Made by a program: the position numbers and the translations under genes | Shown here: piece after piece, positions 1 to 64,000 of the stretch | Numbering within the stretch: the stretch's first letter is position 1 | How the letters are laid out: every line of letters starts with the position of its first letter | Notes under the pieces: model-generated | Told to the model about the DNA's origin: nothing | Database searches by the model: none | What the model saw: the letters and a program-made list of their open reading frames with translations, nothing else | Source: an uncultured Bacilli bacterium | GTDB lineage: Bacteria > Bacillota_I > Bacilli_A > RF39 > UBA660 | Assembly: GCA_934129945.1 (NCBI GenBank) | Contig: CAKOXC010000002.1 | Coordinates: 53,747 to 117,746, forward strand | Length of the DNA stretch: 64,000 nucleotides | Direction: 5' to 3'

Positions 1-976
1 ATAATGCTGCGTCATTAAGTTTGAGTTTTTCAAGAGCTTCCTTTAATGCTTCATATTTATTTGGCTCAACGGGAAATATTCCAGAATACACCATTGGTTT
101 CATAGGTTTATAACCATCTAAAGGTTCTTTTGCAAGGTTATTTCTAACAGTAATTGTATCTCCTACTGCTACAGAAGTTATATCTTTTATTGAAGCGGTA
201 ACATATCCAACTTCGCCAGAAATTAATTCTTTTTTATTAACATCTTTAGGAGTATGAAATCCAAGTTCAACAACTTCAAACTCTTTACCACTTGCCATCA
301 TTTTTATTGTATCTTTTACTTTTATTTTGCCATCTACAATTTTTACTAGAGCAACAACACCTTTGTAAGAATCAAAATAACTATCAAAAATTAGAGCTCT
401 TGTTGGTTTATCATTTGCAATTTTAGGAGCTTCAATTCTTTCAATTACAGCTTCAATAAGTTCTTTTACTCCGACTCCTGTTTTGCCACTACATAAAAGA
501 ATCTCTTCTTCTTTAAATCCTAAAACATTTTTCAACTCTTCTTTTACTTTAGGAACATTAGCATTTGGTAAATCAATCTTATTTATGACAGGTATTATTG
601 TTAAATCATTTTCTAAAGCTAAATATAAATTAGCAAGTGTTTGAGCTTCTATACCTTGCGCTGCATCAACGACTAAAATTGCCCCTTCACAAGCAGCAAG
701 GCTTCTAGAAACTTCATATGTAAAATCAACATGACCCGGTGTATCTATTAAATTTAAAATATAATCTTCATTTTTATAATGATAATTAAGACGAACTGCA
801 TTTAATTTTATAGTTATTCCACGTTCACGTTCAAGATCCATATTATCTAAAAGTTGATCTTTCATTTCTCTTTTAGAAACACTTCCTGTTAATTCTAAAA
901 TTCTATCTGCTAAAGTACTCTTACCATGGTCTATATGAGCAATTATTGAAAAGTTTCTTATGTTTTCTTGCTTCAT
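1..976 (-). CDS. lepA: Elongation factor 4 (LepA), N-terminal ~325 aa; gene continues beyond the window start
   Basis: Translation from ATG at 976 gives [28 protein letters not shown]..., the canonical LepA N-terminus with GTPase G1 motif. Frame open to position 1. Not in the ORF track because it is partial. Confidence 0.85.
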
Positions 977-1015
977 TTTGAACATCACCATATTTATTAT
1001 ACCTTAAAAATGGTG

Positions 1016-1372
1016 TTACGAAAACATTTTTTTAAGTACTTTACCAACTTTACCTAGTTCTTCTGTAAAAAGTTTTTCCACAAAATTAGAAAAATTATCC
1101 CCGGCATTACTAGCTATACACGAATAATCTTTTGTATTATTTTCTGTATATTTTTCTAAATCTATATCACGATTGTTTTTTACATCATCCTCGAATTTTT
1201 TTATATTTTCATTAGTTAACACTATTTTTTCATTCACTTTATTTTCATAATATCCACTTTCACCAGCTATAAATAAACTAATATAAACTATAAATAAAAT
1301 AAACAATATAGTTAATACTGGATTATGTTTCTTCTTTTTCATTATCTTCATCCACGATTCTTTTATAAACAT
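1016..1372 (-). CDS. small membrane protein, YqxA-like by position between spoIIP and lepA
   Basis: 118 aa with N-terminal TM. Synteny gpr-spoIIP-yqxA-lepA as in Bacillus. No motif recognised. Confidence 0.35.
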   Translation of the reverse strand: MFIKESWMKIMKKKKHNPVLTILFILFIVYISLFIAGESGYYENKVNEKIVLTNENIKKFEDDVKNNRDIDLEKYTENNTKDYSCIASNAGDNFSNFVEKLFTEELGKVGKVLKKMFS

Positions 1373-2279
1373 TTGCCAAAACTTCTAAAGAATTCTTGAC
1401 ACTATTAATATCATTATATGGCCCTCCCACTTCAATTAGAACTGCATTGCTTGAGATATCTTGATTAAATATTCCTGAATTAGTTTTAATATCAATACCT
1501 CTTGTGATAAGAGGATTAAACTCTTTCAAATAATTGTTTATTCTATTTGCCATTTCTAAATTTCGTTCATAACCATCATGACCTTTTCCTAAAACTATCA
1601 TAAGCTTTACATAATCTTTGTTATCAATAGTCACTTTAGCAATATTTAAGGGAATTGAATCACGATGTAAATCTATAACATATTTAATGGTTGGGTTTTT
1701 AGAAAGAGTATCACTTGCTAGCATTTTAGAAGCTTTATATGAAGAGCGATAATTCCACCCATTGATATTAAGAATTTCTTTGATATCATTTTTTTCAACT
1801 ATTGCTTGTATTCCTAAATCACTTAACTTATTTTGAAGTATTAAACTTGCATGTAAGACTGTTGGGGTTACATTATATTCATTTGTATTAACGCTTTGAT
1901 ATTCTTCAGTTTGATGTGTATTATAAATATAAATTAATGGTGAATCATAATTTTCTTCCTTAATAACTGTTTCATCAGTAGCCTTACTAACATTTTCTGT
2001 CTTTTTAACATTATCTTCTTTATCTAAATTAATTCCTAAAGTATAATTAACAATAAAACTTAATCCATTTTTAGAAAAAATACTTTTAAATTCTTTTGGA
2101 TTATTATTTAGCATAATATCGATTACTTCATTTTCATTAATTTCTTTCGTTAATTTTTCGTATACTACATTAAAAACTAATAGAACAACACATAAAACAA
2201 TTGTTAAAAATAAAATAAATTTAATAGAAATTAGTGTAATATTTTTTCTTGCTTTAAATTTTCTTGCCATACTTTTCAC
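1323..2279 (-). CDS. spoIIP: stage II sporulation protein P (SpoIIP) family
   Basis: N-terminal TM, motifs PLIYIYNTHQTEEY and GIFNQDISSNAVLIEVGG typical of SpoIIP. Conserved position upstream of lepA. Confidence 0.7.
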   Translation of the reverse strand: MKSMARKFKARKNITLISIKFILFLTIVLCVVLLVFNVVYEKLTKEINENEVIDIMLNNNPKEFKSIFSKNGLSFIVNYTLGINLDKEDNVKKTENVSKATDETVIKEENYDSPLIYIYNTHQTEEYQSVNTNEYNVTPTVLHASLILQNKLSDLGIQAIVEKNDIKEILNINGWNYRSSYKASKMLASDTLSKNPTIKYVIDLHRDSIPLNIAKVTIDNKDYVKLMIVLGKGHDGYERNLEMANRINNYLKEFNPLITRGIDIKTNSGIFNQDISSNAVLIEVGGPYNDINSVKNSLEVLANVYKRIVDEDNEKEET

Positions 2280-2340
2280 CTTAATTATATTTTAAAATAT
2301 AAAGAACGAATAAAATGTCAAATTATGTTTTTAATTTTTA

Positions 2341-2369
2341 TTGTTAAATAATATTTTATATTGTATAAT
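2341..2369 (+). promoter_or_regulatory. sigma-A-type promoter TTGTTA-17nt-TATAAT driving the ATPase gene
   Basis: Hexamers read directly at 2341-2346 and 2364-2369. Short leader containing AATAAGATAGGG. Confidence 0.4.
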
Positions 2370-2402
2370 AAATATTAGAATAAGATAGGGATTGTGATAC
2401 AT

Positions 2403-3722
2403 ATGTTAAGAGAATTTGATTATGAAAATATGCCAGTAGCTGATATAGTAAATGAAATAATCATTGATGCTGTTAAAAGAGGAGCTTCTGATATTCACTT
2501 AGACCCAAGGCCTGAGTTTTTAATGGTAAGAATTCGTATTGATGGTGAATTAGTTGATTATACTACCCTTCCTTTAGGAATTAAAAATCATATAACTACA
2601 AAAATTAAAATACTAGCTAGTATGAATATTACTGAATCTCGTCTTCCACAAGATGGTGCTATTAAAACTACTATAGAAAATAGAAGTCTAGATTTACGTG
2701 TATCTACTCTACCTACTGTTTATGGTGAAAAAGTTGTTATTCGTATTTTGGATTATACTAGAAGTATGGAAGGACTTGAAAATTTAGGATTTTCTGAAGA
2801 AAGTTTAGAAAAACTAAAAAAAATAATTGCAAACCCTAATGGTATTATTCTTGTTACAGGAGCCACTGGAACTGGTAAATCTACTACTGTTTATGCGATA
2901 TTAGATAAATTAAACACTAAAGAAAGAAATATTATTACTGTAGAAGATCCAGTAGAAATGAAAATTGAAGGTATTAATCAAGTTCAAACCATGAGCGACA
3001 TTGGTCTTACATTTGCAACAGCTCTAAGAAGCATATTGCGTCAAGACCCTGATACAATAATGATTGGAGAAATTCGTGATGATGAAACAGCACGTATTGC
3101 TATTCGTGCCGCTATTACTGGGCATTTAGTACTTTCTACAATTCATACAAATAATTCTTTAAATACTATAGAGCGTTTACTTGATATGGATGTTGAAAGA
3201 TACTTACTTGGCTCTGCTTTAACTGGAATTGTATCGCAAAGATTAACTAAAAAATTATGTCCAAAATGTCGTACCTCAAGAAACACTACTCCATATGAAA
3301 AAGCAATATTTAAAAAAGCTTTAGGAATGGATATAAATGAAATATATGAACCTGTTGGATGCGATGAATGTTTAAACGGTTATAAAGGACGTATTGCTAT
3401 TCAAGAAGTTCTTTCAGTTAATCAAGAAGTAAGAGATGCTATTTTATCAAATATTAGAAAAGATAAATTAAGAGAAATAATTTATAAAAAAGGACATACT
3501 ATCACACTTCTTCAAGATGGACTTGAAAAAGTAATTAATGGATTAACATCATTTGATGAAGTATTAAGAGTTATTGAAGTAGATAGTGATTTTGGTGAAG
3601 ACGAAAAAGATATTAAAGATGCTATTTTGGGTAAAGAAAAACCGAATAACAACGAAAATATAGAAGATAATAATAATTTAGAAAATTTAAGTATTGAAAA
3701 AGTAGAGACATTAGATTTTTAG
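2403..3722 (+). CDS. type II/IV secretion - type IV pilus/competence assembly ATPase (GspE/PilB/ComGA family)
   Basis: Walker A GATGTGKST, GspE N-terminal signature (ADIVNEIIIDAVKRGASDIHLDP), C-terminal tetracysteine CPKC...CDEC. ORF track starts at GTG 2394; first ATG at 2403. Confidence 0.8.
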   Translation: MLREFDYENMPVADIVNEIIIDAVKRGASDIHLDPRPEFLMVRIRIDGELVDYTTLPLGIKNHITTKIKILASMNITESRLPQDGAIKTTIENRSLDLRVSTLPTVYGEKVVIRILDYTRSMEGLENLGFSEESLEKLKKIIANPNGIILVTGATGTGKSTTVYAILDKLNTKERNIITVEDPVEMKIEGINQVQTMSDIGLTFATALRSILRQDPDTIMIGEIRDDETARIAIRAAITGHLVLSTIHTNNSLNTIERLLDMDVERYLLGSALTGIVSQRLTKKLCPKCRTSRNTTPYEKAIFKKALGMDINEIYEPVGCDECLNGYKGRIAIQEVLSVNQEVRDAILSNIRKDKLREIIYKKGHTITLLQDGLEKVINGLTSFDEVLRVIEVDSDFGEDEKDIKDAILGKEKPNNNENIEDNNNLENLSIEKVETLDF

Positions 3723-3726
3723 TTCT

Positions 3727-5496
3727 CTACTTTTTATTTATATTATTTAAATATTCTTTTAAATTATCAGCAATATTTTTAGGAATTATTTTTTCTAATT
3801 CTTCAGTCGGAGCCTCTTTCATCTTAGCAACACTACCAAATTTTTTAATAAGTTCTTTCTTTCTTTTTTCGCCAATTCCATCTATATTATCTAAAACTGA
3901 TGAAATACTACCTTTACTTCTTATTTGACGGTGATAATTTATTGTAAATCTATGAACTTCATCTTGCATTCTAGTTAAATAATGGAAAACATTAGATGTT
4001 TTTACAAGTGGTATTTCTTCTAAAGTATCTCCATCAATTAAATCATTAGTCATATGCTTATCATTTTTTCTTAATCCACAAATTTTAATATCAAGATTTA
4101 ACATTTGCATTATTTCTTTACAAGCATTAATTTGATTAATTCCACCATCAACGATAATTAAATCAGGCTTTTCTAAATGTTCTAAAAGCATACGATAATA
4201 TCTTCTATAAAGTACTTCTTTCATGGTATTATAATCATCATTTTTATCAATACTTATTTTAAATTTACGATATTCTTTTTTTGCAGGAACGCCATTTTTA
4301 AAGACAACCATTGCACTTACAGAAAAATCACCAAATAAGTTAGAGTTATCAAATAAATCAATCCTATTTAAATGTTTGAGATTTAATAATTCTCTTAATT
4401 CTTCATTTGCTTTTTCAGTTCTTTCTTCGTCTTTTTCAATTAAAGTCATTTCATTATCTAAATTTATTTTTGCATTCATAAATGCCATATCAAGAAGTTC
4501 TTTCTTTTTACCTTTTAATGGTGTTGTAAATGTCGTATTTAACATGTTAGAAAGTAATTCTTTATCACATAATTCGTCTAAAAAGATTTCTTTAGGTATT
4601 TCATGACGTGAATAAAACTTTATTAAATACTCCTCTATTTCTTCTTTTAATTCACCTACAATTGGAAAAATGTCATTATGCCCTCCAACTAATTTACCAT
4701 TGCGGATAAAAAAGATTTGAGCACTAACATAGCCATTATTTAAATAGTAACCAAATATATCTCTATTAATTAAGTCATGTAATTCTACTTTTTGTTTTGT
4801 TAGAACAATTTCAACATAATCTAAATCTTTTTTTAATTCTAAGGCCATTTCAAAATTTAAATTTTCACTACATTCTTCAATTTTTTTTAAAAGTCTATTC
4901 TTTAATACATTTTCATTTCCATTTAGAAAAGATAATATTTCTTTTTCCATTTCTTCTAATTTACTATGGTCATAGTTTTTAGTGCAATAACCTAAACATT
5001 GTCCAATGTGATAATATAAGCATACTTCTTTTGGCATTGAATCACATTTTTTTAATGGATATATTCTATTTAATAAATTAACTATTTTTCGAGCAGCATA
5101 AGCATTGGGATACGGACCAAATAATTTTTTATTTTCACTTTTCTTAATATTAGTATATCTTGAAACTTTTAATTTTGGATAAGGATTTTTAATGTATTCT
5201 ATATAAGGATATGTTTTATCATCTTTAAGTAAAATATTATATTTTGGATCATACTTTTTAATTAGATTAATTTCTATAATAAAAGCTTCTAGTTCACTAC
5301 TGGCAACTATATAAGTAAAATCAGCTATTTCACTTATCATTTTAGCTGTTTTGCCAGTATGGGTTCCACGAAAATATGAAGATAATCTTTTCTTTAAGTC
5401 TTTTGCTTTACCCACATAAATTATAACACCATCAGAATTCTTCATTTGATAAGATCCTGGTTTATGAGGAACTAAACTAAGTTTTTCTTTAAACAT
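3727..5496 (-). CDS. uvrC: excinuclease ABC subunit C
   Basis: 589 aa. GIY-YIG N-terminus (SYQMKNSDGVIIYVGKAKDLKKRLSSY), UvrC family length and C-terminal HhH region. Confidence 0.9.
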   Translation of the reverse strand: MFKEKLSLVPHKPGSYQMKNSDGVIIYVGKAKDLKKRLSSYFRGTHTGKTAKMISEIADFTYIVASSELEAFIIEINLIKKYDPKYNILLKDDKTYPYIEYIKNPYPKLKVSRYTNIKKSENKKLFGPYPNAYAARKIVNLLNRIYPLKKCDSMPKEVCLYYHIGQCLGYCTKNYDHSKLEEMEKEILSFLNGNENVLKNRLLKKIEECSENLNFEMALELKKDLDYVEIVLTKQKVELHDLINRDIFGYYLNNGYVSAQIFFIRNGKLVGGHNDIFPIVGELKEEIEEYLIKFYSRHEIPKEIFLDELCDKELLSNMLNTTFTTPLKGKKKELLDMAFMNAKINLDNEMTLIEKDEERTEKANEELRELLNLKHLNRIDLFDNSNLFGDFSVSAMVVFKNGVPAKKEYRKFKISIDKNDDYNTMKEVLYRRYYRMLLEHLEKPDLIIVDGGINQINACKEIMQMLNLDIKICGLRKNDKHMTNDLIDGDTLEEIPLVKTSNVFHYLTRMQDEVHRFTINYHRQIRSKGSISSVLDNIDGIGEKRKKELIKKFGSVAKMKEAPTEELEKIIPKNIADNLKEYLNNINKK

Positions 5497-5500
5497 AATA

Positions 5501-5959
5501 TCACTTTCTTTCAGTAATTATATAATTATATAAAGATTCACATCCTTTATAAATATTAGTAAAACATTCATCAAAATTTCTATAATACCAAGGATCAATA
5601 ATTTCTTTGGTATCTTTTGTATATTCTAGTAATAAATGGACTTTATTATCTTTATCTCTAGCAAATTTTTCTTTTAAACTTTTTAAATTATTATTATCAA
5701 AGCAAATTATATAATCAAATTTTTGATAATCTACATCGGTTATTTGGCGAGCATAATGAGAAAGTATTTCAATATTATTTTTCTCTAAAGTCTTTTGTGT
5801 CATATAATACATAGAATTTCCAATTTCTTCTGTACTAGTTGCACATGAATCAATCATAAAGTTTTTATCTTTATTTAATTTAACAATATGTTCCATAACC
5901 ATTTGCGCCATAGGGCTTCTGCAGATATTACCATAACATACAAATAATATTTTATGCAT
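5501..5959 (-). CDS. low-molecular-weight protein-tyrosine phosphatase
   Basis: P-loop CYGNICRSPMAQ near N-terminus, 152 aa, DPWY motif near C-terminus. Confidence 0.75.
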   Translation of the reverse strand: MHKILFVCYGNICRSPMAQMVMEHIVKLNKDKNFMIDSCATSTEEIGNSMYYMTQKTLEKNNIEILSHYARQITDVDYQKFDYIICFDNNNLKSLKEKFARDKDNKVHLLLEYTKDTKEIIDPWYYRNFDECFTNIYKGCESLYNYIITERK

Positions 5960-6005
5960 TTTAAAATCACCTGATAATATTCTAACACATTTTAAGCTAA
6001 TATTT

Positions 6006-6263
6006 CTATTTTCTTAAAACTCTTTTTTTATCAGGAAAATCACTTCTTTTTTCATTAATATTTAAAGCACAAAACTTAAATTCTGTACCTTTTCTATCCC
6101 ACATACAATATTCATTTATAGAACTATTAAAACATATATGATCAAGTTGAGGGTGAAGATTTAAATCCGTTATATATAATATTTCTTCTGTTTCGAGTAA
6201 ATATTCTCTTTCCTCAATATATTTTAACATGTTTCTTGAATCAATAATTTCTTCTTGTGTCAT
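6006..6263 (-). CDS. hypothetical protein (85 aa)
   Basis: Good SD AAGGAG 7 nt upstream of ATG. No recognisable domain. Confidence 0.4.
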   Translation of the reverse strand: MTQEEIIDSRNMLKYIEEREYLLETEEILYITDLNLHPQLDHICFNSSINEYCMWDRKGTEFKFCALNINEKRSDFPDKKRVLRK

Positions 6264-6350
6264 AAAAAACTCCTTATTACATTTTATGTTTTAATAACTT
6301 TTAGTTTTGTATTTTTATCTTTATATAGTATAATTATTTCGGGTGATATT

Positions 6351-6704
6351 ATGCAACCAGAATATTCTTATACTTATGAAATTAAAAAATCTAAATTTAT
6401 CGGTTTATATTTCAAAGTTAATAATAAAAATGAAATTGATAATATTTTAAATTGTATTTATAAAGAACATAAGAAAGCAAGACATTTTCCCTATGCATAT
6501 AAAATTGATACTTTAATTAAAAAAACTGATGACAAAGAACCAAGTGGTACTGCTGGAACTCCAATCTACAATGTTATAGAAAGAAATAATCTAAATAATT
6601 GTTTGATTATTGTTGTTAGATATTTTGGTGGCATTAAACTTGGTAGTGGTGGTCTTTTAAGAGCTTATTCTAAGACTGCTAATGAATTAATAAAGCCACG
6701 ATAA
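6351..6704 (+). CDS. yigZ: IMPACT/YigZ family protein
   Basis: Motifs IKKSKFIG, EPSGTAGTP, VVRYFGGIKLGSGGLLRAY. Likely true start ATG 6351 (SD GGGTGA) rather than track start 6255. Confidence 0.65.
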   Translation: MQPEYSYTYEIKKSKFIGLYFKVNNKNEIDNILNCIYKEHKKARHFPYAYKIDTLIKKTDDKEPSGTAGTPIYNVIERNNLNNCLIIVVRYFGGIKLGSGGLLRAYSKTANELIKPR

Positions 6705-6726
6705 AACTACCGTGGGCTTTTTTATT
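6694..6726. terminator. intrinsic terminator hairpin between convergent yigZ and trxA
   Basis: CCACG-ataaaactac-CGTGG stem followed by T-run; overlaps yigZ stop. Confidence 0.55.
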
Positions 6727-7018
6727 CTACCATTTTTTTAATTTCTTCTATATCTTTAAAGCCAATTGATTTGTTTACAAGTTCTCCATCTTTAAATACA
6801 ATTAAAGTAGGAATACTCATTACGCCAAATTCTCTAGCTAATTCTGGATGCATATCAGTATTAACTTTTAAGATATCAACAAAATCAACTGTCTCAAGTA
6901 AACTTCCTAGCATTTTACAAGGTCCACACCAATCAGCATAAAAATCTACTAATATTGTTCCTTTACTTGTTAGTTCTTTAAAATCTTCTTTTTCTAAATA
7001 TTTAATCATTTGTTTCAT
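6722..7018 (-). CDS. trxA: thioredoxin
   Basis: 98 aa, active site WCGPCK. Confidence 0.9.
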   Translation of the reverse strand: MKQMIKYLEKEDFKELTSKGTILVDFYADWCGPCKMLGSLLETVDFVDILKVNTDMHPELAREFGVMSIPTLIVFKDGELVNKSIGFKDIEEIKKMVE

Positions 7019-7706
7019 ACCTTTCTATTAGTTTGTTAGAACCCTTAATATTAATTTTACCATTATCAACTAATTTATGTGCATTATCAGTTGTAATTAT
7101 ATCATATTTTAACAATGTATTTAAAGCTTCATAATCTTTATTGCTACTATTATTATCGCCTAAATTTCTAATTTCATTAAAAGCATTATAAGAGTTCTTA
7201 AATCCTGTAGTAAATGGTGTTTTACTTAAAATAATATTAGTATATTTACTATCTTTTAATACTGTACTTGAAAAACTAAATTGAGAAAAAATGAAAAGTA
7301 GTACAAATAAGAATACATATGCTTCTAAAAAACCTACTGCTATTCCAATTAGTTTTGATGGTAAAGTAAGTATTATTGAGTGGTCTACAATTTTACTAAG
7401 GATACCAGTAATTTTTAATATAACACTTAAAAGTACTGATAAAACACCTAATACTATTAAAAAAGCAATTGCTTCATAAATCAAAATATTTATTACCGTT
7501 ATACCATTAAATATGCCCCCAAGTTTAAAAAATGGTAAATACGTATATAAAAATACTGATAAAGGATTTTTCAAATAGTAAGCAATAATTATTATTAATA
7601 TTGTTCCAATTAAAGTTGCAAGTGTTTGAATTGCTCCTCTTTTAAATCCTAATACAGCACCAGCTAATAAAAACAAAATTATTATTACATCTATAACATT
7701 TATCAT
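7002..7706 (-). CDS. cvpA: CvpA-family membrane protein
   Basis: N-terminus MINVIDVIIILFLLAGAVLGFKRGAI typical of CvpA. Multiple TM segments. Confidence 0.55.
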   Translation of the reverse strand: MINVIDVIIILFLLAGAVLGFKRGAIQTLATLIGTILIIIIAYYLKNPLSVFLYTYLPFFKLGGIFNGITVINILIYEAIAFLIVLGVLSVLLSVILKITGILSKIVDHSIILTLPSKLIGIAVGFLEAYVFLFVLLFIFSQFSFSSTVLKDSKYTNIILSKTPFTTGFKNSYNAFNEIRNLGDNNSSNKDYEALNTLLKYDIITTDNAHKLVDNGKINIKGSNKLIERYETND

Positions 7707-7800
7707 ATTATTTCCTACCCTTCTATTTCTTAATTATAATATAAAAATAATGAAAATAAAAGAAATTTATGATAAAATACTCTAAAGGACAAGTGATTAT

Positions 7801-8748
7801 ATGACAATAGTTTTTAAAGTTAGTGAAAATGTACAAAAGAAAATGGAAGAGTTTTATAAAGATTTATATCGAGATAAATTCCCACCATACTCTATTTTTC
7901 AAGCTCAAAGTGCTGATGTAATTATTACTTTATATGAAAGTGGCAAAGTCATGTTTCAAGGAGTTTCAGCTGATATAGAGGCAAATATCTGGAAAGATCA
8001 AGAAAGACACTTAAATAATAGAGATATTGATAAAGAACTTAAAAAGATTGAAGATAAAAAAGAAGAAAAGAAAAAAGAAAATAATTTAAATTTTTATAAT
8101 ATGTCTACTATTGGTAGCGATGAAGTTGGAACTGGAGATTATTTTGGCCCTATTGTTGTAACTGCTACTTATGTAAGCAAGAAAGATGAAATATTTTTAA
8201 GAGATTTGGGTGTCAAAGATTCTAAAGCTCTTACAGATGAAAAAATAATTGAAATTGCTAAAGAATTAATAAAAAAAGTTAATTATAAGACATTTATTCT
8301 AACTAACAAAGATTTTAACGATTATACTAAAAAAGGATATAACATGAATAAGATAAAAGCAATTCTTCATAATAAAGTATTATATTCTATAAAAGAAAAT
8401 CATATGAACGATTATGATAAGATAGTTGTTGACCAATTTGTTTATCCTAAGAAATATTTTGAACATATAAACGAAGCCACTAACAAAGTGACCGATATTT
8501 CCTTCACGCCCCGTGCTGAAAGCAAATGTTTATCAGTTGCTTGCTCTTCTATAATTAGTAGATATATCTTTCTTCATGAAATGGATAAATTATCAAAAGA
8601 ACTTAATATTACTCTACCTAAGGGAGCAAATGATATAGTTGATGATATAGGATTTGAAATTGTTAAAAAATATGGTTTTGATAAGTTATATGAAGTTGCT
8701 AAAATAAATTTTAAAAATACAGAAAAAATTAAAGATAAGATGGAATAA
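7801..8748 (+). CDS. rnhC: ribonuclease HIII
   Basis: 315 aa, N-terminal DUF3378-like region then RNase HII/III catalytic motif DEVGTGDYFGPIVV. Confidence 0.8.
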   Translation: MTIVFKVSENVQKKMEEFYKDLYRDKFPPYSIFQAQSADVIITLYESGKVMFQGVSADIEANIWKDQERHLNNRDIDKELKKIEDKKEEKKKENNLNFYNMSTIGSDEVGTGDYFGPIVVTATYVSKKDEIFLRDLGVKDSKALTDEKIIEIAKELIKKVNYKTFILTNKDFNDYTKKGYNMNKIKAILHNKVLYSIKENHMNDYDKIVVDQFVYPKKYFEHINEATNKVTDISFTPRAESKCLSVACSSIISRYIFLHEMDKLSKELNITLPKGANDIVDDIGFEIVKKYGFDKLYEVAKINFKNTEKIKDKME

Positions 8749-8762
8749 TATTTTCCATCTTT

Positions 8763-9704
8763 TTAATTAAACATCTTTAATAAATAAGTTTTAAATAGTG
8801 TAATTTTATCAAAGTATATTGATTTCATTTGAATATCACATTCATTTAGATTTAAAATGTTATTTTCAAGTTCATCATAAGTATATTTAAAACTATTTTT
8901 TAGCATTTTTTCCACTTGCCAATTCTGCAATTTCAATTCACGAGAAATACTCATTAAATCTCTTTTATCATCATATAAAGTTTTTGTGCAATATAATAAA
9001 CGATATTCACGTGCAAGAAGAATTACCAAAGAAATTGGTTCTACTTTCAGAAGGGATAAATCATCAAGTAATTTAAAAGCTTTTTCTAAATCATTATTTA
9101 TAACCGCTTCTATAAATTTAAAATTATTATCATCAATATTATTAGAAATAATTTTTTTTACATCATTAAATGATATTTTACAAGGATTATCATAATATAA
9201 TTTTAACTTTTCTAGTTCATTATATATTAAATCATAATTATTTAAACAATTATTTATTATATAATTTATACTATCACTTTCAATCGAAAAGCCATCGCTT
9301 TTTAAATTATTTCTAATTTTGTTAGCCAAATCGTTAAAACTTAGTTTTGGAATTTCAATATACGAATATTTTTCTTTAATTAACTTAGTTACTTTTTTTC
9401 TTGTATCACATTTATCATTATAAGTAAAAATTAATATAGTATTTTCATTAGGACTCTCTAAATATTTTAATAATAGTTCTGTCTTTTTTTCTGCAATCTT
9501 ACCACTTCCAAAGATATTTGCATTTTTAACTACTATTACTCTTTTATCATTGAACATAGAAACATATTGAGCTTCAATTAAAATATCTTCTAACTCTACA
9601 TTATTCAAATCAAAAGTTTCAATGTTTGCCTCTTTTTTTAATATTTTTTTTAATTCTTCATCTATTAATTTAATACTATCACTTGTAATCAAATATATAT
9701 TCAT
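8763..9704 (-). CDS. holA: DNA polymerase III delta subunit
   Basis: 313 aa. Position downstream of comE operon mirrors Bacillus comEA-comEC-holA. Delta-subunit-like fold inferred from size and context only. Confidence 0.55.
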   Translation of the reverse strand: MNIYLITSDSIKLIDEELKKILKKEANIETFDLNNVELEDILIEAQYVSMFNDKRVIVVKNANIFGSGKIAEKKTELLLKYLESPNENTILIFTYNDKCDTRKKVTKLIKEKYSYIEIPKLSFNDLANKIRNNLKSDGFSIESDSINYIINNCLNNYDLIYNELEKLKLYYDNPCKISFNDVKKIISNNIDDNNFKFIEAVINNDLEKAFKLLDDLSLLKVEPISLVILLAREYRLLYCTKTLYDDKRDLMSISRELKLQNWQVEKMLKNSFKYTYDELENNILNLNECDIQMKSIYFDKITLFKTYLLKMFN

Positions 9705-9791
9705 ATAACCACCACTTTAATTTTACCAAATTTTTACTATTAAATAAATAATATTAATTTCTTTTGTGATCTTTTAATAGGATAACTTATC

Positions 9792-10681
9792 TTATAATAA
9801 TTTATATTTTCTAGCAATTATTCTATCATCAGAGCAATATTTTATTATATATTCATTATCTTGTTTACATATTATCACTCCAACCGTTTTATTTTCTTCA
9901 ATTGTTTTAATATTTGAATTAATATAATTCATATACATCATAATCTGGCCTATATGCTCTTTTTTTAATTCTGTTACTTTTAATTCAACTACTACATAAC
10001 ACTTATATTTTATATTATAAAGTAATAAATCAATATAATTATATCGGTCATCTAATTTAATTTTATATTCACCACCTATAAAACTAAATGAATTACCAAG
10101 TTCTTTCATAAAAGATTCAATATCTTCCAAAATTAAATTATGTAATGCTTTCTCAGTAACTATTTCAGTATTATTTCTATTTCTAATTAGTATGGGATTT
10201 GGTACTAAATCTTTACTTTAATTTTATCTTTAGAAACTATTTTATTTTTAGTTTCAATTGGCATTCTTTGATATTCCTTGTTTTTAATTTTTTCTCTTAA
10301 TTCTCTTTTAGATAAATTTCTTTCATATGCAATATTAATATAATATATCAATTCATTATCGTCTTTAATTGATAATAATTCAGAATAATGGCTCCAAGAC
10401 AATTTGGTCGCCAGTGGCGACCATTTTTCATTTTTGAATATTCTATAATATTGTCTAATACGTCTCAATGTTCTCTCGTTATACTTTTTCCCAAACTCAA
10501 TAGCCAGTCTATTTGAATAATCATTTAAAATATTATCTCCATACTTACTGCCAGCTTCATCCAGCAATTTACCAACTTCAAAGTATATAATAACTTTATG
10601 CCTTTCTTTTGAATAATCTTTTACTTTTGAATATATTTCATTATCAATTAATTTGTTTTTTATCTCATTGTAATAATTCAT
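9792..10681 (-). pseudogene. YhcG-like (DUF1016) PD-(D/E)XK nuclease split into two ORFs by a frameshift
   Basis: N-terminal DUF1016-like ORF (10205..10681) and C-terminal PDDEXK-like ORF (9792..10130, motif IDLLLYN...VVVELK) lie in different frames. The downstream frame is open back to 10217. A 17-nt local duplication around AAAGAT explains the shift. Confidence 0.6.
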
Positions 10682-10724
10682 GTCTACTCCTTTCTATAGA
10701 CTATAATTTGCAATTCTTAATTTA

Positions 10725-11543
10725 TTATTTTAATTCATTATTATCTTTTTCTAATTCTTTTAAACTTTTTTCTGGTGTTTTTAATTCTTCTGGCATAGTT
10801 CCTCCCAATCTTTTAATACTATTTCTAACTTCTTTACCTACTTCAAAATGAACAGAATTTGCAGTATATTCATTATCCACATTGTCTCTTTTTAATTTAG
10901 CATCAGTTTGAGCAATTCTAAATATATTATCTGCAAGTTCTTCACTACCCATATTATCTAATATATCTTCTCTATATCTAAGTTTCTTTCTTTTAAAAAT
11001 AACATCGGCTGTTTCACCATTATAAAGTCCTTTATATCCCGCATTATGAAATCTTGCTAAATCTTTTACACCAATTTTCACTGCTGTTTTATTTAAATTA
11101 AAATTTCCTTTTCTTGCTTGATTTCTTCTATATAATCTTTTTTCATTTTCTGTCAATTCATTATAATTTTTTTCACTTAGTTCTTGTTTTCTTGTTTGAA
11201 TGGCAAAATAAGTTTGACCTAAAGCAATTATCTTCTTTTTAGGATTAGCATTTTGAACTATTAAATAGCATATATATCTAGTTAATTTATAATCCTTGAT
11301 AAATTCTTCTTTACCTTTGCCATTTTTTATTGGCTTCCTGACTTCAGGAAGCCAATATAAATTATCATTGCTACTATTTTTGTAAGATGCAACTGCTTTC
11401 TTAATTACGTTATTAAAATTTTCCCACTTGCTATATTCAAGCAATGGCATTAATTCTCTTGCTAACCAATATTCTTCACCATTTTTATCTATATGTTTAA
11501 CATTTTCAAATACTTTTTCTGTGTATTTCTTCAATCCATTCAT
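10725..11543 (-). CDS. DinD-like (DNA-damage-inducible protein D family) protein, copy 1
   Basis: Paralog of 58451..59305 (about 60% identical by eye). Likely start ATG 11543 with SD AAAGGAGG. Family assignment from memory of DinD/Bro-N-like proteins. Confidence 0.5.
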   Translation of the reverse strand: MNGLKKYTEKVFENVKHIDKNGEEYWLARELMPLLEYSKWENFNNVIKKAVASYKNSSNDNLYWLPEVRKPIKNGKGKEEFIKDYKLTRYICYLIVQNANPKKKIIALGQTYFAIQTRKQELSEKNYNELTENEKRLYRRNQARKGNFNLNKTAVKIGVKDLARFHNAGYKGLYNGETADVIFKRKKLRYREDILDNMGSEELADNIFRIAQTDAKLKRDNVDNEYTANSVHFEVGKEVRNSIKRLGGTMPEELKTPEKSLKELEKDNNELK

Positions 11544-11559
11544 TTTATCATCCTCCTTT

Positions 11560-13596
11560 CTATGGACTACAAGTCTCAATTTTTAATTTATTATTTTTAA
11601 TTTTAAACATAATACTACCATTTTTATCTGTTCTATATATTTTTGAATCCTGTAATGTATCTAAAACTTCTTTATTCGGATGGCCATACCCATTATTCTT
11701 TCCAACACTGATTATGGAATATTTAGGATTTATATAATCAATAAATTCTTTTCCACTGCTTGTCTTAGAACCATGGTGTCCAATTTTTAATACATCGATA
11801 TCAGATAAATCATAATTATTTATTATATCCTTTTCTCTTGCTATTCCAGCATCTCCCATAAATAAAAATTTATAATTATTTAACTTTGTATAAATAACAT
11901 TGCTATTATTATTTTCATTATCATATTCTTTTGTATTTAAAAAATATAATTTACTATTATTAATATCTAAATTCTGAATACAAGAAGAATATTTAATATT
12001 ATTTTTATCTAATAAATTCATCAAATTTATTTCTAAATCATTATAAGATCCACAATTAAATACCACTTGTTCTACTTTAAAGTCACTAACTAAATTGACT
12101 GCTTCTCCCATATGATCGTAGTCTCCATGAGTAATTATTAATTTTGTAATTTTAGTAATACCAAAACTTTTTAAAAATGTAATTAATTGCTCTGAATCTT
12201 TATATTCTTTTGTTTTTTCTTGCCAGGATTCTTTTTGATAGGTAGTTTTACCACCTGTATCAATCATTACTACGTCTTTGTGTTTTGGACTTATAATTAC
12301 TTCACAATCACCTTGACCTGCATCTAAATAATAAATATAATAGTTGCTATTAAATAAATAACTAAATTTAGTTATTACTACTAAGACTGGTAAAAATAGC
12401 AATAATTTTTTGTTCTTTGTTTTTATAAATAAAATCAGGAAAACATAATATATTAAAATTATAATTAAATTCATTTTACCAGTAGTTATTATAAAAGCTA
12501 ATTTTTCTAATAAAAAATTACTGTATTCTAGTATTACTATTAAGATATGTAAAATACTATCTAAAAATGGAAAAATAAAAGAAAGTAATAAAAATGGGTA
12601 AAGAATATATGAAACAAATGGTACTATTAAAATATTAATAAATATTGAGATTAAATTAAATTCAAAATTATTGTAAAGAGTTATTGGTAAAGACAATAAA
12701 AAAGCAAATATTGAAAGACTTATAATACATTTTGGTTTAATTAAAAATAAACCAAGTGTTATTATAAATGAATATTGGAATCCAACATCTAATATTAAAA
12801 ATGGATTTATTAAAATTAAAATAAAGGCTGTATAAAAAAGTAATTTTGAATTATTAAAATCTTTGAATAAATTTATATTTTTTAAAGTATAAAATATAGT
12901 AACTCTTAAAACAGAAGACGTAAACATTACTAAAAAACTATAAATATATAAAAATATTACGATGAATTTATTATTGAACTTTAATTTATTAAATATAAGA
13001 ATAAGCATGCTTATATGCATGCCTGAAATAGCAAATAAATGGGTTATTCCATTGGTTTTATATAAATTGTATACATTACTCTCTAAAAGGCTTTTATCAC
13101 CTAGGATAAAGGTATAAAAATATTTAGAATCCTTTCTATTATCAATCATTTTTATGATAAAATTCTTTAATTTATAAAAAATATTATTCTTTTTAATTAT
13201 TTTAACTGTCTTTGTATTCATGATAAGATTTATATTTTTAGATTTTAAATATTTTTTATAATTAAAGTTATTAGTAATAGTATTATTAACTGGTTCATTA
13301 ACTGAACCAGTAGTTTTTATAGTATATCCTAACTCAAGATTATTCTCTAAATACTTTTTTTCACTTTCTGTTTTTATATAGTAATTTGCTATTATTTTTT
13401 GTTTATTCTTTAACTGCATTGAAAGTTTATCACCATCTATTTTATAAGCTACTAAAACACCATTAAATTTATCTATATTTAAATTAGAATTTTTTATATT
13501 AAAATTTAGTATAATATAAACAGATAACATTATAAATAAAATAATTAATGTAATATTAGATTGTAATATTTGATTTAATTTTTTCAAACAATGCAT
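11560..13596 (-). CDS. comEC: DNA internalization competence protein ComEC/Rec2
   Basis: 678 aa. N-terminal polytopic membrane region plus C-terminal metallo-beta-lactamase motif (ITHGDYDHMGEA). Overlaps comEA. Confidence 0.85.
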   Translation of the reverse strand: MHCLKKLNQILQSNITLIILFIMLSVYIILNFNIKNSNLNIDKFNGVLVAYKIDGDKLSMQLKNKQKIIANYYIKTESEKKYLENNLELGYTIKTTGSVNEPVNNTITNNFNYKKYLKSKNINLIMNTKTVKIIKKNNIFYKLKNFIIKMIDNRKDSKYFYTFILGDKSLLESNVYNLYKTNGITHLFAISGMHISMLILIFNKLKFNNKFIVIFLYIYSFLVMFTSSVLRVTIFYTLKNINLFKDFNNSKLLFYTAFILILINPFLILDVGFQYSFIITLGLFLIKPKCIISLSIFAFLLSLPITLYNNFEFNLISIFINILIVPFVSYILYPFLLLSFIFPFLDSILHILIVILEYSNFLLEKLAFIITTGKMNLIIILIYYVFLILFIKTKNKKLLLFLPVLVVITKFSYLFNSNYYIYYLDAGQGDCEVIISPKHKDVVMIDTGGKTTYQKESWQEKTKEYKDSEQLITFLKSFGITKITKLIITHGDYDHMGEAVNLVSDFKVEQVVFNCGSYNDLEINLMNLLDKNNIKYSSCIQNLDINNSKLYFLNTKEYDNENNNSNVIYTKLNNYKFLFMGDAGIAREKDIINNYDLSDIDVLKIGHHGSKTSSGKEFIDYINPKYSIISVGKNNGYGHPNKEVLDTLQDSKIYRTDKNGSIMFKIKNNKLKIETCSP

Positions 13597-14317
13597 CTCC
13601 TATACCTGAAACATTTTTTATATCATCAATTGTTTTAAAAGACCCATTAGTATTGCGATATTCAATAATAGCAGTAGCTTTCGATTCACCAATTGAATTT
13701 AATGTCATCAGTTCTTCTTTTGTTGCTGAATTAATTGAAATTAATTTATTTGTATTTTGGCTACCAGAACTTACTTGTTCATTGGATTTTACAGAATTAG
13801 AGTTATCTAAGCTTTTACTTGTAGTTGTATTACTGTTAATAATAGATGCATTATTTTCATTGCATTCATTTATGATAACACTATCACTTGTACATTCACT
13901 ATTACTTGATAAACTATTTCCTTTAGTAATCTGAAGTAACTCATTTTTTGTAAATACTTTAATAACCATTTGATCCTCTAATTTTTTACTTAAATTAAGA
14001 TTACTCGTATCAGCATTCTTTTTTAATCCTCCAGCTAAATTTATTAAATCAATCACATTACTTGTATTTTCCAATTCATAAACACCTGGATTTTTAATAG
14101 CTCCTTTTACATCAACTTTTATTTTATCATTTTGTTTCTTTTCTTCTTCTACATTTTCTTTTAAAGTTTGAATATTTTGATTAGTAGTTTCATTTTTTAT
14201 TGTTCTAACATTAAATGAACGATAAATGAGCACAATTATCCCTGTTAAAAGAAATATAAATAACGATAAACAAATAATATTAAAATAATAGTCAATTATT
14301 TCTTTTATTTTATTCAT
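13556..14317 (-). CDS. comEA: competence protein ComEA (DNA receptor)
   Basis: N-terminal TM, SH3-like/KNPGVY motif, C-terminal tandem helix-hairpin-helix (ISINSATKEELMTLNSIGESKATAII...). Confidence 0.8.
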   Translation of the reverse strand: MNKIKEIIDYYFNIICLSLFIFLLTGIIVLIYRSFNVRTIKNETTNQNIQTLKENVEEEKKQNDKIKVDVKGAIKNPGVYELENTSNVIDLINLAGGLKKNADTSNLNLSKKLEDQMVIKVFTKNELLQITKGNSLSSNSECTSDSVIINECNENNASIINSNTTTSKSLDNSNSVKSNEQVSSGSQNTNKLISINSATKEELMTLNSIGESKATAIIEYRNTNGSFKTIDDIKNVSGIGDALFEKIKSNITI

Positions 14318-14321
14318 TTTT

Positions 14322-14396
14322 TCACCCCCTTCTACTATCTTATTACAAAAAAATGTCTCATTTCCTTTTTTTTCTTATTAATTTCTTAAAAAAATC
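14322..14396 (-). promoter_or_regulatory. conserved promoter/leader cassette, copy 1 (upstream of comEA)
   Basis: Minus-strand reading AAGAAATTAATAAGAAAAAAAAGGAAATGAGACATTTTTTTGTAATAAGATAGTAGAAGGGGG then ATG. Near-identical to copies at 15270..15342 and 34978..35050. Confidence 0.6.
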
Positions 14397-14418
14397 ATTA
14401 AAAAAAAGCAAATATTAA

Positions 14419-15261
14419 CTATTTTGCTATTTTTTTGATTTCAGTAATATTTAGTCCTGTTAATCTAGAAATACTTTCTAAAGGTATTTTTTCATCAAGC
14501 ATTTTCTTTGCTATTTCTATTTGCTTTTGATTAGATCCTTTTTCAATACCTTCTTCAATACCCTCTAATCTTTCACTATTTAAAATCATTTCTTGATCTT
14601 CTTCTGGATCAAATAATATCTCGGCAAATTCTTCTGCACTTAATTTCTTCTTAAACTTTTCCATTATCTTACCCCTTATCTTACTTCCTTGTACAAGTTC
14701 TTCCATTTTTTTAATACTTGTACAATTTAGCATCGCAAGATTCTTTTCTTTCTCGCTAATATTATTATAATCCATTTCTTTATATTTGCCTAGATATATT
14801 TCATGTATTGTTATTTTTTCATCTCTTACTTTATTTTTCTCATCATACATTCTTTTGGTTGTATTTATTATATCTTCATCTATTTCACATAAATAGTTAT
14901 TTATATTTATTTGATATAACTTAAATTCTTTTTTATAGTTCTTATCATATTTAAATATTTGTAATATTACTTTTGCTACATAACATAAATTTCTATTATC
15001 TAGATAATCTCTTTTAAAATTATTAGCTTCAATATTTAAAAATGTATTTGATTCTTTATCTCTTAAACATAAATCTACTCTATTTCTTGTATCTTTTATA
15101 TTTATAACCATCAATTCTTCACTCGTTAAATCAAAGCTATTTAAATCTAACTCGAAGTAATCTTTAAATATTTCATTTAATAATTCTCTAAATTCACTAC
15201 ATTCTTTAAACATACTTTTAAATATACAATCAGTAAGTAATGAGACTTTTTTCATTTGCAT
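14419..15261 (-). CDS. Rpn-family recombination-promoting nuclease / putative transposase (PD-(D/E)XK, YhgA-like), copy 1
   Basis: N-terminal D-x-I-F-K-x-x-F motif (DCIFKSMF), C-terminal EGIEEGIEKG...IAKKML repeat region typical of Rpn/YhgA-like proteins. Confidence 0.55.
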   Translation of the reverse strand: MQMKKVSLLTDCIFKSMFKECSEFRELLNEIFKDYFELDLNSFDLTSEELMVINIKDTRNRVDLCLRDKESNTFLNIEANNFKRDYLDNRNLCYVAKVILQIFKYDKNYKKEFKLYQININNYLCEIDEDIINTTKRMYDEKNKVRDEKITIHEIYLGKYKEMDYNNISEKEKNLAMLNCTSIKKMEELVQGSKIRGKIMEKFKKKLSAEEFAEILFDPEEDQEMILNSERLEGIEEGIEKGSNQKQIEIAKKMLDEKIPLESISRLTGLNITEIKKIAK

Positions 15262-15269
15262 TATTATTG

Positions 15270-15342
15270 CACCTCCTACTATCTTATTACAAAAAAATGT
15301 CTCATTTCCTTTTTTTTCTTATTAATTTCTTAAAAAAATAGC
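15270..15342 (-). promoter_or_regulatory. conserved promoter/leader cassette, copy 2 (upstream of Rpn-family gene)
   Basis: Same ~65-nt core as copy 1, followed by SD GGAGGTG and ATG at 15261. Confidence 0.6.
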
Positions 15343-15356
15343 AATTTCTTGCTAAT
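15331..15356 (-). terminator. intrinsic terminator downstream of SEDS gene
   Basis: TAGCAA-gaaa-TTGCTA hairpin followed by T7 on the minus strand. Confidence 0.55.
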
Positions 15357-15369
15357 TTTTTAAAAGTTT

Positions 15370-16524
15370 CTACTTTAGTACCATTTCTTGCTTTTCTTTA
15401 GCAATATTATTTTCAATTGAGACCCTTTGAACTACAAATAGCATTACAATTATATTTATTGTAAAACTTCCTCCATAGCTTAATAATGGTAAAGGAACTC
15501 CTGTTAAAGGGATAACAGCAAGACTTCCTAAAAAATTAATTAATAAATGCATAAATATTAGTGCAAAAGTTCCATAAGCTAAAATTGAACCTCGAAGCGT
15601 ATATGATTTTTTAGCAACCCTTAATATACGGTAAAGTATATATAAATATCCTAATATCATTAAAATTCCAAATATAAGTCCTAACTCTTCAACAATGATG
15701 GCAAAGATAAAGTCAGTATGAGCTTCAGGTAGATATAAATATTTTTGAGTGGAATTACCGAGTCCTACCCCAAATAATCTACCATTATGCATTGCAATAA
15801 AACCATTACATACCTGATATCCGGTATCTTCTTTATATCTCTTACATGGTTCTTTAAATTTAAATCTAGCCATTTGAGTCTCATTAAAAAAATCATTACC
15901 AGAATTTATAAATACAATACCACCAATTATTAAAGCAATTCCTAAAAATTTTAACAATCTTGTAAAATTATTTTTTTCAATAGGTAAAATAATAAATATT
16001 AAAAAAGTTATTCCTGCAAGAATTACGGCACCACCAAAATCTGGCTGCATACAAATAAGTAAAAACATCACTATAGCAACTGCTATAGGAATTAAATAAT
16101 TATACACATTAGTATTTTTTTTCTTTAAAATTCGATCATAAAAAACTGCCATATAAATTATAATAATTGATTTAGCAAATTCAGTAGGTTGCAAATTAAA
16201 GAATCCTATTTTATACCAACTTTGAGCACCATTAGATATTCTACCATAAATAAATAATCCAGCTAAAGCTGCAAGTATTCCTAAAACTAAAAATGGTGTA
16301 AAATACTTATATTTACTGGTTGGAAGTTTTAAAATTACAATTCCTATTATAAAAGATACTATAATAAATAACAATTGACGAATAAAAAAGTAATATGTTG
16401 AAACATGATACCTTAAAACAGCAGATACAGAAGACGCACTAAGTATCATAATAAGACCAAATACAGAATATAAAATTGTAAAAAATAATAATGGCTTATC
16501 CATTTTAGACAACATCTTCTTCAT
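15370..16524 (-). CDS. SEDS-family peptidoglycan glycosyltransferase (FtsW/RodA/SpoVE)
   Basis: 384 aa, 10 predicted TMs. N-terminus MDKPLLFFTILYSVFGLIMILSASSV characteristic of FtsW/RodA. Confidence 0.8.
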   Translation of the reverse strand: MKKMLSKMDKPLLFFTILYSVFGLIMILSASSVSAVLRYHVSTYYFFIRQLLFIIVSFIIGIVILKLPTSKYKYFTPFLVLGILAALAGLFIYGRISNGAQSWYKIGFFNLQPTEFAKSIIIIYMAVFYDRILKKKNTNVYNYLIPIAVAIVMFLLICMQPDFGGAVILAGITFLIFIILPIEKNNFTRLLKFLGIALIIGGIVFINSGNDFFNETQMARFKFKEPCKRYKEDTGYQVCNGFIAMHNGRLFGVGLGNSTQKYLYLPEAHTDFIFAIIVEELGLIFGILMILGYLYILYRILRVAKKSYTLRGSILAYGTFALIFMHLLINFLGSLAVIPLTGVPLPLLSYGGSFTINIIVMLFVVQRVSIENNIAKEKQEMVLK

Positions 16525-16661
16525 TTTCTACTCTCACCTATAATAATAATACCATATTTATCTAATATTTAAAAACTTATTTAAATAAATTGGGATTTTT
16601 TAATGTCAAAATTGACATTTAACTAATAAACTATATTAGATACATAAAGGAGGTAATAAGT

Positions 16662-16850
16662 ATGTATTATTATGGAAACAATGGTTTCTATGGTGGAAGC
16701 CAAATGCCTTATTCTAATCCTTGCTGTAATACAGGTTATGCAGGATATACATCTGGTTACGGAATTGGCGCAGCAATATGGATAGTTCTATTTATCCTTC
16801 TAGTAATAATAATCGGCGCTGGTTGGAACTGGGGAAATAATAACAACTAA
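16662..16850 (+). CDS. YjcZ-like small sporulation membrane protein
   Basis: 62 aa Gly/Tyr-rich N-terminus then hydrophobic segment AIWIVLFILLVIIIGAGW. Strong SD AAGGAGG. Confidence 0.45.
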   Translation: MYYYGNNGFYGGSQMPYSNPCCNTGYAGYTSGYGIGAAIWIVLFILLVIIIGAGWNWGNNNN

Positions 16851-16880
16851 AAAAATATCTCTTAATTGAGATATTTTTTA
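16849..16880. terminator. bidirectional intrinsic terminator between yjcZ-like gene and pilin gene
   Basis: AAATATCTC-ttaatt-GAGATATTT flanked by A-run and T-run. Confidence 0.6.
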
Positions 16881-16884
16881 ATTA

Positions 16885-17355
16885 TTACTCAAGTTTCGTA
16901 GCACCTGTTACTCCGCCACAATCTTTACTTACAGTCTTAGAACCTTTTGATGAAACTTTATCAGTAGTAATATCTGGTTTTGCATTTTCTATAATATAAT
17001 TGTTATTAGCAAACCATATAGTATAATCTGTAGTACCACTAGACGGATCAATTACTAACTTAACACTACCGGTATATGAATTATCATTCTTCTCCAAAAA
17101 ACCATTTTTTAAGTAATCATAAGTTATGCAAAAAGTATTTCCACTTTTGCCTTGCATAACTGCATCTGCATATGCTGTTTGAGCTGCTCTAATAACCTCA
17201 TTTGCCTCAACTGCAAATGAATTTTTTCTAGCTTTTTCCATTGAACTTAATACTGCTGGCATAGCTATTAAAATAATTATTGCAAGTACTACGATTACTG
17301 CTAATAACTCTACTAATGTAAAACCTTTTTTATTTTTTAAATTTAATTTGTTCAT
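16885..17355 (-). CDS. type IV pilin / competence pseudopilin (ComGC-like) with class III signal peptide
   Basis: Prepilin motif KGFTLVELLAVIVVLAIIILIA (G|FTLVE). 156 aa. Own sigma-A-like promoter TTGACT-18-TATAAT at 17385-17414. Confidence 0.75.
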   Translation of the reverse strand: MNKLNLKNKKGFTLVELLAVIVVLAIIILIAMPAVLSSMEKARKNSFAVEANEVIRAAQTAYADAVMQGKSGNTFCITYDYLKNGFLEKNDNSYTGSVKLVIDPSSGTTDYTIWFANNNYIIENAKPDITTDKVSSKGSKTVSKDCGGVTGATKLE

Positions 17356-17448
17356 TTCTTCACACGTCCTTACCTTACATTAAGATTATATAACATTTTT
17401 TTATCTTAAGTCAAGGTTAGAATTTTAAAAAAATAAAAGATTATTCTT

Positions 17449-17670
17449 TTATTTTAAAATATTTAATATATTACTTACTAAATCTATATTATCCACAACT
17501 TCACCAATTTTATCAGTTGCTCTTATTTTATATTGTTCTTTCATAGTTTTAACAAATTTATCATAATTTAGAGGATTTCTATTCAAATACTTGTACCATT
17601 CAGAATTTAATTTTAAATATCCCATCATTTTAGGATCATTTTTTAACTTAGTTTGAATATCTATTCGCAT
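17449..17670 (-). CDS. YlbE-like small protein
   Basis: 73 aa; motif ...EWYKYLNRNP... resembles Bacillus YlbE. Adjacent to YlbD-like ORF. Confidence 0.3.
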   Translation of the reverse strand: MRIDIQTKLKNDPKMMGYLKLNSEWYKYLNRNPLNYDKFVKTMKEQYKIRATDKIGEVVDNIDLVSNILNILK

Positions 17671-18018
17671 TTAATCCTCAAAAAATTTATTAATAGGTCG
17701 TGGATTAATAGGTCCTTTAGCTAAATTAGTAGCTACTTCACCACCTTTTTTACCAGCTAATTCTTGTACTACCCCTATTGCTTTTTGAGCAGTATTTATA
17801 TGTTTTTGAATAGATTCAGTATTAATATTTCCAAGAATATCCTGAAAACTATTAACAGTAGGTTTTGATGAAGTTATGTAAGAACTCCAAGCTTTTGCAT
17901 CATCACCATAAATATCATAAATTTCATAAAACTTTTGCCATGTCATATCACCGTTTTTAATAAATCCTACAAGTTCTGGATGATTTCTAGCAAATAATTT
18001 AAAATTCTCTTTTGACAT
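17671..18018 (-). CDS. YlbD-like protein (putative spore coat-associated)
   Basis: 115 aa, adjacency to YlbE-like gene as in Bacillus. Weak. Confidence 0.3.
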   Translation of the reverse strand: MSKENFKLFARNHPELVGFIKNGDMTWQKFYEIYDIYGDDAKAWSSYITSSKPTVNSFQDILGNINTESIQKHINTAQKAIGVVQELAGKKGGEVATNLAKGPINPRPINKFFED

Positions 18019-18066
18019 ACTATCACCTATAAAATTATATTAAAAAAAGTCCTTAATAGAACTTTT

Positions 18067-20595
18067 TTATAATTTAAAATCATCTAAGAAATCATCCATT
18101 GTAAATTCTTTAACTTCTTCTTTCTTGACTTGAGATTCTTCAATACTCTCTACTGGTTTCTTTTTAATATAAGATTTTTTTTCTGTTTTAATAAATATTT
18201 CTTCAAGATTATATTTAGAAATAGAAGAACCAGTTGAAGCTAAATCCATTATTGAAATATCACTATTTTTAATTTCTTTTATTTCATTATCAAATTCTAA
18301 ACATATAATATCTCTTGAATTAGTAATAAAAGCTTTAATTATATAATAAACAGCCGATTTAACTTTTTTCATCAGTAAATTACCTTTTTTAGCTCTACTT
18401 AACGTAGTAAGTTCTGATATTTTAATTCTTTTAGCTGTTCTATTGTTAGTAAATACGTTCAAATATTCATCATTATCACTAAAACTACTTAAACTTACTA
18501 ATTCATCATCTTTTAAATTAATTCCTTTAACACCAGCAGCTTTAGGGCCAACAACAGGTATTTCTAAAGAATTATATTTTAAGTAATAACCATTTTTCGT
18601 AACAAGAACGACATTAGTATTGTCTTTTTCTACACTTACAAGTTCATCATCGTCTTTTAATTTAATAGCAGTGATTGGCTTAGAATATCTTGAAACAATA
18701 AAGTCTTCTAATTTAGATTTTTTTACTAAACCATTTTTAGTTGCAAGAATAATAATATCATCTTTATTTTCTAATACTAATGAAGAAATTATCTTTTCTT
18801 CTGGAGAAATCATTACAACACTATTAACATGCTTTCCAAGTTCTTTCCATTTAACTTCTGGTATTGCATGAACTGGAATAAATAAATATCTACCTTGGTT
18901 TGTAAATAAAATAATATTATCAAGAGTACTTACTTCATAGAATCCCTTAACAAAATCTCCTGGTTTCATCATTGTTTTTTCACCATTTGATGAATTATAA
19001 CTTTTAAGACTTACTTTTTTAATATATCCTTCGTTTGTTACAATAACAATAACATTTTCTTTAGGAATCATACTCTTCATATCAAGTTTAATTTCAGTAA
19101 TTTCATCCTTAATTTCAGTACGCCTTTCATTACCGTATTCTTTTTTAATAGCTTTAAGTTCTGTCTTCATAACATATTTTAAAGCGTCTTCATTATTAAG
19201 AATTTGAGTCCAAACACTAATATTTTTTTCTAACTTAGCCATTTCTGCTTTGATTTCTTCAATATCAGTATTCGTCAAGCGATATAATTGTAATTCTACA
19301 ATAGCTTTAGCTTGATCAAATGTAAATTCATACTTACTAACCAAGTTATTTATAGCATCACTTTTATTCTTACTAGCTCTAATTGTAGCAATTACTTCAT
19401 CTAAAATACTTATTGCTTTTAATAATCCTTCTAAAATATGAAATCTAAAATTTGCTTCATTTAGATCAAATCTAGTTCTTCTTGTTATTACTTCTTTTTG
19501 ATGAGCTATAAAAGCATCTAAAATATCTAATATTCCAACTAATTTAGGTCTTCTATTTACAATAGCAACCATATTAAAATTATAATTTATCTGTAAATCA
19601 GTGTTTTTATATAAATAATTTAATATAAGTTCAGCATCTGCTTGAGGTTTAAGATCTATAACAAGTCTTGCTAAATTAGCATGATCTGATTCATCAATAA
19701 CATCATTAATTCCTTCAATTTTCTTATCAGCTTTAATATCAAGTATTTTTTTGACCAATTGTTCTTTAACAACTTCATAAGGTATTGAATGAATAATAAT
19801 TTGTTTCTTATTTTTACTTGTTACTATTTCTGCTTTAGCTTTAACAATAACTTTTCCTTTTCCTTTAGTATAAGCTTCTATTAATCCAGTTTTACCTTCA
19901 ACAACTCCACCTGTTGGAAAATCAGGACCTTTTAAGACTTCCATAACTGTTTCAAGACGGCAATTAGGTGAATCTATTCTCTTTATTGTAGCATCTATTA
20001 CTTCACTTAAATTATGAGGCGGTATATTTGTAGCATAACCTGCTGAAATACCTGTAGATCCATTTACTAAAAGATTAGGAAATCCTGCCGGCAAAACAGT
20101 AGGTTCTAATTCAGTATCATCAAAGTTATAAGTCATTTCAACTGTGTCTTTTTTTATGTCTTTAAGCATAACTTCAGCAAACTTCGATAATCTAGCTTCT
20201 GTATAACGCATAGCTGCTGGCCCATCACCATCAATTGATCCATTATTACCATGAATATCTATAAATGTTTCACGCATCTTCCATTTTTGGCTCATACGAA
20301 TTAAAGCGTCATATATAGAAGAATCACCATGTGGGTGAAATTTTCCCATGATATCTCCAACTGCACGAGCACTTTTACGATATGGTTTATCATATGTAAA
20401 ATGAGATGCAAACATAGCATACAAAATTCTTCTTTGAACTGGTTTTAAGCCATCACGAACATCGGGTAATGCTCTTTCTTGAATAATTTCTTTTGAATAT
20501 CTCCCAAAGCAAACTCCCATTATTTCTTCTAAAGAATAATCATATATTTTTTCAACTATAGTTTGTTCTTCTTTTTTCTTTGCCATGTTTATCAC
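18067..20595 (-). CDS. parC: DNA topoisomerase IV subunit A
   Basis: 842 aa. Active-site region RALPDVRDGLKPVQRRILYAM (Q rather than GyrA-type H). No GyrA-box seen. Immediately downstream of parE. Confidence 0.8.
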   Translation of the reverse strand: MINMAKKKEEQTIVEKIYDYSLEEIMGVCFGRYSKEIIQERALPDVRDGLKPVQRRILYAMFASHFTYDKPYRKSARAVGDIMGKFHPHGDSSIYDALIRMSQKWKMRETFIDIHGNNGSIDGDGPAAMRYTEARLSKFAEVMLKDIKKDTVEMTYNFDDTELEPTVLPAGFPNLLVNGSTGISAGYATNIPPHNLSEVIDATIKRIDSPNCRLETVMEVLKGPDFPTGGVVEGKTGLIEAYTKGKGKVIVKAKAEIVTSKNKKQIIIHSIPYEVVKEQLVKKILDIKADKKIEGINDVIDESDHANLARLVIDLKPQADAELILNYLYKNTDLQINYNFNMVAIVNRRPKLVGILDILDAFIAHQKEVITRRTRFDLNEANFRFHILEGLLKAISILDEVIATIRASKNKSDAINNLVSKYEFTFDQAKAIVELQLYRLTNTDIEEIKAEMAKLEKNISVWTQILNNEDALKYVMKTELKAIKKEYGNERRTEIKDEITEIKLDMKSMIPKENVIVIVTNEGYIKKVSLKSYNSSNGEKTMMKPGDFVKGFYEVSTLDNIILFTNQGRYLFIPVHAIPEVKWKELGKHVNSVVMISPEEKIISSLVLENKDDIIILATKNGLVKKSKLEDFIVSRYSKPITAIKLKDDDELVSVEKDNTNVVLVTKNGYYLKYNSLEIPVVGPKAAGVKGINLKDDELVSLSSFSDNDEYLNVFTNNRTAKRIKISELTTLSRAKKGNLLMKKVKSAVYYIIKAFITNSRDIICLEFDNEIKEIKNSDISIMDLASTGSSISKYNLEEIFIKTEKKSYIKKKPVESIEESQVKKEEVKEFTMDDFLDDFKL

Positions 20596-22506
20596 CTACT
20601 TCCTAAAATCGTCTTCCAATGTAAAGTCAACATTTTCATTAATCCATTCTTTACGTGGTTCAACCTGATCTCCCATTAAAACATGAATTCTTTTTTCTGC
20701 TAAAGCAGCATCAGTTATTGAAACTCGCATAAGTCTTCTATTAGCTGGATCCATAGTTGTTTCATAAAGCTCATCAGCATTCATTTCACCAAGTCCTTTG
20801 AAACGTTGAATCTTTGTTGTACCTTTAATTTTCTTCTTCATTTCTTCTAATTCTTCATCTGTAGCTATATATTCTTTACCATGAGATGTTTCAATTGAGT
20901 ATAAAGGTGGTGTAGCAATATAAAGCATTCCCTCTTCAATTAAAGGTCTCATAAAGCGATAGAAGAATGTTATTAATAATATTTGAATATGAGATCCATC
21001 AACATCGGCATCGGTCATTATTATAATTTTTCCATAATTACTTTCGCGATAATCAAATTCTTGACCAAGTCCAGCACCAATTGCATATTCTATTAGTTTT
21101 AACTCAGCATTACCATTTATTTCATTTGCACTTGCTTTTTCACAATTTAAAACTTTACCACGAAGTGGAAGTATTGCTTGAGTTTCTCTATTTCTAAATA
21201 ATTTAGCTGAACCACCGGCACTATCTCCTTCGACTAAGAATAATTCGTTTTTCATATAATTTTTTCCTGTAGCTCTTGCTAATTTTTCACTAACTACTTT
21301 TTCACGAGTATTCTTACCTTTACCATTACGGGCAGCTTCTCTTGCTTTTCTTGCGGCTTCACGAGCTAACTTACTTTTTTGAGCTTTTTCAATAATATTC
21401 AAAGCTATTTCTTTATTTTCTTCTAAAAAGAACTTAATGTTATCATAAGTTATTGTTTCAGTAACATTACGTGCTTCTGGAGTACCAAGTTTACCTTTAG
21501 TTTGGCCTTCAAATTGTAATAGATTTTCCGGTATCTTAAGACTTATAACAGCAGTAAGTCCTTCTCTAACATCACTACCATCAAAAGACCCATCTTTCGT
21601 TTTAATCAAATTATATTCTTTAGCATAATCATTAAAAGCTTTGGTAATACCTGTTTTAAAACCAACTTCATGACTACCACCATCACCAGTTTTAACATTA
21701 TTAACAAAAGATATTATACTTTCATTGTAGGAATCAGTATATTGTAAAGCTATATCTACTTCAATAGTATTTTTCATTCCTGTATAATGCAATACTTTAT
21801 TCAAAGTGTTTTTGCCTTCATTAATATATTCTACAAAATTAGTAATACCTTTTTCATAGTGAAAATGGGCTTCTCTCTTATCAAGTTCATCAATTACATC
21901 AATAGTTAGACTAGGTAGTAAAAAGGCACTTTCTTGCATTCTTTCACAGATTGTTGTATATGAGAAATTACAATTTTTAAATATTGAATAATCTGGTAAA
22001 AAAGTAACTGTTGTACCAGTCTTTTTAGACTCACCAATAGTTTTTAAAGGAGATTCTACTTTACCACCATCACAAAATCTAATATTAGATATTTTACCTT
22101 CACGATATATTATTATATCCATTCTTTTAGATAAAGCATTTACTACAGAGCCACCAACACCATGTAGTCCACCAGATACTTTATAATTACCTTCTTCAAA
22201 CTTACCACCAGCATGCAAAATAGTATAAATAACTTCTGGAGTTGATTTACCACTTTCGTGCATACCAATAGGTACACCACGGCCATTATCTGATATAGTA
22301 ATTGACATATCTTTATTTAAAGTAATTTTAATATGATCTCCATAGCCATTAATTACTTCGTCAATAGAATTATCTACTATTTCCCAAACTAAATGATGAA
22401 GTCCACGTTTATCAGTAGATCCAATATACATACCAGGTCTTTTTCTAACAGCTTCAAGTCCTTCTAATATTTTTATAGACGATGCATCATATTTTTTTTC
22501 TGCCAT
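20596..22506 (-). CDS. parE: DNA topoisomerase IV subunit B
   Basis: 636 aa. GHKL ATPase plus TOPRIM motifs (GLHHLVWEIVDNSIDE, EGDSAGG, PLRGKVLN). Confidence 0.8.
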   Translation of the reverse strand: MAEKKYDASSIKILEGLEAVRKRPGMYIGSTDKRGLHHLVWEIVDNSIDEVINGYGDHIKITLNKDMSITISDNGRGVPIGMHESGKSTPEVIYTILHAGGKFEEGNYKVSGGLHGVGGSVVNALSKRMDIIIYREGKISNIRFCDGGKVESPLKTIGESKKTGTTVTFLPDYSIFKNCNFSYTTICERMQESAFLLPSLTIDVIDELDKREAHFHYEKGITNFVEYINEGKNTLNKVLHYTGMKNTIEVDIALQYTDSYNESIISFVNNVKTGDGGSHEVGFKTGITKAFNDYAKEYNLIKTKDGSFDGSDVREGLTAVISLKIPENLLQFEGQTKGKLGTPEARNVTETITYDNIKFFLEENKEIALNIIEKAQKSKLAREAARKAREAARNGKGKNTREKVVSEKLARATGKNYMKNELFLVEGDSAGGSAKLFRNRETQAILPLRGKVLNCEKASANEINGNAELKLIEYAIGAGLGQEFDYRESNYGKIIIMTDADVDGSHIQILLITFFYRFMRPLIEEGMLYIATPPLYSIETSHGKEYIATDEELEEMKKKIKGTTKIQRFKGLGEMNADELYETTMDPANRRLMRVSITDAALAEKRIHVLMGDQVEPRKEWINENVDFTLEDDFRK

Positions 22507-22795
22507 TTTATCACTACTCTCTATTTAATTCTCTTTTTCTATTCTAAAATAAAAACCAGTAAAAAATCAAGTTTTTCACTAGCTTTTTATTCTTTTTATT
22601 CTCATACCCTAGTAAAAGTATATCAAATTTTTAACTTTTTTTCAAATTTAATTAATGCCATAATTAATTTTCCCTGAAAATTTTAAAATTAAAATTTTTA
22701 GGATTTTCTTCCACTTTTTCCATCCCTTGCTTTAAAAAAAAGAGCGAGGAGTGTTCTTAAAAGCAAAAGGGTTAAATTTGAATCAAAGATTCAAA

Positions 22796-24694
22796 TTACT
22801 TTGTAAGAACTAGGCGAAGTCCAATGCCACCATCGGCACCACCAGTGTGATGAATGAAGGAGAACTGACCCGCAAGTACACCATTGCCGTAACGGCCGCC
22901 TCGATGGAACCAAGAGTACGAAGAATTGGCAAAGTAAGAATTGTCAGCATACCAACCATTGTGTGGGCGATTATTACTATCTGCATCTTGATAATAATAA
23001 AATGGTCCCATCTCTCCTGTTGCATCTCCTAAGATTCTCTTACTATATGTTGTCCAATCACTATTTGCATCATATTCATCATAATATTTAGAATTGTATG
23101 ATTTTAATGATGAACTATCAAATCCTGAATCCTTATACGTTTCACTTCTAAGTGATGCCATATACTCCAAAGCTCCACCGCTCATATCATATATTCCTGT
23201 TATATTTCCTGTTGTACTTGCTTTATATCCTGTACTTGTATTATATGGTAAAGTTACACTTGCATCTGTTCCATAGGTTCCGGGGACTTTGGTTTGATCA
23301 GCACTATCTGTTGCTGCATATCCTGTTATGTAATTTGAATTATTATTTATTCTAACTTCAGTATTTATTCCATATTTTGAATGAGATAGATATGCTACTG
23401 CTCCCCATTCTGTATTTTTCATCATATGTGAGTCATTATCTCTTTTATAATTATATGCTGTTTCAAACATTGTTTTTACATTTATATTTCTTAATGATGT
23501 TTGATTTGGTTTTACTGTTATATTTGCTGTACTTCCGGTTGTTTCAAATTTTGCTACCCATAATCCATTTGTATTCATTGAAATAAATGCAGGTGAAGTC
23601 ATATAATCTCCAACCTTACAATTACCACTTGCTCCACTTGTCATTGGTGTTGTACATTCTCCATTATTTGAATCATTTGTATTTGTTGTGCCAAATTTTA
23701 TTTGAATTTCTTTTGCATTACTTGTCGTTGGCTTACTAGATGTATACCCATCAGTTTCACCTAAATTAAATATTTGATATGAATATTTTGGTATCCATAC
23801 AAAGTATGATTCAATATTATCTTCTGGTATTGTATCCCCATTATTATATATTTTAGAACTATCTGCTAAAATAACTGCATTGGCCCATTTCTTATCTTCA
23901 TATTTATACCACTCTATATTAGTATCTGCCTTTGTTACTGTTCCATCATCAGCTATTGCTACTGGTATTAAATTATCACTTAATACTGGATCTGTTCCAT
24001 TAAGTAATGCTTCTTTGTATTCAGCTTTAACGCTAGAATCAGTACTACTTGTTACTATTACTTTACCAGTAAATGATTTACCCATAGTTGATAAATCTTC
24101 AACACTTTCATCCATCCAAACATATAGTTTATATGTCTTTGACTGTCCTTTTGATACTACAGAACTATTATCACTATTCATAGTAGCTTTTGTTAGACTT
24201 CCACTAGTTAATATATATGAATTTAATATATTGTAAGTATTATTATTTTCATCAGTATAAGTATAATTATTATATTCATCATATTTTTTTGTACTTCCTA
24301 TTATCTTAGGACCTACTGTGTTGCCTTTTTCGTCAACCAGTTTGTAATCAAGATAATTATCTAAATCACTACTTCCAGTAGTGTTTAATGTTACATTATA
24401 ATACATATCAATTGAACAATTATTAGTTATTGTAAAAGTATATGGGGTATTTTTCATTGCATCAGTTTCGCTCATCGGATAAGTATTTGTTAAATTAATT
24501 GGATTTTCATCAGTTAATTCAAAAGAAAAACATCCACTTTTTATTTTATTAGTTGATTTTTGAGCATAATTTTTTTGCCAATATGCATAAGATACACCTG
24601 TAAATATTACCATAATAAATATAAATGCTAAAACTCCGATTAATGTTATTGGTAATATATTATCTTTATTAAATTTTAAATTTATTTTTTTCAT
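22796..24694 (-). CDS. Ser/Thr/Asn-rich membrane-anchored surface protein with C-terminal FGE-sulfatase (SUMF1/DUF323)-like domain
   Basis: N-terminal TM (ILPITLIGVLAFIFIMVIF). C-terminal motifs GIYDMSGGALEYMAS, HRGGRYGNGVLAGQF, GIGLRLVL resemble the FGE fold (DMxGNVWEW, RGGSW, GFRC). Start is one of three consecutive ATGs at 24694-24700 after SD AGAAGG. The 3' ~250 nt are strikingly GC-rich. Confidence 0.5.
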   Translation of the reverse strand: MKKINLKFNKDNILPITLIGVLAFIFIMVIFTGVSYAYWQKNYAQKSTNKIKSGCFSFELTDENPINLTNTYPMSETDAMKNTPYTFTITNNCSIDMYYNVTLNTTGSSDLDNYLDYKLVDEKGNTVGPKIIGSTKKYDEYNNYTYTDENNNTYNILNSYILTSGSLTKATMNSDNSSVVSKGQSKTYKLYVWMDESVEDLSTMGKSFTGKVIVTSSTDSSVKAEYKEALLNGTDPVLSDNLIPVAIADDGTVTKADTNIEWYKYEDKKWANAVILADSSKIYNNGDTIPEDNIESYFVWIPKYSYQIFNLGETDGYTSSKPTTSNAKEIQIKFGTTNTNDSNNGECTTPMTSGASGNCKVGDYMTSPAFISMNTNGLWVAKFETTGSTANITVKPNQTSLRNINVKTMFETAYNYKRDNDSHMMKNTEWGAVAYLSHSKYGINTEVRINNNSNYITGYAATDSADQTKVPGTYGTDASVTLPYNTSTGYKASTTGNITGIYDMSGGALEYMASLRSETYKDSGFDSSSLKSYNSKYYDEYDANSDWTTYSKRILGDATGEMGPFYYYQDADSNNRPHNGWYADNSYFANSSYSWFHRGGRYGNGVLAGQFSFIHHTGGADGGIGLRLVLTK

Positions 24695-24799
24695 CATCAT
24701 ACCTTCTACTCTATAAATTATTATACTAAATAAGGAATAGTAATTCAACTGAAAAACTATTTTAAATTACTAGAAATTGTTATATTTTCACCATTAAAT

Positions 24800-24846
24800 A
24801 CCGTATAATGGTATTTGCTGGTGAAAATCAATAAAAAACTCTATCA
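24800..24846. repeat. near-perfect 19-bp inverted repeat TTTTCACCA(TT)AAATACC-tataa-GGTATTT(GC)TGGTGAAAA
   Basis: Read directly; no adjacent T-run, so more operator-like than terminator-like. Confidence 0.5.
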
Positions 24847-24878
24847 GTTAAGATAAAGTTTTCAGGCATTTTCAACCG

Positions 24879-24972
24879 AGATTACTTATAACTCGCACCA
24901 CTCGGAAGCGACTAACATTTCGCGATTGGAATCACTTATAACCCGCACCATCCATAAGCGGCTAACATGTTC
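24879..24972 (+). repeat. two tandem ~44-nt relatively GC-rich direct repeats (about 85% identical) separated by 7 nt
   Basis: R1 GATTACTTATAACTCGCACCACTCGGAAGCGACTAACATTTCG; R2 AATCACTTATAACCCGCACCATCCATAAGCGGCTAACATGTTCG. The internal 4-bp stem TCGC/GCGA versus CCGC/GCGG shows a compensatory change. Confidence 0.5.
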
Positions 24973-24978
24973 GAATAA

Positions 24979-25980
24979 TTATTTTTCTATGTAATCAATT
25001 CCTAAATGTTCATAAGCTTTTTTCTCTGCAACTCTACCACGTAGTGTTCTTTTAATAAAGCCTTCTTGTAATAAATATGGTTCTATAACATCTTCAATAG
25101 TAGTCTGTTCTTCCCCAATTGATGTAGCAATAGTAGCAACACCTACTGGACCGCCATTAAATTTATTAATTAAAGCAAGTAAATACTCTTTATCTATGGC
25201 ATCCAGTCCTAAATCATCAACCTTTAGTCTTTTTAGAGCATCCATAGTTATTTCTTTAGTTATAATACTACCATTTTCTACTAAAGCAAAATCTCTAACT
25301 CTTTTAAATAATCTATTAGCTATTCTAGGAGTTTTTCTACTTCTTTTAGCAAGTTCAATTACAGCGTCTTCTTCAATTGGCATTCCAAGTACTCGACTAG
25401 TTCTTTTAATAATATTTGCAAGTTCTTCTGTAGAATAGTAATTTAGTTTTGAAACAATACCAAAACGATCTCTTAAAGGTGAAGATATATCACCAGAACG
25501 AGTTGTTGCCCCAACTAGTGTAAATGGTGGTAAATCTATTTTTAAACTTCTACTTTTTCCATCTGTTCCAATTATTATATCAAGTTCAAAATCTTCCATT
25601 GCTGGATATAATATTTCTTCGATATATCTAGGCATTCTATGAATTTCGTCTATGAAAAGCACATCTCCTGGTTCAAGATTAGATAATATTGCTGCCAAAT
25701 CTCCTGGTTTTTCTATTGATGGACCACTTGCGGTTTTTAGATTACTCCCAAGTTCATTAGCAATAATATGAGCTAGTGTTGTTTTACCTAAACCAGGAGG
25801 GCCATAAAGTAAAACATGATCTAATACTTCATCTCTCATTTTACATGCTTTAATAAAAACTCTTATATTTTCTTTAACTTCACTTTGTCCAACATATTCA
25901 TCTAAATATTCAGGTCTTATATTGTTTTCAAAATTATCAGTTGTTATTTCTTCTTGATCTAATATTCTTTCTTCCATCAT
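24979..25980 (-). CDS. ruvB: Holliday junction branch migration ATPase RuvB
   Basis: 333 aa, Walker [10 protein letters not shown], RuvB family. Confidence 0.9.
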
Positions 25981-25988
25981 ATCATTCC

Positions 25989-26552
25989 TTATTTCAATAA
26001 TAATTTAAGTGCTTCTTTTATTTGTTGCTCAATCTTTAATTCACTACTGATGTTAGGTAATATCCTTTTAATATCTTGTCTCTTATAGCCAAGAGCTTCT
26101 AGAGCTTCAATTAATTCATTTAAACTATCATCAGTTGTATCCTTTTTATCAAAATCTAATTTTCCTTTTAAATCTAAAATAATTTGTCTTGCTATTTTTT
26201 CACCAATTTTAGGAAACTTTGTTAAATATAAAATATTTTCTCTATCAATAGCATCAACTATTCCAGACACGCTACCTGTAGCAAGCATTGGCATAGCCAT
26301 TTTAGGCCCTAATCCCTTAACCCCAATTAGTCGCATAAATAAATCTTTTTCTTCTTCACTTTTAAAGCCATATAAACTATATTCGTCTTCTCTAATATAG
26401 TTATAAAGATAAACTTTAAAATTTTGTCCTATTTCAAAGCTAAATGGGTTAGCAACATATATTTGATAACCAATTTTGTTATTATCTAAAACTATATAAT
26501 TACTTTTTGCATCTATAATTGTTCCTTGTATATAATTGTACATTACTATCAC
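25989..26552 (-). CDS. ruvA: Holliday junction DNA helicase RuvA
   Basis: 187 aa. HhH region [10 protein letters not shown], adjacent to ruvB. Confidence 0.85.
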
Positions 26553-26624
26553 ATCCTATTTAATAGTAACATAAGAAACTTTGTTCGTCAATTAGTGAAA
26601 GAAAAAATCACGATTTTATCGTGA

Positions 26625-26966
26625 TTAGTTTCTTTCTTTAACTTTGTATTCTCTACGCATTCCTTTAATGAAGTTAAGTTTAGCACGTCTAACAAGACCT
26701 TTTTTAACTACTACTATTTTATCAATAGTTGGAGCGTTAACTGGGAATATTCTTGTAATACCAATTCCATAAGATTTTTTACGAACTGAGAAAGTTTCAG
26801 AAACTCCACTACCTTTTTTAGCAATTACTAATCCTTCAAAAGCTTGGATTCTTTCTTTTTTACCTTCTTTTACCCATACATCTACACGTACAGTATCTCC
26901 AACACGGAATTCAGGAATATCTTTTTTAATGTGCTTTTCATTAATTTTATCTACTAAATTAGCCAT
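26625..26966 (-). CDS. rplS: 50S ribosomal protein L19
   Basis: 113 aa. DIPEFRVGDTVRVDVWVKEGKKERIQAFEGLVIAKK matches L19. Confidence 0.9.
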   Translation of the reverse strand: MANLVDKINEKHIKKDIPEFRVGDTVRVDVWVKEGKKERIQAFEGLVIAKKGSGVSETFSVRKKSYGIGITRIFPVNAPTIDKIVVVKKGLVRRAKLNFIKGMRREYKVKERN

Positions 26967-27051
26967 TATATATCTTCCTTTCTATAAATATCTTGTATAA
27001 TCATAAAAATATATTTCAGCGGATTATATGTGCTTTTTAACAAGCAAATGT

Positions 27052-27080
27052 ATTATATCAAATAAACTTTGAAAATGCAA
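27052..27080 (-). promoter_or_regulatory. sigma-A promoter for rplS: TTGCAT-17-TATAAT
   Basis: -35 at 27075-27080 and -10 at 27052-27057 on the minus strand. ~80-nt leader may correspond to an L19 ribosomal leader. Confidence 0.5.
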
Positions 27081-27096
27081 ATAGATATTTTAAAAT
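27069..27096 (+). promoter_or_regulatory. sigma-A-like promoter TTGAAA-16-TAAAAT on plus strand, back-to-back with rplS promoter
   Basis: Hexamers at 27069-27074 and 27091-27096. Drives the short plus-strand transcript ending at terminator 27179-27214. Confidence 0.4.
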
Positions 27097-27103
27097 TGCA
27101 TTA

Positions 27104-27214
27104 CAATAAAGTTTATGTTATTATTAATTTAGTGAGAAGCAGATTTCTTTAGGGAATGATGCTAACCACATGGGTTATGCATCTTTATTCAGTCAGAATA
27201 AAGATGCTTTTTTT
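27104..27214 (+). ncRNA. candidate ~110-nt small RNA delimited by promoter and strong terminator; convergent with small hydrophobic peptide gene
   Basis: No convincing ORF (longest about 22 codons without SD). Ends 1 nt from the stop codon of minus-strand peptide ORF. Confidence 0.35.
27179..27214 (+). terminator. strong intrinsic terminator: 12-bp stem GCATCTTTATTC/GAATAAAGATGC, 5-nt loop, T7
   Basis: Read directly. Confidence 0.7.
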
Positions 27215-27215
27215 A

Positions 27216-27308
27216 TTATACTAATATAAATATCAATTTATAAATTATATATAATAATATGATTATTAAGATAAATAATCCGAAGATTAAAAAATCTTTT
27301 TTAGTCAT
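27216..27308 (-). CDS. 30-aa hydrophobic peptide MTKKDFLIFGLFILIIILLYIIYKLIFILV (candidate type I toxin-like / small membrane peptide)
   Basis: Strong SD AAAGGAAGTGA 6-9 nt upstream of ATG. Consensus promoter TTGAAA-16-TATAAT about 95 nt upstream. Not in the ORF track (too short). Confidence 0.45.
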   Translation of the reverse strand: MTKKDFLIFGLFILIIILLYIIYKLIFILV

Positions 27309-27400
27309 ATATAATCACTTCCTTTACTACTTTTAAACCCCCTGAATTAAATCCCTAGATAAGAAAGTGATTAGCATCTTTTTCTGCTTCTCGAAAATGT

Positions 27401-27428
27401 ATTATATAGTAATTTTTTGATATTTCAA
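27401..27428 (-). promoter_or_regulatory. sigma-A consensus promoter TTGAAA-16-TATAAT for small peptide mRNA
   Basis: -35 at 27423-27428, -10 at 27401-27406 on the minus strand. Confidence 0.5.
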
Positions 27429-27465
27429 GGCTTTCGACAAATACTGACAAATGTTTTATTAAAAC

Positions 27466-27492
27466 ATTAAAAAATTAGCAATTTTTGCTAAT
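27466..27492 (-). terminator. intrinsic terminator after orf120: ATTAGCAA-aaa-TTGCTAAT + T6
   Basis: Read on the minus strand immediately after the stop at 27493. A second perfect palindrome AATGTTTTATTAAAACATT lies at 27449-27467. Confidence 0.6.
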
Positions 27493-27855
27493 TTATCTTC
27501 CAATTGTTTTTGAATCATATATTTCTTTTAATTGAAGTTTATTATTTGAAATACCAATTTTATTTAAATAAGAATTAAAATTATAATCATCAATTTTTTC
27601 AAACTTATTTTTTGAATTTAAATCTATTAACAGATATTCATCAATATTTTCTTTAATATCTATTAATATAAAATAATAATCATTAATTCCATATAGATCT
27701 AATGTATTTATTATTTTATTATCAATTCCTGCCATATTTAAATCCATAGACATTCTTTTATAAATATCTTTTGGCTCTTTGCTTAAGTCATTCCTAAATT
27801 GTATTTCTTGTAAAACCTTATTAACAACCATTTCAATTATCAAAACATTATTCAT
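27493..27855 (-). CDS. hypothetical protein (120 aa) inserted between trmD and rplS
   Basis: No recognisable domain. Overlaps upstream orf151 stop by 1 nt (coupled). Confidence 0.45.
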   Translation of the reverse strand: MNNVLIIEMVVNKVLQEIQFRNDLSKEPKDIYKRMSMDLNMAGIDNKIINTLDLYGINDYYFILIDIKENIDEYLLIDLNSKNKFEKIDDYNFNSYLNKIGISNNKLQLKEIYDSKTIGR

Positions 27856-28310
27856 TATCTTCCTCTTCCTTTCTTCTCTTCAACTTCAAAATTTTCTTCT
27901 ATATTATTTAAAGTATTTATGTAAACTATCTTTGCTCTAAGTTCATTTTCTAAAATTCTTAAACTTTTTATATATTTCTTTTCTTTTTCTTTTTCTAAAA
28001 ACTTTTGATATTTATTTAAAATAATAGAGCGTAATTTAGCTATTTCATCAAGTGCTATTGTAGCATCAGTAGAAGTATTATCATCATCGCTATTTATAAC
28101 ATCATAAGTTATAGCTGCTAATCTTTTAAAATTTTTATCTATTTTTTTTGATAATATTATATCAATCATAGAATGATTAAAGATAGTTATCTTATTTATA
28201 TCTGCATCTGTATGAGTAATTCTTGGCCTAAAATCATACCCATCATTATTAATACTCAATTTAACAATATCAATTTCTTCATCATGTTTTTTTATTAAAA
28301 AACTAGACAT
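27855..28310 (-). CDS. hypothetical protein (151 aa) immediately downstream of trmD
   Basis: Starts 9 nt after trmD stop. Acidic; no recognisable domain. Confidence 0.45.
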   Translation of the reverse strand: MSSFLIKKHDEEIDIVKLSINNDGYDFRPRITHTDADINKITIFNHSMIDIILSKKIDKNFKRLAAITYDVINSDDDNTSTDATIALDEIAKLRSIILNKYQKFLEKEKEKKYIKSLRILENELRAKIVYINTLNNIEENFEVEEKKGRGR

Positions 28311-28318
28311 ATTCTCAC

Positions 28319-28981
28319 CTACTTCAATAAATCACTTCTACGTTTTTTTGTTTTTTCTATTCTACTATTTTCTCTAAATTCTTTTATTTTTTTATGATCA
28401 CCACTTAAAAGAACATCTGGTACTTTCATTCCCCTATATTCTCTTGGTTTTGTATATGTTTCATAATCAAGTAAATCATTAGTAAAACTTTCATCATCCA
28501 AGCTTTCTTTTGTTATAACTCCGTCAATTAATCTTGTTATACTATCAACTAAAATCATCGCTGGTATTTCTCCGCCAGTAAGTATATAATCTCCAATACT
28601 TATTTCATAGTCACACAATGTTCTTATTCTTTCATCAAATCCTTCGTAATGACCACAAATAATTATTAAATGTTTTATTTTACTAAATTTATATGCTGTT
28701 TTTTGATTATAATTATTTCCATCAGGTGTCATCATTACTATAATACTATCTTCAGTTCTTATATCATCAATACAATCAAAAATAGGCTCGCACCTTAAAA
28801 CCATACCAGCTCCACCGCCATATGGTGTGTCATCAACTTGATTATTTGATAACTTAGAATATTTTCTAAAATCTATTAAATTAATTTCTACTTTTTTAGC
28901 ATCTATAGCTCTTTTAATAATTGATTCCTTTAATATGCCTTCAAACATATTTGGAAATAAAGTCAAGATATCTATCTTCAT
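28319..28981 (-). CDS. trmD: tRNA (guanine37-N1)-methyltransferase
   Basis: 220 aa, MKIDILTLFPNMFEG... TrmD signature. Confidence 0.9.
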   Translation of the reverse strand: MKIDILTLFPNMFEGILKESIIKRAIDAKKVEINLIDFRKYSKLSNNQVDDTPYGGGAGMVLRCEPIFDCIDDIRTEDSIIVMMTPDGNNYNQKTAYKFSKIKHLIIICGHYEGFDERIRTLCDYEISIGDYILTGGEIPAMILVDSITRLIDGVITKESLDDESFTNDLLDYETYTKPREYRGMKVPDVLLSGDHKKIKEFRENSRIEKTKKRRSDLLK

Positions 28982-29469
28982 AAAATCAAATCCTTAGCAT
29001 TTTCTGTATAGACAATTTTATTTTTTAAATCTACTTTTCTTATATAATAGTCATTATAAGGAATATAAAAATTTTTTTGCCCCTCAATAATTAACAATAT
29101 ATTGCCATTATTATACATAAAATCTTTTAATTTTCCTAGTATTTTTTCATTTTCTTTTATTTCAAAATCTATTAAATCTTCTAATATATAGTTATTATCT
29201 TCAATTTCTAAATCTTCTCTATTTATATAAACATTATTTCCTTTATATTTTAGGACTTCATTAATATTATTTATTCCTTCTAAAGTTACCATATCAAATT
29301 CTTTATGTTTGCGATATGTTTTAATAATTTCTTTTTCTTTATTAGGACCAATATACAGAGTAAAATCTTTTTTAAATACTAAATCCTTTTTTAAAAAATC
29401 AGAAAGAATTCTAATTTCGCCTTTAATACCATGAGTATTCACAATTTTTCCTACATATATATACTTCAT
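28978..29469 (-). CDS. rimM: 16S rRNA processing protein RimM
   Basis: 163 aa, VGKIVNTHGIKGEIRI motif, upstream of trmD. Confidence 0.85.
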   Translation of the reverse strand: MKYIYVGKIVNTHGIKGEIRILSDFLKKDLVFKKDFTLYIGPNKEKEIIKTYRKHKEFDMVTLEGINNINEVLKYKGNNVYINREDLEIEDNNYILEDLIDFEIKENEKILGKLKDFMYNNGNILLIIEGQKNFYIPYNDYYIRKVDLKNKIVYTENAKDLIL

Positions 29470-30173
29470 TTTTTTACCCCCAATTCATACATTAAAATGG
29501 ATGCAGCAACACCAGCATTTAAACTCTCACATTCTTTATTCATTTTAATTGTTATATTTTTATCACAAAGATTCAAAATATCTTCTTTAATACCATTTCC
29601 TTCATTTCCTATTACTAATGCTATCTTAGAATCATTTTCAAAATATCCCTTGCCATTAACTGTTGTAGCATAAATGGTATAACCATTTTCCTTTAATTTA
29701 GGTATTATTTCAATCAATTTTTTTCTTACAATATTAATATTAAATATCATGCCTTCACTAGATCTTATTACTTTATCATTATATAAATCTACACAATCAT
29801 CAGATAGAATTATTGTACTAATATTAAATGCTACAGCACTTCTTATGATTGTTCCTAAATTTCCAGGATCTTGAATATTATCTAGAATTAAAATTTTATC
29901 TCCTTCAACTTTTTTTTCTTCTATTTTTTTTACTACTGCTATTTCTTTAGTACCACTTTTTTGACTAGATAGTTTTTTTAATATTTCAGGATTTACTGTA
30001 TAATCATAAGTCTCATTAAGTCCAATGGTTGAGACAACCATTTGTTTTTTTAAAGCTTCTTTTATTAAATGGTCACCTTCAATAAGAAAAAGACCTGCCT
30101 CATCACGATATTTTTTTTCTTTTAATTTATTCCAATTTTTTACTTTTGCATTGGATAATGATTCAATTTTCAT
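29466..30173 (-). CDS. SpoU/TrmH-family RNA 2'-O-methyltransferase
   Basis: LFLIEGDHLIKEA and ILILDNIQDPGNLGTIIRSA motifs. Confidence 0.75.
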   Translation of the reverse strand: MKIESLSNAKVKNWNKLKEKKYRDEAGLFLIEGDHLIKEALKKQMVVSTIGLNETYDYTVNPEILKKLSSQKSGTKEIAVVKKIEEKKVEGDKILILDNIQDPGNLGTIIRSAVAFNISTIILSDDCVDLYNDKVIRSSEGMIFNINIVRKKLIEIIPKLKENGYTIYATTVNGKGYFENDSKIALVIGNEGNGIKEDILNLCDKNITIKMNKECESLNAGVAASILMYELGVKK

Positions 30174-30805
30174 TAAACTTCCCTCAATTCTTTTCTAGCT
30201 TCTTTATATTTAGGATAATATTTACTTACATGCTTCCAAAATCTTGCACTGTGATTTGCTTCATAAAAATGACATAGTTCATGTATTATAACATAATCTA
30301 AAAGATGTGGTTCTTTTTTTAATAATTCTGAATTTAAAGTTATATTTCTTTTTGTTATATTATTGACTCCCCATCTAGTTTTCATTTTTCTAATTTTTAA
30401 AGTAAATTTTGGAATATTATTAAAGTATGGGACTATTCTATTTACTTCATTTCCGAATATTCTTATACATTCTTTATCATAAAATTTTTTTAAAGCTTTG
30501 TCATCTTTAGCAAAAACTAGATCATTGTCAAAATAAACATTTTTTGTTGCATTATCATAAATTATAGTATATTTTTTACCTAGATAATTAAAAAATAAGT
30601 CATTTTGCATTTCTTTATTATTTCTCAAGTACATCTTATATAATGAATCTTCATTATTTTTTATAAGTTCTTGAATTCTTTTTAAACTCACTAAGCGATT
30701 ACATGTAACAACTAAATTACCATTTTTAAATCTAAAATAAATATTTTTGTTATTTTTTCTAATAATTTCTACGTTAATAATTTCATTATTTAATTCAATT
30801 TGCAT
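30173..30805 (-). CDS. YgjP-like M48/DUF45 (WLM/SprT-like) metal-dependent hydrolase
   Basis: C-terminal HELCHxxxxNHSARFW motif. Confidence 0.65.
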   Translation of the reverse strand: MQIELNNEIINVEIIRKNNKNIYFRFKNGNLVVTCNRLVSLKRIQELIKNNEDSLYKMYLRNNKEMQNDLFFNYLGKKYTIIYDNATKNVYFDNDLVFAKDDKALKKFYDKECIRIFGNEVNRIVPYFNNIPKFTLKIRKMKTRWGVNNITKRNITLNSELLKKEPHLLDYVIIHELCHFYEANHSARFWKHVSKYYPKYKEARKELREV

Positions 30806-30813
30806 ATAATCAC

Positions 30814-31239
30814 CTAATTATTTAAAATTAATGTTTCTCTAAAAGGATTAAAACCTAATGAAAGATAAAAGTTTTTAGCGACAATATTGTCACTCATGAC
30901 ATTAATTAAGATTTTGTGAATATTTTTTTCATTAATCACTTTTATTATTTCTGTTACCAATGTTGTTGCAACTTTTTTATTTCTATAACATTCATCAACA
31001 TATAAAGCATCAATTACTGCATCTTCAGCATTTATAATTACATAAACATACCCAACAATTTTATTTTCTTCCTCACATAGGTAAATAATATTGTTCTTCC
31101 CTAAAACATTTTGATAAAAATTTTGTACTTTAAAATTTTTATCTATACTTTTATCATATTTTCTTTCATCCATTATCAATTTTGTAAGCATTGTATCCAA
31201 AATACTACAATCTTCAACATTTGCAAATCTAAAAGTCAT
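30814..31239 (-). CDS. GNAT family N-acetyltransferase
   Basis: 141 aa. Acetyl-CoA binding region YVDECYRNKKVATTL, GNAT fold pattern. Confidence 0.65.
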   Translation of the reverse strand: MTFRFANVEDCSILDTMLTKLIMDERKYDKSIDKNFKVQNFYQNVLGKNNIIYLCEEENKIVGYVYVIINAEDAVIDALYVDECYRNKKVATTLVTEIIKVINEKNIHKILINVMSDNIVAKNFYLSLGFNPFRETLILNN

Positions 31240-31313
31240 TTTTACACCTCATATTTATATTTTATCATAAAAAAAGCAATTGAAGAAACTATTTATCAAT
31301 TACCTTTGTTGTT

Positions 31314-32198
31314 TTAATTTAATTCATTTTGTTTTTTTATCTCATTTATCTTTTCAATTGATAAATTTGTTATTTTAGAAATTGCGTTAATAGCAATTTC
31401 TTCATTTAACATATTTTTTATCGTTTTGATTTTTTCTTGTTCTTGTCCTAATTTAAGTCCTTTTTCTTCACCAAGCTTAATGCCTTTTTCATATCCTGTA
31501 TCTTCTGCTTCTCTTATTAATGAGTTTTGCATCTTTCTTTGATCTTCTTCATGACTCATATATTCTTGAAAAAATGGATCGTTATTTAATATTGTTACAC
31601 TCTCTACATATTTTTCTGATATCTTATCACTTTTTGGCATTTTCTTTAACTCCCCTTCATTTAAATCTAACATTACTAAAAGTTCATTTTCTTTTATCTT
31701 TTTTTCATCCTTACTATACCAAATTTTTTTATAATATTCCATATTTATTTCTATTATTAGTAAATTTTTTACATACACATTTCCATTTTTATCAATTATT
31801 CTAAATTCTCTTTTGCTTTCTTCATAATCGAGTCCCCATGTCAAATTTATTTGAATTATATCAATATCTTGATTACATGTATCACCAACTAAAGCATTAG
31901 TTGAATATACATTACAAATATATGCGGTATTTCTTATATACACATATTCATTAATACTTGCATTTATCTCTATTTCTATCTTTTTATTTGTAGCAAGTAT
32001 TAAGGCGTCTACTCTTTTTGATTTTATTATATTATTACCTACTATTAACTCTGTTGGAAGTATTTTTTTTATTTCTATTTTCACTTTTAATATATCTTCT
32101 AGTAAGGATTCTAGTAAATCTTCATTCTTGGGATTTAAAAATACTTCTTTAAATGTTCTATCATAACGACAACTGTAAAATTTTTGCACCAAAATCAC
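31314..32198 (-). CDS. Rpn-family recombination-promoting nuclease / putative transposase, copy 2 (GTG start)
   Basis: DRTFKEVF N-terminal motif, C-terminal EKGIKLGEEKGLKLGQEQ...IKNMLNE repeats. Begins at GTG with tightly spaced SD. Confidence 0.5.
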   Translation of the reverse strand: MILVQKFYSCRYDRTFKEVFLNPKNEDLLESLLEDILKVKIEIKKILPTELIVGNNIIKSKRVDALILATNKKIEIEINASINEYVYIRNTAYICNVYSTNALVGDTCNQDIDIIQINLTWGLDYEESKREFRIIDKNGNVYVKNLLIIEINMEYYKKIWYSKDEKKIKENELLVMLDLNEGELKKMPKSDKISEKYVESVTILNNDPFFQEYMSHEEDQRKMQNSLIREAEDTGYEKGIKLGEEKGLKLGQEQEKIKTIKNMLNEEIAINAISKITNLSIEKINEIKKQNELN

Positions 32199-32210
32199 CC
32201 TTTCTATCTA

Positions 32211-32243
32211 ATATAAAAAGAGAACATTAAAATTCTCTTTTTA
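32211..32243 (-). terminator. intrinsic terminator closing the bacteriocin operon
   Basis: AAAGAGAA-8nt loop-TTCTCTTT then T-rich run on the minus strand, immediately after peptide B stop. Confidence 0.5.
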
Positions 32244-32396
32244 ACAAAAATTTCTGTTAATCGCTCTTCTTATAGTAGATCCAACAGTTCTTCCAAATTC
32301 TAAAATTGTGTTTACAGCTCTTGCAGCAGCATTTATGTAAGTAGCAGTCCAACTACCACCAGTAATATTAATTAACTCATTTCTTTCTATTTTCAT
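32241..32396 (-). CDS. double-glycine leader bacteriocin-like peptide B (51 aa): MKIERNELINITGG|SWTATYINAAARAVNTILEFGRTVGSTIRRAINRNFC
   Basis: Manually translated. Leader fits LSxxELxxIxGG consensus. ATG overlaps stop of peptide A (TAATG). Not in the ORF track. Confidence 0.6.
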   Translation of the reverse strand: MKIERNELINITGGSWTATYINAAARAVNTILEFGRTVGSTIRRAINRNFC

Positions 32397-32530
32397 TATT
32401 TATTACACTTTAATGGTCTCATAAAGCCATCAAATACTCCTACTATAAAAATTCCAAATCCTGCTATTGCTAACCATAACCCTTTGCCACCACCTGTGAC
32501 ACTGTTTAAATAATCATTACTAAGTTTCAT
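32396..32530 (-). CDS. double-glycine leader bacteriocin-like peptide A (44 aa): MKLSNDYLNSVTGG|GKGLWLAIAGFGIFIVGVFDGFMRPLKCNK
   Basis: Manually translated. Hydrophobic mature part with GxxxG motifs. ATG overlaps stop of orf139 (TAATG). Confidence 0.6.
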   Translation of the reverse strand: MKLSNDYLNSVTGGGKGLWLAIAGFGIFIVGVFDGFMRPLKCNK

Positions 32531-32949
32531 TAACCTAAAACTCCCTTCATTATTTTTTTAATTATCAAATCTTTATTGTAATAAAAAGTTATTTCTACTA
32601 TTTCATTATTTTCTTTCTTCGTTTTATTAGTAAATTGAATCTCTTGAACATTAATATTTCCGTTGCTATAAATATCACTATATTTAAAAGAGTCTAAGAC
32701 AAATAAAGAATTATTAATTTTATATTGATAACTTTGTGATATTTTTTTAGCATTTAAAACATTTTCTGTTAATACAATGTAATTATCTTTTATGATTCCA
32801 TTAGTTATGTATTTATTAGGGATTTTAAAAAAAAGGAAAAAACTAATAATTGACATAACTATGATTAAATAAAAAATAAATATAATTTTCAATTTTTTAT
32901 GTTTTCCATAAACAAAATTCAAATCTTCTAAATTAAGCATTTGCTCCAC
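32530..32949 (-). CDS. single-TM accessory/immunity-like protein of bacteriocin operon (139 aa)
   Basis: One N-terminal TM. Overlaps ABC gene stop and peptide A start; function inferred from position only. Confidence 0.4.
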   Translation of the reverse strand: MEQMLNLEDLNFVYGKHKKLKIIFIFYLIIVMSIISFFLFFKIPNKYITNGIIKDNYIVLTENVLNAKKISQSYQYKINNSLFVLDSFKYSDIYSNGNINVQEIQFTNKTKKENNEIVEITFYYNKDLIIKKIMKGVLG

Positions 32950-34975
32950 CTATTTCTAATACTTCATCAAAATATTCTTCATAATCCTTATGTGTAACAT
33001 AAATTATTGTTTTATTTTTAAGCTTTAAATTAAGTTCTTTTATTATATCTATTTCTAAATTTCTATTAACCTCGCTTAAGGCTTCATCAAGTATCAAAAT
33101 TGATGAATTTTTATATAGAGCTCTTGCAAGGATAATTCTTTGTTTTTCTCCGCCAGATAAATTGTTAAAATTTTTATTAATAAAAGTTTCATAGCGTAAC
33201 GGCTTTTTGCAAACTAATTCTTCTAAATGACATAATTTACATATTTCAGTAAATTTTTTTATATTAAATTCATTATTTAATATAATGTTATTTTTAATAG
33301 TATCGTCAAATAAAAATTCATTTTGTGATAAATATGTAATATTTGATCTAATAGTAGCTAATGGGTAATCAAATATATCTACATTATCTATTGTAATAGT
33401 ACCTTTTTGTAATTCATAGGTTCTATTTAGTAATTTGCAAAACGTCGATTTACCAATTCCACTTTTTCCTTTTATCATAACATGAGAATTTTTTTTGATT
33501 GTGAGGTTGACATCATTTATTATATTGGTATAGTTGTTATAGGAAAATCCTACATTTTTGGCGATTATATCGCCATTTAAAAATGGTTCTTTTAATTCTA
33601 AGTTTTCTTCTTTATTATCCATAAACTCAATATTTTTTTCTAAAGAAGCTTTTAAATAATTACATTTTGGGATTAATTCCATAAAAGATTTAATCGGATC
33701 TATTAAATAAACAAAGACAGATTCAAATGTAATAAAATTTACCAAAGTTATTTTGTCATGAAATAGTAGATAAAAACCAAAAGTTATCAATGTATAATGC
33801 ATTAAATCAAGTACACCATTTTTAAAACTATTTATTAAATTCATAGAACTATTAATTTTAAAAATAGATTTTAAATAATTTATAATGTTTTTTTGCATTT
33901 TAATAATAAAATGACTTTCTAAATTATTATTTTTAATTGATTCAAAAGCATTACAAGATTCACTAATACTTTCATTAAACTTTTCATTACATTCAATGTT
34001 TCTTCTAATTATTCTATAAATAAATTTACTTGTTATTAATGCTATTAAAAGGTAGGAAGTGACAAAAAAACATAATATCATTAATAATTTTGAATTTATA
34101 AAATATAGAACAATAAAAGAACATATAGCTAAAAATAAATTCATAATAGTGCTTATAACTACTTCAGATATTACTTCATGTAGATTATTAAGTTCTAAAA
34201 CTCGAGTTATAATTTCACCTGATGATCTATTTTTAACAATTTTAGAAGGAAGATTAAAAAATTTTTCAAAAAATGCTTCGTTTAAATTATAATTAATATC
34301 TTTTATCAAATAATTCTTATAATAATTACTAATAAATTCAAATATTAATTTACTAAAATATAAAAACAAAAATAAGAATGCTACTGGTTTTAAATAATTT
34401 TGATTATCTAGATTATTGAAACATAATTTAAAATACATACTATTTAAGATGGTTAGAAATGTTATTATAAAACCAGTAATAATAATATTTATAAAAAGTT
34501 TTTTATTATTTTTTATAATATTAGAAATAAACTTGTAAATATTCGTCTCTTCTCTTTTTATAATATTATCTTCTTTAGGATATGCAACTATCACTACTCC
34601 CGTAAAAATTTCATAAAAATCTTGATATTTTATTTTTACTATTCCTTTATAAGGATCCATGAGAGTAATAAAATTTTTACTTAATTTGTAACAAACTACA
34701 TAATGGTTTAAACCATTTTTTAAGGACAAGTGAACAATTGCTGGTAGATTTAATTCTTTATCAATCTTATCTACTTTTAATCCATAGGAATCAAAGCCAT
34801 ATTTTTTTATTGCTTCAACCAAATTATAAGCTGTAGTTCCTGAAATATTGGTATAACAATCATTATGAATTATTTCAAGTGGCACATAACCATTATAATA
34901 TTTTAGTAATGACAAAATACAACATGGTCCGCAGTCTTTGATATCTCTTTGTTTTACTACTTCTATTTTTTGCAT
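32933..34975 (-). CDS. bacteriocin-type ABC exporter with N-terminal C39 peptidase domain (LagD/ComA family)
   Basis: N-terminal QRDIKDCGPCCILSLLKYY (C39 Cys), 6-TM region, C-terminal Walker A GKSGIGKST and LSGGEKQRIILARAL. True start probably ATG 34975 (SD AGAAGGGAGA); track start 35038 reads through the conserved promoter cassette. Confidence 0.8.
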   Translation of the reverse strand: MQKIEVVKQRDIKDCGPCCILSLLKYYNGYVPLEIIHNDCYTNISGTTAYNLVEAIKKYGFDSYGLKVDKIDKELNLPAIVHLSLKNGLNHYVVCYKLSKNFITLMDPYKGIVKIKYQDFYEIFTGVVIVAYPKEDNIIKREETNIYKFISNIIKNNKKLFINIIITGFIITFLTILNSMYFKLCFNNLDNQNYLKPVAFLFLFLYFSKLIFEFISNYYKNYLIKDINYNLNEAFFEKFFNLPSKIVKNRSSGEIITRVLELNNLHEVISEVVISTIMNLFLAICSFIVLYFINSKLLMILCFFVTSYLLIALITSKFIYRIIRRNIECNEKFNESISESCNAFESIKNNNLESHFIIKMQKNIINYLKSIFKINSSMNLINSFKNGVLDLMHYTLITFGFYLLFHDKITLVNFITFESVFVYLIDPIKSFMELIPKCNYLKASLEKNIEFMDNKEENLELKEPFLNGDIIAKNVGFSYNNYTNIINDVNLTIKKNSHVMIKGKSGIGKSTFCKLLNRTYELQKGTITIDNVDIFDYPLATIRSNITYLSQNEFLFDDTIKNNIILNNEFNIKKFTEICKLCHLEELVCKKPLRYETFINKNFNNLSGGEKQRIILARALYKNSSILILDEALSEVNRNLEIDIIKELNLKLKNKTIIYVTHKDYEEYFDEVLEIGGANA

Positions 34976-34977
34976 AT

Positions 34978-35050
34978 TTTTTCTCCCTTCTACTATCTTA
35001 TTACAAAAAAATATCTCATTTCCTTTTTTTTCTTGCAAATTTCTTTAAAA
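34978..35050 (-). promoter_or_regulatory. conserved promoter/leader cassette, copy 3 (upstream of C39-ABC/bacteriocin operon)
   Basis: AAGAAATTTGCAAGAAAAAAAAGGAAATGAGATATTTTTTTGTAATAAGATAGTAGAAGGGAGA then ATG; matches copies 1 and 2. Confidence 0.6.
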
Positions 35051-35053
35051 AAT

Positions 35054-35080
35054 TTAAAAAAATCGTCATTTTCGACGATT
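35054..35080 (-). terminator. intrinsic terminator of upstream membrane-protein gene
   Basis: AATCGTC-gaaaat-GACGATT then T7 on the minus strand. Confidence 0.55.
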
Positions 35081-35797
35081 TTTCTTCTTTTTTGTATTAT
35101 TTTTGTCTTTTTTCATCAAAGAAATTTCTTTTTGTTTGTCTTTACTTAAATTAGGAAAAGCTTTTAATAATCTACCTGGGAATATTTTAAATTTTGCCAT
35201 TCTTTCTTTTAATGTTTTTTCAAATAATAAAGGTATTTTACTTAATTTTTCACTTTTAAGTTCTTCTACTATTATTAATCTGTTACGAAGATTAAATGCA
35301 ACAACACAAGAATATATAATATCAGAAAGTAACAATATAGTTATTAAAATTAATGAAATATTAAAAATGTTGTGTGGTATAAGCATAATAAATTTATCAA
35401 CTAATGGTTCAACTAAATAAATAATTGCTAAAGAACCAAAACCAAACATAATCGAATTTAGTAAACATATTCTTCCATTGATATTATACTTATAATTATT
35501 ATAATCCCACCACATATTATGAAATATTTTTTCAAGTAAAAAACTAGTAAAGTATTCTAATGCAGAACATATAATCATTCCAAACACAAAAACAACTAAT
35601 GGATCACTTTTATATCTTGATAATGCAAATAATATAAATATTGCTCCAAATCCATAGATTGGAATTAATGGTCCACATAAAAAACCTCTAGGACTAAATT
35701 TTTTATCAAGAATAGCACAAAATAATGTTTCACAGATAAACCCGATAAAACTATATAAAAGAAATGTTGTATATAAATAAATAAATACTTTCATCAT
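35066..35797 (-). CDS. polytopic membrane protein (possibly DUF1113/CmpB-like putative ABC-transporter type IV family)
   Basis: 243 aa, about 6 TMs, lysine-rich C-terminal tail. Family assignment tentative. Confidence 0.35.
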   Translation of the reverse strand: MMKVFIYLYTTFLLYSFIGFICETLFCAILDKKFSPRGFLCGPLIPIYGFGAIFILFALSRYKSDPLVVFVFGMIICSALEYFTSFLLEKIFHNMWWDYNNYKYNINGRICLLNSIMFGFGSLAIIYLVEPLVDKFIMLIPHNIFNISLILITILLLSDIIYSCVVAFNLRNRLIIVEELKSEKLSKIPLLFEKTLKERMAKFKIFPGRLLKAFPNLSKDKQKEISLMKKDKNNTKKKKNRRK

Positions 35798-35895
35798 TAG
35801 CTCCCTCTATTTAATAACATTATATCACAAAAATATTTTTTTAGAATAAATAATACTACACATACATATTATGTATTAGATTATTGGAGGAAATT

Positions 35896-36390
35896 ATGAT
35901 AAATAAACAAAGCTTGTGGTTTGTAACACTATTTAGTATGATTTTAGTTTTAAGTATTTATTATGTAACAATGAAAGATGATACACTTGCAACCATTAAA
36001 TCTTTAGATGATATTAAAGAAACTGAAGAAGTTAATGTAACATCAAGTAGTGCTCTTGTTGCTTTAAGAGTTGCAGATGATGAGGAAGTTCTTAAAGAAA
36101 TGGAAGACCTTCAAACAGTTTTACTTGATGATACATCAACAATTGAAGAAAAAAATAACGCTTATGAATCATTACAAACAATCAATACTACTAAAGGTAA
36201 AGAAACTGAAATAGAAGAAAAAATATTAAAAGAATTTAGTTTAGATTCATTTGTTAAAATTAAAAATGATCGAATAAGTATAACAATTGGAAGTAATGAA
36301 CATGATACAAAATTAGCTAATAAAATAATGAATACAGTTCAAAGTATGTATGATGTTAAAATGTATATAACAATTAAATTCCAAAAATAA
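35896..36390 (+). CDS. membrane-anchored hypothetical protein (possibly SpoIIIAH-like sporulation protein)
   Basis: N-terminal TM, acidic middle region. First ATG 35896 with SD GGAGG. Weak similarity pattern only. Confidence 0.3.
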   Translation: MINKQSLWFVTLFSMILVLSIYYVTMKDDTLATIKSLDDIKETEEVNVTSSSALVALRVADDEEVLKEMEDLQTVLLDDTSTIEEKNNAYESLQTINTTKGKETEIEEKILKEFSLDSFVKIKNDRISITIGSNEHDTKLANKIMNTVQSMYDVKMYITIKFQK

Positions 36391-36474
36391 ACTATTTTAG
36401 GCATTAGTTCTCACTTTAGTAAAATACATTCATAATATAAAATAGGTGTATTAAGAAGAAAGTGAGGGAATTTC

Positions 36475-36681
36475 TTGAAAAATAGTATATTAACGAATCG
36501 TGAAAAAGAAGTTTTCGAGTTATTAGTTTTAAATAAATCTACGAAAGAAATTGCTGATTTTTTAGGTATAAGTGAAAAAACTGTCAGAAATCATATATCT
36601 AATGCTATTCAAAAATTAGAAGTAAAAGGAAGAGCTCAAGCTGTTGTAGAATTATTAAAACTTGGTGAGATCACTTTATAA
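36475..36681 (+). CDS. gerE: GerE / LuxR-family HTH transcriptional regulator
   Basis: 68 aa. LTNREKEVFELLVLNKSTKEIADFLGISEKTVRNHISNAIQKLEVKGRAQAVVELLKLGE is near-identical in pattern to Bacillus GerE. Confidence 0.75.
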   Translation: MKNSILTNREKEVFELLVLNKSTKEIADFLGISEKTVRNHISNAIQKLEVKGRAQAVVELLKLGEITL

Positions 36682-36749
36682 AGATGAAAATTTTCATCTT
36701 TTTTTGTTCTTAAAATCTAAATTAATAATATATTTTATTAGGTGATAAA

Positions 36750-37703
36750 ATGATTAAAAAATCAGCTACAAAACGAATTATAATTGCTTCTATTGCTTTG
36801 TTAATACTTCTTATTACTTATATGTTTCCTGCAACTAATGGTTCTAATAATATAAATCAGTCATTATCTTATATCGAGCCAAATAAAACTACAATTTACC
36901 TTGTAGATAACTCTAATATGGTTGCTAGAGTTAAAACTATTACTAAAGAAAATAAAGATACCATAAAAAAAGCTAGAGAGATTATAAATGCTTTAATTAT
37001 TAATAGTCAAGCTTCTAAATACAATCCTTCTGGATTTAAAGCAATCATTCCTGAAGGAACTAAAATACTTTCTATAAGTTTATCTGAAAATATTTTAAAG
37101 ATTAATTTCAATGAAAAATTTCTAAACATTGACAAAAATAATGAAGAAAAAATGCTTGAAGCTCTAATCTACTCTCTTACTGAAATAAGTGATATAAAAG
37201 GGATAATGATTTTTGTAAATAATAATATTTTAGAAGAATTACCTAATTCAAAAACAAAACTTCCAGATGTTTTAGATAGAAAATATGGAATAAATAAAAT
37301 ATATGAAATTGATGATATAAAAAATACAAGTGCTACTACAATTTATTATTTAAGTGAATTTGAAAATACTAAATATTATACTCCTGTTACATTCATTAAT
37401 AATGATAGCGAAGACAAAATTGAAGTAATTATTGAAAAATTAAAATCTTCGCCAATAAATCAAACTAATTTAATGAGTTATCTTGCTTCTAATGCTGAAT
37501 TATTAGATTATGAAATAAACGAAAATACAGTAAGTTTAACTTTTAATAATTATATATTTGAAGAATTTAGTAATAAAGACATTTTAGAAGAAGTAAAATA
37601 TACAATAGGTTTATCAATAAAAGATAATTATGCTGTAGATGAAGTGGTTTTTAATGCAAATAACGAAAAAATAGCAAATTTTACACTAAATAGTCTTGAA
37701 TAA
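36750..37703 (+). CDS. GerM-like lipoprotein (two GerMN-type domains)
   Basis: N-terminal signal/anchor, size and repeat organisation, location next to gerE. Confidence 0.4.
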   Translation: MIKKSATKRIIIASIALLILLITYMFPATNGSNNINQSLSYIEPNKTTIYLVDNSNMVARVKTITKENKDTIKKAREIINALIINSQASKYNPSGFKAIIPEGTKILSISLSENILKINFNEKFLNIDKNNEEKMLEALIYSLTEISDIKGIMIFVNNNILEELPNSKTKLPDVLDRKYGINKIYEIDDIKNTSATTIYYLSEFENTKYYTPVTFINNDSEDKIEVIIEKLKSSPINQTNLMSYLASNAELLDYEINENTVSLTFNNYIFEEFSNKDILEEVKYTIGLSIKDNYAVDEVVFNANNEKIANFTLNSLE

Positions 37704-37744
37704 TTTTAAAATTTATTATATAATCAGTTTGTTACAGCTGATTT

Positions 37745-37821
37745 GTCCTCATAGCTCAGCTGGATAGAGCATACGCCTTCTAAGCGTACGGTCGCAAGTT
37801 CGAATCTTGCTGGGGACACCA
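37745..37821 (+). tRNA. tRNA-Arg (anticodon TCT)
   Basis: Cloverleaf read by hand. Acceptor stem GTCCTCA/TGGGGAC with one G-U pair, anticodon loop CTTCTAA, T-loop GTTCGAATC, encoded CCA. Confidence 0.85.
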
Positions 37822-37832
37822 CTTAAGAAATT

Positions 37833-37858
37833 AACGTCTTATAAAAGGCGTTTTTTTA
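37833..37858 (+). terminator. intrinsic terminator after tRNA-Arg
   Basis: AACGTCTT-ataa-AAGGCGTT + T7. Confidence 0.6.
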
Positions 37859-37887
37859 TTTTCCTTTTTACATACAAAAAAAGAGCC

Positions 37888-38448
37888 TTAAGCTCTTCCT
37901 GAATATTTTCCATCTTTAGTTGATATAATTATTTTTTCACCTTGTGCTATAAATAATGGAACTTTAACAACATATCCTGTTTCTATAGTTGCATCTTTCA
38001 TAGCATTATTTGTTGTATTTCCTTTAACTGCTTCAGTAGTTTCAACAACTTCATATTCAATCTTTTCAGGTAATGTAATACCAATAATTTCACCATTGTA
38101 ATATTCAATTTGAATATCAAGATTTTCTTTCAAATATTTAACTTGATCTTCTAAAGTTTTAGCAGGTATTTCAACTTGTTCATATGTTTCAGTATTCATA
38201 AACACATAATTATCACCAGCACTATATAAGTAAGTCATTCCTACTCTATCAATATGTGCTTTTTCAATTTTTAAATTAGTATTATATGTATCTTCAACAA
38301 TTGAACCAGTACGTAAATTCTTCAATTTAATTCTAACAAATGCAGGACCTTTTCCAGGTTTGACATGTTGGAATTCAAGGATTTGACATAAATTACCATC
38401 CATAATTATTGTCATACCATTTTTAATATCATTAATATTTATATTCAT
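37888..38448 (-). CDS. efp: elongation factor P
   Basis: 186 aa, KPGKGPAFVRIKLKNLRTG motif. Confidence 0.9.
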   Translation of the reverse strand: MNININDIKNGMTIIMDGNLCQILEFQHVKPGKGPAFVRIKLKNLRTGSIVEDTYNTNLKIEKAHIDRVGMTYLYSAGDNYVFMNTETYEQVEIPAKTLEDQVKYLKENLDIQIEYYNGEIIGITLPEKIEYEVVETTEAVKGNTTNNAMKDATIETGYVVKVPLFIAQGEKIIISTKDGKYSGRA

Positions 38449-38457
38449 AAACTCACC

Positions 38458-38640
38458 TTACTTATTTGTAGTCCTTTTTAAATTCTTTTTTAAAACTACT
38501 TTATTTCTATTATTTTGATTTTTTAAAGAAACTTTTCTTTCTATAGTAACAATTGGTTCTTGGCTTTGCATTTTAATTAATTTTTCATAATTAATAGTAC
38601 TAACAAACCCATCATTATACATTGGATAATTTTGTTTCAT
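38458..38640 (-). CDS. hypothetical small basic protein (60 aa)
   Basis: Start overlaps rpmG stop. No domain recognised; may not be real. Confidence 0.25.
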   Translation of the reverse strand: MKQNYPMYNDGFVSTINYEKLIKMQSQEPIVTIERKVSLKNQNNRNKVVLKKNLKRTTNK

Positions 38641-38813
38641 TATTTAGCTAATTTTGTTTCTTTAAAAGTAGTTTGTTTTTTACATTTTGGACAATATTTG
38701 TTAATTTCTAATTTTTCAGTAGTATTTTTTTTATTTTTAATAGTAGGTCTTCTATTAAATCCACATTCTGTACATTTTAATCCTAAGAATGCTCTGTTTT
38801 CATTTTTTGCCAT
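38640..38813 (-). CDS. rpmG: 50S ribosomal protein L33
   Basis: Zn-ribbon CTECG...CPKC, strong SD AAAGGAGG before ATG 38813. Track ORF starts earlier at 38858. Confidence 0.8.
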
Positions 38814-38898
38814 ATTTACTTGCCTCCTTTTTTCACACATTAGTATTTTATCAAACATTTATCTATTTTTCAAATAAAATATAGCAATTTTAAAGATT

Positions 38899-40848
38899 TT
38901 AGTAGTTATCATAGATTAATTTAGTTATTTCATTACTTAAATATCTATTTATATAAGCCATATTTCCCTTCTTACCATCATAATGACCTATATTGGGACT
39001 TACAACTACAACTGTATATTTGGGATCATCAAATGGAGCAAACATTGCATATGTTGAAGTAATAGTTTTTACATCATTAACACCATCATTATTTAAATCT
39101 AGGAAAGATTCGCTGGTACCAGTTTTACCAGCTGGTTTATATGAAGTATTTGTATAACCATAACCTGTACCTAAATATAAAACTTGTCTTAATCCTTCTT
39201 TTATTCGATTATAATAAATACTTTGCATATCTATTTTATTTAATATAACCGGCTTATATGAATAAATAACTTCACTTTTTTCATTAGTTACATAATCAAC
39301 TAAATTCAACTTATAACGTATGCCATTATTTGCAATAGTATTCATATATTGCCCTAAAGAAAGAATTGTATAAGTATCATACTGACCTATCGCTAAATTC
39401 AAAAGTAAGTCACCTGCTATTTTACCTCCCCTAAGCCCTGTTGGTTCATTTGGTAAATCTATGCCAGTAGTATTTCCTAATCCATACTGTTTAAAAACAT
39501 CTCTATATAAATTAAAATTATCTTCATTAACATCAAGTTTCATATTATAACTATATTTATTCCCCGTAGATTTTATAGCAAGTAAAAATTGATAATAATT
39601 AGAACTAGTTTTTAATGCTGTAATATCATCAATATACCCTAAGTTTTTATATGAACATTTCTCTGGATTTAAATATAATTTAACACAAGAATCTTTTATT
39701 TTTTTGCCTATATCAATTAAATTATTTTGATACCCTACGGTCATAGAAGCACCTTTTACTACACTACCAGGTGTAAATGAAGAATTTATAACATTAAATG
39801 ATGTATCTTGAAATTCATTATTATTGGTAATTTTTTTACCAGCAATTGCTTTAACTAACCCAGTTTTAGAATCTATAACTAAAACATAACTACCGTCATA
39901 ATACTTTGTATTAGTCATTTTTTTACCTTTTATTATATTATTTTCTATTATTTCATTTATTTCTTCTTGCATATCTATATCTATTGAAAGATGAATATCG
40001 TTACCCTTTGAACTTTCTTCTAATAAAGTAAGGGTTTTATCATTATTTAATTTATAAACTGCTTTTTTACCTTTTAAATATTCATCGTATTGGTATTCTA
40101 AATTTGATAAACCTACAATATCTGTAAGCTCATAACCCTTTTTTAAGTAATATTCTTTATTTTCCTTAGAAATGGGACCAATATTGCCAAAAATATCTCT
40201 TAAAGTATCATAATTATATTTTCTTTCCCAAGTCATTTCACCAGTTATACCTTTTAAATTCATTTCAATTATTTTAGCATATTCATTTTCGTTAATATTT
40301 TTAGCAATTATTTTTTTATCATAAGAATACCCTTTATTCATTAGATTATAAATTTTGGCAGCTTTTTTATCAAGCAATGTAAATTTATTAAGTAATTCTT
40401 CATTAATTCTCTCGTATTTTAATTTATTCAAATCATAACTATCAAGTTTTCTTTCATTATACAACTGATATTCTTTTTTCTTAATTAAATCATTTCCATC
40501 ATTATTTAAAGCTAAATAAAATTTTTTTAATTCATAAATATTTGCATCAGAAATATCAGTAATATTACTTGCTAATTTATAAGCTAATTTTATTTCATCT
40601 TTTACATTGATATTACTTTTATTATAAATAATACAGTTTATACCGACATTATCAACTAAAACTTTATTATTAACATCTAATATTCTTCCACGAGGTGCAT
40701 CCAGTCCTTCAACTTTTATATTAGTTTTGATATCTAGTAATTCTTTATAATAATTATTTTTTAATATGGATAAGTTAAAAATGCGACTTATAGCTAAAGC
40801 AAAGATAACTGTTAAAGAAAATATAATCTTTTTCAATTTAATCACCAT
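38899..40848 (-). CDS. class B penicillin-binding protein (PBP2/FtsI/SpoVD-type transpeptidase)
   Basis: 649 aa, N-terminal TM. SxxK (TPGSVVK) and KTGT motifs. Confidence 0.8.
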   Translation of the reverse strand: MVIKLKKIIFSLTVIFALAISRIFNLSILKNNYYKELLDIKTNIKVEGLDAPRGRILDVNNKVLVDNVGINCIIYNKSNINVKDEIKLAYKLASNITDISDANIYELKKFYLALNNDGNDLIKKKEYQLYNERKLDSYDLNKLKYERINEELLNKFTLLDKKAAKIYNLMNKGYSYDKKIIAKNINENEYAKIIEMNLKGITGEMTWERKYNYDTLRDIFGNIGPISKENKEYYLKKGYELTDIVGLSNLEYQYDEYLKGKKAVYKLNNDKTLTLLEESSKGNDIHLSIDIDMQEEINEIIENNIIKGKKMTNTKYYDGSYVLVIDSKTGLVKAIAGKKITNNNEFQDTSFNVINSSFTPGSVVKGASMTVGYQNNLIDIGKKIKDSCVKLYLNPEKCSYKNLGYIDDITALKTSSNYYQFLLAIKSTGNKYSYNMKLDVNEDNFNLYRDVFKQYGLGNTTGIDLPNEPTGLRGGKIAGDLLLNLAIGQYDTYTILSLGQYMNTIANNGIRYKLNLVDYVTNEKSEVIYSYKPVILNKIDMQSIYYNRIKEGLRQVLYLGTGYGYTNTSYKPAGKTGTSESFLDLNNDGVNDVKTITSTYAMFAPFDDPKYTVVVVSPNIGHYDGKKGNMAYINRYLSNEITKLIYDNY

Positions 40849-40898
40849 TATTAGTATTTTATTTTAATTTAAAAACATACAATATTATAGGTGATTTT

Positions 40899-41159
40899 AT
40901 GTATAATATTATTGAAAGATACATTAAAAATTTAAGCAAAGAACAAGTTAATAACTTTGCCTTAAAAAATAATGTAAATTTGAGTGGTTTAGAATTAGAT
41001 TTTTTATATGTTTTTATAAAGAAAAATTATAAAGAAGTTTTAGCAAACCCTAGTCTTTTAAATCTTGATAGATATAAAACAAAGTTCTCCGAAGAAAACT
41101 TTGTCAAAATCAAAAAACTATTTAATGAATATTTATCTAAATATGGTTCTTATTTATAA
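40899..41159 (+). CDS. hypothetical protein (86 aa)
   Basis: No motif recognised. Confidence 0.35.
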   Translation: MYNIIERYIKNLSKEQVNNFALKNNVNLSGLELDFLYVFIKKNYKEVLANPSLLNLDRYKTKFSEENFVKIKKLFNEYLSKYGSYL

Positions 41160-42064
41160 TAATTTTTAATATCTTCATATAAATTTTCATTAAATTTACT
41201 ATTTTTAAACATTTCTATTTCAAATTTATATGGTGGATATATTCTTGTTGAATCATCTTTTGATTCTCCAGTATATGGTGTTTCTAATATTTTAGGAACA
41301 TCTTTTAATTTGTCATGATGAACAATATAATTTAAAGTTTCAAAGCCAATTGTACCAAAGCCAATGTTTTCATGTCTATCTTTATGAGAAGCAATTTCAT
41401 TTTTACTATCATTAATATGAATACATTTAATTTTATCAAGACCAATTCTTTTTTCAAATTCTTCCAAATACTCATCAAAATTACTCATTGATACTCCAGA
41501 ATCATTTAAGTGGCATGTATCAAGACAAACTCCAATTCTATTTTTAGCAGAAACATTTTTTACCATGTATTCTATTTCAGCAATATTTGACCCACATTCG
41601 CTTCCTTTTCCAGCCATAGTTTCAAGTAAAATCATACATTTACTATCATCAGTTAAGATAAAGTTTAGGGCTTCTATTATATTATCAAGAGCAATTGTTT
41701 TATCCATTTTCAAAGCATTCCCAGGATGTAGCACCATGTATTTAACACCCAATAAATCACATCTTTTTAATTCTTGTTTAATAAAACTAATACTAAAATT
41801 CCATTTTTCTTCTACCTCTTTATTAGCTAGATTTACAATATATGGGGCATGACAAATAACATTATCTATATTTATATTATTTTCTTTCATTAATTTTAAA
41901 GCTTCATTTGTATAATTTTCATTAATTTCTTTTCTTACTGTATTTTGAGGTGCTCCAGTATAAAACATAAATGTATTTGCATTATAGCTAATAGCTTCTT
42001 TAGCACTTGCTAAAAGTTGAGTATTTCCAAATGAAACATGAGAACCTATTATCATATCAACCAC
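41150..42064 (-). CDS. nfo: endonuclease IV (AP endonuclease, Nfo)
   Basis: 304 aa. IGSHVSF N-terminus, TIM-barrel xylose-isomerase-like metal ligands (HAPY, HPG, CLDTCH). Confidence 0.85.
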   Translation of the reverse strand: MVDMIIGSHVSFGNTQLLASAKEAISYNANTFMFYTGAPQNTVRKEINENYTNEALKLMKENNINIDNVICHAPYIVNLANKEVEEKWNFSISFIKQELKRCDLLGVKYMVLHPGNALKMDKTIALDNIIEALNFILTDDSKCMILLETMAGKGSECGSNIAEIEYMVKNVSAKNRIGVCLDTCHLNDSGVSMSNFDEYLEEFEKRIGLDKIKCIHINDSKNEIASHKDRHENIGFGTIGFETLNYIVHHDKLKDVPKILETPYTGESKDDSTRIYPPYKFEIEMFKNSKFNENLYEDIKNYYK

Positions 42065-42155
42065 TTCCTCGACTATTAGATTATATCAAAAATTTTCTTA
42101 ATTGTAAAAAGAATAATTTTATGTTACAATAATGGCGATTTGGAGGTTGACAAAT

Positions 42156-42707
42156 ATGGAATTACCAAAAATTAAAATTTTAGACGAAAAGAATAAAATA
42201 TTGCATCAAAAAAGTGTAGAAGTAAAATTTCCTTTAAGTGCAAAAGAAAAGCAAGATATTAAAGATATGCTTTTATATTTAAAAATGAGTCAAATTGACG
42301 AAGAAAGAGAAAAATATGATTTAAGAGCTGGTATGGGACTTGCCTATGTTCAAATTGGTGTTTTAAAAAGAATATTTGTTATCGTTGATGAATATGAAGA
42401 AGGTAAATTTAAAAATTATGTTGTAATTAACCCAGAAATTAAAAGTATGAGTGAAGAATTAGTTTATGTTGGGGAAGGTGAAGGATGCTTAAGCATTAAT
42501 CGTGATGTTGAAGGCATTGTTCCAAGACATGCTAGAATCACAGTAGATGCTTATGACGAGGATGGAAATCCCTATACTATTCGTGTTAGAGAAGAAATTG
42601 CTATAGCATTCCAACATGAAATGGATCATCTAGATGGCATTTTATTTCCTGATAGAATTGATAAAAAGAATCCTTTTAAAGATGCAGAATTAATGCGTGA
42701 AATATAA
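42156..42707 (+). CDS. def: peptide deformylase
   Basis: Motifs GMGLAYVQIG, EGCLS, HEMDHLDG. Start ATG 42156 after SD GGAGG (track start 42132). Confidence 0.85.
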   Translation: MELPKIKILDEKNKILHQKSVEVKFPLSAKEKQDIKDMLLYLKMSQIDEEREKYDLRAGMGLAYVQIGVLKRIFVIVDEYEEGKFKNYVVINPEIKSMSEELVYVGEGEGCLSINRDVEGIVPRHARITVDAYDEDGNPYTIRVREEIAIAFQHEMDHLDGILFPDRIDKKNPFKDAELMREI

Positions 42708-42735
42708 AAAATATGAGAAAATAATCTCATATTTT

Positions 42736-43248
42736 TTATTTTGCTAAAACTAATCGAAGACCAATGCTGCTGCCAGCACCACCAGTGATATAAATGAAGC
42801 CGAACTGACCTGCAAGCACACCATTGTCGGAAGTGCCGCCTCGACCGAACCAAGGGTAAGAAGAATCGGCAAAGTTAGAATTGTCATCGTACCAATTATT
42901 ATGTATTCTTGTTTTACTATCGGTATCCTGATAGTAATACAAAGGTCCCATTTCTCCTGTTGCATCTCCTAAAATTCTCTTACTATAAGTAGTTTCAGCA
43001 CTTGAACTATTATATTCGTCATAGTATTTTGAATTGTATGCTTTTAATGATGAATTATCAAATTCAGAACTTCCATATGTTTTACTTCGAAGAGATGCCA
43101 TATATTCCCAAGTTCCACCACTCATATCATAAATTCCTGTGATATTTCCTGTTGTACTTGCTTTATATCCTGTGGTTGTATTATATGGTAAAGTTACACT
43201 TGCATCAGATCCAGCTTCTCCAGGGTATTTACTTATTTTTAGAATCAA
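42736..43248 (-). pseudogene. truncated paralog (C-terminal 160 aa) of the FGE-domain surface protein, fused into the 3' end of dtd
   Basis: About 80% nt identity to 22796-23290. Homology begins at PG..G.DASVTLPYN. The ORF's first 8 codons overlap the dtd 3' end in another frame. GC-rich like the parental 3' end. Confidence 0.55.
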
Positions 43249-43672
43249 TAATTATGGTTGTCGGGCCATCATTTACTATTTCTACTTGCATATTTGCACC
43301 AAATATACCATTTTTTACTTCAACATGTTCTTTTAATAATCTAGTAAATTCTTCATAAAGAGGCATTGCCTCCTCACTTTTTAATGCTTTTATATAAGAA
43401 GGCCTGTTTCCTTTTTTGGCATCTGCATAAAGTGTAAATTGACTAATTAAAAGAATACTTCCAAAGACATCTAAAATACTTTTATTCATCACATGGTTTT
43501 CATCATCAAAAACTCTTAAATTTATAACTTTATTAACCATGTATTTAATATCTTCAATATTATCACCATAAGTAAATCCAACTAAAATACATAATCCTTT
43601 ATCTATTTTATTAACCAGTTTATTATCAACTGTTACACTGCTTCTTTTAACTTTTTGAATCACAACTTTCAT
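43229..43672 (-). CDS. dtd: D-aminoacyl-tRNA deacylase
   Basis: 147 aa, SQFTLYAD and NDGPTT motifs. Confidence 0.85.
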   Translation of the reverse strand: MKVVIQKVKRSSVTVDNKLVNKIDKGLCILVGFTYGDNIEDIKYMVNKVINLRVFDDENHVMNKSILDVFGSILLISQFTLYADAKKGNRPSYIKALKSEEAMPLYEEFTRLLKEHVEVKNGIFGANMQVEIVNDGPTTIIIDSKNK

Positions 43673-45816
43673 TATCTAATTACCACTTTCTTAACAAAAG
43701 AAAAATTATATAAATCATTAATAAAATTGTTTAATTCAACATTATTTTTAATTTTTACAGTAAGATCATAAACAATTTTATCAGTATATTCTTTGGCTTT
43801 TATTGATTCAACATAAACATTTTTTATACTAGCTTTTTGAACTATATCAAGTAAATAATTTCCACCGATTGCAACTTCAATAGCTAAATCAGAATAATAA
43901 TAATCTTCGACATTTTCATTCCATTTAACTTCAATCAATCTTTCATGTTTGTCTTTAATATTTTCACAATTTTTCTTATGAACTGTAATACCTTCACCTT
44001 TTGTTATATAGCCAATTATTTTATCACCTTTTACCGGTTTACAACATTTGGCAAGGTTAATTCTAATATCATCGTTACCAGCTACTACTACATTACTCTT
44101 ATAATTAATTTTACTAATTATATTATTACTTACTCTCTCAATTAAAGCATCTGTAACTGTTTTTTTATCATCTTTAGTAAGACTCACTATATAACCTACT
44201 GTATAACGTAGAGTTCCAATAGCAACATATAAATCATCAACACTATCTAATTTTAAATCTTTTAATATTTTTCCGATATTAGCATCATTTAAAACTTCAT
44301 TAAAACTTAATTTTTTCTTACGTAATTCTTTTTCGATAATTTCTTTACCACGATTGATATATTCAATTCTATCTTGTTTGCTAAAAAATGATTTTATTTT
44401 ATTTCTTGCATGAGAAGTTTTAACAAAATCTAGCCACTCTTTACTAGGTGTAGAGTTACTATTTGTTTTTATTGATACTTTTTGACCATCTTGTAATTCA
44501 TAATTAAGTGGTACAATATTATCATCAACTATTGCCCCAACCATTTTATCTCCAACTGCAGAATGAATACGATAAGCAAAATCTACTGGTGTTGCTCCGC
44601 TTGGAAGTTCTACAACATCTCCTCTTGGTGTAAAAACATAAATAACGTCACTTAATATCTCATTATTTACTTCTGTAACAAATTCATTATCATCATCTTT
44701 AGAAGTTTCAATCATATTTCTAAAAATTTCTAATTTTTGTTCCATAATATTTTGAATTTTTTTCGTGCCTTTTTCTTTATAAGACCAGTGTGATGCTATT
44801 CCTTTTTCAGCTATTTCATCCATATCATATGTTCTAAGTTGAACTTCAAAACGATATCCTCCAACACCATATATACCGGTATGAAGTGATTGATACATAT
44901 TTTCTTTTGGTTTAGCTATGTAGTCTTTAAATCTTTTGGGAATTGGATGATATTTTGAATGAATTAAACCTATAGCTGTATAACAATCACTTTCTGTTTC
45001 AAGAATAACTCTTAATGCTAAGATATCATAAATATCATTCCAACGTTTGCCTTTATTTAATTTAGTATAAATACTATAAACACTTTTAACTCTTGATTTT
45101 ATCTTAAATTTTAATCCATGTTCTATTAATAAATCAGATATTTCATCCTCCATTTGATTTAATATTTCTTTTAAATCAGTATTATTTTCTTTTAATTTAT
45201 TTTCTATTTCTTTATAAATATCCGGCTTAGTATAATACAAGCATAAATTTTCTAATTCGCTTTTAAAATAATTTATCCCTAATCTATGAGCTATAGGAAT
45301 TAAAACCATCATTGTTTCATTTGCTTTTTTCCTTTGTTTTTCAGGTTCTAATGCCCAAATAGTTCTCATATTATGTAATCTATCAGCAAGTTTAATAAAT
45401 ATTACTCTTATATCTGATGCTAATCCAACTAATACTTTTCTTAAATAAATAGCAGATGTTTCAGATTCGTTAGGTAATTCTAATTTATTTATTTTAGAAA
45501 TTGTATCAACTATATCTGCAACTGTTTCTCCAAATAATTCTTCTAATTCTTCTTTAGTTTTATCAGCATGATTTATAGTTTCATGTAATAATGCTGCCAT
45601 TATCGTTATATAATCAACATTTAGATCACTTAAAATATATGCCACATTTAAAGGATGTGTTATATAATCTTCATTTGATAATCTTTTTTTACCTTCATGG
45701 GCTTTATTTGCATAATCATATGCTTCTTTTATTTTTATAAGCATATCTTCATCATAATTATCTTTAATTTTTTCATATAAAATATCATAAGTTATGTTCT
45801 CTATCTCTGTTTTCAT
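43672..45816 (-). CDS. relA: bifunctional (p)ppGpp synthetase/hydrolase RelA/SpoT
   Basis: 714 aa. HD domain, RelA_SpoT synthetase, TGS and ACT regions. Confidence 0.9.
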   Translation of the reverse strand: MKTEIENITYDILYEKIKDNYDEDMLIKIKEAYDYANKAHEGKKRLSNEDYITHPLNVAYILSDLNVDYITIMAALLHETINHADKTKEELEELFGETVADIVDTISKINKLELPNESETSAIYLRKVLVGLASDIRVIFIKLADRLHNMRTIWALEPEKQRKKANETMMVLIPIAHRLGINYFKSELENLCLYYTKPDIYKEIENKLKENNTDLKEILNQMEDEISDLLIEHGLKFKIKSRVKSVYSIYTKLNKGKRWNDIYDILALRVILETESDCYTAIGLIHSKYHPIPKRFKDYIAKPKENMYQSLHTGIYGVGGYRFEVQLRTYDMDEIAEKGIASHWSYKEKGTKKIQNIMEQKLEIFRNMIETSKDDDNEFVTEVNNEILSDVIYVFTPRGDVVELPSGATPVDFAYRIHSAVGDKMVGAIVDDNIVPLNYELQDGQKVSIKTNSNSTPSKEWLDFVKTSHARNKIKSFFSKQDRIEYINRGKEIIEKELRKKKLSFNEVLNDANIGKILKDLKLDSVDDLYVAIGTLRYTVGYIVSLTKDDKKTVTDALIERVSNNIISKINYKSNVVVAGNDDIRINLAKCCKPVKGDKIIGYITKGEGITVHKKNCENIKDKHERLIEVKWNENVEDYYYSDLAIEVAIGGNYLLDIVQKASIKNVYVESIKAKEYTDKIVYDLTVKIKNNVELNNFINDLYNFSFVKKVVIR

Positions 45817-45825
45817 TTATTCACC

Positions 45826-46095
45826 TTATTCTTCTTCATTACTTATTCTAGAATCTGTTATTTGACGTGCAACATAATTTCCAATTAAATCGTTATCAGT
45901 ATTTAAAATATCGCTTACCATATCACTTAATGTCAAATTATTAGAATTTTGCCAAATATTATCTTTAATATAATTCCAAATATCTATTTCTTTTATATAA
46001 GAATATTTTGATAGTTTCATTTCTCTTTTTTTAGATTTTAAGGCAGGTAACAACAATTGGTATAAATCTTTCAAACTATTTATTTCACTATTCAT
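45826..46095 (-). CDS. comN: ComN/YrzD-like post-transcriptional regulator
   Basis: LLPALKSK...IWNYI...LSDMVSDIL pattern matches Bacillus ComN. Divergent from spoVB-like gene as in Bacillus. Confidence 0.5.
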   Translation of the reverse strand: MNSEINSLKDLYQLLLPALKSKKREMKLSKYSYIKEIDIWNYIKDNIWQNSNNLTLSDMVSDILNTDNDLIGNYVARQITDSRISNEEE

Positions 46096-46171
46096 GTAAT
46101 CACGTCCTATATTTTTTTAAATTTCATATATTTATTATATATCATTTATTAAAAGTTTTAAAGGAGGTTGT

Positions 46172-47458
46172 ATGAAAAATAATAAGTTTATAGTGTCAAC
46201 TTTAATTCTAATAATTGGTGGAATGTTCACTAAATTATTGGGATTTATTATAAAAATAATTTACACTCGTATAATTGGTGAAGATGCCATCAGTTTATAT
46301 ATGCTTGTAATGCCTACATATTCTTTATTAATTACTATAGCTTCTCTAGCTTTACCTATAGCTATATCAAAACTAGTTGCAGAAGGAAAAAATAGTATTA
46401 AGTTAGCAATTAACACTGGAGTTATTATATTATTTACTAACTTTGTAATAATATTGACAATGTTTTTAACATCTTCCTTTATTGCAACAAATTTACTTAA
46501 TGAGCCTAGATGTAAACCTCTTTTAATTGCATGTTCCCTAACCCTACCATTCATTAGTATATCATCACTAATCAAAGGTTATTTTTTTGGTAAGCAAAAA
46601 GTTTATCCATATGCAATTTCTAATATTTTAGAGCAAGTAGTAAGATTAGTTATTATATCTTTAGTTTTACCAATTTTAATAAAAAAAGGTATTATTTATG
46701 CTGTACTTGGTTTAATTCTTTTATCAATAATTTCTGAAATTTCTTCAATTATTATTTTTATGTTTTTTCTTCCTAAAAAATTTGTTATTCATAAAGAAGA
46801 GCTTATACCCAGCAAATATTATATTAAAGAAATACTTGGTGTTTCTATTCCTACTGTTTCATCAAAAATTATTGGTAACATTGGATTCTTTTTTGAGCCA
46901 ATTATTTTAACTAACGTTTTAATGTTTTGTGGTTATAATTCTACTTATATTATTCGTGAATATGGAGCATATAATGCATATAGTTTAGCGCTTCTTACAA
47001 TGCCAGGATTTTTTATAAACGCTTTATGTCAAGCAATCGTACCTGAAGTTTCTAAATATTTACATAATAAAAAAATGATTAAAAGAAGAGTTATTCAAGC
47101 CTTAACATTTTCATTTGTTATTGGTTTTATTTCTTCAATAATCATCTTTATATTTAGAGATTTATTACTTAGTGTTGTTTATAATACAACTACTGGTGCT
47201 AACTATATTAGTGTTTTAGCACCAGTGTTTGTTCTCTTTTACTTAGAAGCACCACTCATGAGTACTTTGCAGGCAATTGGTAAATCTATGCTAACCATGA
47301 AAATAACAACTTTTGGAGTAATTGTAAAATTATTAAGTCTTTTCTTATTATCCCTTTGTCACATTGGTATTTATAGTTTAGTTTACTCTGAAATAATTAA
47401 TATCATTTTTGTAGTTTTAATAAATGCTTTTTATATAAAAAAATATATATTTAATTAA
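46172..47458 (+). CDS. MOP-superfamily polysaccharide/lipid II flippase (SpoVB/MurJ/Wzx-like)
   Basis: 428 aa, about 12 TMs. Position corresponds to spoVB next to comN. Confidence 0.6.
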   Translation: MKNNKFIVSTLILIIGGMFTKLLGFIIKIIYTRIIGEDAISLYMLVMPTYSLLITIASLALPIAISKLVAEGKNSIKLAINTGVIILFTNFVIILTMFLTSSFIATNLLNEPRCKPLLIACSLTLPFISISSLIKGYFFGKQKVYPYAISNILEQVVRLVIISLVLPILIKKGIIYAVLGLILLSIISEISSIIIFMFFLPKKFVIHKEELIPSKYYIKEILGVSIPTVSSKIIGNIGFFFEPIILTNVLMFCGYNSTYIIREYGAYNAYSLALLTMPGFFINALCQAIVPEVSKYLHNKKMIKRRVIQALTFSFVIGFISSIIIFIFRDLLLSVVYNTTTGANYISVLAPVFVLFYLEAPLMSTLQAIGKSMLTMKITTFGVIVKLLSLFLLSLCHIGIYSLVYSEIINIIFVVLINAFYIKKYIFN

Positions 47459-48335
47459 GTTTACTTCTGGGATGATTCTTTAAATATTCTTGTCTTAATA
47501 CATCGTTAGTTATATGAGTATATATTCCTGTTGTAGACAAAGACTCATGTCCTAAAAGCTGTTGGATACTTTTTATATCAGCACCTCCATTAAGCATGTG
47601 TGTTGCAAATGTATGTCTTAACACATGGGGTGATATTTTATGCTTAATTGCTGCTTCGTTTACCATTTTGTCAATAATATATTCAACTCCTCTAGTTGTA
47701 ATTTTAGAACCGTTATTATTTAAAATTAAATATTCTGATAATTTATTATTGAGTAAATATTTTCTCGAATCATTTATATATTTTTCAAGTACTTCTTGTA
47801 AGTAATCACCATAATAAACAATTCTTTCTTTTTTACCTTTTCCTAAAATATTTATTGTTTTTTTATCAAATTCAATATCATTAATTTTTAAATTAACTAG
47901 TTCTGAAACACGAATACCAGTGTCATATAAAAGTTCTAATATACACCTATTTCTAAGTCCTAAAGGGGTTTTAGTATCCGCAGAATCAAATAATTTATTT
48001 ATTTCTTCATAATTTAAAAAATCAGGTAATTTTTTATCTTTTTTGGGATTAGAGATATTTTTAAAAGGATTATTCAAAACAACTTTTTCTTCAGTTAAAA
48101 ATTTATAATAACTTCTTAAAGAGCTTAAATTTTTACTAATACTATTTTTTTTATATTTTAAACTATCTAAATATTTTAAATAATTTCTAATCATATCAAT
48201 ATTTATTTTTTTATAGTCCAAATGGTTATCATTAAGATAATCTAAAAATTTAGTTATTTCATAATCATAACCATTAATTGTTAAATCAGAATAATTATAT
48301 TCATATTTTAATTTTTCTAAAAATTTTTCTTTCAT
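47451..48335 (-). CDS. xerC: tyrosine recombinase XerC/XerD (CodV-like)
   Basis: R...HxxR...Y active-site pattern (HVLRHTFATHML, GHESLSTTGIYTHI). Position near topA as Bacillus codV. Confidence 0.75.
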   Translation of the reverse strand: MKEKFLEKLKYEYNYSDLTINGYDYEITKFLDYLNDNHLDYKKINIDMIRNYLKYLDSLKYKKNSISKNLSSLRSYYKFLTEEKVVLNNPFKNISNPKKDKKLPDFLNYEEINKLFDSADTKTPLGLRNRCILELLYDTGIRVSELVNLKINDIEFDKKTINILGKGKKERIVYYGDYLQEVLEKYINDSRKYLLNNKLSEYLILNNNGSKITTRGVEYIIDKMVNEAAIKHKISPHVLRHTFATHMLNGGADIKSIQQLLGHESLSTTGIYTHITNDVLRQEYLKNHPRSKLN

Positions 48336-48394
48336 ATTATCACTATATATAGTTTATCACATTTTTTAAAAAAAGAAAAAAGTTACCAAAGTAA

Positions 48395-48925
48395 CTATTT
48401 TAATTCTAATTTTTTCACACTATTTTTTAATAATATATCATTATAAATATAATCTTTTAATAATCTTTTTGATAGGTAACTTAAACGTTGTAAGGAATCA
48501 AATATTTGAATAAGTGATCCATTTTTTAGAATATAGGTAAAACTTTTTAAATCTTCTTTAATATAATTCTTTTTTTCAAAATAATTATTAATTTGATTTA
48601 AAATATTTTTATTATTTGCATATTCATAAATAAATTCAACTACATTTAAATTTATATAATCAACATCATCAGCAGTGTATACTTTTAATTCACGATTCTT
48701 TTTATTATCGAAATAATAAATAACAAAATCAATATTTGAAATATCTTCAGGAAAGTATATATTACTTCTTTTTAATGATTCAATTAAATCTAATTTTGTA
48801 TGTTTTAAAGTAAAATCATCAATAGATTCAAGCGAATTTAAATTATCTTCTTCAGCCATAATATCTAAAAATTCTTTACATAATGGATAATAAGAATTAT
48901 TGTTTAGTTTTATTGCAAAATTCAT
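48395..48925 (-). CDS. hypothetical protein (176 aa)
   Basis: No recognisable domain. Lies where trmFO sits in Bacillus. Confidence 0.35.
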   Translation of the reverse strand: MNFAIKLNNNSYYPLCKEFLDIMAEEDNLNSLESIDDFTLKHTKLDLIESLKRSNIYFPEDISNIDFVIYYFDNKKNRELKVYTADDVDYINLNVVEFIYEYANNKNILNQINNYFEKKNYIKEDLKSFTYILKNGSLIQIFDSLQRLSYLSKRLLKDYIYNDILLKNSVKKLELK

Positions 48926-49292
48926 ATAACACTCCCCTTCCCGAGAAAAATATTATATCATTTTCAAAAATTTAAATCAAGAACATACCTCAAAAACATT
49001 TTTTATTAAAAGTATCTACCAAAAGGTCTTTGATTCGCTTCAAAATATTTTATAGCATTTTTAACATCGTTATCACACTTAGTTTTGTTAAAATAATAAT
49101 TTTCTAATGAAAATAGTAGATATTTATTTTCTCTTGATATCGGATTTGGAATTTTCAGGTATATTTTCAATAAAGTATAAGTCAAATACTTCTACTAAAA
49201 TATAATCAGATTTTATTAACATCATAAAAATCACCATGGCCTTTAATATTTAAAATTGCTATTAATATACCATGAATATTAAATAATATCAA

Positions 49293-49328
49293 TCAAAAAA
49301 AATCTCACATTTTTTAATTTGTGAGATT
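49293..49328 (-). terminator. intrinsic terminator of topA
   Basis: AATCTCACA-10nt-TGTGAGATT then T8 on the minus strand, overlapping the topA stop. Confidence 0.6.
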
Positions 49329-51357
49329 AATTTTCTTTTTTGTAATCACATGAATTACAAACTATTTCTTTTTTCTTTTCAACAAGTAAATCCTTGCAGT
49401 TTGGACATATTTCTCCAGTTGGTTTATACCAAGATGCATAATCACATTTTGGATAATTGCTGCATCCATAAAAAGCTTTACCTCTTCTTGTTTTTCTTTC
49501 GATAATATTTCCTTCACATTTAGGGCATTTTGCTAAATTTTCTACTATCTTTTCTTCTTTTTTAATATATTTACATTCAGGATAATTAGAACAAGCTACA
49601 AATTTACCATATCTTCCATTTCTAATTACTAAATCACTACCACAATTTGGACATACTTCACCAGTTTTTTCTGCTTCTGCTTTTTCCATATTTGTAAATG
49701 CATCTTCAACAAGTGGTTCAAATTCATTATAAAAATCTTTTAGAACTTTTACATTATTTTCTTTAGATTCAGCTATTAAATCCAAATCATCTTCCATTTT
49801 AGCTGTATATTCAACATTAATTATTGATGAAAAATATTCTTGAAGTTTTTCAGTAGTTTTTATTCCAATCTCAGTTGGATGGAATTTTTTCTCTATCAAA
49901 GTAACATAGCTGCGATCTTTTAAAGTTTTTAATGTATTTGCATAAGTACTTGGTCTACCAATACCTAATTCTTCCATTTCTTTAATTAAAGAACTTTCAG
50001 TATAACGTGGTAATGGTTTTGTAAAATGTTGTATTTTATCAATTTTACTAGCTACTAATACTTTACTTTCATAATTAGCAAAGTCTGGTAATACTACATC
50101 TTTTGCATCTTCATAAGAACTAAATACTTTTAAATACCCATCAAAAGTTACTACACTACCTGTAGCTTTAAAATTATATCCATTATTTTCAAGAATTAAT
50201 GTTGTTGCATTAGTTTTAGCATTAGCCATCAATGATGCTAGTGCACGATAATAAATTAAACTATATAATTTGTATTCATCATTAGATAAAAAACTTTTAA
50301 TACTTTCTGGAGTTCTTTTGATACTGGTTGGCCTTATACCTTCATGAGCATCTTGGTCAGTTTCTTTTTTCTTAGTTTTTTTTACAACTCCAACATATTC
50401 TTGACCATAATTATTTTTGATAAATTCAAATGTTTCATTTATAAATACTGGTGAAACTCTTTCTGAATCTGTACGCATATATGTTATTAATCCGACAGTT
50501 TCTGATTTTAAATCAATTCCTTCATACAATTTTTGAGCTATACTCATTGTTTTTGATGATGAAAAACCTAATTTATTTACTGCAGCTTGTTGTAATGTAG
50601 AAGTTTTAAACACTGGCTTAGACGCCTTAGTTTTTTCTTGTGTTTTACATGAGTCAATATTAAATGATTTAGATAATTTATCTAATATATTATCTGCCTC
50701 AACTAAAGATTTTATTTCAATTTTTTTACCATTATATTTATCTAATTCTGCTTTAAAATCATTAAAGTCTGCTTCAATAGTATAATATTCTTCTTCAACA
50801 AACTTTTCTATTTCACGTTCACGATCAACAATAAGTTTTAAAACTGCACTTTGTACACGTCCAGCACTTTTACCCCCAGTTTTAGATTGCATTAATTTAG
50901 ACAATCTAAATCCTATTATTCTGTCTAAAATTCTTCTTGTTTCTTGGCTTTTTACTAAATCCATATCTATTTTACGAGCATTGTTAAAAGATTCTAGTAC
51001 AACATTTTTAGTAATTTCATTAAATACTATTCTCTCATAATCTTTATCATTTATATCTAAAGCTTCTTTTAAATGCCAAGATATTGCTTCTCCCTCACGG
51101 TCTGGGTCAGTCGCAAGATAAATCTTATCACTATTTTTTACATCTTTAATTAATGCTGTAATTAATTTTTTCTTTCCTTTTATAGGAATATAATTTGGTT
51201 TGAAATCATTTTCTACATCGACCCCTAAACCAAATTTACCACTAGTTGCTAGGTCTCTTATATGTCCAACACTTGCAACTACTTTATAATCTTTACCTAA
51301 ATATTTTTCAATAGTACTGCTTTTATGAGGAGATTCCACTATAACTAAGTTTTTCAT
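49327..51357 (-). CDS. topA: DNA topoisomerase I
   Basis: 676 aa. TOPRIM N-terminus (MKNLVIVESPHKSSTIEKYLG), C-terminal Zn-ribbon repeats CPNCGS/CPKCEG. Confidence 0.9.
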   Translation of the reverse strand: MKNLVIVESPHKSSTIEKYLGKDYKVVASVGHIRDLATSGKFGLGVDVENDFKPNYIPIKGKKKLITALIKDVKNSDKIYLATDPDREGEAISWHLKEALDINDKDYERIVFNEITKNVVLESFNNARKIDMDLVKSQETRRILDRIIGFRLSKLMQSKTGGKSAGRVQSAVLKLIVDREREIEKFVEEEYYTIEADFNDFKAELDKYNGKKIEIKSLVEADNILDKLSKSFNIDSCKTQEKTKASKPVFKTSTLQQAAVNKLGFSSSKTMSIAQKLYEGIDLKSETVGLITYMRTDSERVSPVFINETFEFIKNNYGQEYVGVVKKTKKKETDQDAHEGIRPTSIKRTPESIKSFLSNDEYKLYSLIYYRALASLMANAKTNATTLILENNGYNFKATGSVVTFDGYLKVFSSYEDAKDVVLPDFANYESKVLVASKIDKIQHFTKPLPRYTESSLIKEMEELGIGRPSTYANTLKTLKDRSYVTLIEKKFHPTEIGIKTTEKLQEYFSSIINVEYTAKMEDDLDLIAESKENNVKVLKDFYNEFEPLVEDAFTNMEKAEAEKTGEVCPNCGSDLVIRNGRYGKFVACSNYPECKYIKKEEKIVENLAKCPKCEGNIIERKTRRGKAFYGCSNYPKCDYASWYKPTGEICPNCKDLLVEKKKEIVCNSCDYKKEN

Positions 51358-51368
51358 ACATTTCCTTT

Positions 51369-53384
51369 CTAATCTTCAGTATTTACTTCGTATTTATTTT
51401 TTTCATTAAATAAGTGTTCAAAATAATTTGTTTTTATTGCTAAATTACTATATTTAATCATATTATCAACATCAGTATTAATGTTAACTATTTCATCATT
51501 AGTATATCTATCATCATTAAAGTATGACATTCTACCAGTAGATGCATAATAGAACCCAACTGGAGTTTGCCATGATCCATCAGCAAACACTACTCTATTT
51601 TGATAACTTGATGACAATAAGTCAGTTCCCATATAAAGTCTAGGGTCATAATCTAAGTTAAATAAGTTAGCTACTGTAGGAAGTACATTTACATATGAAG
51701 TATATTCACTATATGTCTTTGGAGTCATTTTTGAGTTATAAATTACAAATGGTGTTCTATCTACTTCATTATATTTATTAATACCATCACCAAGAACTTT
51801 TGAAATATCAGAATTAGTTAAACCATAAGGATAATGATCGGCATATAAAACTATAACAGTATCATCAAGAATACCTTTTTCTTCTAATATTTTTAAAATT
51901 TCTCCTAATGAGTCATCTAATACTTTTAATTTTGACATATATCTTTTTACATTAGATGGATATCCAGTATTATCAAATGAATCATAATATATTTTAGAAA
52001 GTTCACTATCAGTATAATATGGTTGATGAGGACTAACAGTTGTAATCCAAGCCATAAATGGTGAATTTTGAGTAAATATCTCACTAGATTTATCCATTAA
52101 TAATACATCACTTGGCCACTCTTTATATTCATTATTATATGAAATTCCTAAATCACTTACACCATAATATTTACTACTTCCCATATTTTTATGAATAGTA
52201 GAACGATAATAATATTTTTCTGTATAATTATGGTATGAAGTTGTTGTATAGCCTTTATTGTTAAATAATCCAAAAATACTTTCTTCATATTTATTATTCA
52301 TATATACATTGGCAGTACATGTTCTATAAATACTATATAAACTTATCATACCTGTCATTTCATTATTACCTGTAGAACATGAATTTCTTGGTGAATAAGC
52401 ATTTTCCCAATACCAACCGTTTTTATATAATTTAGCAAAATTTGGATAGATATTTTCATCTAATAATATATTATTAACTGATTCCATCATAATTACAATT
52501 AAATTTTTACCTTCAAACATTCCAGTATATTCATTTTTATCAGTAACATTACGTGACATAAAATAATTATTTAAAGTTTTATAATCTATATTAGCTTCAT
52601 TATTATTTAAATTTTGCCATGCAGTATCATCAACCGTTCTTGTATAATCTGTAATTTCAGTATTACCATTATTTTTACTTACAAATTTAACTTCATTACT
52701 TGTTTCATTAACTGGAAATAGTGCTGTTTTAATATCAAGGATTCCAAACATTTCTACTCCAAATTGGTTTACAGCAATATTTGGATTACTTGGATTTTTA
52801 AATAAAGTTTTTGTCTTAACAAGCTGAATCTCATTTTGCATAAATCTCAAACTTAATGAGGCATAATAAAAACCACTAAAAAGTACTAAAAATACTAATG
52901 CAATAATTCTTGCAATATTATCTTCTTTTTTTGTATAAATATTAAGCTTTTTATCTTTTAAAATAAATTTTTCTAATATTTTATATATTATCAATAATAC
53001 TAAAGGTATTGTAATTATATAAAAAATACCATTAAAACTTGCTATATAGTCACGAACATATTCCTTAACAGCTCCAAGTTGACTAGAAGTATTAATTGAA
53101 ATATATACTCCTAAATAATTTTCAAATCCGGCTTGAGCTATTGCATAAATTGTTGCAATTATTACTATTAAAAATGTTAAAATATTAGCTATCCATTTTT
53201 TACAAAATGATAATAATATACTTAAAAATAAAGAAATAATAGATATTCCCATAAATATTCTTAAACTAGACCAATCTAATACAGATGTATTTTCTACTGC
53301 TTTAAAAATCATTTCTATTCCAAACAAACTAATTGTTAGAATTAGATAATTTTTTAAGATATTATTTGTTAATATTTTTTTCAT
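51369..53384 (-). CDS. LtaS-family lipoteichoic acid synthase / sulfatase-like membrane protein
   Basis: 671 aa. 5 N-terminal TMs plus extracellular alkaline-phosphatase-like domain (YADHYPYG). Confidence 0.6.
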   Translation of the reverse strand: MKKILTNNILKNYLILTISLFGIEMIFKAVENTSVLDWSSLRIFMGISIISLFLSILLSFCKKWIANILTFLIVIIATIYAIAQAGFENYLGVYISINTSSQLGAVKEYVRDYIASFNGIFYIITIPLVLLIIYKILEKFILKDKKLNIYTKKEDNIARIIALVFLVLFSGFYYASLSLRFMQNEIQLVKTKTLFKNPSNPNIAVNQFGVEMFGILDIKTALFPVNETSNEVKFVSKNNGNTEITDYTRTVDDTAWQNLNNNEANIDYKTLNNYFMSRNVTDKNEYTGMFEGKNLIVIMMESVNNILLDENIYPNFAKLYKNGWYWENAYSPRNSCSTGNNEMTGMISLYSIYRTCTANVYMNNKYEESIFGLFNNKGYTTTSYHNYTEKYYYRSTIHKNMGSSKYYGVSDLGISYNNEYKEWPSDVLLMDKSSEIFTQNSPFMAWITTVSPHQPYYTDSELSKIYYDSFDNTGYPSNVKRYMSKLKVLDDSLGEILKILEEKGILDDTVIVLYADHYPYGLTNSDISKVLGDGINKYNEVDRTPFVIYNSKMTPKTYSEYTSYVNVLPTVANLFNLDYDPRLYMGTDLLSSSYQNRVVFADGSWQTPVGFYYASTGRMSYFNDDRYTNDEIVNINTDVDNMIKYSNLAIKTNYFEHLFNEKNKYEVNTED

Positions 53385-54030
53385 TATTCACTTCGCCACC
53401 TCTTATTATTAAATCACTTACTGGCTTATATGTAAACCTATAATTTTCTAAAGGGCCAAATTTTTGTAAATTCTGTAAATGTTCTTTAGTTGGATAACCT
53501 TTATGTTTTTTAAAACCATACATAGGATATTTTTCATCAAGTTCATACATCATTCTATCCCTCGTTACTTTTGCTATAACACTTGCAGCTGCTATTGATA
53601 AAGATAATGCATCTCCATGAATTATACTAGTTGAAGGCATTTCTAAATTAAGAGGCATTGCATCAATTAAAACATGTTCTGGTTTTATATCTAGTTTAGA
53701 AATTGCTTCATACATGGCAAGTTTACTAGCTTCATAAATGTTTACCTCATCAATAATTTCAGCATCAATTACCCCTACTCCAATAGATATAGCATCTTTT
53801 TTTAATATATCGTAAAATAAATCTCTTTTCTTTTCTGATAGTTTTTTAGAATCAGTAAGTCCTTCTAATTTATAATTTTTAGGAAGTATTACTGCTGCAG
53901 CTACAACTGGTCCAACTAAAGGCCCACGTCCTACTTCATCAACACCTGCTATTAATTCTATGCCATTTTCATATAATTCTTTCTCATATTTCAATAAATC
54001 AATTTCTTCTTTTTCTAACTTCTTTTTCAT
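53362..54030 (-). CDS. rnhB: ribonuclease HII
   Basis: GVDEVGRGPLVGPVVAAAVIL motif. Confidence 0.85.
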   Translation of the reverse strand: MKKKLEKEEIDLLKYEKELYENGIELIAGVDEVGRGPLVGPVVAAAVILPKNYKLEGLTDSKKLSEKKRDLFYDILKKDAISIGVGVIDAEIIDEVNIYEASKLAMYEAISKLDIKPEHVLIDAMPLNLEMPSTSIIHGDALSLSIAAASVIAKVTRDRMMYELDEKYPMYGFKKHKGYPTKEHLQNLQKFGPLENYRFTYKPVSDLIIRGGEVNNEKNINK

Positions 54031-54033
54031 ATT

Positions 54034-54897
54034 TTACTTTCTATCAAATGTTATTCCTTTAATATATTCATTTTTCATATCATTAACTATTCTAGTAGAA
54101 ACTTTATCATAGTCAACTTCATTGTTTTTTATAGCACCAATTTTTTTACCAATAGTTTCATAAGTTTTTTCTATATCACGAACATTATTTATTCCATAAC
54201 GTTCTTCTAAAATTTTAGGATAATAGTCATGTAACATATTTAAAATATGAATTGCAACATCATCCATTGGTAATATTTCTTCTTTTATAGCAGTAGTAGC
54301 TGCTAAATTTAAAGCAACTTTTTCATTATCCATTTTAGGCCATAAAATACCTGGTGTATCTAATAATAAAATATCACTGGACGTTTTAAGCCAAACTAAA
54401 TTTTTAGTTACACCAGGCTTGTTACCTGTAACTGCAACTTTCCTTCCAGCCATTTTATTAATTAATGTTGATTTACCAACATTTGGTATTCCAATTACTA
54501 AAGCTCTTATTTCTTTTTCTTTAAGACCTTTATTTATTCTTTTTTCTTGAAGTTCTTGCATCATTTCATGAGTAACATCTATTATTTTTTTATAGTCATC
54601 ATTATTATTTAAATCAGCTAAAATTACTTTAGCTCCCATATTTTCATAATATGATACCCAATAACTAGTAGCTCTTAAATCGCATAGATCTTTTTTTGTC
54701 ATTATAATAATTCTTGGTTTACCTTGAATCAAATTATAAATATCTTTAATCTTAGAAGAATATGGAATTCTAGCATCAACAAGTTCATATACTATGTCAA
54801 TTAAATTATATTTTTCTTGAATTAATCTTCTAGTTTTAGCCATGTGACCTGGAAACCAATTTATATTTGTTTTATTTTCATTATTCATTATTTTCAC
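54034..54897 (-). CDS. rbgA: ribosome biogenesis GTPase A (YlqF/RbgA)
   Basis: INWFPGHMAK, circularly permuted GTPase motifs; upstream of rnhB as in Bacillus. Confidence 0.85.
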   Translation of the reverse strand: MKIMNNENKTNINWFPGHMAKTRRLIQEKYNLIDIVYELVDARIPYSSKIKDIYNLIQGKPRIIIMTKKDLCDLRATSYWVSYYENMGAKVILADLNNNDDYKKIIDVTHEMMQELQEKRINKGLKEKEIRALVIGIPNVGKSTLINKMAGRKVAVTGNKPGVTKNLVWLKTSSDILLLDTPGILWPKMDNEKVALNLAATTAIKEEILPMDDVAIHILNMLHDYYPKILEERYGINNVRDIEKTYETIGKKIGAIKNNEVDYDKVSTRIVNDMKNEYIKGITFDRK

Positions 54898-54993
54898 TTC
54901 CTTTTATTAATTAATAATTCTAATTGCTTCTTTTCTATCAGAATCTTTTTCTTTACTGCTTAAATCTATATAATTAGTATTAATCTGTCTAGA

Positions 54994-55134
54994 TCACCTA
55001 TCTACAAATGCTTTTGGTATTGTTAAACTTCCGTCTTGATTAATCATACATTTGCTAAAAAGATGCTTTTGCCATCTTGACCATCTATCATATTCATAAG
55101 CAGCAAGCTTTTCAATTATATCATTATTTTTCAT
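54994..55134 (-). CDS. small ORF (46 aa) with SD AGGTG, ending at TGA but open in-frame for 28 further codons to TAATAA
   Basis: Manual translation MKNNDIIEKLAAYEYDRWSRWQKHLFSKCMINQDGSLTIPKAFVDR*SRQINTNYIDLSSKEKDSDRKEAIRIIN. Confidence 0.25.
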   Translation of the reverse strand: MKNNDIIEKLAAYEYDRWSRWQKHLFSKCMINQDGSLTIPKAFVDR

Positions 55135-55298
55135 AAAACACCTATTTAATTAATATTTCTTTCATCATTTTTTCTCTTTATTTTCATTTAAATAATTCTT
55201 TGTAATAATTACATCATATTTATATATTAAACCATCAGGAGAATTTTTCTAATTGGTTAGTCCTATATGCTCTTTTACTAATTTTGCTCTATTATATA

Positions 55299-55778
55299 CT
55301 AATTCAGCAGCAGGATATCCACTCTTTCACTTATTCTTATTGCTTTGATACGTTCTAATAATTTGTCAAAATATTTTGTATCATATTTATTTCCATATAT
55401 AAAACGTTCATCATTTAATGCAAATCCCTTAGTCATATATTCTTTTAGTATTTTTGTAGCCCATATTCTAAATTCTGTTGCTTTTTTCGAATTTACTCTA
55501 TATCCTACTGCAATTATGGCATCTAAACTATAAATAATTGTGTTATAGTTTTTTCCATCATCAGCAGTTAACGAGCATTTCTCGGTAACTGATTTTTTAT
55601 CTAACTCATTATCTTCAAATATATGTTTTAAGTGTAAGCTTATATTATCGGTAGAACATTCAAAAACTTTTGACATTCCTTTTTGTGATAACCATAAAGT
55701 TTCATCTTTATAAATAGCATCTACTATAATATTACCTTCATTATTTTTATATATAATTAATTTATTGTCTTCCATCAA
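55299..55778 (-). pseudogene. RhuM-family (virulence-associated) protein, N-terminal half only
   Basis: 159 aa matching the RhuM N-terminal ~150 aa (ETLWLSQKGMSKVF...LDAIIAVGYRVNSKKATEFRIWATKILKEY). Full-length family about 330 aa; no C-terminal remnant downstream. Confidence 0.55.
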
Positions 55779-56023
55779 TAATCTCCTTTCTATTAATTTT
55801 TTTAAATCAATCTTAATATTTTTATATTTATCAATATAAATACATTTTGCTTTATTTTCTAGTTATAGTTTACTTCTTAAATTCATAAATCCTTTTAATT
55901 ATATCATAAAAAAGATAGATTTTAAATCTACCTAAATACTAATTATTAAAATCTAAATATTTTATATTCATTAATTATCGCTACCACATTATTCTTATAC
56001 TATTCATATGCTATATAGTTTTT

Positions 56024-57088
56024 TTAAAATCTTAAAAATCTTCTTAATCTGGATTTAACATTTTGCTTTTCTTTTGTTTCTATTTCTTTAAAATTTATAT
56101 CATTAGATGTTGTTTCAATAACATTTAATCTTTCGCTCACATTTTCTAATAGAGCATCCAAATCTTTGTGCATTTTAATATCCCAACATATATCTCTAAA
56201 ATCTTTAGAACCTGGTCTAAGATTTAATGTTATACAATGAGATACTTTATCTAATCCTATGGCATAAATGCAAAGTAAAATTTCATAAAATTTATCATTT
56301 TTATGTTCTATCATCTCATCAATTAATTGAGTATATAAATTACTTTCAATAAAATTTTCATCAGTCATAACTGGATAAAGTAAAAAATCTATTTCAGGAT
56401 TTTCTACCAATTTTTTCATATTAACTAAATGACGGTTATCATTAAGAGAAATACTATTTTGAGCAAGATAACCGATTGAATGTTTCGGATAAGAAGTTAA
56501 ACTTTGTAATCTACTAGAGTCGACACTTGCTATTAGTTGCATATCTTGTCTATGATAAGGACTATTAATTGAATCTTCATTCTTTGCAATAGTTGCTAGA
56601 TTATCCCATACAGTCCTAGACAAATCATTATCGCGTAATTCTTTTTTCACATCATGAGATTCTACTAATAATTTTAAATCTTCTTCATGAAAAGGACTAT
56701 CAATAAAAATTGAGTCACCTAAAATCCATAAGCAATAACGTGCTGTTTTCATTTTAGATGCCATTTCTATATCTTTATAAAAATTTTTACTTTTAAAAAA
56801 TTCCTTATTAAATAAATTATCTAAAAGATGATCACAACCACCATTTTCAGTATTTTTTAAAGTAGTTATAGCTTTTATTTTAGAAGGAAAATCTTCAATA
56901 CTTAAAAGTTCTCTATCTAACAAAAATTGTAAAGAAAATCTTATTTCCTTATTATCTATATCTAAATTAATAATACTATTTTTTTCTACTTCATTTAAAG
57001 AATCAATCCATTTTTTCATATCATCAAAATTTTCAAAAAAACTATCTAATTCATATCTTTTTAATTGTTTTATAACTTTATCTTTCAT
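56024..57088 (-). CDS. hypothetical protein (354 aa), accessory region
   Basis: No recognisable domain. Confidence 0.4.
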   Translation of the reverse strand: MKDKVIKQLKRYELDSFFENFDDMKKWIDSLNEVEKNSIINLDIDNKEIRFSLQFLLDRELLSIEDFPSKIKAITTLKNTENGGCDHLLDNLFNKEFFKSKNFYKDIEMASKMKTARYCLWILGDSIFIDSPFHEEDLKLLVESHDVKKELRDNDLSRTVWDNLATIAKNEDSINSPYHRQDMQLIASVDSSRLQSLTSYPKHSIGYLAQNSISLNDNRHLVNMKKLVENPEIDFLLYPVMTDENFIESNLYTQLIDEMIEHKNDKFYEILLCIYAIGLDKVSHCITLNLRPGSKDFRDICWDIKMHKDLDALLENVSERLNVIETTSNDINFKEIETKEKQNVKSRLRRFLRF

Positions 57089-57374
57089 CTATAAACCTCC
57101 TTAAATCATATTTTAATCTATTATTTTAATAATTGCAAATTTTTTTTGAATTTCATATTCACTTACTAAACGATAACTTGAAATAGATTTTTATAAATAT
57201 CCAAAGAAATAAAATTTTGTAATAATTTTAAAATTTTAGTTACTTCTTCAAATACATGTGATTTTAATTTAAAAATTAACATAAATTTAGAATTTCCCCA
57301 AAGTATAGTAATTTTAATTCTAATTGATTTTAAAATTGTAATATGTTAGTATATACTGACAGGAGGTTATTTTA

Positions 57375-57686
57375 ATGAAATATGATGGATACTATTTAGT
57401 GGAAGTATTAATACCTGAAACGTATTCTTTGTCAATGAAATCTGGATGTATTAATTATTGTCTATGTACTAAAGACGGTGATAAATTTCACGATATTATC
57501 ACTAATAATTCTTATTGTAAAGACTCTGGATTTGGAAACCCAGAAGTAATGGATTATATACCATTTTCTGAATTTTATAATAGATTAGGGTTAAAAAGGA
57601 TAATTGTTAAAAAACGTGCTGAAAGCAACGAAGCATATAAACTAGTAAAAGAGCATAAAAAAGTATTAAAGAAAGCAAATAAATGA
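57375..57686 (+). CDS. hypothetical Cys-rich protein (103 aa)
   Basis: SD GGAGG. Followed by intrinsic terminator. Confidence 0.4.
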   Translation: MKYDGYYLVEVLIPETYSLSMKSGCINYCLCTKDGDKFHDIITNNSYCKDSGFGNPEVMDYIPFSEFYNRLGLKRIIVKKRAESNEAYKLVKEHKKVLKKANK

Positions 57687-57709
57687 AATTATTATTAAAT
57701 AAAAGTATA

Positions 57710-57737
57710 AGAGCCTCTTACATCAGAGGCTTTTTAT
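57710..57737 (+). terminator. intrinsic terminator AGAGCCTCT-tacatc-AGAGGCT + T5
   Basis: Read directly. Confidence 0.55.
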
Positions 57738-57909
57738 GTTAAAAAGAATATATTTTATAATTTATCATCTTTATTTGCATTTATAAAACATTATCATTTA
57801 TTAAAATTTTTAATTATATTATATATTAAAAATAAGATAAATTAAAATCTATCTAGCTACTAAAAATTAAAATTTAATTTTTTTAGTTTTTTAAATTTAA
57901 AAACAAAAT

Positions 57910-58442
57910 TTATTTTGAAACATTAAATATCTTAGTTATTTCATTAATTAATTTTGGATCATTTGTCATATTAATGTATCTTCTATTCATAACTTTATCG
58001 TTAATCTCATACTTATCATCAGTACATAATATTTCATAGCATACACCATTATCTTCATAATATTTATTCGTTTCATGAAAACCATTTTTTAAATAGAAAT
58101 TTTTACGTCTAACACTTATATTATCAACAGGTGAATCAATTGATAAAAATAATACTTTATATTTTTCTTTCAAATCCATTAATATTCTAGAACAATAATT
58201 TTGACTTCTTAAATCAGGCACAACTGCTAAATACATAAGGTAATATGCATTACTACAATTAACAAGATAACACATTCCTATTAATTTATCATTATCAATT
58301 ATACCGTATAAAACTGAATTATTTTCTTTAGAACACTCTTCTAATATCCAAAAAGGAAATCTTTCTTCTTTAGGAAACGAATTTAAATATAATTTTTTTA
58401 TTTCATTTGCATATTCAATGTTATTTATATATTTAAAGACAT
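57910..58442 (-). pseudogene. GNAT acetyltransferase with frameshift immediately after the start codon
   Basis: ATG 58442 with perfect SD GGAGGAATA gives MSLNI*. The long frame (NVFKYINNIEYANEIKKLYLNSFPKEERFP...MCYLVN...) is offset by one nt and has no start until 58275. Confidence 0.45.
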
Positions 58443-58450
58443 TATTCCTC

Positions 58451-59305
58451 CTATTTTATTCCTTCAAGTTTCTTTTGCGCTTTTATTTCTAATTTTTTCT
58501 TTTCTTTTTCAAGCTCTTTTAAACTTTTTTCTGGTGTTGGCATTTCTTCAGGCATTATTCCACCAATATCTGCGATTGCTTTTCTAACTTTTTTCCCAAC
58601 CTCATAATGTACATCTTTTGCTTCTTTTTCTCCTTGTACATTATCTTTTAAAAGTTTTTGTTTTGTTTGATTTATTCTAAATAAATTAGCAACTAATTCA
58701 TCTTCATTCATATTATCCAAAATATCTTCTCTATAACGTAATTTTTTTCTTTTAAAAATATCGTCAGCAGTTTCTCCATTATATAATCCTTTATATCCTG
58801 CATTATGAAATTCAGCCATATTTTTAACGCCAGCAGATGAAGCGACCTTTTGTAATGTATAATTACCTTGTCTTGTTAACTTTCTTTGATAAAATCTTTT
58901 TTCATCATCTGATAATGAATCATATTCTTGCTCTGTTATTTCTTGTTTTCTTGTTTGTATAGCAAAATATGTTTGTCCTAAAGCAACAACTTCTTTATTT
59001 GGATCAGCATTTTGTACTATTAAATAACATATATATCTTGAAAGTTTATAATCTTTAATAATTTCTTCTTTGCCTTTACCAGTTTTTATTGGCTTGTTGA
59101 CCTCAACAACCCAATCTTCTTCGCTTGAAACGCTGTTATTTGCTGCTAAAACTGCTTTATCTATTACTTTTTGAAAATTTCTCCAGTCTTTATATTCCAA
59201 TACTTTTTGTAATTCACGCGCATACCAATATTCATTTTCATATTCATCTATATGTTTAATATTCTCAAAAATATTGTTAGTATATCTATCTCCAAGTTTC
59301 TTCAT
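58451..59305 (-). CDS. DinD-like protein, copy 2
   Basis: 284 aa paralog of 10725..11543. Confidence 0.5.
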   Translation of the reverse strand: MKKLGDRYTNNIFENIKHIDEYENEYWYARELQKVLEYKDWRNFQKVIDKAVLAANNSVSSEEDWVVEVNKPIKTGKGKEEIIKDYKLSRYICYLIVQNADPNKEVVALGQTYFAIQTRKQEITEQEYDSLSDDEKRFYQRKLTRQGNYTLQKVASSAGVKNMAEFHNAGYKGLYNGETADDIFKRKKLRYREDILDNMNEDELVANLFRINQTKQKLLKDNVQGEKEAKDVHYEVGKKVRKAIADIGGIMPEEMPTPEKSLKELEKEKKKLEIKAQKKLEGIK

Positions 59306-59383
59306 TACTATCTCCTTTTTTATTGATTTATATAAAAGTTTTCCATAAGTCGATTTTTACATCTATAATCCAATTTTTTTGTA

Positions 59384-59983
59384 TTAATTAATTTTGTTTA
59401 ATTTATTGTAACTTCCTGTTTTTGATAAAACTTTATACCCTTCTTTTTGTCTTAATTTTTTTCTTTCATCTACATCAAGTACTAATACTTTCTCTGCTAT
59501 ATCAATATGTAATACTCCGTCTAAATGATCAAGTTCATGAGAAAGTACGGTTGATTCAAATCCTTCAAAAACATCTTCATGTTTTTCACCATTTAAATCA
59601 ATATAATCAACTAAAATCTTATATGGTCTTTTTACTAGTCCTGTATTATTAAGACAGCTAGCACAAGCTTCCCAGTATTCAGTTAATCCTTCACGTAATT
59701 TTACAACAGGATTTATTAAAACCCTTGCCTCATTATATTTTTCGTCGTCTTCAGTAGCAGTATCTTCTTGCATTTTATTTATTATATCAAGATTAGTATT
59801 CTTTAAATAAATTAACCTCTTAGGAATTCCAAGTTGAACAGCTGCCATAGCCATAACTCTATTTTCCTTACAGTATTTCTCTAATATCTTTATATCATTT
59901 AGTAAATCTTCATCATTAAGAACTACTTCCTTTGATATTTGTCTCAAAAATTCTTCATCATCATAAATTGTTATAGCCTTCAT
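59384..59983 (-). CDS. peptide deformylase paralog (atypical motif 2)
   Basis: Motif 1 MAAVQLGIP, motif 3 HELDHLDG present. Motif 2 reads EACAS instead of EGCLS. Confidence 0.6.
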   Translation of the reverse strand: MKAITIYDDEEFLRQISKEVVLNDEDLLNDIKILEKYCKENRVMAMAAVQLGIPKRLIYLKNTNLDIINKMQEDTATEDDEKYNEARVLINPVVKLREGLTEYWEACASCLNNTGLVKRPYKILVDYIDLNGEKHEDVFEGFESTVLSHELDHLDGVLHIDIAEKVLVLDVDERKKLRQKEGYKVLSKTGSYNKLNKIN

Positions 59984-60429
59984 TTTATAATCTCCATTTC
60001 TTCAAATAATTTTTCTATTCTATTATAATATATAACTTAAAAACCATAAATATCAAATTAAACACTAAATCAAATTTTGTCCGAATATCACAGGCATCTG
60101 TAACTATTTTATAACTAGTTTTTTTGTTCAACTTTTTTATTTGATGGTTGAAGTTGATTAAATAAATTTGAAAAACATAAGTTAACCAGAATGTATTTTT
60201 TTCTTGAAATCAATATAATCGGACTGTAAAATATAATACCATTACAGGAAAAATTATAGATAAGAAAGAATAAAATTATAACCACGTTTTTTACAACAGT
60301 AAAAATGAAACGTTGTAAAAATATAATAATATTCATAATTATTATCACTATATAAATATAATGTTGGTAGTGAACAACTAATTCCATTCTAAGAAACTGT
60401 ATAAGCTAATTTAACTTCATTTTCTATAT

Positions 60430-60610
60430 TATTTAAATATGATTCATTATTTTCAATTTCCAACCTGTTATATTTACTAATTTCATGTAATACCTTTTCT
60501 ACATTATATAATCATTTATATCTTGCATTATGAAATTCAGCCATATTTTTAATATCAACAACTAAACCAACTTTTTGAAGTGTATAATTACCCTGCTTGT
60601 TCTAATTTAC
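60430..60610 (-). pseudogene. remnant of a third DinD-like gene (internally deleted)
   Basis: 60511-60605 is about 80% identical to 58790-58880 of copy 2 (AEFHNAGYKG region). 60440-60510 weakly matches the N-terminal region. Confidence 0.45.
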
Positions 60611-60676
60611 TAAAATTTTAATCATGATAAAATATTAATATCCTACATGTTTTATTAATATTTTAAAAATTTATGA

Positions 60677-62362
60677 TTATTTTTGAACTTTTCCATTATT
60701 TATATGGATTATTTCATCAAAATTTTTAATTAATTCCATATCATGACTAATCACAATAATGGTTTTATTTGTTGCAAGTTCATCTAGTAGTTCTTTAATA
60801 TATTCTGTATTTTCTTTATCTAAAGCACTTGTAGGTTCATCAAATAAAATAATTTTTGATTTTTTTACGATTGCTCTTGCTATTGCTATCCTTTGTTTTT
60901 GACCACCTGATAAATTTGTTGATTTATCATTTATTATTGTATTATAACCTTCAGGCATCTTTAATACAAATTCGTCTAATTTAGCTTTTTGACAGGCATC
61001 TTCAAAATCCTCTTTGGTAGCATTCTTGTTTGATAATAGAATATTATCTTTTATACTTATATTAAAAATAAAGGGATCTTGATATACAACAGATATATTA
61101 TTAATTATAGATTCTTTGTCTAATTCCTTCAAATCAACATTATCGATTTTTATGCTTCCTTTATAATCATCATAATAATGTAACATCAACTTCATAATTG
61201 TTGTTTTTCCAGATCCACTTTTTCCTATCAATGCTGTCTTTTTGTTTGGCTTTATTTTAAATGAAATATTTTTTATTACAAATTTAGAATTGTTGTATTC
61301 AAAATTTACATTGTCAAATTCTATATTTCCTTTGACTTTATCTAATTTTTTTGTCCCAAATCTCTCTTCTTTTATTTCATTATTTGATAATATTTTCATA
61401 TTTTTTTCAATATTTTTGATAAAACTTGGAACATCAATACTATTTTCTATAATATGATTAAAATATATATTTATAATATTACTTATATATGTACTTAATA
61501 AAATTACTTTAGTTGTATCAAAATCAAATTTTGAAATCAATATTATTAAAATTAATATCAAAAATAAATCTGATAACTTCCAAATGTCCCATCTTATAAC
61601 ATTTGTAGTTACCCAATAATTTGCTTTTTTATCTTTTAAACTACAAAGTTCATCATTAATATCTTTATATTTTTTTACATATGTCTTTTCAGCGTCTAAA
61701 ACTTTTAATTCTTTAAATCCTAATATTGTTTGGTTTAACAAGGTTGATGCTTCATATGTTTTTTCATATTCTAAATTAGTAACTTTTTTTGTTTTTGAAA
61801 TGTAGACTCTTGTTAATATTGTTAACAGTAATAAAACTATTGCTACTAATAACCAAATTATAAAATCGATAAAAAATATAATTATAAACAAAATAATTAA
61901 ATATAAAACTTTTGTCACAGCCCATAAATATTTTGTTAATATGCTAATCATTTGTTCATTTGCATTTTCGACTGTCGTAAATAACTCTCCAACATTTATT
62001 TTTTCAAAGTCTGAATGTGACATTTTTATAATTTTTTTATAAAGATTTATTCTTATTTTTTGAGCAAATTTTATACTAACCTTTTTAGATATTTTATGAT
62101 GATAATAATGTAAAATATTAAGGCCAATAAATGACACTATCATATAGATGATTATATATTTAATTGCTGTATCAAAATTTTTTTCTATTACATTTGATAA
62201 TGAATATGATAAAGTTGTATTTGTTACAATTTCAGATAAAATAAATAGCACCATTAAAATTAAAGATATTATATACCATTTTTTATATTCCTTTGTATAA
62301 TCAAGTACACTTTTTATAGCCGTTATAAAACTCATATTATTATTTTTAGTACTTTTATTCAT
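60677..62362 (-). CDS. ABC exporter, fused permease-ATPase (MsbA/MdlB-like)
   Basis: 561 aa, 5-6 TMs. Walker A GKSGSGKTT, signature LSGGQKQRIAIARA, Walker B ILFDEPTSALD. Confidence 0.8.
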   Translation of the reverse strand: MNKSTKNNNMSFITAIKSVLDYTKEYKKWYIISLILMVLFILSEIVTNTTLSYSLSNVIEKNFDTAIKYIIIYMIVSFIGLNILHYYHHKISKKVSIKFAQKIRINLYKKIIKMSHSDFEKINVGELFTTVENANEQMISILTKYLWAVTKVLYLIILFIIIFFIDFIIWLLVAIVLLLLTILTRVYISKTKKVTNLEYEKTYEASTLLNQTILGFKELKVLDAEKTYVKKYKDINDELCSLKDKKANYWVTTNVIRWDIWKLSDLFLILILIILISKFDFDTTKVILLSTYISNIINIYFNHIIENSIDVPSFIKNIEKNMKILSNNEIKEERFGTKKLDKVKGNIEFDNVNFEYNNSKFVIKNISFKIKPNKKTALIGKSGSGKTTIMKLMLHYYDDYKGSIKIDNVDLKELDKESIINNISVVYQDPFIFNISIKDNILLSNKNATKEDFEDACQKAKLDEFVLKMPEGYNTIINDKSTNLSGGQKQRIAIARAIVKKSKIILFDEPTSALDKENTEYIKELLDELATNKTIIVISHDMELIKNFDEIIHINNGKVQK

Positions 62363-62459
62363 AAAACTAAATTCCTTTCCTAATTTTATATCAGCATATC
62401 ATAAAATTGATTAGTTTTACAAGACCTCCTAAACATAAATATTTTATTAAAATAATTCA

Positions 62460-63035
62460 TTATTTTAATAATAGTAAATTTTTCTCTTGAATTTCATATT
62501 CACTGATTAAATAATGATATTTATTTGCTTGAGCAAGTAAATCACTCTTTTTTAATTCAAATAATAATTTTATGTCTTCTTTTGAAAATAATTTTAATAT
62601 TTTTTGAAGCTCATTTTGTTCTAATTTACCAAAATTTAAATCATGATAAACTATTAATTTAGATACTTTATTTTTTAAATCATCAGGAATATTAAACTTA
62701 TTACAGAACTTTAGAAATATTTCATTTGATTTATTCCAATGATTATAAAAATGACCAACTTTATTTTCGTCTTCTTTATAAACATAAGGTTTACCTATAT
62801 CATGAAATAAAGCTGCAAGTCTTAATGTTAAATTATTAGAAACACCATCAACTACATGAAGAATATGTTCATAAACATCATAAGTGTGCCATTCATTATT
62901 TTGATTAAATCCCTTAGATTTTTCTAATTCTGGAATTAATAGAAAAATTTCTTTTTCATGATCTTTTATTAATTTACTAGGCTTATCACTCAATAAAATA
63001 TTAAATAAATTTTTAACATTGTCCATTCTTTTCAA
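62460..63035 (-). CDS. HD-domain phosphohydrolase
   Basis: H...HD motif (ALFHDIGKP). Confidence 0.65.
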   Translation of the reverse strand: MKRMDNVKNLFNILLSDKPSKLIKDHEKEIFLLIPELEKSKGFNQNNEWHTYDVYEHILHVVDGVSNNLTLRLAALFHDIGKPYVYKEDENKVGHFYNHWNKSNEIFLKFCNKFNIPDDLKNKVSKLIVYHDLNFGKLEQNELQKILKLFSKEDIKLLFELKKSDLLAQANKYHYLISEYEIQEKNLLLLK

Positions 63036-63079
63036 CTCACTTTTATAAACTATATTAATAATATCATATCTATTTATTT

Positions 63080-64000
63080 TTAGATATTAAATTCATAATT
63101 CAAGTCTATATTTTTAGTTTTTTCATTTATTATTAAACTGTTTGTTGTAAGTAGTAAACTTGCAATAGAAATAGCACTATTTAAAGAAGATATTAATACT
63201 TTTGTAGAATCTAAAACAGTAGTATCATCAATATTTTCAAACTTATCAGTGACAAGATTATATACTTTTTTATAATTGCTTTTTACTATTTCATTTTTTA
63301 TTTCATTATAATCAAGCATAGCATTATCAATTATTTTTTTAAATGGTTTTTCTAATATATTTTTCAAAATAAATTTTTCATTTAATTTTGCTGCTACTTC
63401 TAAGTATGAAATACCTCCACCTATAGATACTCCTTCATCAAGAGAAAAAATAGCATTAATTGCATCATCAAAATGCATTTTAGTTTCTCGTATTTCTGTA
63501 TTTGTTTTACCACCAACTTCTATTAAAGCAAGGCCATTTTTTAACATTGATTTTCTTCTTTGATAAAATTCAATATCAAAATCATTAGTTAAATCATTAA
63601 TGGCTAAATTAATTTTATTTACATAATCTTTAATATTAATATCAAAATATATAGTAGTTTTTTCTTTATTAATTTTAATTTCTTTTAAAATTCCAAAATA
63701 ATAATCTTCTTTAAATATTTTAGCGCCACTTATTTTCACTATATCCTGAGATATTAAAAACTTTCTAATTCCATATTCAGGATTTTTTAACAAATAAATA
63801 TTTAAATCACTATCATAGTTTATGGCTAAAACATTATTAATTAAATCTTCATCATAATCATCTGCTAAAATCACTAAATCTTTTTTTCTATCAAGGCATT
63901 CATTAATAATATCACTTACAGTTTCTAAATCTTCTATTTTATTATTAGTTACTAAAATGTAAGGATTTTTTAACTCTATCAAATTACTATCTTTAAAAAA
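63080..64000 (-). CDS. highly divergent GroEL/Cpn60-family paralog, C-terminal ~300 aa; gene runs off window end
   Basis: Alignable with GroEL residues about 200-525: NPYILVTNNKIEDL vs SPFILLADKKISNI; GLALIEVGGKTNTEIRETKMHFDDAINAIFSLDEGVSIGGG vs [49 protein letters not shown] vs ILDPTKV. No GGM tail. Much more divergent than a housekeeping groEL. Confidence 0.6.
   Translation of the reverse strand, partial: FFKDSNLIELKNPYILVTNNKIEDLETVSDIINECLDRKKDLVILADDYDEDLINNVLAINYDSDLNIYLLKNPEYGIRKFLISQDIVKISGAKIFKEDYYFGILKEIKINKEKTTIYFDINIKDYVNKINLAINDLTNDFDIEFYQRRKSMLKNGLALIEVGGKTNTEIRETKMHFDDAINAIFSLDEGVSIGGGISYLEVAAKLNEKFILKNILEKPFKKIIDNAMLDYNEIKNEIVKSNYKKVYNLVTDKFENIDDTTVLDSTKVLISSLNSAISIASLLLTTNSLIINEKTKNIDLNYEFNI

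Follow-up and report, generated by a model that had tools for sequence, protein, structure and literature searches.

A candidate chromosomal type I toxin–antitoxin-like cassette with predicted 5′–3′ mRNA closure in an uncultured gut bacterium

[quoted passage not shown] The candidate lies in a 64-kb stretch of DNA (hereafter the window, to which all coordinates refer unless a locus is named) from an AT-rich host with a small genome (25% GC) that belongs to the human and ruminant gut flora; public records label the host group Erysipelotrichaceae or Bacilli. Our analysis suggests that the locus is probably a chromosomal type I toxin–antitoxin-like module of a previously undescribed, 3′-convergent family. 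All computational tests run agree with a type I-like reading, which the initial annotation of this DNA had offered.

The putative toxin gene occupies 27216..27308 on the minus strand, where a hydrophobic 30-aa ORF had been claimed, and translates as MTKKDFLIFGLFILIIILLYIIYKLIFILV. Its mean hydropathy (GRAVY) is 2.18, and it is the sole ORF of 18–70 aa in the window to combine a GRAVY above 1.8 with a Shine–Dalgarno (SD) match of at least 7/9. At 30 aa, and 35 aa in the paralogous cassette described below, the peptides have the small size and hydrophobic character of the class. The SD, AAAGGAAGTGAT at 27314–27325, has no other exact match within the 64 kb. Farther upstream, TTGAAA-16-TATAAT (27401..27428, minus strand) matches consensus at 11 of 12 positions, is the top hit of a 4-kb promoter scan and would place the transcription start near 27394; promoter and SD are both as first described. 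The frame is unbroken in every full-length strain variant aligned, the differences being T2S, F9L, F12Y, V30I and four synonymous changes. The peptide lacks the charged C-terminal tail that many type I toxins have. Current gene callers miss the gene. A terminator scan found no minus-strand terminator between the peptide stop codon and rplS, in line with the claim that the gene has none of its own; since no sense-strand terminator intervenes, read-through into the antisense region is expected.

On the plus strand, the strong terminator proposed to end 1 nt from the peptide stop codon is readily recognized (27179..27214): a perfect 12-bp stem (27179–27207) with a 5-nt loop is followed by a T7 run ending at 27214. 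Terminator-like sites in the region number 3 versus 0.4 expected, and 11 of the 12 stem pairs were counted across variants. In the minus-strand reading, A7 precedes this hairpin and AUAACCC rather than a U-run comes after it, making the terminator unidirectional. The plus-strand promoter suggested at first (TTGAAA-16-TAAAAT, 27069..27096) does match at 10 of 12 positions, but promoter-like matches are no denser in this AT-rich DNA than chance predicts (36 found, 33 expected), and this one lies within the rplS promoter region, falls to 8/12 in locus L007 and has no counterpart in the paralog. Judging from conservation, the promoter of the small RNA (sRNA) is probably a different one, TTGCAT-17-TGtTATTAT (27096..27124, plus strand), with a TG-extended −10 element (TGTTATTAT, 27116–27124): the paralogs share 89% identity in the −10 region, and a promoter scan detected TTGACC-18-TATTAT with TG in the paralog. 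This conserved promoter puts the transcription start near 27131, so the candidate antitoxin sRNA would measure ~84 nt (27131..27214, plus strand) rather than the ~110 nt originally estimated (~111 nt if it starts at 27104), while its proposed end at 27214 stands. The class also calls for an antisense RNA that is complementary to the toxin mRNA and transcribed as a separate unit; for the candidate sRNA gene, a predicted promoter and terminator are both conserved in both paralogs. No conserved ORF was found on the sRNA strand (22 aa in the window, ~8 aa in the paralog, by hand translation). A hypervariable patch (27166..27178) has at least four alleles, each of which preserves a GAUGC…GCAUC hairpin overlapping the 5′ arm of the terminator. 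Taken together, the ORF, its promoter and SD, the orphan plus-strand terminator and the shared modules discussed below exceed chance expectation.

These elements form a cassette of ~350 nt inserted upstream of rplS (27112..27464, minus strand), delimited by nhmmer and pairwise alignment as the rplS-linked stretch homologous to a second cassette, L054:4236–4623. In sister lineages the cassette is missing, and the upstream ORF runs straight into the rplS promoter: empty sites occur at L008, L011, L013, L014 and L015, RplS of the cassette-free sister lineages is 93–96% identical, and the gaps upstream of rplS are similarly short in L027–L031. By these sequence comparisons, the cassette is a lineage-specific insertion. 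Its carriers make up one species-level lineage among 185,579 species representatives in an exact-pattern scan, which would overlook diverged copies, and the window holds a single copy. Chance accounted for one of two pattern matches on genome contigs (L006, inside a GC-rich kinase gene) and for 20 of 21 on metagenome contigs; pattern scans of viral contigs gave no match, and no prophage context was seen. The cassette repeat breaks assemblies (L007, L024, L025, L055–57), and one seeming variant (L019, whose 5′ region looked new and whose ORF seemed to lack 29 nt) proved to be an inverted-duplication assembly artefact through a palindrome.

The paralog L054 is a 75% identical cassette in an ileS/nfeD context. 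It encodes a different 35-aa hydrophobic peptide, MNKNDYIISRLFIIIFIQLFIIIALFVKILVITFK, and keeps the toxin promoter (96% identity between paralogs), the SD–AUG spacing, a hydrophobic ORF, the hairpin with its T-run and the sRNA promoter. The ORFs are 56% identical at the DNA level, with indels, versus 94% for the block upstream of the toxin promoter, and the similarity of the 30-aa and 35-aa peptides is not significant by itself. Just upstream of the toxin −35 box lies a direct repeat, ATTTGTC-N3-ATTTGTC (27436..27452, minus strand), a candidate operator that is unique in the window. Among ~15 loci, none had an intact toxin side without the sRNA; the natural deletion in L002 has removed the toxin promoter through approximately codon 6 and kept the sRNA gene, the one indirect hint that the peptide may be toxic. 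A homologue (L058) of the gene upstream of a further copy, L052, has no cassette.

Folding and a covariance model predict a structured 5′UTR of 86 nt for the peptide mRNA (27309..27394, minus strand), close to the ~90 nt first claimed. Within it, an anti-SD arm (AAUCACUUUCUU, 27361..27372, minus strand) forms a 12-bp helix with 27313–27324, so that the SD region (AAAGGAAGUGAUU, 27313..27325, minus strand) is wholly paired in the predicted structure (probability unpaired 0.03); the apical part of the inner hairpin (AAUUCAGGGGGUUU, 27335..27348, minus strand) is invariant between paralogs. L054 and L052 both retain the SD-sequestering helix, built from other arm sequences, and 5 of its 12 pairs differ on both sides between the paralogs. 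The covariance model retrieves the UTRs of both L054 (E = 1e-6) and L052 (E = 1e-5). On a structure-guided alignment, which favours the model and in which the covariation comprises essentially two independent haplotype classes plus L052 as an apparent hybrid, 97.6% of cells form pairs, 10 of the pairs having changed on both sides; none of 500 shuffles did as well, and slid controls gave 0–4 two-sided changes. Pair counts on the SD helix were made on this alignment because MAFFT misplaced the SD arm of L054 by one column.

The 5′UTR was also claimed to share three sequence modules with the plus-strand RNA, and all three are there: module A, GAGAAGCAGA, at 27134–27143 and 27383–27392; module B, GATGCTAAYCAC, at 27158–27169 and 27367–27378; and module C, TAGGGAWT, read directly from the sequence at 27150–27157 and 27350–27357. 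An unrelated third copy of GAGAAGCAGA falls within a coding region at 31504. In the DNA each module is present as an inverted repeat and so has the same sense in both RNAs, which makes sRNA–mRNA pairing through them impossible; the proposed likeness to Fst/RNAII thus holds for the presence of shared modules but not for their role in such pairing. Modelling instead identifies them as arms of an intramolecular 5′–3′ pairing within the peptide mRNA. Helix A would join its 5′ arm (27383..27392, minus strand) to 27134–27143, helix B would join GAUGCUAAUCAC (27367..27378, minus strand) to 27158–27169, and module C (UAGGGAUU, 27350..27357, minus strand) is complementary to 27150–27157 of the same RNA. 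The 3′ arms on the read-through mRNA (27134..27169, minus strand), which are antisense to the sRNA body, read GUGGUUAGCAUC (27158–27169), AUUCCCUA (27150–27157) and UCUGCUUCUC (27134–27143). The 3′ half of the helix B 5′ arm doubles as part of the anti-SD arm, and the pairing of module C crosses helix B, implying a pseudoknot or an alternative state.

Both energies and sequence change argue for this long-distance pairing. The 5′ end of the window mRNA and its own read-through 3′ region form a predicted duplex of −35.5 kcal/mol, versus −19.2 ± 3.4 kcal/mol in shuffles (0 of 1000 as low), with a cofold ddG of −22.8 versus −5.6 ± 2.6; in L054 the duplex reaches −36.1 kcal/mol, a value matched in 1 of 1000 and 0 of 1000 shuffles. 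Cognate arms outdo cross-combinations of the paralogs by 6–10 kcal/mol. From the window copy to L054, helix A exchanges a G–C pair for A–U, helix B carries two compensatory and three one-sided changes, and module C (UUUAGGGACU opposite AGUCCCUAAA in L054, 10 bp) replaces U–A with C–G. Overall, 98.9% of cells are paired, versus 37–58% with a slid partner, and three pairs are compensatory. Compensatory changes have preserved the SD-sequestering hairpin and the long-distance pairing alike, and both cis-encoded silencing features, SD/anti-SD pairing and 5′–3′ pairing, are predicted to be present. In this model, the 5′–3′ pairing and most of the antisense overlap are conditional on an mRNA 3′ end beyond the hairpin.

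How might the sRNA act? Its complementarity to the peptide mRNA is complete across the read-through 3′ region and confined to it, so pairing depends on where the mRNA ends. Ending at 27214, the sRNA stops before the stop codon (27216–18) and does not overlap the ORF. Trans pairing of the SprA1AS or Fst type, in which the 5′ part of the sRNA would contact the SD/AUG region, was considered and rejected as chance level (−21.0 kcal/mol versus −21.7 kcal/mol in shuffles for the translation-initiation region). A direct translation block by the sRNA is unsupported, because there is no overlap with the ORF or SD and no pairing with the initiation region beyond chance. Upon sRNA binding, SD accessibility is predicted to drop from 0.36 to 0.06 in L054, versus 0.03 to 0.02 in the window copy: the modelled accessibility switch holds for L054 and not for the window copy.

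From the sequence elements, their conservation and covariation, and the patchy, duplicated distribution of the cassette, we infer both transcripts, the read-through, the toxicity of the peptide, and the direction and mechanism of sRNA action as follows. A minus-strand mRNA from the 27428–27401 promoter would encode a single-helix membrane peptide, the presumed toxin, whose translation would be held off by the 12-bp hairpin in which the upstream anti-SD sequesters the SD. Having no terminator of its own, the mRNA would read through the hairpin at 27207–27179 into the 3′ region, where the modules could pair with the extreme 5′ end and close the molecule. The plus strand would yield the convergent sRNA, perfectly complementary to the mRNA 3′ region; the sRNA therefore has the same sequence as the mRNA 5′ modules and would compete with the mRNA 5′ end for this site. 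If bsrG/SR4 and txpA/RatA are a guide, sRNA binding could create a long duplex, lead to mRNA decay and favour the SD-sequestered fold.

A more specific version of this mechanism, possible though on balance doubtful, is that the antitoxin works as a competitive mimic, carrying the mRNA 5′-end modules (in the order A, C, B) and leaving the 3′ UTR with two alternative partners. When the sRNA is absent, the 3′ UTR would hold the 5′ end and shield it from 5′-dependent RNases, and in the paralog it would also draw the anti-SD off the SD; once the sRNA is bound, the 5′ end would be freed, the anti-SD would lock the SD and the duplex would be degraded. If true, this mechanism and the operator-like repeat at the toxin promoter would together make up an RNA switch with three states, for which type I systems have no described precedent.

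The alternative that best survives is that the same architecture serves a small membrane protein of an ordinary, non-toxic sort, such as a regulator or an accessory subunit, whose expression the structured leader and a cis-antisense sRNA would adjust. The peptide matches no toxin family, the conserved operator-like repeat suggests regulated, purposeful expression, and the toxin-side deletion in L002 shows only that the gene is dispensable. We nevertheless regard this explanation as unlikely, since several traits suit a selfish or addictive module better than a housekeeping small protein: translation of so short a peptide would be silenced at two levels, with an antisense RNA in addition, the peptide diverges fast while the regulatory RNA structure is conserved, and the cassette has a duplicate in an unrelated context but is missing from sister lineages.

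It is improbable that modules A, B and C are sites at which a common trans-acting protein or ligand recognizes both RNAs, which would make read-through unnecessary. Both RNAs would indeed start with GAGAAGCA, an identical AGCA...UGCU hairpin can form in each, and the module order (A-B-C versus A-C-B) is awkward for one nested set of helices. However, the modules have changed in concert within each cassette (A, G to A; B, AA to UG; C, U to C), a paralog-specific matching that a shared protein or ligand does not need and that complementarity explains directly, and no Rfam riboswitch or protein-binding motif matched.

Less probable still is a MITE- or REP-like non-coding repeat or mobile element, in which the ORF, SD and promoters would be accidents of AT-rich DNA. 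Inverted repeats, an insertion of this size found in at least two genomic places, assembly breaks and the chance density of promoter-like matches would all suit such an element, whereas both paralogs keep an open frame, the same SD distance and a hydrophobic helix despite 44% divergence and indels, the ORF is the only one of its kind in 64 kb, and the inverted repeats are internal and scrambled rather than terminal, with one copy in the window and no transposase-related feature. Least credible is a leader or attenuator in which a leader peptide and antisense RNA control read-through into the L19 gene: the cassette does sit directly upstream of rplS on the same strand with no sense terminator between, but downstream of the cassette rplS retains a promoter of its own and a hairpin resembling an L19 leader, as it does in cassette-free sister lineages, the paralog precedes nfeD/band-7 genes and no ribosomal protein gene, and the L002 deletion and cassette-free relatives imply that rplS expression is unchanged without the cassette.

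If the locus is a type I-like module, to which family does it belong? The initial annotation recognized no known system in it, and our searches agree. The exact 30-aa sequence is not on record, and phmmer returned 0 matches for it against 1.84 billion representative proteins. Neither paralog peptide matched Pfam or NCBIfam at E up to 10, with no hit to the Fst family, HOK_GEF or any other peptide family in these collections, and PHROGs likewise gave none. For the RNA, Rfam at gathering thresholds found only a tRNA across the whole window, and Rfam 15 at E up to 10 gave only noise for both cassettes, with no RatA-like match.

By architecture, the cassette resembles the Gram-positive type I families, whose antisense RNA sits on the 3′ side (PMC8594479). 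Among the key determinants of toxin mRNAs recognized by T1TAdb are SD/anti-SD pairing, 5′ and 3′ stem-loops, and 5′–3′ long-distance pairing (PMC8594479). With bsrG/SR4 of Bacillus subtilis, and with the related bsrE/SR5 and bsrH, it shares the small size and hydrophobicity of its peptide (BsrG has 38 aa) and a candidate antisense RNA convergent on the 3′ side; as in bsrG, the toxin-mRNA SD would lie within a double-stranded region. In bsrG/SR4, first contact is made via the antitoxin terminator loop, and antitoxin bound far from the SD is reported to lengthen the SD-sequestering helix and to promote decay (PMC3834814). The predicted loss of SD accessibility in L054 is alike, though the window copy differs in showing no predicted change. 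Neither cassette peptide nor RNA resembles bsrG/SR4 in sequence, the antisense RNAs of the Bsr families also overlap the ORF (PMC8594479) whereas the cassette sRNA stops 1 nt short of it, and unlike in bsrG/SR4 the sRNA target serves additionally as the 3′ arm of pairing with the mRNA 5′ end. The B. subtilis txpA/RatA and yonT/SR6 pairs, which are chromosomal and associated with mobile regions, are likewise convergent, with antisense overlap at the 3′ end and duplex decay as the presumed action. Their overlap includes the ORF (PMC8594479), which that of the cassette sRNA does not; their toxins are 58–59 aa and unrelated in sequence, and no prophage context was seen for the cassette.

Closer in peptide size (~30 aa) are fst/RNAII, the par locus of pAD1, and SprA1/SprA1AS, which also have a 3′-side antisense RNA without ORF overlap, a 5′ structure that hides the ribosome-binding site and repeated modules common to both genes. 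The par modules are direct repeats (DRa/DRb), and RNA I and RNA II are complementary at them as a result; those of the cassette, in contrast, are inverted and of the same sense, and trans pairing with the initiation region is at chance. Furthermore, the par terminator is bidirectional, whereas that of the cassette has a T-run on the plus strand only, and neither paralog encodes an Fst/Ldr-type peptide.

The predicted 5′–3′ closure, backed by covariation and conditional on read-through, recalls instead hok/Sok and aapA1/IsoA1, in which the full-length mRNA is closed by a 5′–3′ long-distance interaction and is translationally silent (PMC8594479, PMC6733600). In those Gram-negative systems it is the 5′ leader or the initiation region of a 3′-processed mRNA that the antisense RNA recognizes; the cassette sRNA, by contrast, lies on the 3′ side, and its target would be the very 3′ arm through which the long-distance pairing forms. 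Their peptides are also unrelated to those of the cassette, and they belong to a different phylum.

Type I toxin–antitoxin systems are hard to find because their peptides and RNAs evolve fast. The 24 families of T1TAdb come from 218 bacterial species in which such systems had already been reported (PMC8594479); since the database draws on these species, uncultured gut lineages are not covered. The locus described here would add a type I family from such a lineage, with a case that rests on a paralog and on covariation, beyond layout alone. It would also provide a concrete example of a Gram-positive-style 3′-convergent system combined with hok/AapA-style 5′–3′ closure, in which the antisense target is one arm of the closure.

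The initial annotation read this locus as type I toxin-antitoxin-like, and our analysis supports that reading while correcting the role of the shared sequence modules, the small RNA (sRNA) promoter and the extent of the overlap; judged from its sequence, the locus is probably a type I toxin-antitoxin module. As had been claimed, the minus strand carries a 30-aa hydrophobic ORF (27216..27308; translation MTKKDFLIFGLFILIIILLYIIYKLIFILV). It is the sole ORF of 18-70 aa on either strand of the 64-kb window to combine a GRAVY (mean hydropathy) >1.8 with a Shine-Dalgarno (SD) match of at least 7/9, and no gene caller annotates it. The proposed sigma-A-type promoter, TTGAAA-16-TATAAT (27428..27401, minus strand), scored 11/12, the top promoter match in a 4-kb scan, and the proposed SD, AAAGGAAGTGAT (27314-27325, minus strand), has a single exact copy in 64 kb. 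Alternatively, the ORF may encode a non-toxic small membrane protein under antisense control, which we consider unlikely. A candidate operator adjoins the toxin -35 box: the direct repeat ATTTGTC-N3-ATTTGTC (27436-27452, minus strand), unique in the window. If this repeat is an operator, toxin transcription would be regulated. In the predicted leader fold, AAUCACUUUCUU (27372-27361) forms a 12-bp helix with AAGGAAGUGAUU (27324-27313) that sequesters the SD (predicted unpaired probability 0.03).

A convergent promoter-terminator unit on the plus strand, also proposed initially, appears to be real, though with a different promoter. Its strong intrinsic terminator (27179-27207; 12 perfect pairs and a 5-nt loop, then T7 to 27214) does end 1 nt from the peptide stop codon, and there is no upstream plus-strand gene whose transcript it could end. 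Read on the minus strand, A7 comes before the hairpin and AUAACCC after it, so it should terminate plus-strand transcripts only. A terminator scan found no minus-strand terminator between the peptide stop codon and rplS, in agreement with the claim that the peptide gene lacks its own. The sRNA promoter first assigned (27069-27096) has both hexamers weakened in the metagenome-assembled genome L007 and no counterpart in L054, a contig with a diverged second cassette. The conserved promoter is TTGCAT-17-TGtTATTAT (27096-27124, plus strand), which has a counterpart in L054; the sRNA is therefore predicted to start near 27131 and to be about 84 nt long, not the ~110 nt suggested earlier. The sRNA strand carries no conserved ORF, the open frames being 22 aa in the window and ~8 aa in L054 (translated by hand).

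Three sequence modules had been described as common to the peptide mRNA 5' end and the sRNA. All are present, but they are inverted repeats in the DNA, so their sense is identical in the two RNAs, which cannot pair through them. Pairing of the sRNA 5' part with the SD/AUG region was nothing above chance (-21.0 against a shuffle mean of -21.7). Instead, the modules make the first ~45 nt of the peptide mRNA complementary to the stretch entered on read-through of the hairpin. The fold of a 295-nt read-through RNA (z = -6.4) pairs GAGAAGCAGA with UCUGCUUCUC and GAUGC with GCAUC. The duplex of the 5' 60 nt with 27100-27178 (minus strand) reaches -35.5 kcal/mol, versus -19.2 ± 3.4 for dinucleotide shuffles (0/1000), and the window 5'-3' cofold ddG is -22.8 versus -5.6 ± 2.6 for shuffles. 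The arms of module C, read by hand, match within each cassette: UAGGGAUU with AUUCCCUA in the window and UUUAGGGACU with AGUCCCUAAA in L054 (U-A to C-G). This pairing crosses long-distance helix B, and would therefore represent either a pseudoknot or alternative states.

A metagenome pattern scan gave one true match, the hybrid haplotype L052 (OJMO01000477.1, 375-739). It is window-type in its promoter, ORF, sRNA and rplS promoter but L054-type in its upstream gene and 5'UTR, with a single mismatch in helix A; recombination between paralogs or chimeric assembly could have produced it. Its upstream gene led to L054, where a cassette with 75% identity to the window copy is flanked by nfeD/band-7 genes and by a 69-aa ORF that lies downstream of ileS. 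In the L054 cassette the toxin promoter is the same (11/12), the SD and AUG keep their place relative to the leader structure, and the 35-aa ORF (MNKNDYIISRLFIIIFIQLFIIIALFVKILVITFK) precedes a hairpin that has A7 on its sense side; the opposite strand carries a TTGACC-18-TATTAT promoter with a TG extension. In both paralogs, the SD of the small hydrophobic ORF is strong and predicted to be paired. Paralog identity is highest in the toxin promoter (96%) and the upstream block containing the ATTTGTC repeat (94%), followed by the sRNA -10 region (89%), 5'UTR (67%) and ORF (56%). Within the 5'UTR, the tip of an inner hairpin, AAUUCAGGGGGUUU (27335-27348, minus strand), is invariant between the paralogs while its flanks diverge, and is possibly a standby or pseudo-SD site. 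GC content in the window is ~25%, and the G5 run in this tip is unusual for such a genome.

Comparison of the paralogs indicates that complementarity between the mRNA 5' end and downstream region has been maintained by compensatory change. In the long-distance helices, compared across two independent haplotype classes and one hybrid only, 98.9% of cells are paired, versus 37-58% with the partner slid. Both partners changed in three pairs, one in helix A (G-C to A-U) and two in helix B (A-U to U-A; A-U to G-C). In another three pairs of helix B a single partner varies, and helix A extends to 13 bp in L054. Cognate 5'/3' arms pair at -35.5 and -36.1 kcal/mol versus -26.3 and -29.4 when swapped, and the energy observed for L054 5'-3' pairing was reached by 1/1000 and 0/1000 shuffles. 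A covariance model from window-type leaders detects the L054 (E = 1e-6) and L052 (E = 1e-5) leaders. In the leader alignment, which draws on the same few haplotype classes and was fitted to the structure, 97.6% of cells are paired and 10/26 pairs changed on both sides, including 5/12 in the SD-sequestering helix; 0/500 shuffles reached this covariation, and slid controls gave 0-4. The modules could also be binding sites for a common trans-acting factor, but their paralog-specific co-variation disfavors this explanation. A non-coding repeat is likewise disfavored, since SD, AUG and ORF are conserved in both paralogs.

The cassette is excluded as an rplS leader: relatives without it exist, and the paralog has a different neighbor. 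All genes around the locus are on the minus strand (rimM, trmD, 151-aa ORF, 120-aa ORF, locus, rplS, ruvA, ruvB). In sister lineages with 93-96% identical RplS, this gene order is unchanged but the cassette is absent: the upstream ORF directly adjoins the conserved promoter of rplS with its L19-leader-like hairpin, and the intergenic gap is 115-155 nt versus 527 nt in the window, which indicates that the cassette is an insertion. The rplS promoter (TG-extended TTTGCA-18-TATAAT, 27081..27052, minus strand) and the hairpin with its AUAAUCCGCU core both lie within 26996-27081. Although the hairpin scores 16.4 bits in Rfam, against a gathering score of 36, the sequence is kept in these lineages. 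Neither the 151-aa nor the 120-aa ORF that separate trmD from the cassette (27493-28310, minus strand, ATGA overlap) has a significant Pfam or NCBIfam match; sister-lineage counterparts are 146-152 aa, and in some cases another ORF, of 110-117 aa, follows. An AT-rich hairpin and U-run at 27472-27494 closes their operon. Elsewhere in the window, the C-terminal ~150 aa of a 650-aa predicted surface protein also occurs as a separate 170-aa ORF 20 kb away (22796-23252 and 42731-43192, minus strand), with motifs including YDMSGG..EYM and GLRLVL; a third copy, at L054:6196-6657, has 82% DNA identity.

The exact RplS protein occurs in many human-gut metagenome contigs, including Hadza samples. A pattern scan found the element in only one species representative, L007 (RUG14121, labelled uncultured Erysipelotrichaceae). 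Across ~15 same-species loci, the cassette is 97-99% identical and the ORF is open in all full-length copies (T2S, F9L, V30I and four synonymous changes; F12Y in L052). One contig, L002 (3645-3700), found in at least two samples, has naturally lost 180 nt between two copies of ATTTTTTAAT (the deleted part corresponds to window 27287-27466). Gone are the toxin promoter, the 5'UTR, the SD and the first codons, while the sRNA gene is intact; the reverse, loss of the sRNA with the toxin side kept, was found at none of the ~15 loci. Amid this near-identity, a patch of 13 nt (27166-27178) is hypervariable, with four or more alleles that all retain a GAUGC...GCAUC hairpin (-7.5 to -12.6 kcal/mol) that overlaps the terminator 5' arm and is predicted to compete with the full terminator stem. 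The patch could provide an anti-terminator-like alternative fold in the sRNA. The cassette also acts as an assembly-breaking repeat/palindrome. Metagenome contigs often end inside or just ahead of it (L007, L024, L025, L055, L056, L057), one contig (L020) has Ns within the terminator loop, and the L019 variant was rejected as an assembly fold-back, an inverted-duplication artefact through the cassette.

In the mechanism we propose, the peptide mRNA would read through the hairpin and be closed by 5'-3' pairing. The putative convergent unit, with its conserved promoter and terminator, spans exactly this complementary downstream region, and its sRNA would pair with the mRNA 3' region through 84 perfectly matched bp, probably triggering decay and favoring a closed SD, by analogy with txpA/RatA and bsrG/SR4. 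Support is mixed for sRNA binding favoring the closed SD: blocking the 3' region lowers predicted SD accessibility from 0.36 to 0.06 in L054, while the window SD is predicted to be closed with or without the block. For bsrG/SR4, the antitoxin terminator loop is reported to make the first contact, and the SD-sequestering helix to be extended upon binding (PMC3834814). According to T1TAdb, key determinants of type I toxin mRNAs are SD/anti-SD pairing, terminal stem-loops and 5'-3' long-distance pairing, and Gram-positive families have the antisense RNA on the 3' side (PMC8594479).

As the initial annotation held, no known family matches, whether by sequence or covariance model. The closest layout is that of the Bacillus 3'-convergent systems, although here the sRNA does not overlap the ORF. 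An overlap free of the ORF and a ~30-aa peptide recall Fst/RNAII and SprA1, but the locus lacks the features that define those systems: direct repeats that are complementary, pairing in trans with the initiation region, and a bidirectional terminator. The 5'-3' closure principle is that of hok/AapA1, whereas here the antisense RNA would target the 3' arm. We file the cassette as a new family within the known type I class. Support is unusually good for a purely computational case, and a new type I family in an unstudied gut lineage would not be surprising; mimicry of the mRNA 5' end by the sRNA is its testable twist.

What the first reader, a model, noticed from the sequence alone, without database searches (positions are those of the whole stretch)
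32241..32530. Unannotated two-peptide (class IIb-like) bacteriocin genes with double-glycine leaders, translationally coupled downstream of a C39-peptidase ABC exporter
Manual translation of the minus strand gives two short ORFs absent from the ORF track. Peptide A (32396..32530) is MKLSNDYLNSVTGG|GKGLWLAIAGFGIFIVGVFDGFMRPLKCNK. Peptide B (32241..32396) is MKIERNELINITGG|SWTATYINAAARAVNTILEFGRTVGSTIRRAINRNFC. Both leaders fit the L-S-x-x-E-L-x-x-I-x-G-G consensus cleaved by C39 peptidase domains. The mature part of A carries GxxxG motifs typical of two-peptide bacteriocins. The genes overlap each other and the preceding orf139 by TAATG, are followed by an intrinsic terminator, and sit downstream of the LagD/ComA-type exporter driven by conserved cassette copy 3. 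The mature sequences do not match any bacteriocin I can recall, so this may be a new two-peptide bacteriocin.
Basis: partly seen in the sequence, partly recalled or inferred. Interest (0 to 1): 0.7.

Follow-up and report, generated by a model that had tools for sequence, protein, structure and literature searches.

The report
Competence-linked two-peptide bacteriocin operon
Two tiny genes beside a peptide-cutting export pump are real and conserved in many uncultured gut bacteria; they look like a new two-part antibacterial toxin, and they share their promoter with DNA-uptake genes, which suggests the cells attack neighbours when they prepare to take up DNA.

Summary
pepA (32396..32530, 44 aa) and pepB (32241..32396, 51 aa) end a four-gene minus-strand operon: C39-peptidase ABC exporter, a 135-aa single-TM protein, pepA, pepB, then a terminator. 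Both peptides have double-glycine leaders. The module is present in all 24 species loci found and in more distant gut contigs. A pepB profile finds 253 unnamed clusters. Mature pepB is under purifying selection (pN/pS 0.00-0.38). Each mature peptide is cationic, with one conserved GxxxG and one near-invariant C-terminal Cys. The window peptides pass no curated bacteriocin model, but three distant pepA relatives pass TIGR03949 (class IIb). So this is a new family of class IIb-like peptides; activity is untested. The new point is the promoter. The repeated cassette has a sigmaH-type -35 box (AAAGGAAAT), is conserved upstream of the exporter across species, and also precedes comEA-comEC here and in four of five other species. 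In this species it also precedes two nuclease genes. The best reading is a competence-coupled (CibAB-like) two-peptide bacteriocin. Immunity, the sigma factor and any killing activity remain inferred.

The parts
34986..35062 (-). Promoter cassette copy 3. It has an A-tract, a -35 box AAAGGAAAT (35026..35018), a 12-nt spacer, a -10-like TGTAAT (35005..35000), and TAGTAGAAGG (34995..34986), which holds the ribosome-binding site.
   Evidence: It is repeat family D4 and aligns with copies 1 and 2. The motif is conserved upstream of the exporter in 21 other species. The -35 box fits the sigmaH consensus RMAGGRWWW given in PMC4754846.
35056..35085 (-). Terminator hairpin of the upstream cmpB-like gene. 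It makes the exporter operon a separate transcription unit.
   Evidence: Terminator scan: 13-pair stem followed by a T-run.
32933..34975 (-). C39-peptidase ABC exporter (PCAT type, 680 aa). It has catalytic Cys15, His91 and Asp107, Walker A at residue 503, the ABC signature at 606 and Walker B at 626.
   Evidence: Pfam domains. NCBIfam TIGR01193 and Mbov_0121-family hits are below their cutoffs. PDB matches are PCAT1 4RY2 (E 8.8e-89) and ComA 8HF7 (E 1.5e-73).
32530..32937 (-). orf139 (135 aa from the ATG): a basic N-terminus, one TM helix, then about 95 residues outside the membrane. It is translationally coupled to the exporter and to pepA. It is a candidate accessory or immunity protein.
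   Evidence: A homologue sits between the exporter and pepA in nearly all species loci (alignment A4). Six of 22 members hit NCBIfam MAG1140_fam, best E 5.9e-5, all below the cutoff. The single-sequence AF2 model is unusable (pLDDT 54).
32396..32530 (-). pepA: 14-aa GG leader (MKLSNDYLNSVTGG) plus a 30-aa mature peptide, GKGLWLAIAGFGIFIVGVFDGFMRPLKCNK. The mature part is hydrophobic (GRAVY 0.81), has net charge +3, a GVFDG motif, and a conserved RPLxC tail.
32241..32396 (-). pepB: 14-aa GG leader (MKIERNELINITGG) plus a 37-aa mature peptide, SWTATYINAAARAVNTILEFGRTVGSTIRRAINRNFC. The mature part is an amphipathic helix (muH 0.73), has net charge +4, a GRTVG motif, and a C-terminal Cys.
32214..32243 (-). 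Intrinsic-terminator-like hairpin that starts at the pepB stop codon.
   Evidence: 12-bp stem, -11.8 kcal/mol, z = -4.1.
14328..14404 (-). Promoter cassette copy 1. It drives comEA (13556..14317) and comEC (11560..13596).
   Evidence: ComEA identity rests on the SLBB and HHH_3 domains of its homologues. ComEC homologues carry the Competence and Lactamase_B domains.
15272..15348 (-). Promoter cassette copy 2. It drives an Rpn-family PD-(D/E)XK gene (14419..15261).
   Evidence: PDDEXK_2 match at E 2.5e-9.

Best explanation
Proposed mechanism. The operon encodes a self-contained two-peptide, class IIb-like bacteriocin system of a previously undescribed family. A promoter with a sigmaH/ComX-type -35 box transcribes exporter, orf139, pepA and pepB as one unit. 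The C39 domain of the ABC exporter cuts both precursors after Gly14 and exports a 30-aa hydrophobic peptide and a 37-aa cationic amphipathic peptide. The two peptides pair helix to helix through their single conserved GxxxG motifs, possibly locked by a disulfide between their conserved C-terminal cysteines, and permeabilise membranes of cells that lack protection. The same promoter type drives comEA-comEC and, in this species, two nuclease genes. The toxin would therefore be made when cells become competent, releasing DNA from neighbours as CibAB does in pneumococcal fratricide. orf139 is either the exporter's accessory subunit or the co-induced immunity protein.

Shown: the genes, leaders, exporter catalytic residues, conservation, purifying selection and the shared promoter motif.

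Inferred: cleavage, export, pairing, the disulfide, killing, which sigma factor acts, and the link to DNA acquisition.
For: Anatomy. The ORFs, the TAATG couplings and the terminator are real. The exporter's C39 residues (DCG Cys, H-x-VV His, DP Asp) align with the same positions of PCAT1. Both leaders have hydrophobic residues at -4/-7/-12 and an invariant GG.

Conservation. The four-gene order is present in all 24 species loci and in distant human-gut contigs at other chromosomal sites. A pepB profile finds 253 clusters at 50% identity. Of the 158 members examined, 155 have a GG-type leader, 154 a GxxxG/S motif and 153 a Cys in the last 10 residues. Mature pepB has pN/pS 0.00-0.38 and the leader 0.08-1.18.

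Class IIb signature. Each mature peptide has one conserved GxxxG (G-x-x-DG in pepA, GRT-x-G in pepB), is cationic and is 30-37 aa long. All 23 pepA homologues hit the lactococcin G-beta family at E<=1, best 35.3 bits against a cutoff of 37. Three distant homologues pass the TIGR03949 class IIb cutoff with 31.6, 29.1 and 26.8 bits against 21.5.

Promoter link. The window holds three near-identical cassette copies, before the exporter, before comEA-comEC and before an Rpn nuclease. The motif AAAGGAAAT-N12/13-TGTAW is conserved before the exporter in 21 other species. A profile built only from those sequences finds the comEA upstream regions of other species (E 1.4e-6, 1.1e-5, 0.012). It also ranks the three window cassettes among the four best window hits. 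comEA carries the full motif in 4 of 5 other species. The -35 box equals the sigmaH consensus used for Listeria comEA and comGA (PMC4754846). Distant module loci keep a canonical -10: ATAGAAT in L040 and TCGAATA in L036. A fourth cassette copy in the same species drives a MvaI/BcnI-family endonuclease.

Precedent. CibAB is ComX-induced (PMC5295010).
Against: There are no activity, cleavage or expression data. The window peptides pass no curated bacteriocin model, and without the leader pepA hits nothing, so the sequence link to class IIb rests largely on the leader and the Gly-rich start. pepB shows only leader-level similarity. No recognisable immunity gene is present. Fixed-locus conservation across many species with strong purifying selection is more typical of core functions than of bacteriocins, which are usually strain-variable. 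The -10 element in this clade (TGTAAT or TGTATAT) departs from the sigmaH RRMGAAW consensus, and no sigma factor gene was identified. The window cassettes score only E 0.02-0.18 with the cross-species profile because of AT bias. One species (L045, L072, L073) has only the -35 box before comEA. The near-identity of cassette copies within this genome could reflect recent duplication and not a shared regulon. A disulfide is uncertain for an anaerobic gut organism.
Confidence: 0.5

Rival explanations
1. It is an ordinary competition bacteriocin with no functional tie to DNA uptake. The shared cassette would reflect a broad stationary-phase or early-sporulation sigmaH-type regulon, or recent promoter duplication or gene conversion. 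It would not reflect a kill-and-take-up programme.
For: Cassette copies 1 and 2 are 100% identical over about 64 nt, including the non-functional spacer. An Rpn gene sits between them, and it is absent at the syntenic site in L044, which looks like duplication. The organism has sporulation genes next door: SpoIIIAH, GerE and GerM. SigmaH serves sporulation in spore formers (established knowledge of Bacillus subtilis).
Against: The motif is conserved before both the exporter operon and comEA in many species whose spacers differ, so the link is not just a recent duplication in one genome. The other two targets in this species are nucleases, which fits a DNA-centred regulon.
Confidence: 0.2
2. 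The peptides are signalling pheromones of the ComC/BlpC kind, processed by a ComA-like exporter. They would form a positive feedback loop on the competence sigma factor.
For: The leader and exporter type are the same as in ComC/ComAB. ComA is the second-best solved homologue (E 1.5e-73). Pfam ComC and NCBIfam ComC/BlpC leader-level hits occur in several family members. The promoter links the operon to competence genes.
Against: No histidine kinase or response regulator lies next to the module in any locus. There are always two peptides, one a 30-aa transmembrane-like helix, each with a GxxxG motif. The mature regions are strongly conserved across species, whereas pheromones typically diversify into pherotypes. 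Distant pepA homologues pass a class IIb bacteriocin model.
Confidence: 0.12
3. The peptides are non-toxic, cell-intrinsic small membrane peptides delivered by the ABC exporter. They would serve the producer's own envelope during competence or sporulation, for example a controlled permeability or autolysis step.
For: Conservation is core-like, with a fixed locus in many species, strong purifying selection and no immunity gene.
Against: No precedent is known to me for GG-leader peptides with such a role. The module also occurs at other chromosomal sites in distant relatives. Some loci carry extra pepB paralogues or a third small ORF. That kind of variation is typical of toxin/immunity loci.
Confidence: 0.1

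Closest known systems
CibABC of Streptococcus pneumoniae (competence-induced two-peptide bacteriocin, fratricide)
   Same: Both are two-peptide bacteriocin-type genes placed under the promoter type that drives late DNA-uptake genes (PMC5295010). The logic of killing non-induced neighbours is also shared.
   Different: Here the exporter and a small TM protein lie inside the same operon. The promoter has a sigmaH-like -35 box instead of a ComX com-box. No CibC-like immunity gene is recognisable. The host is an uncultured low-GC gut lineage of Bacilli that carries sporulation genes.
Lactococcin G / enterocin 1071 (class IIb; NF038034, NF038035, PF11632)
   Same: Both have a GG leader and two complementary helical peptides with GxxxG motifs. 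All 23 pepA homologues give hits to the G-beta model.
   Different: All scores fall below the curated cutoffs (best 35.3 against 37; window pepA 16). The mature part alone gives no significant hit: none for the window peptide and E 0.086 for one relative. Gene order differs, and the conserved C-terminal Cys is not a feature of that family as far as I know.
Lactobin A / cerein 7B family (TIGR03949, class IIb)
   Same: Distant pepA homologues (L040, L036 and L029 types) pass the curated cutoff over nearly the whole model.
   Different: The window pepA does not reach E<=1 against this model. The pepB partner family has no counterpart in it.
PCAT1 (4RY2) and ComA (8HF7) peptidase-containing ABC transporters
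   Same: Full-length homology (E 8.8e-89 and 1.5e-73), the same three-domain architecture, and the same catalytic Cys, His and Asp.
   Different: The exporter is below the curated cutoffs of TIGR01193 and of the mycoplasma Mbov_0121 family. It is always paired with a protein of roughly 135-157 aa, not with a roughly 450-aa HlyD-type accessory protein (that size is from general knowledge).
Mycoplasma pair: Mbov_0121-family C39 ABC transporter plus MAG1140-family protein (NCBIfam NF045998, NF045999)
   Same: The exporter scores 312 bits against NF045998. orf139 homologues align over the full length of the 126-position MAG1140 model.
   Different: Both are below their cutoffs (500 and 35 bits). 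No function is published for the mycoplasma pair in the library searched. Whether mycoplasmas have GG-leader peptides beside it was not tested.

Membership tests
Class IIb (two-peptide, unmodified) bacteriocins | Two adjacent small peptide genes in one operon | tested here: met
   The pair is conserved in 24 species.
Class IIb (two-peptide, unmodified) bacteriocins | Double-glycine leader on both peptides (GG at -2/-1, hydrophobic residues at -4, -7 and -12) | tested here: met
   Alignments. The GG columns are invariant, and 155 of 158 pepB family members have such a leader.
Class IIb (two-peptide, unmodified) bacteriocins | Dedicated C39-peptidase ABC exporter with the catalytic Cys, His and Asp | tested here: met
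Class IIb (two-peptide, unmodified) bacteriocins | GxxxG-type helix-helix motif in both mature peptides, which are cationic and 25-40 aa long | tested here: met
   GVFDG in pepA and GRTVG in pepB, both conserved. Net charges are +3 and +4 and lengths 30 and 37 aa.
Class IIb (two-peptide, unmodified) bacteriocins | Cognate immunity gene in the operon | tested here: inconclusive
   orf139 is the only candidate and matches no immunity family. A third small TM ORF follows pepB only in distant loci.
Class IIb (two-peptide, unmodified) bacteriocins | Antimicrobial activity that needs both peptides | not testable with these tools
   This requires synthesis or expression followed by bioassay.
TIGR03949 lactobin A/cerein 7B family | HMM score at or above the curated cutoff (21.5 bits) | tested here: not met
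   The window pepA gives no hit at E<=1. Relatives score 31.6, 29.1 and 26.8 bits.
Lactococcin G-beta/enterocin 1071B (NF038034, PF11632) | HMM score at or above the curated cutoff (37 and 29.4 bits) | tested here: not met
   The window pepA scores 16.0 and 16.7 bits. The best relative scores 35.3 bits.
ComC/BlpC-type peptide pheromones | Single short pheromone gene next to a histidine kinase/response regulator pair, plus a family HMM match | tested here: not met
   No kinase or regulator lies next to the module in any locus. The window peptides give no ComC or BlpC hit. Relatives give leader-only hits far below the cutoffs.
SigmaH/ComX-dependent competence promoters | -35 box RMAGGRWWW | tested here: met
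   AAAGGAAAT is present in all three window copies and in most exporter and comEA upstream regions. The consensus comes from PMC4754846.
SigmaH/ComX-dependent competence promoters | -10 box RRMGAAW placed 11-12 nt downstream of the -35 box | tested here: not met
   The window has TGTAATA after 12 nt, and its clade has TGTATAT. Distant module loci do have ATAGAAT (L040) and TCGAATA (L036).
SigmaH/ComX-dependent competence promoters | Transcription depends on a sigmaH or ComX orthologue | not testable with these tools
   No sigma factor turned up among the 26 window ORFs scanned against Pfam; most ORFs were not scanned. An experiment or a whole-genome analysis is needed.

The most novel reading that the evidence does not exclude
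A whole group of uncultured, low-GC gut Bacilli (from rumen, mouse, rabbit and human) carries a vertically conserved predation module wired into the competence sigma regulon. It would consist of a disulfide-linked heterodimeric two-peptide toxin with its own exporter, with orf139 as the co-induced immunity protein. It would be co-expressed with the DNA receptor/channel ComEA-ComEC and with nucleases that process prey DNA. That would make bacteriocin-assisted DNA acquisition an ancestral, core trait outside the streptococci.
Probability: 0.2. Interest if true: 0.8.

Novelty: new variant of a known kind. Interest (0 to 1): 0.6.

Why it matters
Coupling of bacteriocin production to natural competence is experimentally established, as far as I know, essentially in streptococci. 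Full-text searches here found no description of it outside that genus. This locus suggests the same strategy in an unrelated, uncultured group of gut Bacilli, using a sigmaH-type promoter and a new peptide family. It provides three things to work with. First, two short synthesizable peptide sequences, and a family of more than 250 sequence clusters, to test as narrow-spectrum antimicrobials. Second, a conserved promoter motif that can be used to define the competence regulon of organisms nobody has grown. Third, a testable structural oddity: one invariant cysteine at the C-terminal end of each partner.

Tried and rejected
- Chance ORFs: rejected on conservation and pN/pS.
- Known RNA element in the cassette or operon: Rfam found nothing relevant in 31000..36000.
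- Defence-system reading: PADLOC gave only generic ABC and restriction-enzyme hits.
- Mobile origin: pepB has no tblastn match in 72,556 plasmids or 50,697 phages.
- Solved-structure relatives of the peptides: none by sequence.
- AF2 on a natural in-frame pepA-pepB fusion (P0121): it predicts one helix per mature part (pLDDT about 80, pTM 0.47) but says nothing reliable about pairing.
- Names for homologues: none of the 10 clusters looked up carries a functional name.
- Type IV pilin gene at 16885..17355 as another cassette target: it has an ordinary TTGACT-N17-TATAAT promoter.
- A sigma factor gene in the window: none among the 26 ORFs scanned.
- cmpB-like upstream gene (PF06541) as an immunity candidate: a terminator separates it from the operon, it is absent from distant module loci, and the literature search was uninformative.
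- Comparing the comEA and exporter promoters within a second genome: the L071 genome has no module at the syntenic site.

Full report
OBSERVATION. pepA is 32396..32530 (44 aa) and pepB is 32241..32396 (51 aa). The orf139 stop overlaps the pepA start, and the pepA stop overlaps the pepB start, each as TAATG. orf139 most likely begins at the ATG at 32937, which overlaps the exporter stop by 8 nt. The exporter most likely begins at the ATG at 34975 (680 aa), the length of most homologues. A 12-bp hairpin begins at the pepB stop (-11.8 kcal/mol, z = -4.1). Window G+C is 24.6%. Long ORFs are intact with translation table 11.

THE EXPORTER. The 680-aa protein has Peptidase_C39, ABC_membrane and ABC_tran domains. 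Its best solved homologues are PCAT1 (4RY2, E 8.8e-89) and pneumococcal ComA (8HF7, E 1.5e-73). In the PCAT1 alignment its Cys15, His91 and Asp107 sit at PCAT1's DCG, H-x-VV and DP positions, the conserved C39 motifs. Walker A, the ABC signature and Walker B are also present. It is therefore a catalytically competent peptidase-containing ABC transporter. It stays below the curated cutoffs of TIGR01193 and of the mycoplasma Mbov_0121 family.

THE PEPTIDES ARE REAL GENES OF A LARGE UNNAMED FAMILY. Word-indexed searches found 5 pepA and 15 pepB clusters, none with a name. A genome scan with the pepB alignment found 24 species-level MAGs from rumen, mouse and rabbit, labelled uncultured Bacilli, Tenericutes or Erysipelotrichaceae. 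The closest is the rumen MAG RUG14121 at 95-98% protein identity. In every locus the order exporter, TM protein of about 140 aa, pepA, pepB is kept, with exporter identity down to 30%. An exhaustive profile search with pepB found 253 clusters at 50% identity with E<=1e-3. Of the 158 members examined:
- 155 have a GG-type leader;
- 154 have a GxxxG/S motif;
- 153 have a Cys in the last ten residues;
- 131 have exactly one Cys in the mature part.
Two distant members from human-gut contigs sit in the same four-gene module at a different chromosomal site, next to rpsU and yqeY. None of the ten clusters looked up carries a functional name. Codon analysis of pepB gives pN/pS of 0.00-0.38 for the mature part, against 0.08-1.18 for the leader, at synonymous divergence up to 0.77. 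So the mature peptide is the constrained part.

WHAT KIND OF PEPTIDES. Both leaders are 14 aa long, with hydrophobic residues at -4, -7 and -12 and an invariant GG. Mature pepA is 30 aa, hydrophobic (GRAVY 0.81) and carries net charge +3. Its conserved signature is F..G..DG..RPL.C. Mature pepB is 37 aa, has pI 11.4, and forms a strongly amphipathic helix (muH 0.73). Its conserved signature is GRT.GS.I.R......C. Each peptide thus has one conserved GxxxG motif and one near-invariant Cys near the C-terminus.

Against curated models, the window pepA gives only sub-threshold lactococcin G-beta hits (16-17 bits), and pepB gives nothing. At family level the picture is clearer. All 23 pepA homologues hit the lactococcin G-beta model at E<=1, the best with 35.3 bits against a cutoff of 37. 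Eighteen hit TIGR03949, the class IIb lactobin A/cerein 7B family. Three distant homologues pass its curated cutoff with 31.6, 29.1 and 26.8 bits against 21.5. Sixteen hit Pfam Bacteriocin_IIc. With the leader removed the similarity disappears, so the link is real but shallow. pepB relatives show only leader-level hits. No solved bacteriocin is related by sequence. I conclude that this is a new family pair of class IIb-like peptides. It is not a member of any described family.

THE PROMOTER CHANGES THE PICTURE.
- copy 3 lies before the exporter;
- copy 1 lies before comEA (13556..14317) and comEC (11560..13596);
- copy 2 lies before an Rpn-family PD-(D/E)XK gene (14419..15261).
Each copy reads A-tract, AAAGGAAAT, 12 nt, TGTAAT, 4 nt, TAGTAG(A/G)AGG, then ATG.

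Upstream of the exporter in 21 other species the same architecture is conserved, with species-specific spacers: AAAAAAGGAAAT, 12-13 nt, TGTATATAT, AGGAGG. The -35 element equals the sigmaH consensus RMAGGRWWW used for the Listeria comEA, comGA and coiA promoters (PMC4754846). The -10 element of this clade (TGTAW) differs from RRMGAAW. However, two distant module loci carry ATAGAAT 11 nt downstream (L040) and TCGAATA (L036).

A profile built only from exporter-upstream sequences of other species was searched against the window plus four comEA loci. It found the comEA upstream regions of three other species (E 1.4e-6, 1.1e-5, 0.012). It also placed the three window cassettes among the four best window hits, at E 0.02-0.18, weakened by AT bias. 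Direct reading shows the full motif before comEA in four of five other species, and only the -35 box in the fifth.

A metagenome scan with a degenerate pattern recovered the same-species exporter, comEA and Rpn copies. It also recovered a fourth copy, which drives a solitary MvaI/BcnI-family endonuclease (Pfam E 8.4e-38). An ordinary gene nearby, the type IV pilin, has a plain TTGACT-N17-TATAAT promoter. So the motif is not the housekeeping promoter of this organism.

MECHANISM PROPOSED. When the alternative sigma factor is active, the cell makes the DNA receptor and channel (ComEA, ComEC), two nucleases, and this operon. The exporter cleaves both precursors after Gly14 and secretes them. The two helices pair through their GxxxG motifs and insert into target membranes. 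The conserved terminal cysteines may link them. Cells not expressing the regulon would be lysed and would release DNA. This is the logic of pneumococcal CibAB fratricide, which is ComX-driven (PMC5295010).

The steps that are shown are gene structure, catalytic residues, conservation, selection and the shared motif. The steps that are inferred are everything biochemical and physiological, and the identity of the sigma factor.

orf139 is the open question. Its translational coupling to the exporter, and its full-length though sub-threshold similarity to the MAG1140 family, favour an accessory role. MAG1140 is the NCBIfam entry adjacent to the mycoplasma C39-ABC family (6 of 22 members hit it, best E 5.9e-5). 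The fratricide logic, on the other hand, needs a co-induced immunity protein, and orf139 is the only candidate in the operon.

RIVALS. (a) A bacteriocin without a functional tie to DNA uptake. This is supported by the 100% identity of cassette copies 1 and 2, and by the Rpn gene between them that is absent at the syntenic site of L044, both of which look like duplication. Against it, the motif is shared across species with different spacers. (b) A pheromone pair. The exporter type and the competence link fit. Against it stand the absence of a kinase/regulator pair, the transmembrane-like 30-aa partner, the GxxxG motifs and the conserved mature regions. (c) A cell-intrinsic membrane function. 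This is suggested by the core-like conservation and the missing immunity gene, but there is no precedent. Extra pepB paralogues and third ORFs in some loci also look like toxin/immunity variation.

NOVELTY AND SCORE. The kind of system is known: a GG-leader two-peptide bacteriocin with a PCAT exporter, and competence-coupled bacteriocins in streptococci. The new elements are the peptide family, the paired invariant cysteines, the small partner protein, the vertical conservation across an uncultured gut lineage, and the sigmaH-type promoter shared with comEA-comEC and nucleases. Literature searches found no such description outside streptococci. I rate it a new variant of a known kind, with interest 0.6.

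Noticed in passing
window 14296-15348 (minus strand); L044 1823-3100: Cassette copies 1 and 2 are 100% identical over about 64 nt and flank an Rpn/PDDEXK_2 gene (14419..15261). In the syntenic locus L044, ftsW is followed directly by the promoter and comEA. The Rpn gene plus a second promoter copy therefore look like an insertion or duplication.
   Followed up: partly
L052 2308-3101; L050 10698-11488: A fourth copy of the cassette in the same species drives a solitary MvaI/BcnI-family restriction-endonuclease-like gene (246 aa). No methyltransferase lies beside it, and tRNA-like sequence follows.
   Followed up: partly
window 31314-32198 (-): A second Rpn-family PD-(D/E)XK gene lies directly after the pepB terminator. 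It is present in the same species (L012, L053) but not in L013, where ygjP follows pepB. It shares only 25% identity with the Rpn gene at 14419..15261.
   Followed up: partly
L029 1166-1339; L036 7153-7332; L040 about 7170-7320; L021 5440-5580: Some relatives carry a third small ORF after pepB. It has no GG leader and one TM helix, and its C-terminal motif G..IGTF.R......C resembles that of pepB, so it may be a decoy-type immunity protein. L021 has an extra pepB paralogue that lacks the terminal Cys.
   Followed up: no
protein P0121: In one metagenomic representative, a pepA-like and a pepB-like peptide are fused in frame, with the second leader retained. The single-sequence AF2 model gives one helix per mature part (pLDDT about 80).
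   Followed up: partly
window 9792-11579 (-); 58451-59305 (-): After comEC come a Bro-N domain gene (10725..11579) and a YhcG PD-(D/E)XK nuclease split into DUF1016_N (10205..10681) and YhcG_C (9792..10130). An intact YhcG gene follows comEC in L046 and L071. The Bro-N gene has a paralogue at 58451..59305 (72-78% nt identity; repeats D2, D3, D6).
   Followed up: partly
L044 3001-3066: The called ATG start of comEA in this NCBI MAG lies inside the promoter motif. The conserved N-terminus (NKIKN...) begins after an ATA codon, so the true start is probably mis-called or non-canonical.
   Followed up: no
L046/L071 9940-10000: In this species about 45 nt separate the conserved TAGTAGAAGGGG block from the comEA ribosome-binding site. 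They can form a GC-rich hairpin (GAAGGGGT...ACCCCTTC). The block is therefore not only an RBS and may mark the start of the transcript.
   Followed up: no
window 16662-16850 (+): A 62-aa Gly/Tyr-rich ORF with a C-terminal TM helix resembles YjcZ-type small sporulation proteins. This resemblance is recalled from memory and was not tested.
   Followed up: no
window 37840-37880 (-): A weak match to the promoter profile (E 0.083) lies between efp and a tRNA-like sequence. It has AAAAGGAAAAT but no TGTAW element and is probably chance.
   Followed up: no
window 22796-23095 and 42736-43035: A 300-nt direct repeat (78% identity) links the 3' end of a 650-aa gene of unknown function (no Pfam hit) to a 170-aa ORF that has a weak FGE-sulfatase-like match.
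   Followed up: no

Follow-up and report, generated by a model that had tools for sequence, protein, structure and literature searches.

The 170-codon open reading frame (ORF) that follows dtd in the window, the 64-kb stretch of DNA analysed here, is very likely an ordinary pseudogene: an inactive leftover of a second DGR-target gene after a 1.6-kb deletion. This ORF (42736..43248, minus strand) opens with a TTG codon at 43248. Its first six codons are dtd sequence, read in a different frame within the final 20 nt of that gene, and its last ~165 codons and stop codon are derived from a 535-aa DGR-target paralog. The original prediction described ~80% nucleotide identity to the 3' end of a surface-protein gene 20 kb away, an abrupt start of the homology, and an ORF start overlapping the last 20 nt of dtd, all of which we confirmed. 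A BLASTP comparison of the fragment with the 650-codon ORF at 22796-24748 gave 125 identical residues out of 165 (76%) with no gaps (E 2e-82). At the DNA level, the last 165 codons are about 80% identical to the 3' end of the large gene (22796-24694, minus strand), and the two share an ungapped repeat of 300 nt with 78% identity. The similarity begins at ~43226, immediately past the dtd stop codon (43229-43231), and the DNA alignment stays in register up to the common TAA stop. The window contains two copies of the homologous sequence, one of which is the intact large gene.

The origin of the fragment was argued from a conspecific strain (L036), in which both flanks match the window at 98.5-99.1% identity. 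In this strain, topA ... relA and dtd are followed, after 490 nt, by a full-length gene for 535 aa and this in turn by def (minus strand) and nfo. The left flank of the window aligns to this allele up to 43227 and the right flank from 43214, placing the deletion junction at 43214..43227 (minus strand). The segment missing from the window is L036 9514-11129, amounting to 1,616 nt, and it includes the terminator of dtd, a hairpin (ATTAGCAAGAAATTGCTAAT) with a T run behind it, as well as the poly-G promoter of the paralog and about 370 codons. In comparison with the intact allele at its own locus, the fragment is thus truncated and has lost both promoter and start codon. If the parent allele resembled that of another strain (L019) at this point, an ~8-nt A/T microhomology (AAATAAAT) at the junction could be inferred, which is compatible with the alignment. 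The proposed deletion junction at the boundary between dtd and the fragment was therefore borne out, but the idea that the fragment is a duplicate of the gene 20 kb away was not, as the parent is a separate 535-aa paralog that is intact between dtd and def in L036. The prediction had also considered that related genomes might carry a full-length second paralog here, with the window copy merely cut short by an assembly error; the full-length paralog is indeed present in related genomes, but the truncation is real.

All 11 contigs that were retrieved have the identical junction, and 28 contigs are indexed as carrying the fragment protein or a variant of it. Six contigs obtained by a lookup with dtd come from other human-gut samples and match the window at 98.3-100% identity across 20 kb. 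Each of them carried the same 170-codon ORF, with the junction and the fragment 100% identical to the window. Three further contigs had the same junction and a fragment with 6-8 substitutions. An assembly artefact was ruled out, as contigs that come from separate samples and were built by different assemblers share this junction. A 5'-truncated retro-copy, made by the DGR RT from a target mRNA, was also ruled out, because the fragment occupies exactly the position, with the same 3' flank, that the intact gene has in L036, L024 and L019. The 90% cluster of the fragment protein additionally includes two 170-aa variants and one 535-aa protein. A scan of GTDB genomes with the fragment did not recover the species; the closest genome, 'Bacilli bacterium MAG100', has four paralogs of ~70% identity, and def adjoins none of them.

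Two other contigs, L019 and L024, also carry the full-length 535-aa gene adjoining def, and the argument for the origin of the fragment does not rely on them. The left flank in L019 consists of an IS30-like gene and Dus in place of dtd, and the L024 contig ends 239 nt upstream of the gene; these left flanks may reflect an IS-mediated rearrangement or a misassembly. The 3' ~330 nt of the L019 gene, including the VR, are about 99% identical to the fragment, and its 5' part is ~10% different. Most simply, the L019 gene is an undeleted allele of the parent type, or the contig is a strain chimera. In L019, the IS30-like (HTH_38) gene (8475-9677) immediately precedes the paralog; in L035, where the paralog has another chromosomal location, a ~570-nt remnant of that gene (8238-8810) precedes it. 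The IS30-like element and the paralog may have moved together.

The promoters of the 535-aa paralogs have perfect -35 (TTGACA) and -10 (TATAAT) elements, with a spacer consisting of AGTACCGTT and a G run. Depending on the strain, the G run is 10, 10, 11, 12 or 14 nt long (L036 9946-9959; L019 9949-9959; L024 189-198; L023 9950-9959; L035 9094-9105). These differences look like slipped-strand phase variation of a DGR target. The deletion removed this promoter stretch from the window, which has no run of at least 8 G or C residues.

dtd (43229..43672, minus strand), encoding D-aminoacyl-tRNA deacylase, is intact (PF02580, E 9e-57), although its own terminator hairpin, present in L036, was lost to the deletion. 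def (42132..42707, plus strand), encoding peptide deformylase, is convergent with the fragment and forms the right flank common to the full-length alleles. An A/T-rich hairpin of 15 bp with a 6-nt loop (42704..42739, minus strand; -15.7 kcal/mol, z -7.1) starts in the stop codon of the fragment and is bordered by A and T runs, and the full-length alleles have a hairpin in the identical place. It probably terminates transcription from both sides, that of def and the read-through from relA-dtd. Read-through transcription of the fragment is to be expected, since the dtd terminator has been deleted. The loop of this hairpin reads TTATTT in the window and in L019, and AAATGA in L024 (~1845-1880); the latter is nearly the reverse complement of the former, as if the loop had been flipped between the inverted stems.

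Both copies in the window end in a GC-rich tip: the last ~128-130 nt have a GC content of 0.49-0.53, against a window mean of 0.246. As a reference we used the TR of L029, which belongs not to this genome but to a relative, with 84% identity across the aligned 3' end of the gene and the spacer beyond it. L029, a 1-kb stretch from this diverged relative, was the sole match in a metagenome pattern scan for the inferred template. In it, the large-gene ortholog has the same hairpin past its stop codon and continues into ~160 nt of homologous spacer, after which comes the TR. The fossil VR of the fragment (42761..42888, minus strand; GC 0.51) differs from this TR at 16 of the 37 template adenines and at 6 of the 91 other positions (p 3e-6 for the adenine bias). 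For the VR of the intact paralog (22821..22948, minus strand; GC 0.52), the corresponding numbers are 17/37 and 5/91 (p 2.6e-7). The own VR of L029 has 18 mismatches to its own TR, of which 18 fall on the 37 template adenines and none on the 91 other positions. The adenine-biased mismatches thus indicate that both window copies bear VRs written by a DGR. Hairpins start at the stop codon of both copies, and the 3' ends of the paralogs differ at several bases; an IMH would have to be defined against the cognate TR. The original prediction held that the divergence is spread through the fragment. This applies outside the VR region, where third-position changes are common, but in codons 118-161 the changes fall almost only on positions 1-2 of NNY codons. 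Among 23 orthologs of the large gene, 76-91% identical overall, the variation is densest in the last ~50 residues.

Complete cassettes were found in related species. L015, another Bacilli MAG, has a target VR, a TR, a small ORF, bAvd (PF22296, 3e-23) and an RT (PF00078, 1.5e-15), and its VR/TR mismatches lie almost exclusively at template adenines. L025 has the same layout, with a MutS_I-like (PF01624) gene. In a further organism, L026 (8300-9300), two near-identical TRs about 480 nt apart stand ahead of a MutS-like/bAvd/RT cassette, with no adjacent target gene. The window itself does not contain a complete DGR (RT and TR), but only the two VR-bearing target sequences. Within its 64 kb, we found no TR at 55% or higher ungapped identity and no RT-type YxDD ORF, and tblastn of the L015 and L025 RT, bAvd and MutS-like proteins against the window gave no match below E 0.3. 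Of the homologs of the L015 RT, P0268 (L025) and P0339 (L026) were traced and proved to come from other organisms, and a TR-pattern scan of viral contigs gave no matches. A DGR might lie elsewhere in the genome, outside these 64 kb; if so, it would be expected to have a TR resembling GCTGACAATTCTAACTTTGTCAATTCTTCTAACCCTTGGTTCAATCGAGGCGGCAATTACAACAATGG.

The FGE-like label given to the C-terminal domain in the prediction stands on weak matches. The fragment matches PF03781 at E 6.5e-4, and the window proteins are below the Pfam cut-off; 18 of 25 family members match, with a best E of 5.7e-6. An AlphaFold model of the C-terminal domain had a pLDDT of 38, and sequence-profile matches to the PDB were insignificant. 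The assignment to the FGE-sulfatase or C-type-lectin-type fold thus rests on weak sequence matches.

The surface-protein gene of the prediction is an intact 632-aa paralog (from MKKINL; 22796..24694, minus strand) between ruvAB and gyrBA; it has a membrane anchor at the N-terminus, and its FGE-sulfatase-like domain at the C-terminus closes with the VR. The family has more than 5,000 relatives in the databases. A hairpin of 9 bp with a 3-nt loop (22776..22796, minus strand) begins at the stop codon; it is kept in L029, and L015 has a similar one in the same place. The homology to L029 ends at 22644 (22640..22648, minus strand), from where L029 reaches its TR after ~55 nt and the window runs on into gyrB. 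Strains L031-L034 have the same arrangement downstream of the gene, going straight into gyrB-gyrA.

Several other features were noted around this gene. In L031-L034 (the P0014 lineage), an AbiEii-family gene and a 196-aa partner, both absent from the window, lie between ruvB and the large-gene ortholog. In L030 (from 7900 onward; same scaffold as L004), PolyA_pol, DnaD and nth follow the large-gene ortholog, not gyrB-gyrA. The homology of L030 to the window stops exactly at the stop codon, the gene body being 91% and the upstream flank 99.4% identical; this is either a rearrangement or a mis-scaffold at a paralog. Between ruvB and the large gene, the window has two GC-richer direct repeats of about 39-48 nt at 24870-24975 (minus strand; GTTAGCCGCTTATGGATGGTGCGGGTTATAAGTGATTCC, GTTAGTCGCTTCCGAGTGGTGCGAGTTATAAGTAATCTC) with no Rfam match. 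Elsewhere in the window, at 10725-11579 and 58451-59305 (-), there are two paralogous 284-codon genes with 72-78% DNA identity, and a third, partial match lies at 60496-60595.

We next consider how the fragment has varied since the deletion. Over 493 nt, 6-8 differences (1.2-1.6%) separate the three allele types of the fragment, which is similar to the divergence of the flanks (0.5-2.3%). Between the window and L020, the ratio of nonsynonymous to synonymous changes was 7:1 in the fragment and 21:59 in five flanking genes (Fisher p 0.001, with eight substitutions in the fragment), indicating that constraint on the fragment is relaxed. Together with the truncation relative to L036, this agrees with the suggestion in the prediction of a decaying paralog. 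The ORF is still open across 170 codons in a genome of 25% GC, which speaks against a pseudogene, but the open frame says little because only ~7 substitutions have occurred since the alleles split.

The VRs have scarcely changed. That of the fragment is identical in seven sequences, and the three allele types, covering 28 indexed contigs, differ at only five VR sites, with codons 150-161 invariant. Three of these five differences are at template-adenine positions within 10 nt, numbers too small for interpretation. A single large-gene VR is common to 10 distinct proteins that differ in the rest of the body, and the full-length dtd-def paralog has one VR in seven distinct proteins. With the VRs static in the large gene, the full-length paralog and the fragment alike, no DGR activity is visible in this lineage. 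The VRs behave as fixed haplotypes, which fits a loss or silence of the DGR in the lineage.

This stasis bears on the possibility that the fragment is an orphan VR still serving as a live retrohoming target, rewritten without consequence by a DGR acting in trans. Known DGRs are able to act on remote targets, as in T. denticola (PMC4891356, PMC5758913), and the cis elements of the fragment, namely its VR, 3' end and hairpin, are as in the full-length alleles of L019, L024 and L036. Since all the cis elements of the intact alleles are retained, a strain whose DGR is active could still use the remnant for retrohoming. However, a VR that is identical in seven sequences and varies at five sites in all, the equally unchanging VRs of the two intact genes, and a window with neither TR nor RT make such rewriting improbable. 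There is a similarly small chance that the remnant acts as a neutral recorder of DGR activity in DGR-bearing strains, or as an occasional VR donor to intact paralogs, in which case the mosaic L019 gene would be a repaired allele and not the parent.

The prediction also raised the possibility that the fragment is a silent donor cassette, a promoterless 3' copy kept as a gene-conversion reservoir for expressed paralogs and generating antigenic variation in the manner of pilS/pilE or vls. The family is indeed mosaic: one allele of the large gene (P0374) bears a tract typical of the dtd-def paralog, and in L019 a 3' stretch that includes the VR and is nearly identical to the fragment is joined to a diverged 5' part. 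Nevertheless, the P0374 tract matches the full-length allele P0088 exactly and not the fragment; exchange between paralogs thus occurs occasionally in the family, with nothing to point to the truncated copy as donor. Of 385 collected proteins, the fragment alleles and L019, at the same locus, were the only ones with the VR motif of the fragment (GFIYITGGAGSS), and none of the 36 large-gene alleles examined had the fragment VR. In addition, the fragment is a single copy produced by the simple deletion of a resident gene, with no array of promoterless cassettes, the constraint on it is relaxed, and the VR variation of the family obeys the adenine rule of DGRs. A role as donor for gene conversion or antigenic variation is therefore unsupported, and we regard it as very unlikely: transfer of the fragment VR was not seen, and the variation is adenine-specific, as in DGRs. 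The VR of the fragment is an unchanging fossil, which points to an ordinary gene remnant and not to a recombination cassette.

Finally, a small stand-alone protein, translated and functional as 170 aa or as 129 aa from an internal ATG at MSGG, is extremely unlikely. The frame is open in every fetched contig, read-through transcription is expected with the dtd terminator gone, and 129-aa ORFs from the same Met are called in other genomes, but those calls look like broken or contig-cut genes (P0381 is in a 90% cluster with full-length proteins), the fragment has neither signal peptide nor anchor and starts some 45 residues into the FGE-like domain of ~210 residues, no Shine-Dalgarno motif (GGAGG-like) precedes the TTG, and the ratio of nonsynonymous to synonymous changes is 7:1.

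Taken together, the pseudogene reading suggests the following history. Strains of this uncultured low-GC gut Bacillota species carry several surface-protein paralogs with a C-terminal FGE-sulfatase-like (C-type-lectin-type) domain ending in a DGR VR, and in the original state the 535-aa paralog very likely stood between dtd and def. One deletion of 1.6 kb, for which a short A/T microhomology is the probable site, then took the dtd terminator, the poly-G promoter, the start codon, the membrane anchor and about 370 codons, joining the final 165 codons to the dtd stop codon. The remnant would since have been transcribed solely as the 3' tail of the relA-dtd message, up to the hairpin at 42704-42739, presumably with no useful translation product. 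Its diversification appears to have ended, with the DGR lost or silenced in the lineage.

The result is mainly a correction of annotation, in that a 'surface protein' and its partial duplicate become members of a large DGR-diversified family in uncultured gut Bacillota, and the GC-rich gene tips become VRs. The locus is a clean natural example of how a truncated DGR target originates, with intact and deleted alleles coexisting in one species, in a lineage where VRs are fixed haplotypes and the retroelement is not nearby. It offers no new mechanism, but may be of modest use for surveys of gut metagenomes that follow how DGRs are gained and lost or how their targets turn over.

Antigenic variation from promoterless cassettes operates in Neisseria pilS/pilE, Borrelia vls and Anaplasma msp2. 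The window resembles these systems in that a promoterless partial copy of a surface-protein gene and an expressed paralog occur in one genome; it differs in having one copy and no array, in the origin of that copy from the deletion of a resident gene, and in the lack of any sign of selection or detected transfer. Among DGRs, cassettes with a MutS-like accessory gene (MSL) have been described as 'Architecture D' (Wu et al., Nucleic Acids Res 2018; PMC5758913). The cassettes of L015 and L025 are of this kind, with a VR-bearing target, a TR, a small PF01624 MutS_I-like or equivalent ORF, bAvd and an RT, and with adenine-specific VR/TR differences, whereas the window holds none of the TR, MutS-like, bAvd and RT components. 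A close parallel for the fragment is the tvpA family of Treponema denticola, which comprises multi-copy, chromosomally scattered DGR targets of the FGE-sulfatase type, some of them 'suspicious' copies truncated to 58-136 aa (Front Microbiol 2016; PMC4891356), and some isolates of this species have 2-6 targets with no TR and no RT (PMC4891356). A truncated DGR target likewise accompanies an intact one here, the absence of TR and RT applying to the window only. Unlike T. denticola, the host is a low-GC gut Bacillota, and the N-terminal architecture is another one, having a membrane anchor to which some paralogs add a PF12389 region that is camelysin/TasA-like. Also unlike that case, the truncating event could be resolved here, through the intact allele of a conspecific strain, to a deletion of 1,616 nt.

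Follow-up and report, generated by a model that had tools for sequence, protein, structure and literature searches.

The window analysed here is a 64,000-nt stretch of contig CAKOXC010000002.1 (53,747-117,746 of the forward strand) from a member of the RF39 / UBA660 Bacilli, and the features that lie in it between the stop of an HD-domain gene (62460) and the start of rbgA (54897) are given in Table 1. DinD copy 2 (DinD2), a second deformylase gene (def2), orf354, orf103 and an ABC exporter gene are intact in this strain. A RhuM-family gene, carrying two deletions and a TAG, a GNAT gene with a -1 frameshift and a small ORF interrupted by TGA are dead, and a third DinD copy is also broken. The spacers are AT-rich, as the initial annotation had described, with a GC content of 13-20% against 24.6% for the whole window. 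That annotation lacked the small-ORF pseudogene, both HD-gene fragments (57114-57170, 60597-60639) and a trace of RhuM, 38 nt long, within the orf103 segment (57763-57800).

Table 1. Features of the HD-rbgA interval and its borders, in window coordinates
Feature	Position	Strand	Remarks
rbgA	54034..54897	-	left boundary of the variable region; first gene of the core block rbgA-rnhB-ltaS-topA
75-codon phage-like small-protein pseudogene	54901..55134	-	TGG to TGA at 54994-54996, a conserved Trp
RhuM pseudogene	55150..55775	-	two internal deletions (107 and 264 nt) and a TAG; from Pfam, tblastn and DNA alignment
orf354	56024..57088	-	intact; short form within an undescribed family of predicted helical-repeat proteins; resident
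Right-hand direct repeat	57114..57170		degenerate copy of the last ~16 HD codons and stop; just upstream of orf354
orf103 segment	57238..57800	+	missing in L024; 10-nt repeat AAAATTTTAA at its flanks
orf103	57375-57686	+	strong Shine-Dalgarno
GNAT acetyltransferase pseudogene	57910..58442	-	frameshifted (-1) within an A-run four codons past the start
DinD copy 2 cassette	58451..59366	-	intact; gene 58451-59305
def2	59384..59983	-	intact accessory peptide deformylase; motifs MAMAAVQ / EACAS / HELDH
Rearrangement scar	60496..60639	-	DinD fragment against a 43-nt internal HD-gene fragment (60597-60639)
ABC exporter half-transporter	60677..62362	-	Pfam ABC_membrane and ABC_tran; inside the variable block
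Left-hand direct repeat	62453..62511		genuine 3' end of the HD-domain gene (62460-63035), where the variable region ends on the right

The broken genes could each be read against a homolog. Both gp044 of Microcystis phage Ma-LMM01 and a phage contig from human faeces are homologous to the small ORF across the stop codon, and both have W there; L024, a relative with ~98% core identity, carries the identical TGA and differs at four amino acids, one of them at a conserved Trp. The RhuM gene had been described as an N-terminal half with no C-terminal remnant. The N-terminal ORF is there (55299-55778, with the N-terminal 158 codons at 55299-55775; PF13310, E 5.5e-33, covering only profile positions 1-93 of 252), but tblastn with the intact L017 and L015 RhuM proteins, DNA alignment against L024, whose 334-aa allele is intact, and translation traced further remnants downstream. 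Following a 107-nt deletion with a frameshift near 55319-55323, codons 196-240 survive out of frame at 55183-55323, with the TAG at 55249-55251, and after a 264-nt deletion near 55183-55194 the 3' tail (the last codons and the stop, matching the tail in L031) is kept at 55150-55194. Since the middle and tail are present, the gene has suffered two internal deletions and was not cut off. Alignment of the GNAT gene to the intact 177-aa allele of L024 showed a 1-nt deletion (AAAA to AAA, ~58432-58434), which confirms the earlier observation that the Shine-Dalgarno-proximal ATG, at 58442, is one nucleotide out of frame; the residual 121-aa ORF gives weak GNAT matches, and the frameshift is common to L001-L007.

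Both DinD assignments in the interval held. DinD2 matches NF008573 at 327 bits (cutoff 242) and PADLOC family PDC-S13 (E 1e-94), is 63.5% identical to DinD copy 1 (10725-11579), and lies in a cassette that begins ~60 nt 5' of the start codon and stops at the stop codon. The shattered third copy is a piece of 35 codons (codons 144-178; 60496-60601, 106 nt) with an in-frame TGA at 60512-60514, found by tblastn and translation, and is 84% identical in nucleotides to DinD2. The DinD/HD scar, which contains repeat families D1 (84%) and D2 (93%), is not in L024.

As reported initially, orf354 and orf103 have no detectable domains: neither matched Pfam, NCBIfam, PHROGs or PADLOC. The product of orf354 has a repeat of ~35 residues with the core motif S-L-N-S-P-Y-H-x-x-D-M-x-L-I and is predicted to be all-helical, its best structural matches being designed helical repeats and the HEAT-repeat subunit of PP2A. 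In these respects it resembles the alpha-solenoid repeats (TPR, Sel1-like, HEAT) of protein-binding scaffolds; however, its conserved S-P-Y-H-x-x-D-M motif differs from those of TPR, Sel1 and HEAT, and even relatives with 15 tandem repeats matched no Pfam repeat family by sequence. The dN/dS values are 0.37-0.53 for orf354 and 0.44 for DinD2, as against 0.04-0.10 for core genes. Judged by its sequence, orf354 appears to encode a rapidly evolving protein built of helical repeats, from an undescribed family and putatively a non-enzymatic protein-binding scaffold. The orf103 segment, whose edges were set by alignment to L024 and by the junction sequences, also holds a terminator hairpin found by a terminator scan (57712-57731); orf103 has 19 homologs at 68-75% identity.

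The second deformylase gene, def2, was initially called an atypical paralog. It matches PF01327 (107.9 bits), scores under the NCBIfam equivalog cutoffs and is only 28% identical to def1 (42132-42707), and it does carry EACAS where def1 has the canonical EGCLS. It is neither atypical nor decayed, since 102 of its 120 best homologs have EACAS (from 2305 at E<=1e-10, in varied chromosomal contexts) and its dN/dS is 0.10. EACAS is thus what a large, conserved subfamily of deformylases normally carries, and def2, under core-like purifying selection, behaves like a functional conserved gene and not like a remnant. Type 3 peptide deformylases have substitutions in motifs I and II (PMC12690207). Like these and the accessory deformylases on mobile elements, def2 is the second deformylase of its genome and lies in a strain-variable block, with Gly to Ala changes in motif I (MAMAAVQ) and motif II (EACAS), and it retains the metal ligands and the catalytic Glu and Gln. 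It differs in that it is not on a plasmid or integron, its activity is putative, and its motif is the norm of a large subfamily under strong purifying selection, not sporadic decay.

Comparison with related assemblies delimited the variable part of the locus. The rbgA-rnhB-ltaS-topA block is kept in eight MAG loci (L009-L016), and L017 has rbgA, rnhB and topA, with no match for ltaS. Upstream of rbgA, every relative examined in the comparison of MAG loci has other content, and four MAG contigs end there. In L040 (~95% core nucleotide identity), HD is followed by 30 nt and then by an allele of orf354 (orf349), which is an empty site; this contig stops ~100 nt past orf349 and covers only the HD-orf354 side, and its empty site could be derived, through a later precise deletion, and not ancestral. 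In L024 the gene order is that of the window, RhuM and GNAT are intact and the orf103 segment is missing. Because its allele is present at the empty site, orf354 is resident and outside the insertion, and this intact gene was wrongly counted with an inserted or decayed element. The initial annotation also ended the region at 60610, before the ABC exporter; at the exporter's site, L024 has a 246-aa methyltransferase and L040 has nothing. The exporter is itself strain-specific, and the right boundary is therefore 62452. Core identity resumes at the left-hand repeat (98% for L024, 95% for L040). The two repeats are 87% identical (repeat families D5 and D6); L024 has the HD 3'-end repeat as well (~100 nt there), and L040 has one copy only. 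A search for flanking repeats or a tRNA-type site, as initially proposed, yields 58-nt direct repeats bracketing a 5.3-kb block and no tRNA attachment site. Gene order with intact genes, which had been named as the mark of a core region, is seen with the intact RhuM and GNAT of L024, but L040 and other genera do not share it. The region is accordingly accessory and partly decayed, as first described, although orf354 and def2 are not decayed.

Pieces of the same cargo occur in another genus. In L031 and L032, where rbgA and HD are only 58% and 63% identical to those of the window in amino acids, RhuM, DinD and orf103 are present as gene-sized cassettes inside that genus's own HD-rbgA interval. 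RhuM there is 94-96% identical to the L024 allele in amino acids, DinD 83-85% to DinD2, and orf103 75%; in L015, DinD is 79-80% identical to DinD2 (rbgA in these loci only 56-58%). In DNA the cassettes are 82-94% identical across genera, compared with ~70% for core genes, the orf103 segment matching a 529-nt piece at 82%. Similarity ends within tens of bases of each gene, and inspection of the cassette edges by eye revealed no conserved boundary motif.

We conclude, with a probability of about 0.68, that the HD-rbgA interval is a chromosomal variable region or hotspot of an uncultured low-GC gut Bacilli clade, built piecemeal, and is not the corpse of one element. An older resident layer adjoining rbgA would comprise orf354, the RhuM gene and the small phage-like ORF. 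Between HD and orf354, a 5.3-kb block (57171-62452) may then have been inserted, with the HD 3'-end repeats on either side, carrying the ABC exporter, the DinD/HD rearrangement scar, the accessory deformylase, DinD, the GNAT gene and the orf103 segment; RhuM, DinD and orf103 would travel singly between genera as gene-sized cassettes. The direct repeats may have arisen from Campbell-type (single-crossover) integration or from duplication of the HD end, and with either origin RecA-dependent loop-out would be possible. As with Campbell-type insertions and elements that duplicate a gene's 3' end, HD 3'-end direct repeats bracket the block (58 nt; ~100 nt in L024) and L040 has an empty site. The locus departs from these in that its repeats share only 87% identity, an integrase was not found and an extra internal HD fragment lies within the block.

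Equally, the repeats could be what is left of the att sites of an element that once carried an integrase and later lost it. The initial annotation had seen the remains of a single integrated element, and we do not favour one integrated element as the source because no integrase, tRNA attachment site or phage or plasmid backbone was found in the interval, its cargo differs between close relatives, and another genus holds separate gene-sized pieces. The fuller form of this idea, in which the block or the whole interval is a degraded site-specific element (prophage, satellite or integrative mobilizable element) in the HD 3' end, the 58-nt repeats are attL and attR, and the integrase was deleted, we consider unlikely. 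It would explain the duplicated gene end and the empty site in a relative, and it draws on the small phage-like ORF, on the large serine recombinase that adjoins rbgA in L010, and on database matches placing DinD genes on Streptococcus satellite prophages and plasmids. However, no integrase was found among the scanned ORFs of the interval, nor any excisionase, replication or structural gene, and the five spacers gave matches only to flanks and to cassettes recognized before. Phage and plasmid records each share at most one gene with the block, close relatives with the same junctions carry unlike cargo, and the pieces common to another genus are separate, single-gene-sized and differently ordered. 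A second HD fragment, inside the block, is easier to reconcile with duplication and rearrangement than with a clean att site.

A working anti-phage defence island, in which DinD2, orf354 and orf103, possibly joined by def2 and the ABC exporter, act jointly or singly and the dead genes reflect turnover, is similarly improbable. RhuM and DinD match the PADLOC candidate families PDC-S05 and PDC-S13, so the initial suggestion of a defence island has some footing, yet PADLOC detected no validated defence system in the region and no match for orf354, orf103, GNAT or def2. RhuM, DinD and DUF1016 are linked to R-M loci (PMC3710099, PMC9881135) and enriched there (PMC9881135), and a toxin role is predicted for RhuM (PMC3710099); neither RhuM nor DinD has been experimentally validated as a defence gene in the sources consulted, and we regard both as candidate defence or toxin-type accessory genes. 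The fast evolution of DinD2 and orf354, the horizontal cassette exchange and a second pair, DinD copy 1 plus a split YhcG (DUF1016), at 9.8-11.6 kb also fit defence. Against it, the RhuM copy here is dead, and no restriction-modification genes adjoin. Homologs of orf354 and orf103 show no consistent linkage to RhuM or DinD and also occur amid metabolic, cell-envelope and unannotated genes without recognizable defence genes, and def2 shows core-like selection and varied homolog contexts. Type I R-M loci with RhuM, DinD and DUF1016 (PMC9881135; PMC3710099) resemble the window in that all three families are present, mobile and often fragmentary, but the window copies lie between housekeeping genes (HD/rbgA and comEC/holA), and no HsdR, HsdM or HsdS was found near them in the parts of the window examined.

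That the interval is ordinary core genome with sequencing or assembly errors in AT-rich homopolymers is extremely improbable and in effect already refuted: the 1-nt GNAT lesion does fall in an A-run, a typical error site, but the identical lesions recur, at 99.8-100% identity and with zero gaps, in as many as seven further assemblies that come from at least six samples and therefore are not assembly errors, those of RhuM are deletions of 107 and 264 nt and a point nonsense codon, and gene content is unlike between close relatives.

Pan-genomes of cultured bacteria are known to contain chromosomal integration hotspots and defence islands flanked by conserved core genes. The piecemeal hotspot that we favour resembles them in its fixed core flanks (HD on one side, rbgA-rnhB-ltaS-topA on the other), in cargo that varies by strain and genus and is enriched for the defence-island-associated RhuM and DinD, and in its pseudogenes, rearrangement scars and the empty site in a relative. 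It differs in having no validated defence system and no recombinase, in cargo moving as single-gene pieces, in def2, ABC exporter and GNAT genes that are not defence-like, and in its host, an uncultured 24%-GC gut Bacilli lineage. The hotspot upstream of rbgA is real, strain-variable and fairly ordinary, an accessory hotspot in decay, at which RhuM, DinD, a small unknown gene, a second deformylase and an ABC exporter are singly gained, swapped between genera and lost.

Between the HD-domain gene (stop at 62460) and rbgA lies a genuine, decaying accessory hotspot, one more instance of a kind already known, and two close relatives that carry the interval in empty and intact-cargo states delimit it. 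In L040, whose flanks are about 95% identical to the window, the HD stop is followed by 30 nt and then by the orf354 allele, which constitutes an empty site. In L024, with flanks about 98% identical, the order is a Cpn60-like gene, HD, a 246-aa methyltransferase gene, def, dinD, an intact GNAT gene, orf351 (the orf354 allele), an intact 334-aa RhuM gene, a small ORF and rbgA; window positions 57238-57800 (orf103) and 60072-62462 (ABC exporter and scars) are absent there. The last ~16 codons and stop of the HD gene are repeated beside orf354 at 87% identity over 58 nt, and L040 has a single copy of this repeat. Between the two copies in the window lies a 5.3-kb block with the ABC exporter, a scar, def2, DinD2 (DinD copy 2), GNAT and orf103. 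The initial annotation had drawn a decayed accessory region from 54898 to 60610; its accessory character held, and the right edge moves to 62452, since the HD-end repeats bracket a block that includes the exporter. By the same comparison orf354 appears to be resident rather than inserted, because the repeats bracket a block without it and the empty site of L040 has its allele. orf103 alone lies on the plus strand, and the other genes of the finding are on the minus strand.

Coordinates of features in the window, and of features in related loci (L-numbers)
Feature	Position	Remark
holA	8763-9704	flanks DinD1/YhcG insertion
YhcG/DUF1016 PD-(D/E)XK nuclease gene	9792-10130 + 10205-10681	frame-split
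DinD1 (copy 1)	10725-11579	
comEC	11560-13596	flanks DinD1/YhcG insertion
PDDEXK_2 nuclease gene	14419-15261	Rpn-like, 'transposase_31' type
tRNA	37745-37821	sole tRNA in window
Tyrosine recombinase gene	47451-48335	
rbgA	54034-54897	
Small ORF pseudogene	54901-55134	75 codons, TGG to TGA at conserved Trp
TGA of small ORF	54994-54996	
RhuM 3' end	55150-55194	last codons and stop
RhuM codons 196-240	55183-55323	other frame
RhuM TAG	55249-55251	Trp in homologues
RhuM N-terminal ORF	55299-55778	159 aa
orf354	56024-57088	
HD-end repeat	57114-57170	
orf103	57375-57686	
DinD2 (copy 2)	58451-59305	
def2	59384-59983	peptide deformylase (Pfam)
orf90	60115-60387	taken as spurious
Third DinD copy	60496-60601	one 35-codon fragment, in-frame TGA
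ABC exporter	60677-62362	Pfam
HD-end repeat	62453-62511	end of HD gene
Cpn60/TCP1-like gene	63080-63982 and upstream (L001:1-4009)	505 aa, before HD gene
L010	33-1619	large serine recombinase, 528 aa, ends 67 nt before rbgA ORF
L012	upstream of rbgA	FIST, aldehyde dehydrogenase, GNAT genes
L015 and L017	upstream of rbgA	RhuM, DUF1016, DinD
L016	upstream of rbgA	glycosyltransferase and sulfatase

Two side observations concern this junction. The duplicated segment in L024 (L024:6725-6790 versus L024:9975-10022) seems to continue beyond the end of HD and to take in the opening codons of orf351, giving a repeat of about 100 nt, and the methyltransferase there starts MSNKIIK and orf351 MDDKVIK. On the other side of HD, the Cpn60-like gene, an unusual chaperonin-like paralogue, is preceded by a radical SAM gene, DUF4130 and an ADP-ribosylglycohydrolase gene in an operon-like row.

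Several genes of the interval are broken in the window. The RhuM ORF matched PF13310 (114.8 bits against a gathering score of 33.7; E 5.5e-33; Pfam), covering in frame only profile positions 1-93 of 252, and neither the whole domain nor a complete RhuM ORF of about 330-350 aa is present in the window. Searching by tblastn with intact RhuM proteins recovered codons 196-240 downstream, the 3' end is also kept, and the window copy has lost 107 nt and 264 nt relative to the intact L024 allele. We read the window RhuM as a pseudogene; it was initially described as an N-terminal half with no C-terminal remnant, of which the first part stands and the second does not. The intact L024 allele matched PADLOC family PDC-S05 at E 5e-129. 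No intact GNAT frame occurs in the window: alignment to the intact 177-aa L024 allele, which matches Acetyltransf_1, _7 and _10, places a single-base loss (-1 frameshift) in an A-run four codons past the ATG at 58442, in agreement with the one-nucleotide offset reported initially, and the residue is a 121-aa ORF with weak GNAT matches (Pfam). The small-ORF pseudogene beside rbgA had been missed. Its 46-codon ORF continues for 29 further in-frame codons beyond the TGA, and alignments to homologues from Microcystis phage Ma-LMM01 (gp044) and from a human faecal phage contig run through that codon, which is Trp in both; the TGA is common to L024, and the ORF had no match in Pfam, NCBIfam, PHROGs or PADLOC. 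The broken third DinD copy proposed initially is indeed present, and the spacers also hold two fragments of the HD gene and a RhuM trace of 38 nt.

Up to seven other assemblies, from at least six samples, carry these lesions at 99.8-100% identity and without gaps, and for this reason we take the lesions to be real. An alternative code reading TGA as Trp or Gly is ruled out because table 11 fits the window, with long ORFs intact and Trp encoded by TGG. The window has a GC content of 24.6% and the spacers of 13-20%, and a promoter scan in this 76% AT DNA was uninformative (84 sites versus 75 expected). orf90 has no homologue and is not called as a gene in public assemblies. Exact-protein look-ups place the source in human gut metagenomes, Hadza samples included, and the relatives are MAGs labelled uncultured Erysipelotrichaceae or Bacilli.

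The variability extends to wider relatives. The row rbgA-rnhB-ltaS-topA is kept in eight MAG loci (L009-L016), and L017 has rbgA, rnhB and topA, with no match for ltaS. The DNA 5' of rbgA differs each time (L010, L012, L015-L017), and four of the MAG contigs (L009, L011, L013, L014) stop 35-47 nt short of the gene on that side; in relatives this is a place where assemblies break and integrating elements come in. The RhuM gene of L017 runs with its stop codon into the start of rbgA, and against the L024 allele this RhuM has 47-56% identity, with rbgA at 53%. Because the two divergences are similar, the data fit long residence of RhuM at the rbgA site, and suggest that RhuM and rbgA have long been linked, with alleles replaced more recently. 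RhuM lies directly upstream of rbgA in distant relatives too (L017:8907-9929 and L015:9491-9844). The RhuM alleles look mosaic: the 90 nt 5' of RhuM (window 55779-55867 versus L017:8809-8902) are 88% identical, with N-terminal coding parts only about 44% identical in protein.

Two loci of another genus, L031 and L032 (rbgA 58% and HD 63% aa identity), carry in their HD-rbgA interval a RhuM with 94-96% aa identity to the L024 allele, a DinD 83-85% identical and an orf103 75% identical. The common pieces show 82-94% DNA identity versus about 70% for the flanks, similarity is lost no more than tens of bases from each gene, and the order of the pieces differs. Judged by these alignments, RhuM, DinD and orf103 are gene-sized cassettes exchanged between genera. 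Integron-type cassettes would come with an IntI integrase and attC sites at their ends; here no integrase is present, and by eye no common boundary motif or hairpin was seen at the ends of the RhuM, DinD and orf103 cassettes. The orf103 segment has a 10-nt repeat, AAAATTTTAA, on both sides.

The initial annotation had considered the remains of an integrated element, to be checked by a search for flanking direct repeats or a tRNA-type attachment site. The repeats were found and, with the empty site in L040, form a hallmark of integrative elements. A tRNA-type attachment site was absent, the only tRNA in the window being 17 kb away. Pfam detected no integrase family in the nine ORFs scanned in 54898-62452, and the tyrosine recombinase elsewhere in the window is kept in relatives along with the core flank. 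The five spacers matched only the flanks and already-identified cassettes when compared with the related loci analysed here and with the remaining window sequence. No phage, conjugation or replication backbone was found among 50,697 phage and 72,556 plasmid records, which gave single-gene matches only, to dinD (Streptococcus satellite prophages and a few plasmids) and to generic ABC ATPase domains. The block probably entered by single-crossover recombination, or by duplication of the HD end, and the HD-end repeats would permit loop-out. An internal HD fragment is fused to the DinD fragment, which speaks for a former second copy of HD.

DinD2, correctly recognised at first reading, scored 327.4 bits on NF008573 (equivalog cutoff 242; profile positions 9-284 of 288), has an N-terminal Bro-N domain (PF02498, 34.8 bits against a cutoff of 25.6, residues 15-107) and is 63.5% identical to DinD1. 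In E. coli, DinD shows SOS/LexA-regulated expression and affects RecA filaments. With respect to defence, strong, family-specific PADLOC matches were to candidate families only, PDC-S05 (RhuM) and PDC-S13 (DinD); DinD2 additionally matched a Type I specificity-subunit model, the ABC exporter weakly matched mad3, mad8 and AriA, and orf354, orf103, GNAT and def2 had no PADLOC match. No R-M genes adjoin either DinD locus in the examined parts of the window. R-M loci are known to contain RhuM, DinD and DUF1016, and RhuM is a predicted toxin (PMC3710099, PMC9881135). We infer that RhuM and DinD are conflict genes dispensable here, which would account for the decay of RhuM, GNAT and the small ORF. 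DinD1 itself sits with the YhcG/DUF1016 gene in a second small insertion (9792-11579) between comEC and holA. Close to it is the PDDEXK_2 gene, of a family called recombination-promoting that might bear on cassette movement.

def2 differs from these genes. It matched PF01327 over residues 2-164 (107.9 bits against a gathering score of 22.8) and scored below every NCBIfam equivalog cutoff. Canonical deformylases carry motif I hydrophobic-G-hydrophobic-A-A-x-Q, motif II EGCLS and motif III HExxH (PMC12690207), and def2 has MAMAAVQ, EACAS and HELDH, with Gly replaced by Ala in both of the first two and Leu by Ala in motif II. The metal ligands (Cys of EACAS, two His of HELDH) and the catalytic Glu (HELDH) and Gln (AAVQ) are kept and align with those of the solved enzyme 1szz. 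Of 2305 homologues at E<=1e-10, the closest 120 include 102 with EACAS; chromosomal contexts vary, identity across genera is 65-70%, and dN/dS against L024 is 0.10 (core genes 0.04-0.10). The last two values indirectly favour the predicted deformylase activity. Because EACAS is widespread, contexts are varied and dN/dS is core-like, def2 is by its sequence a conserved accessory deformylase; the EACAS paralog named initially is therefore real but not a decay remnant. Selection would have retained def2 while RhuM, GNAT and the small ORF decayed. A recent survey found accessory PDFs in about half of bacterial genomes, frequently on mobile elements, and noted that the activity of motif I/II variants (type 3) may be low or absent (PMC12690207). 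Other assemblies hold a row of M20 peptidase, DUF488-like and def genes (L037:2893-4145) with a def2 homologue of 91% aa identity; an M20 peptidase adjoining rbgA in L031 (L031:1138-2373) is 66% identical to that of the row; pieces of the row wander too.

As the initial annotation had stated, orf354 and orf103 lack detectable domains, with no match in Pfam, NCBIfam, PHROGs or PADLOC. The 31 close homologues of orf354 are mostly about 515 aa and align to its first ~265 residues. Truncation from such a gene is ruled out by a recurrent 337-360-aa short form in other lineages that shares the orf354 C-terminus, and orf354 is therefore intact. A profile search found only 225 family members among 1.84 billion representatives, some with up to 15 tandem copies of a repeat of about 35 residues (motif S-L-N-S-P-Y-H-x-x-D-M-x-L-I), and Pfam has no model for the long or multi-repeat relatives either. 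The confident AF2 model is all-helical (pLDDT 81, pTM 0.78), and orf354 is probably a non-enzymatic protein-binding solenoid. Foldseek returned nothing among viral structures at E<=0.001, and the profile gave only chance matches to PDB sequences (IL-23 receptor, E 0.06). The long-form relatives share no conserved neighbour; the genes around them are metabolic, cell-envelope or unannotated, and the one short-form context retrieved showed no link to HD or RhuM. A functional link to def2, raised by a 354-aa gene before the def2 homologue in L035, was rejected because that protein is unrelated, and orf354 had no tblastn match anywhere in L035. orf354 evolves five to ten times faster than core genes (dN/dS 0.37-0.53). 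Its residence beside RhuM in a cassette hotspot and its fast evolution might point to a conflict role, as a defence sensor or adaptor or as a target of phage proteins. On this reading, which we consider unlikely, orf354 would define a conflict-related 'SPYH' helical-repeat family restricted to uncultured gut Bacilli, and, separately, the sharp-edged exchange of single genes between genera with no recombinase could reflect an unrecognised route of cassette transfer.

orf103 has a strong Shine-Dalgarno sequence, its own terminator hairpin and 19 homologues at 68-75% identity; its AF2 model is unusable (pLDDT 48, pTM 0.29). It adjoins RhuM fragments in L031-L034 and has a RhuM trace attached in the window, and it is not beside RhuM in L029/L030.

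Taken together, sequence comparison shows the interval empty, with intact cargo and with decayed cargo, and it shows the flanking repeats, the cassettes shared by different genera and the differing selection regimes. Current understanding is not overturned, and only the two undescribed protein families, the orf354 helical repeat and the small basic orf103, together with recombinase-free cassette exchange, might repay more work. A further outcome is a conserved deformylase subfamily in which Ala has replaced Gly in motifs I and II; its predicted activity merits assay. The series of empty site, intact cargo and decayed cargo was obtained for a species that cannot be grown. The finding also shows that uncultured, very low-GC gut Bacilli have anchored variable hotspots like those of model bacteria; the one described here is filled with RhuM and DinD genes, which cross genus boundaries as single-gene pieces.
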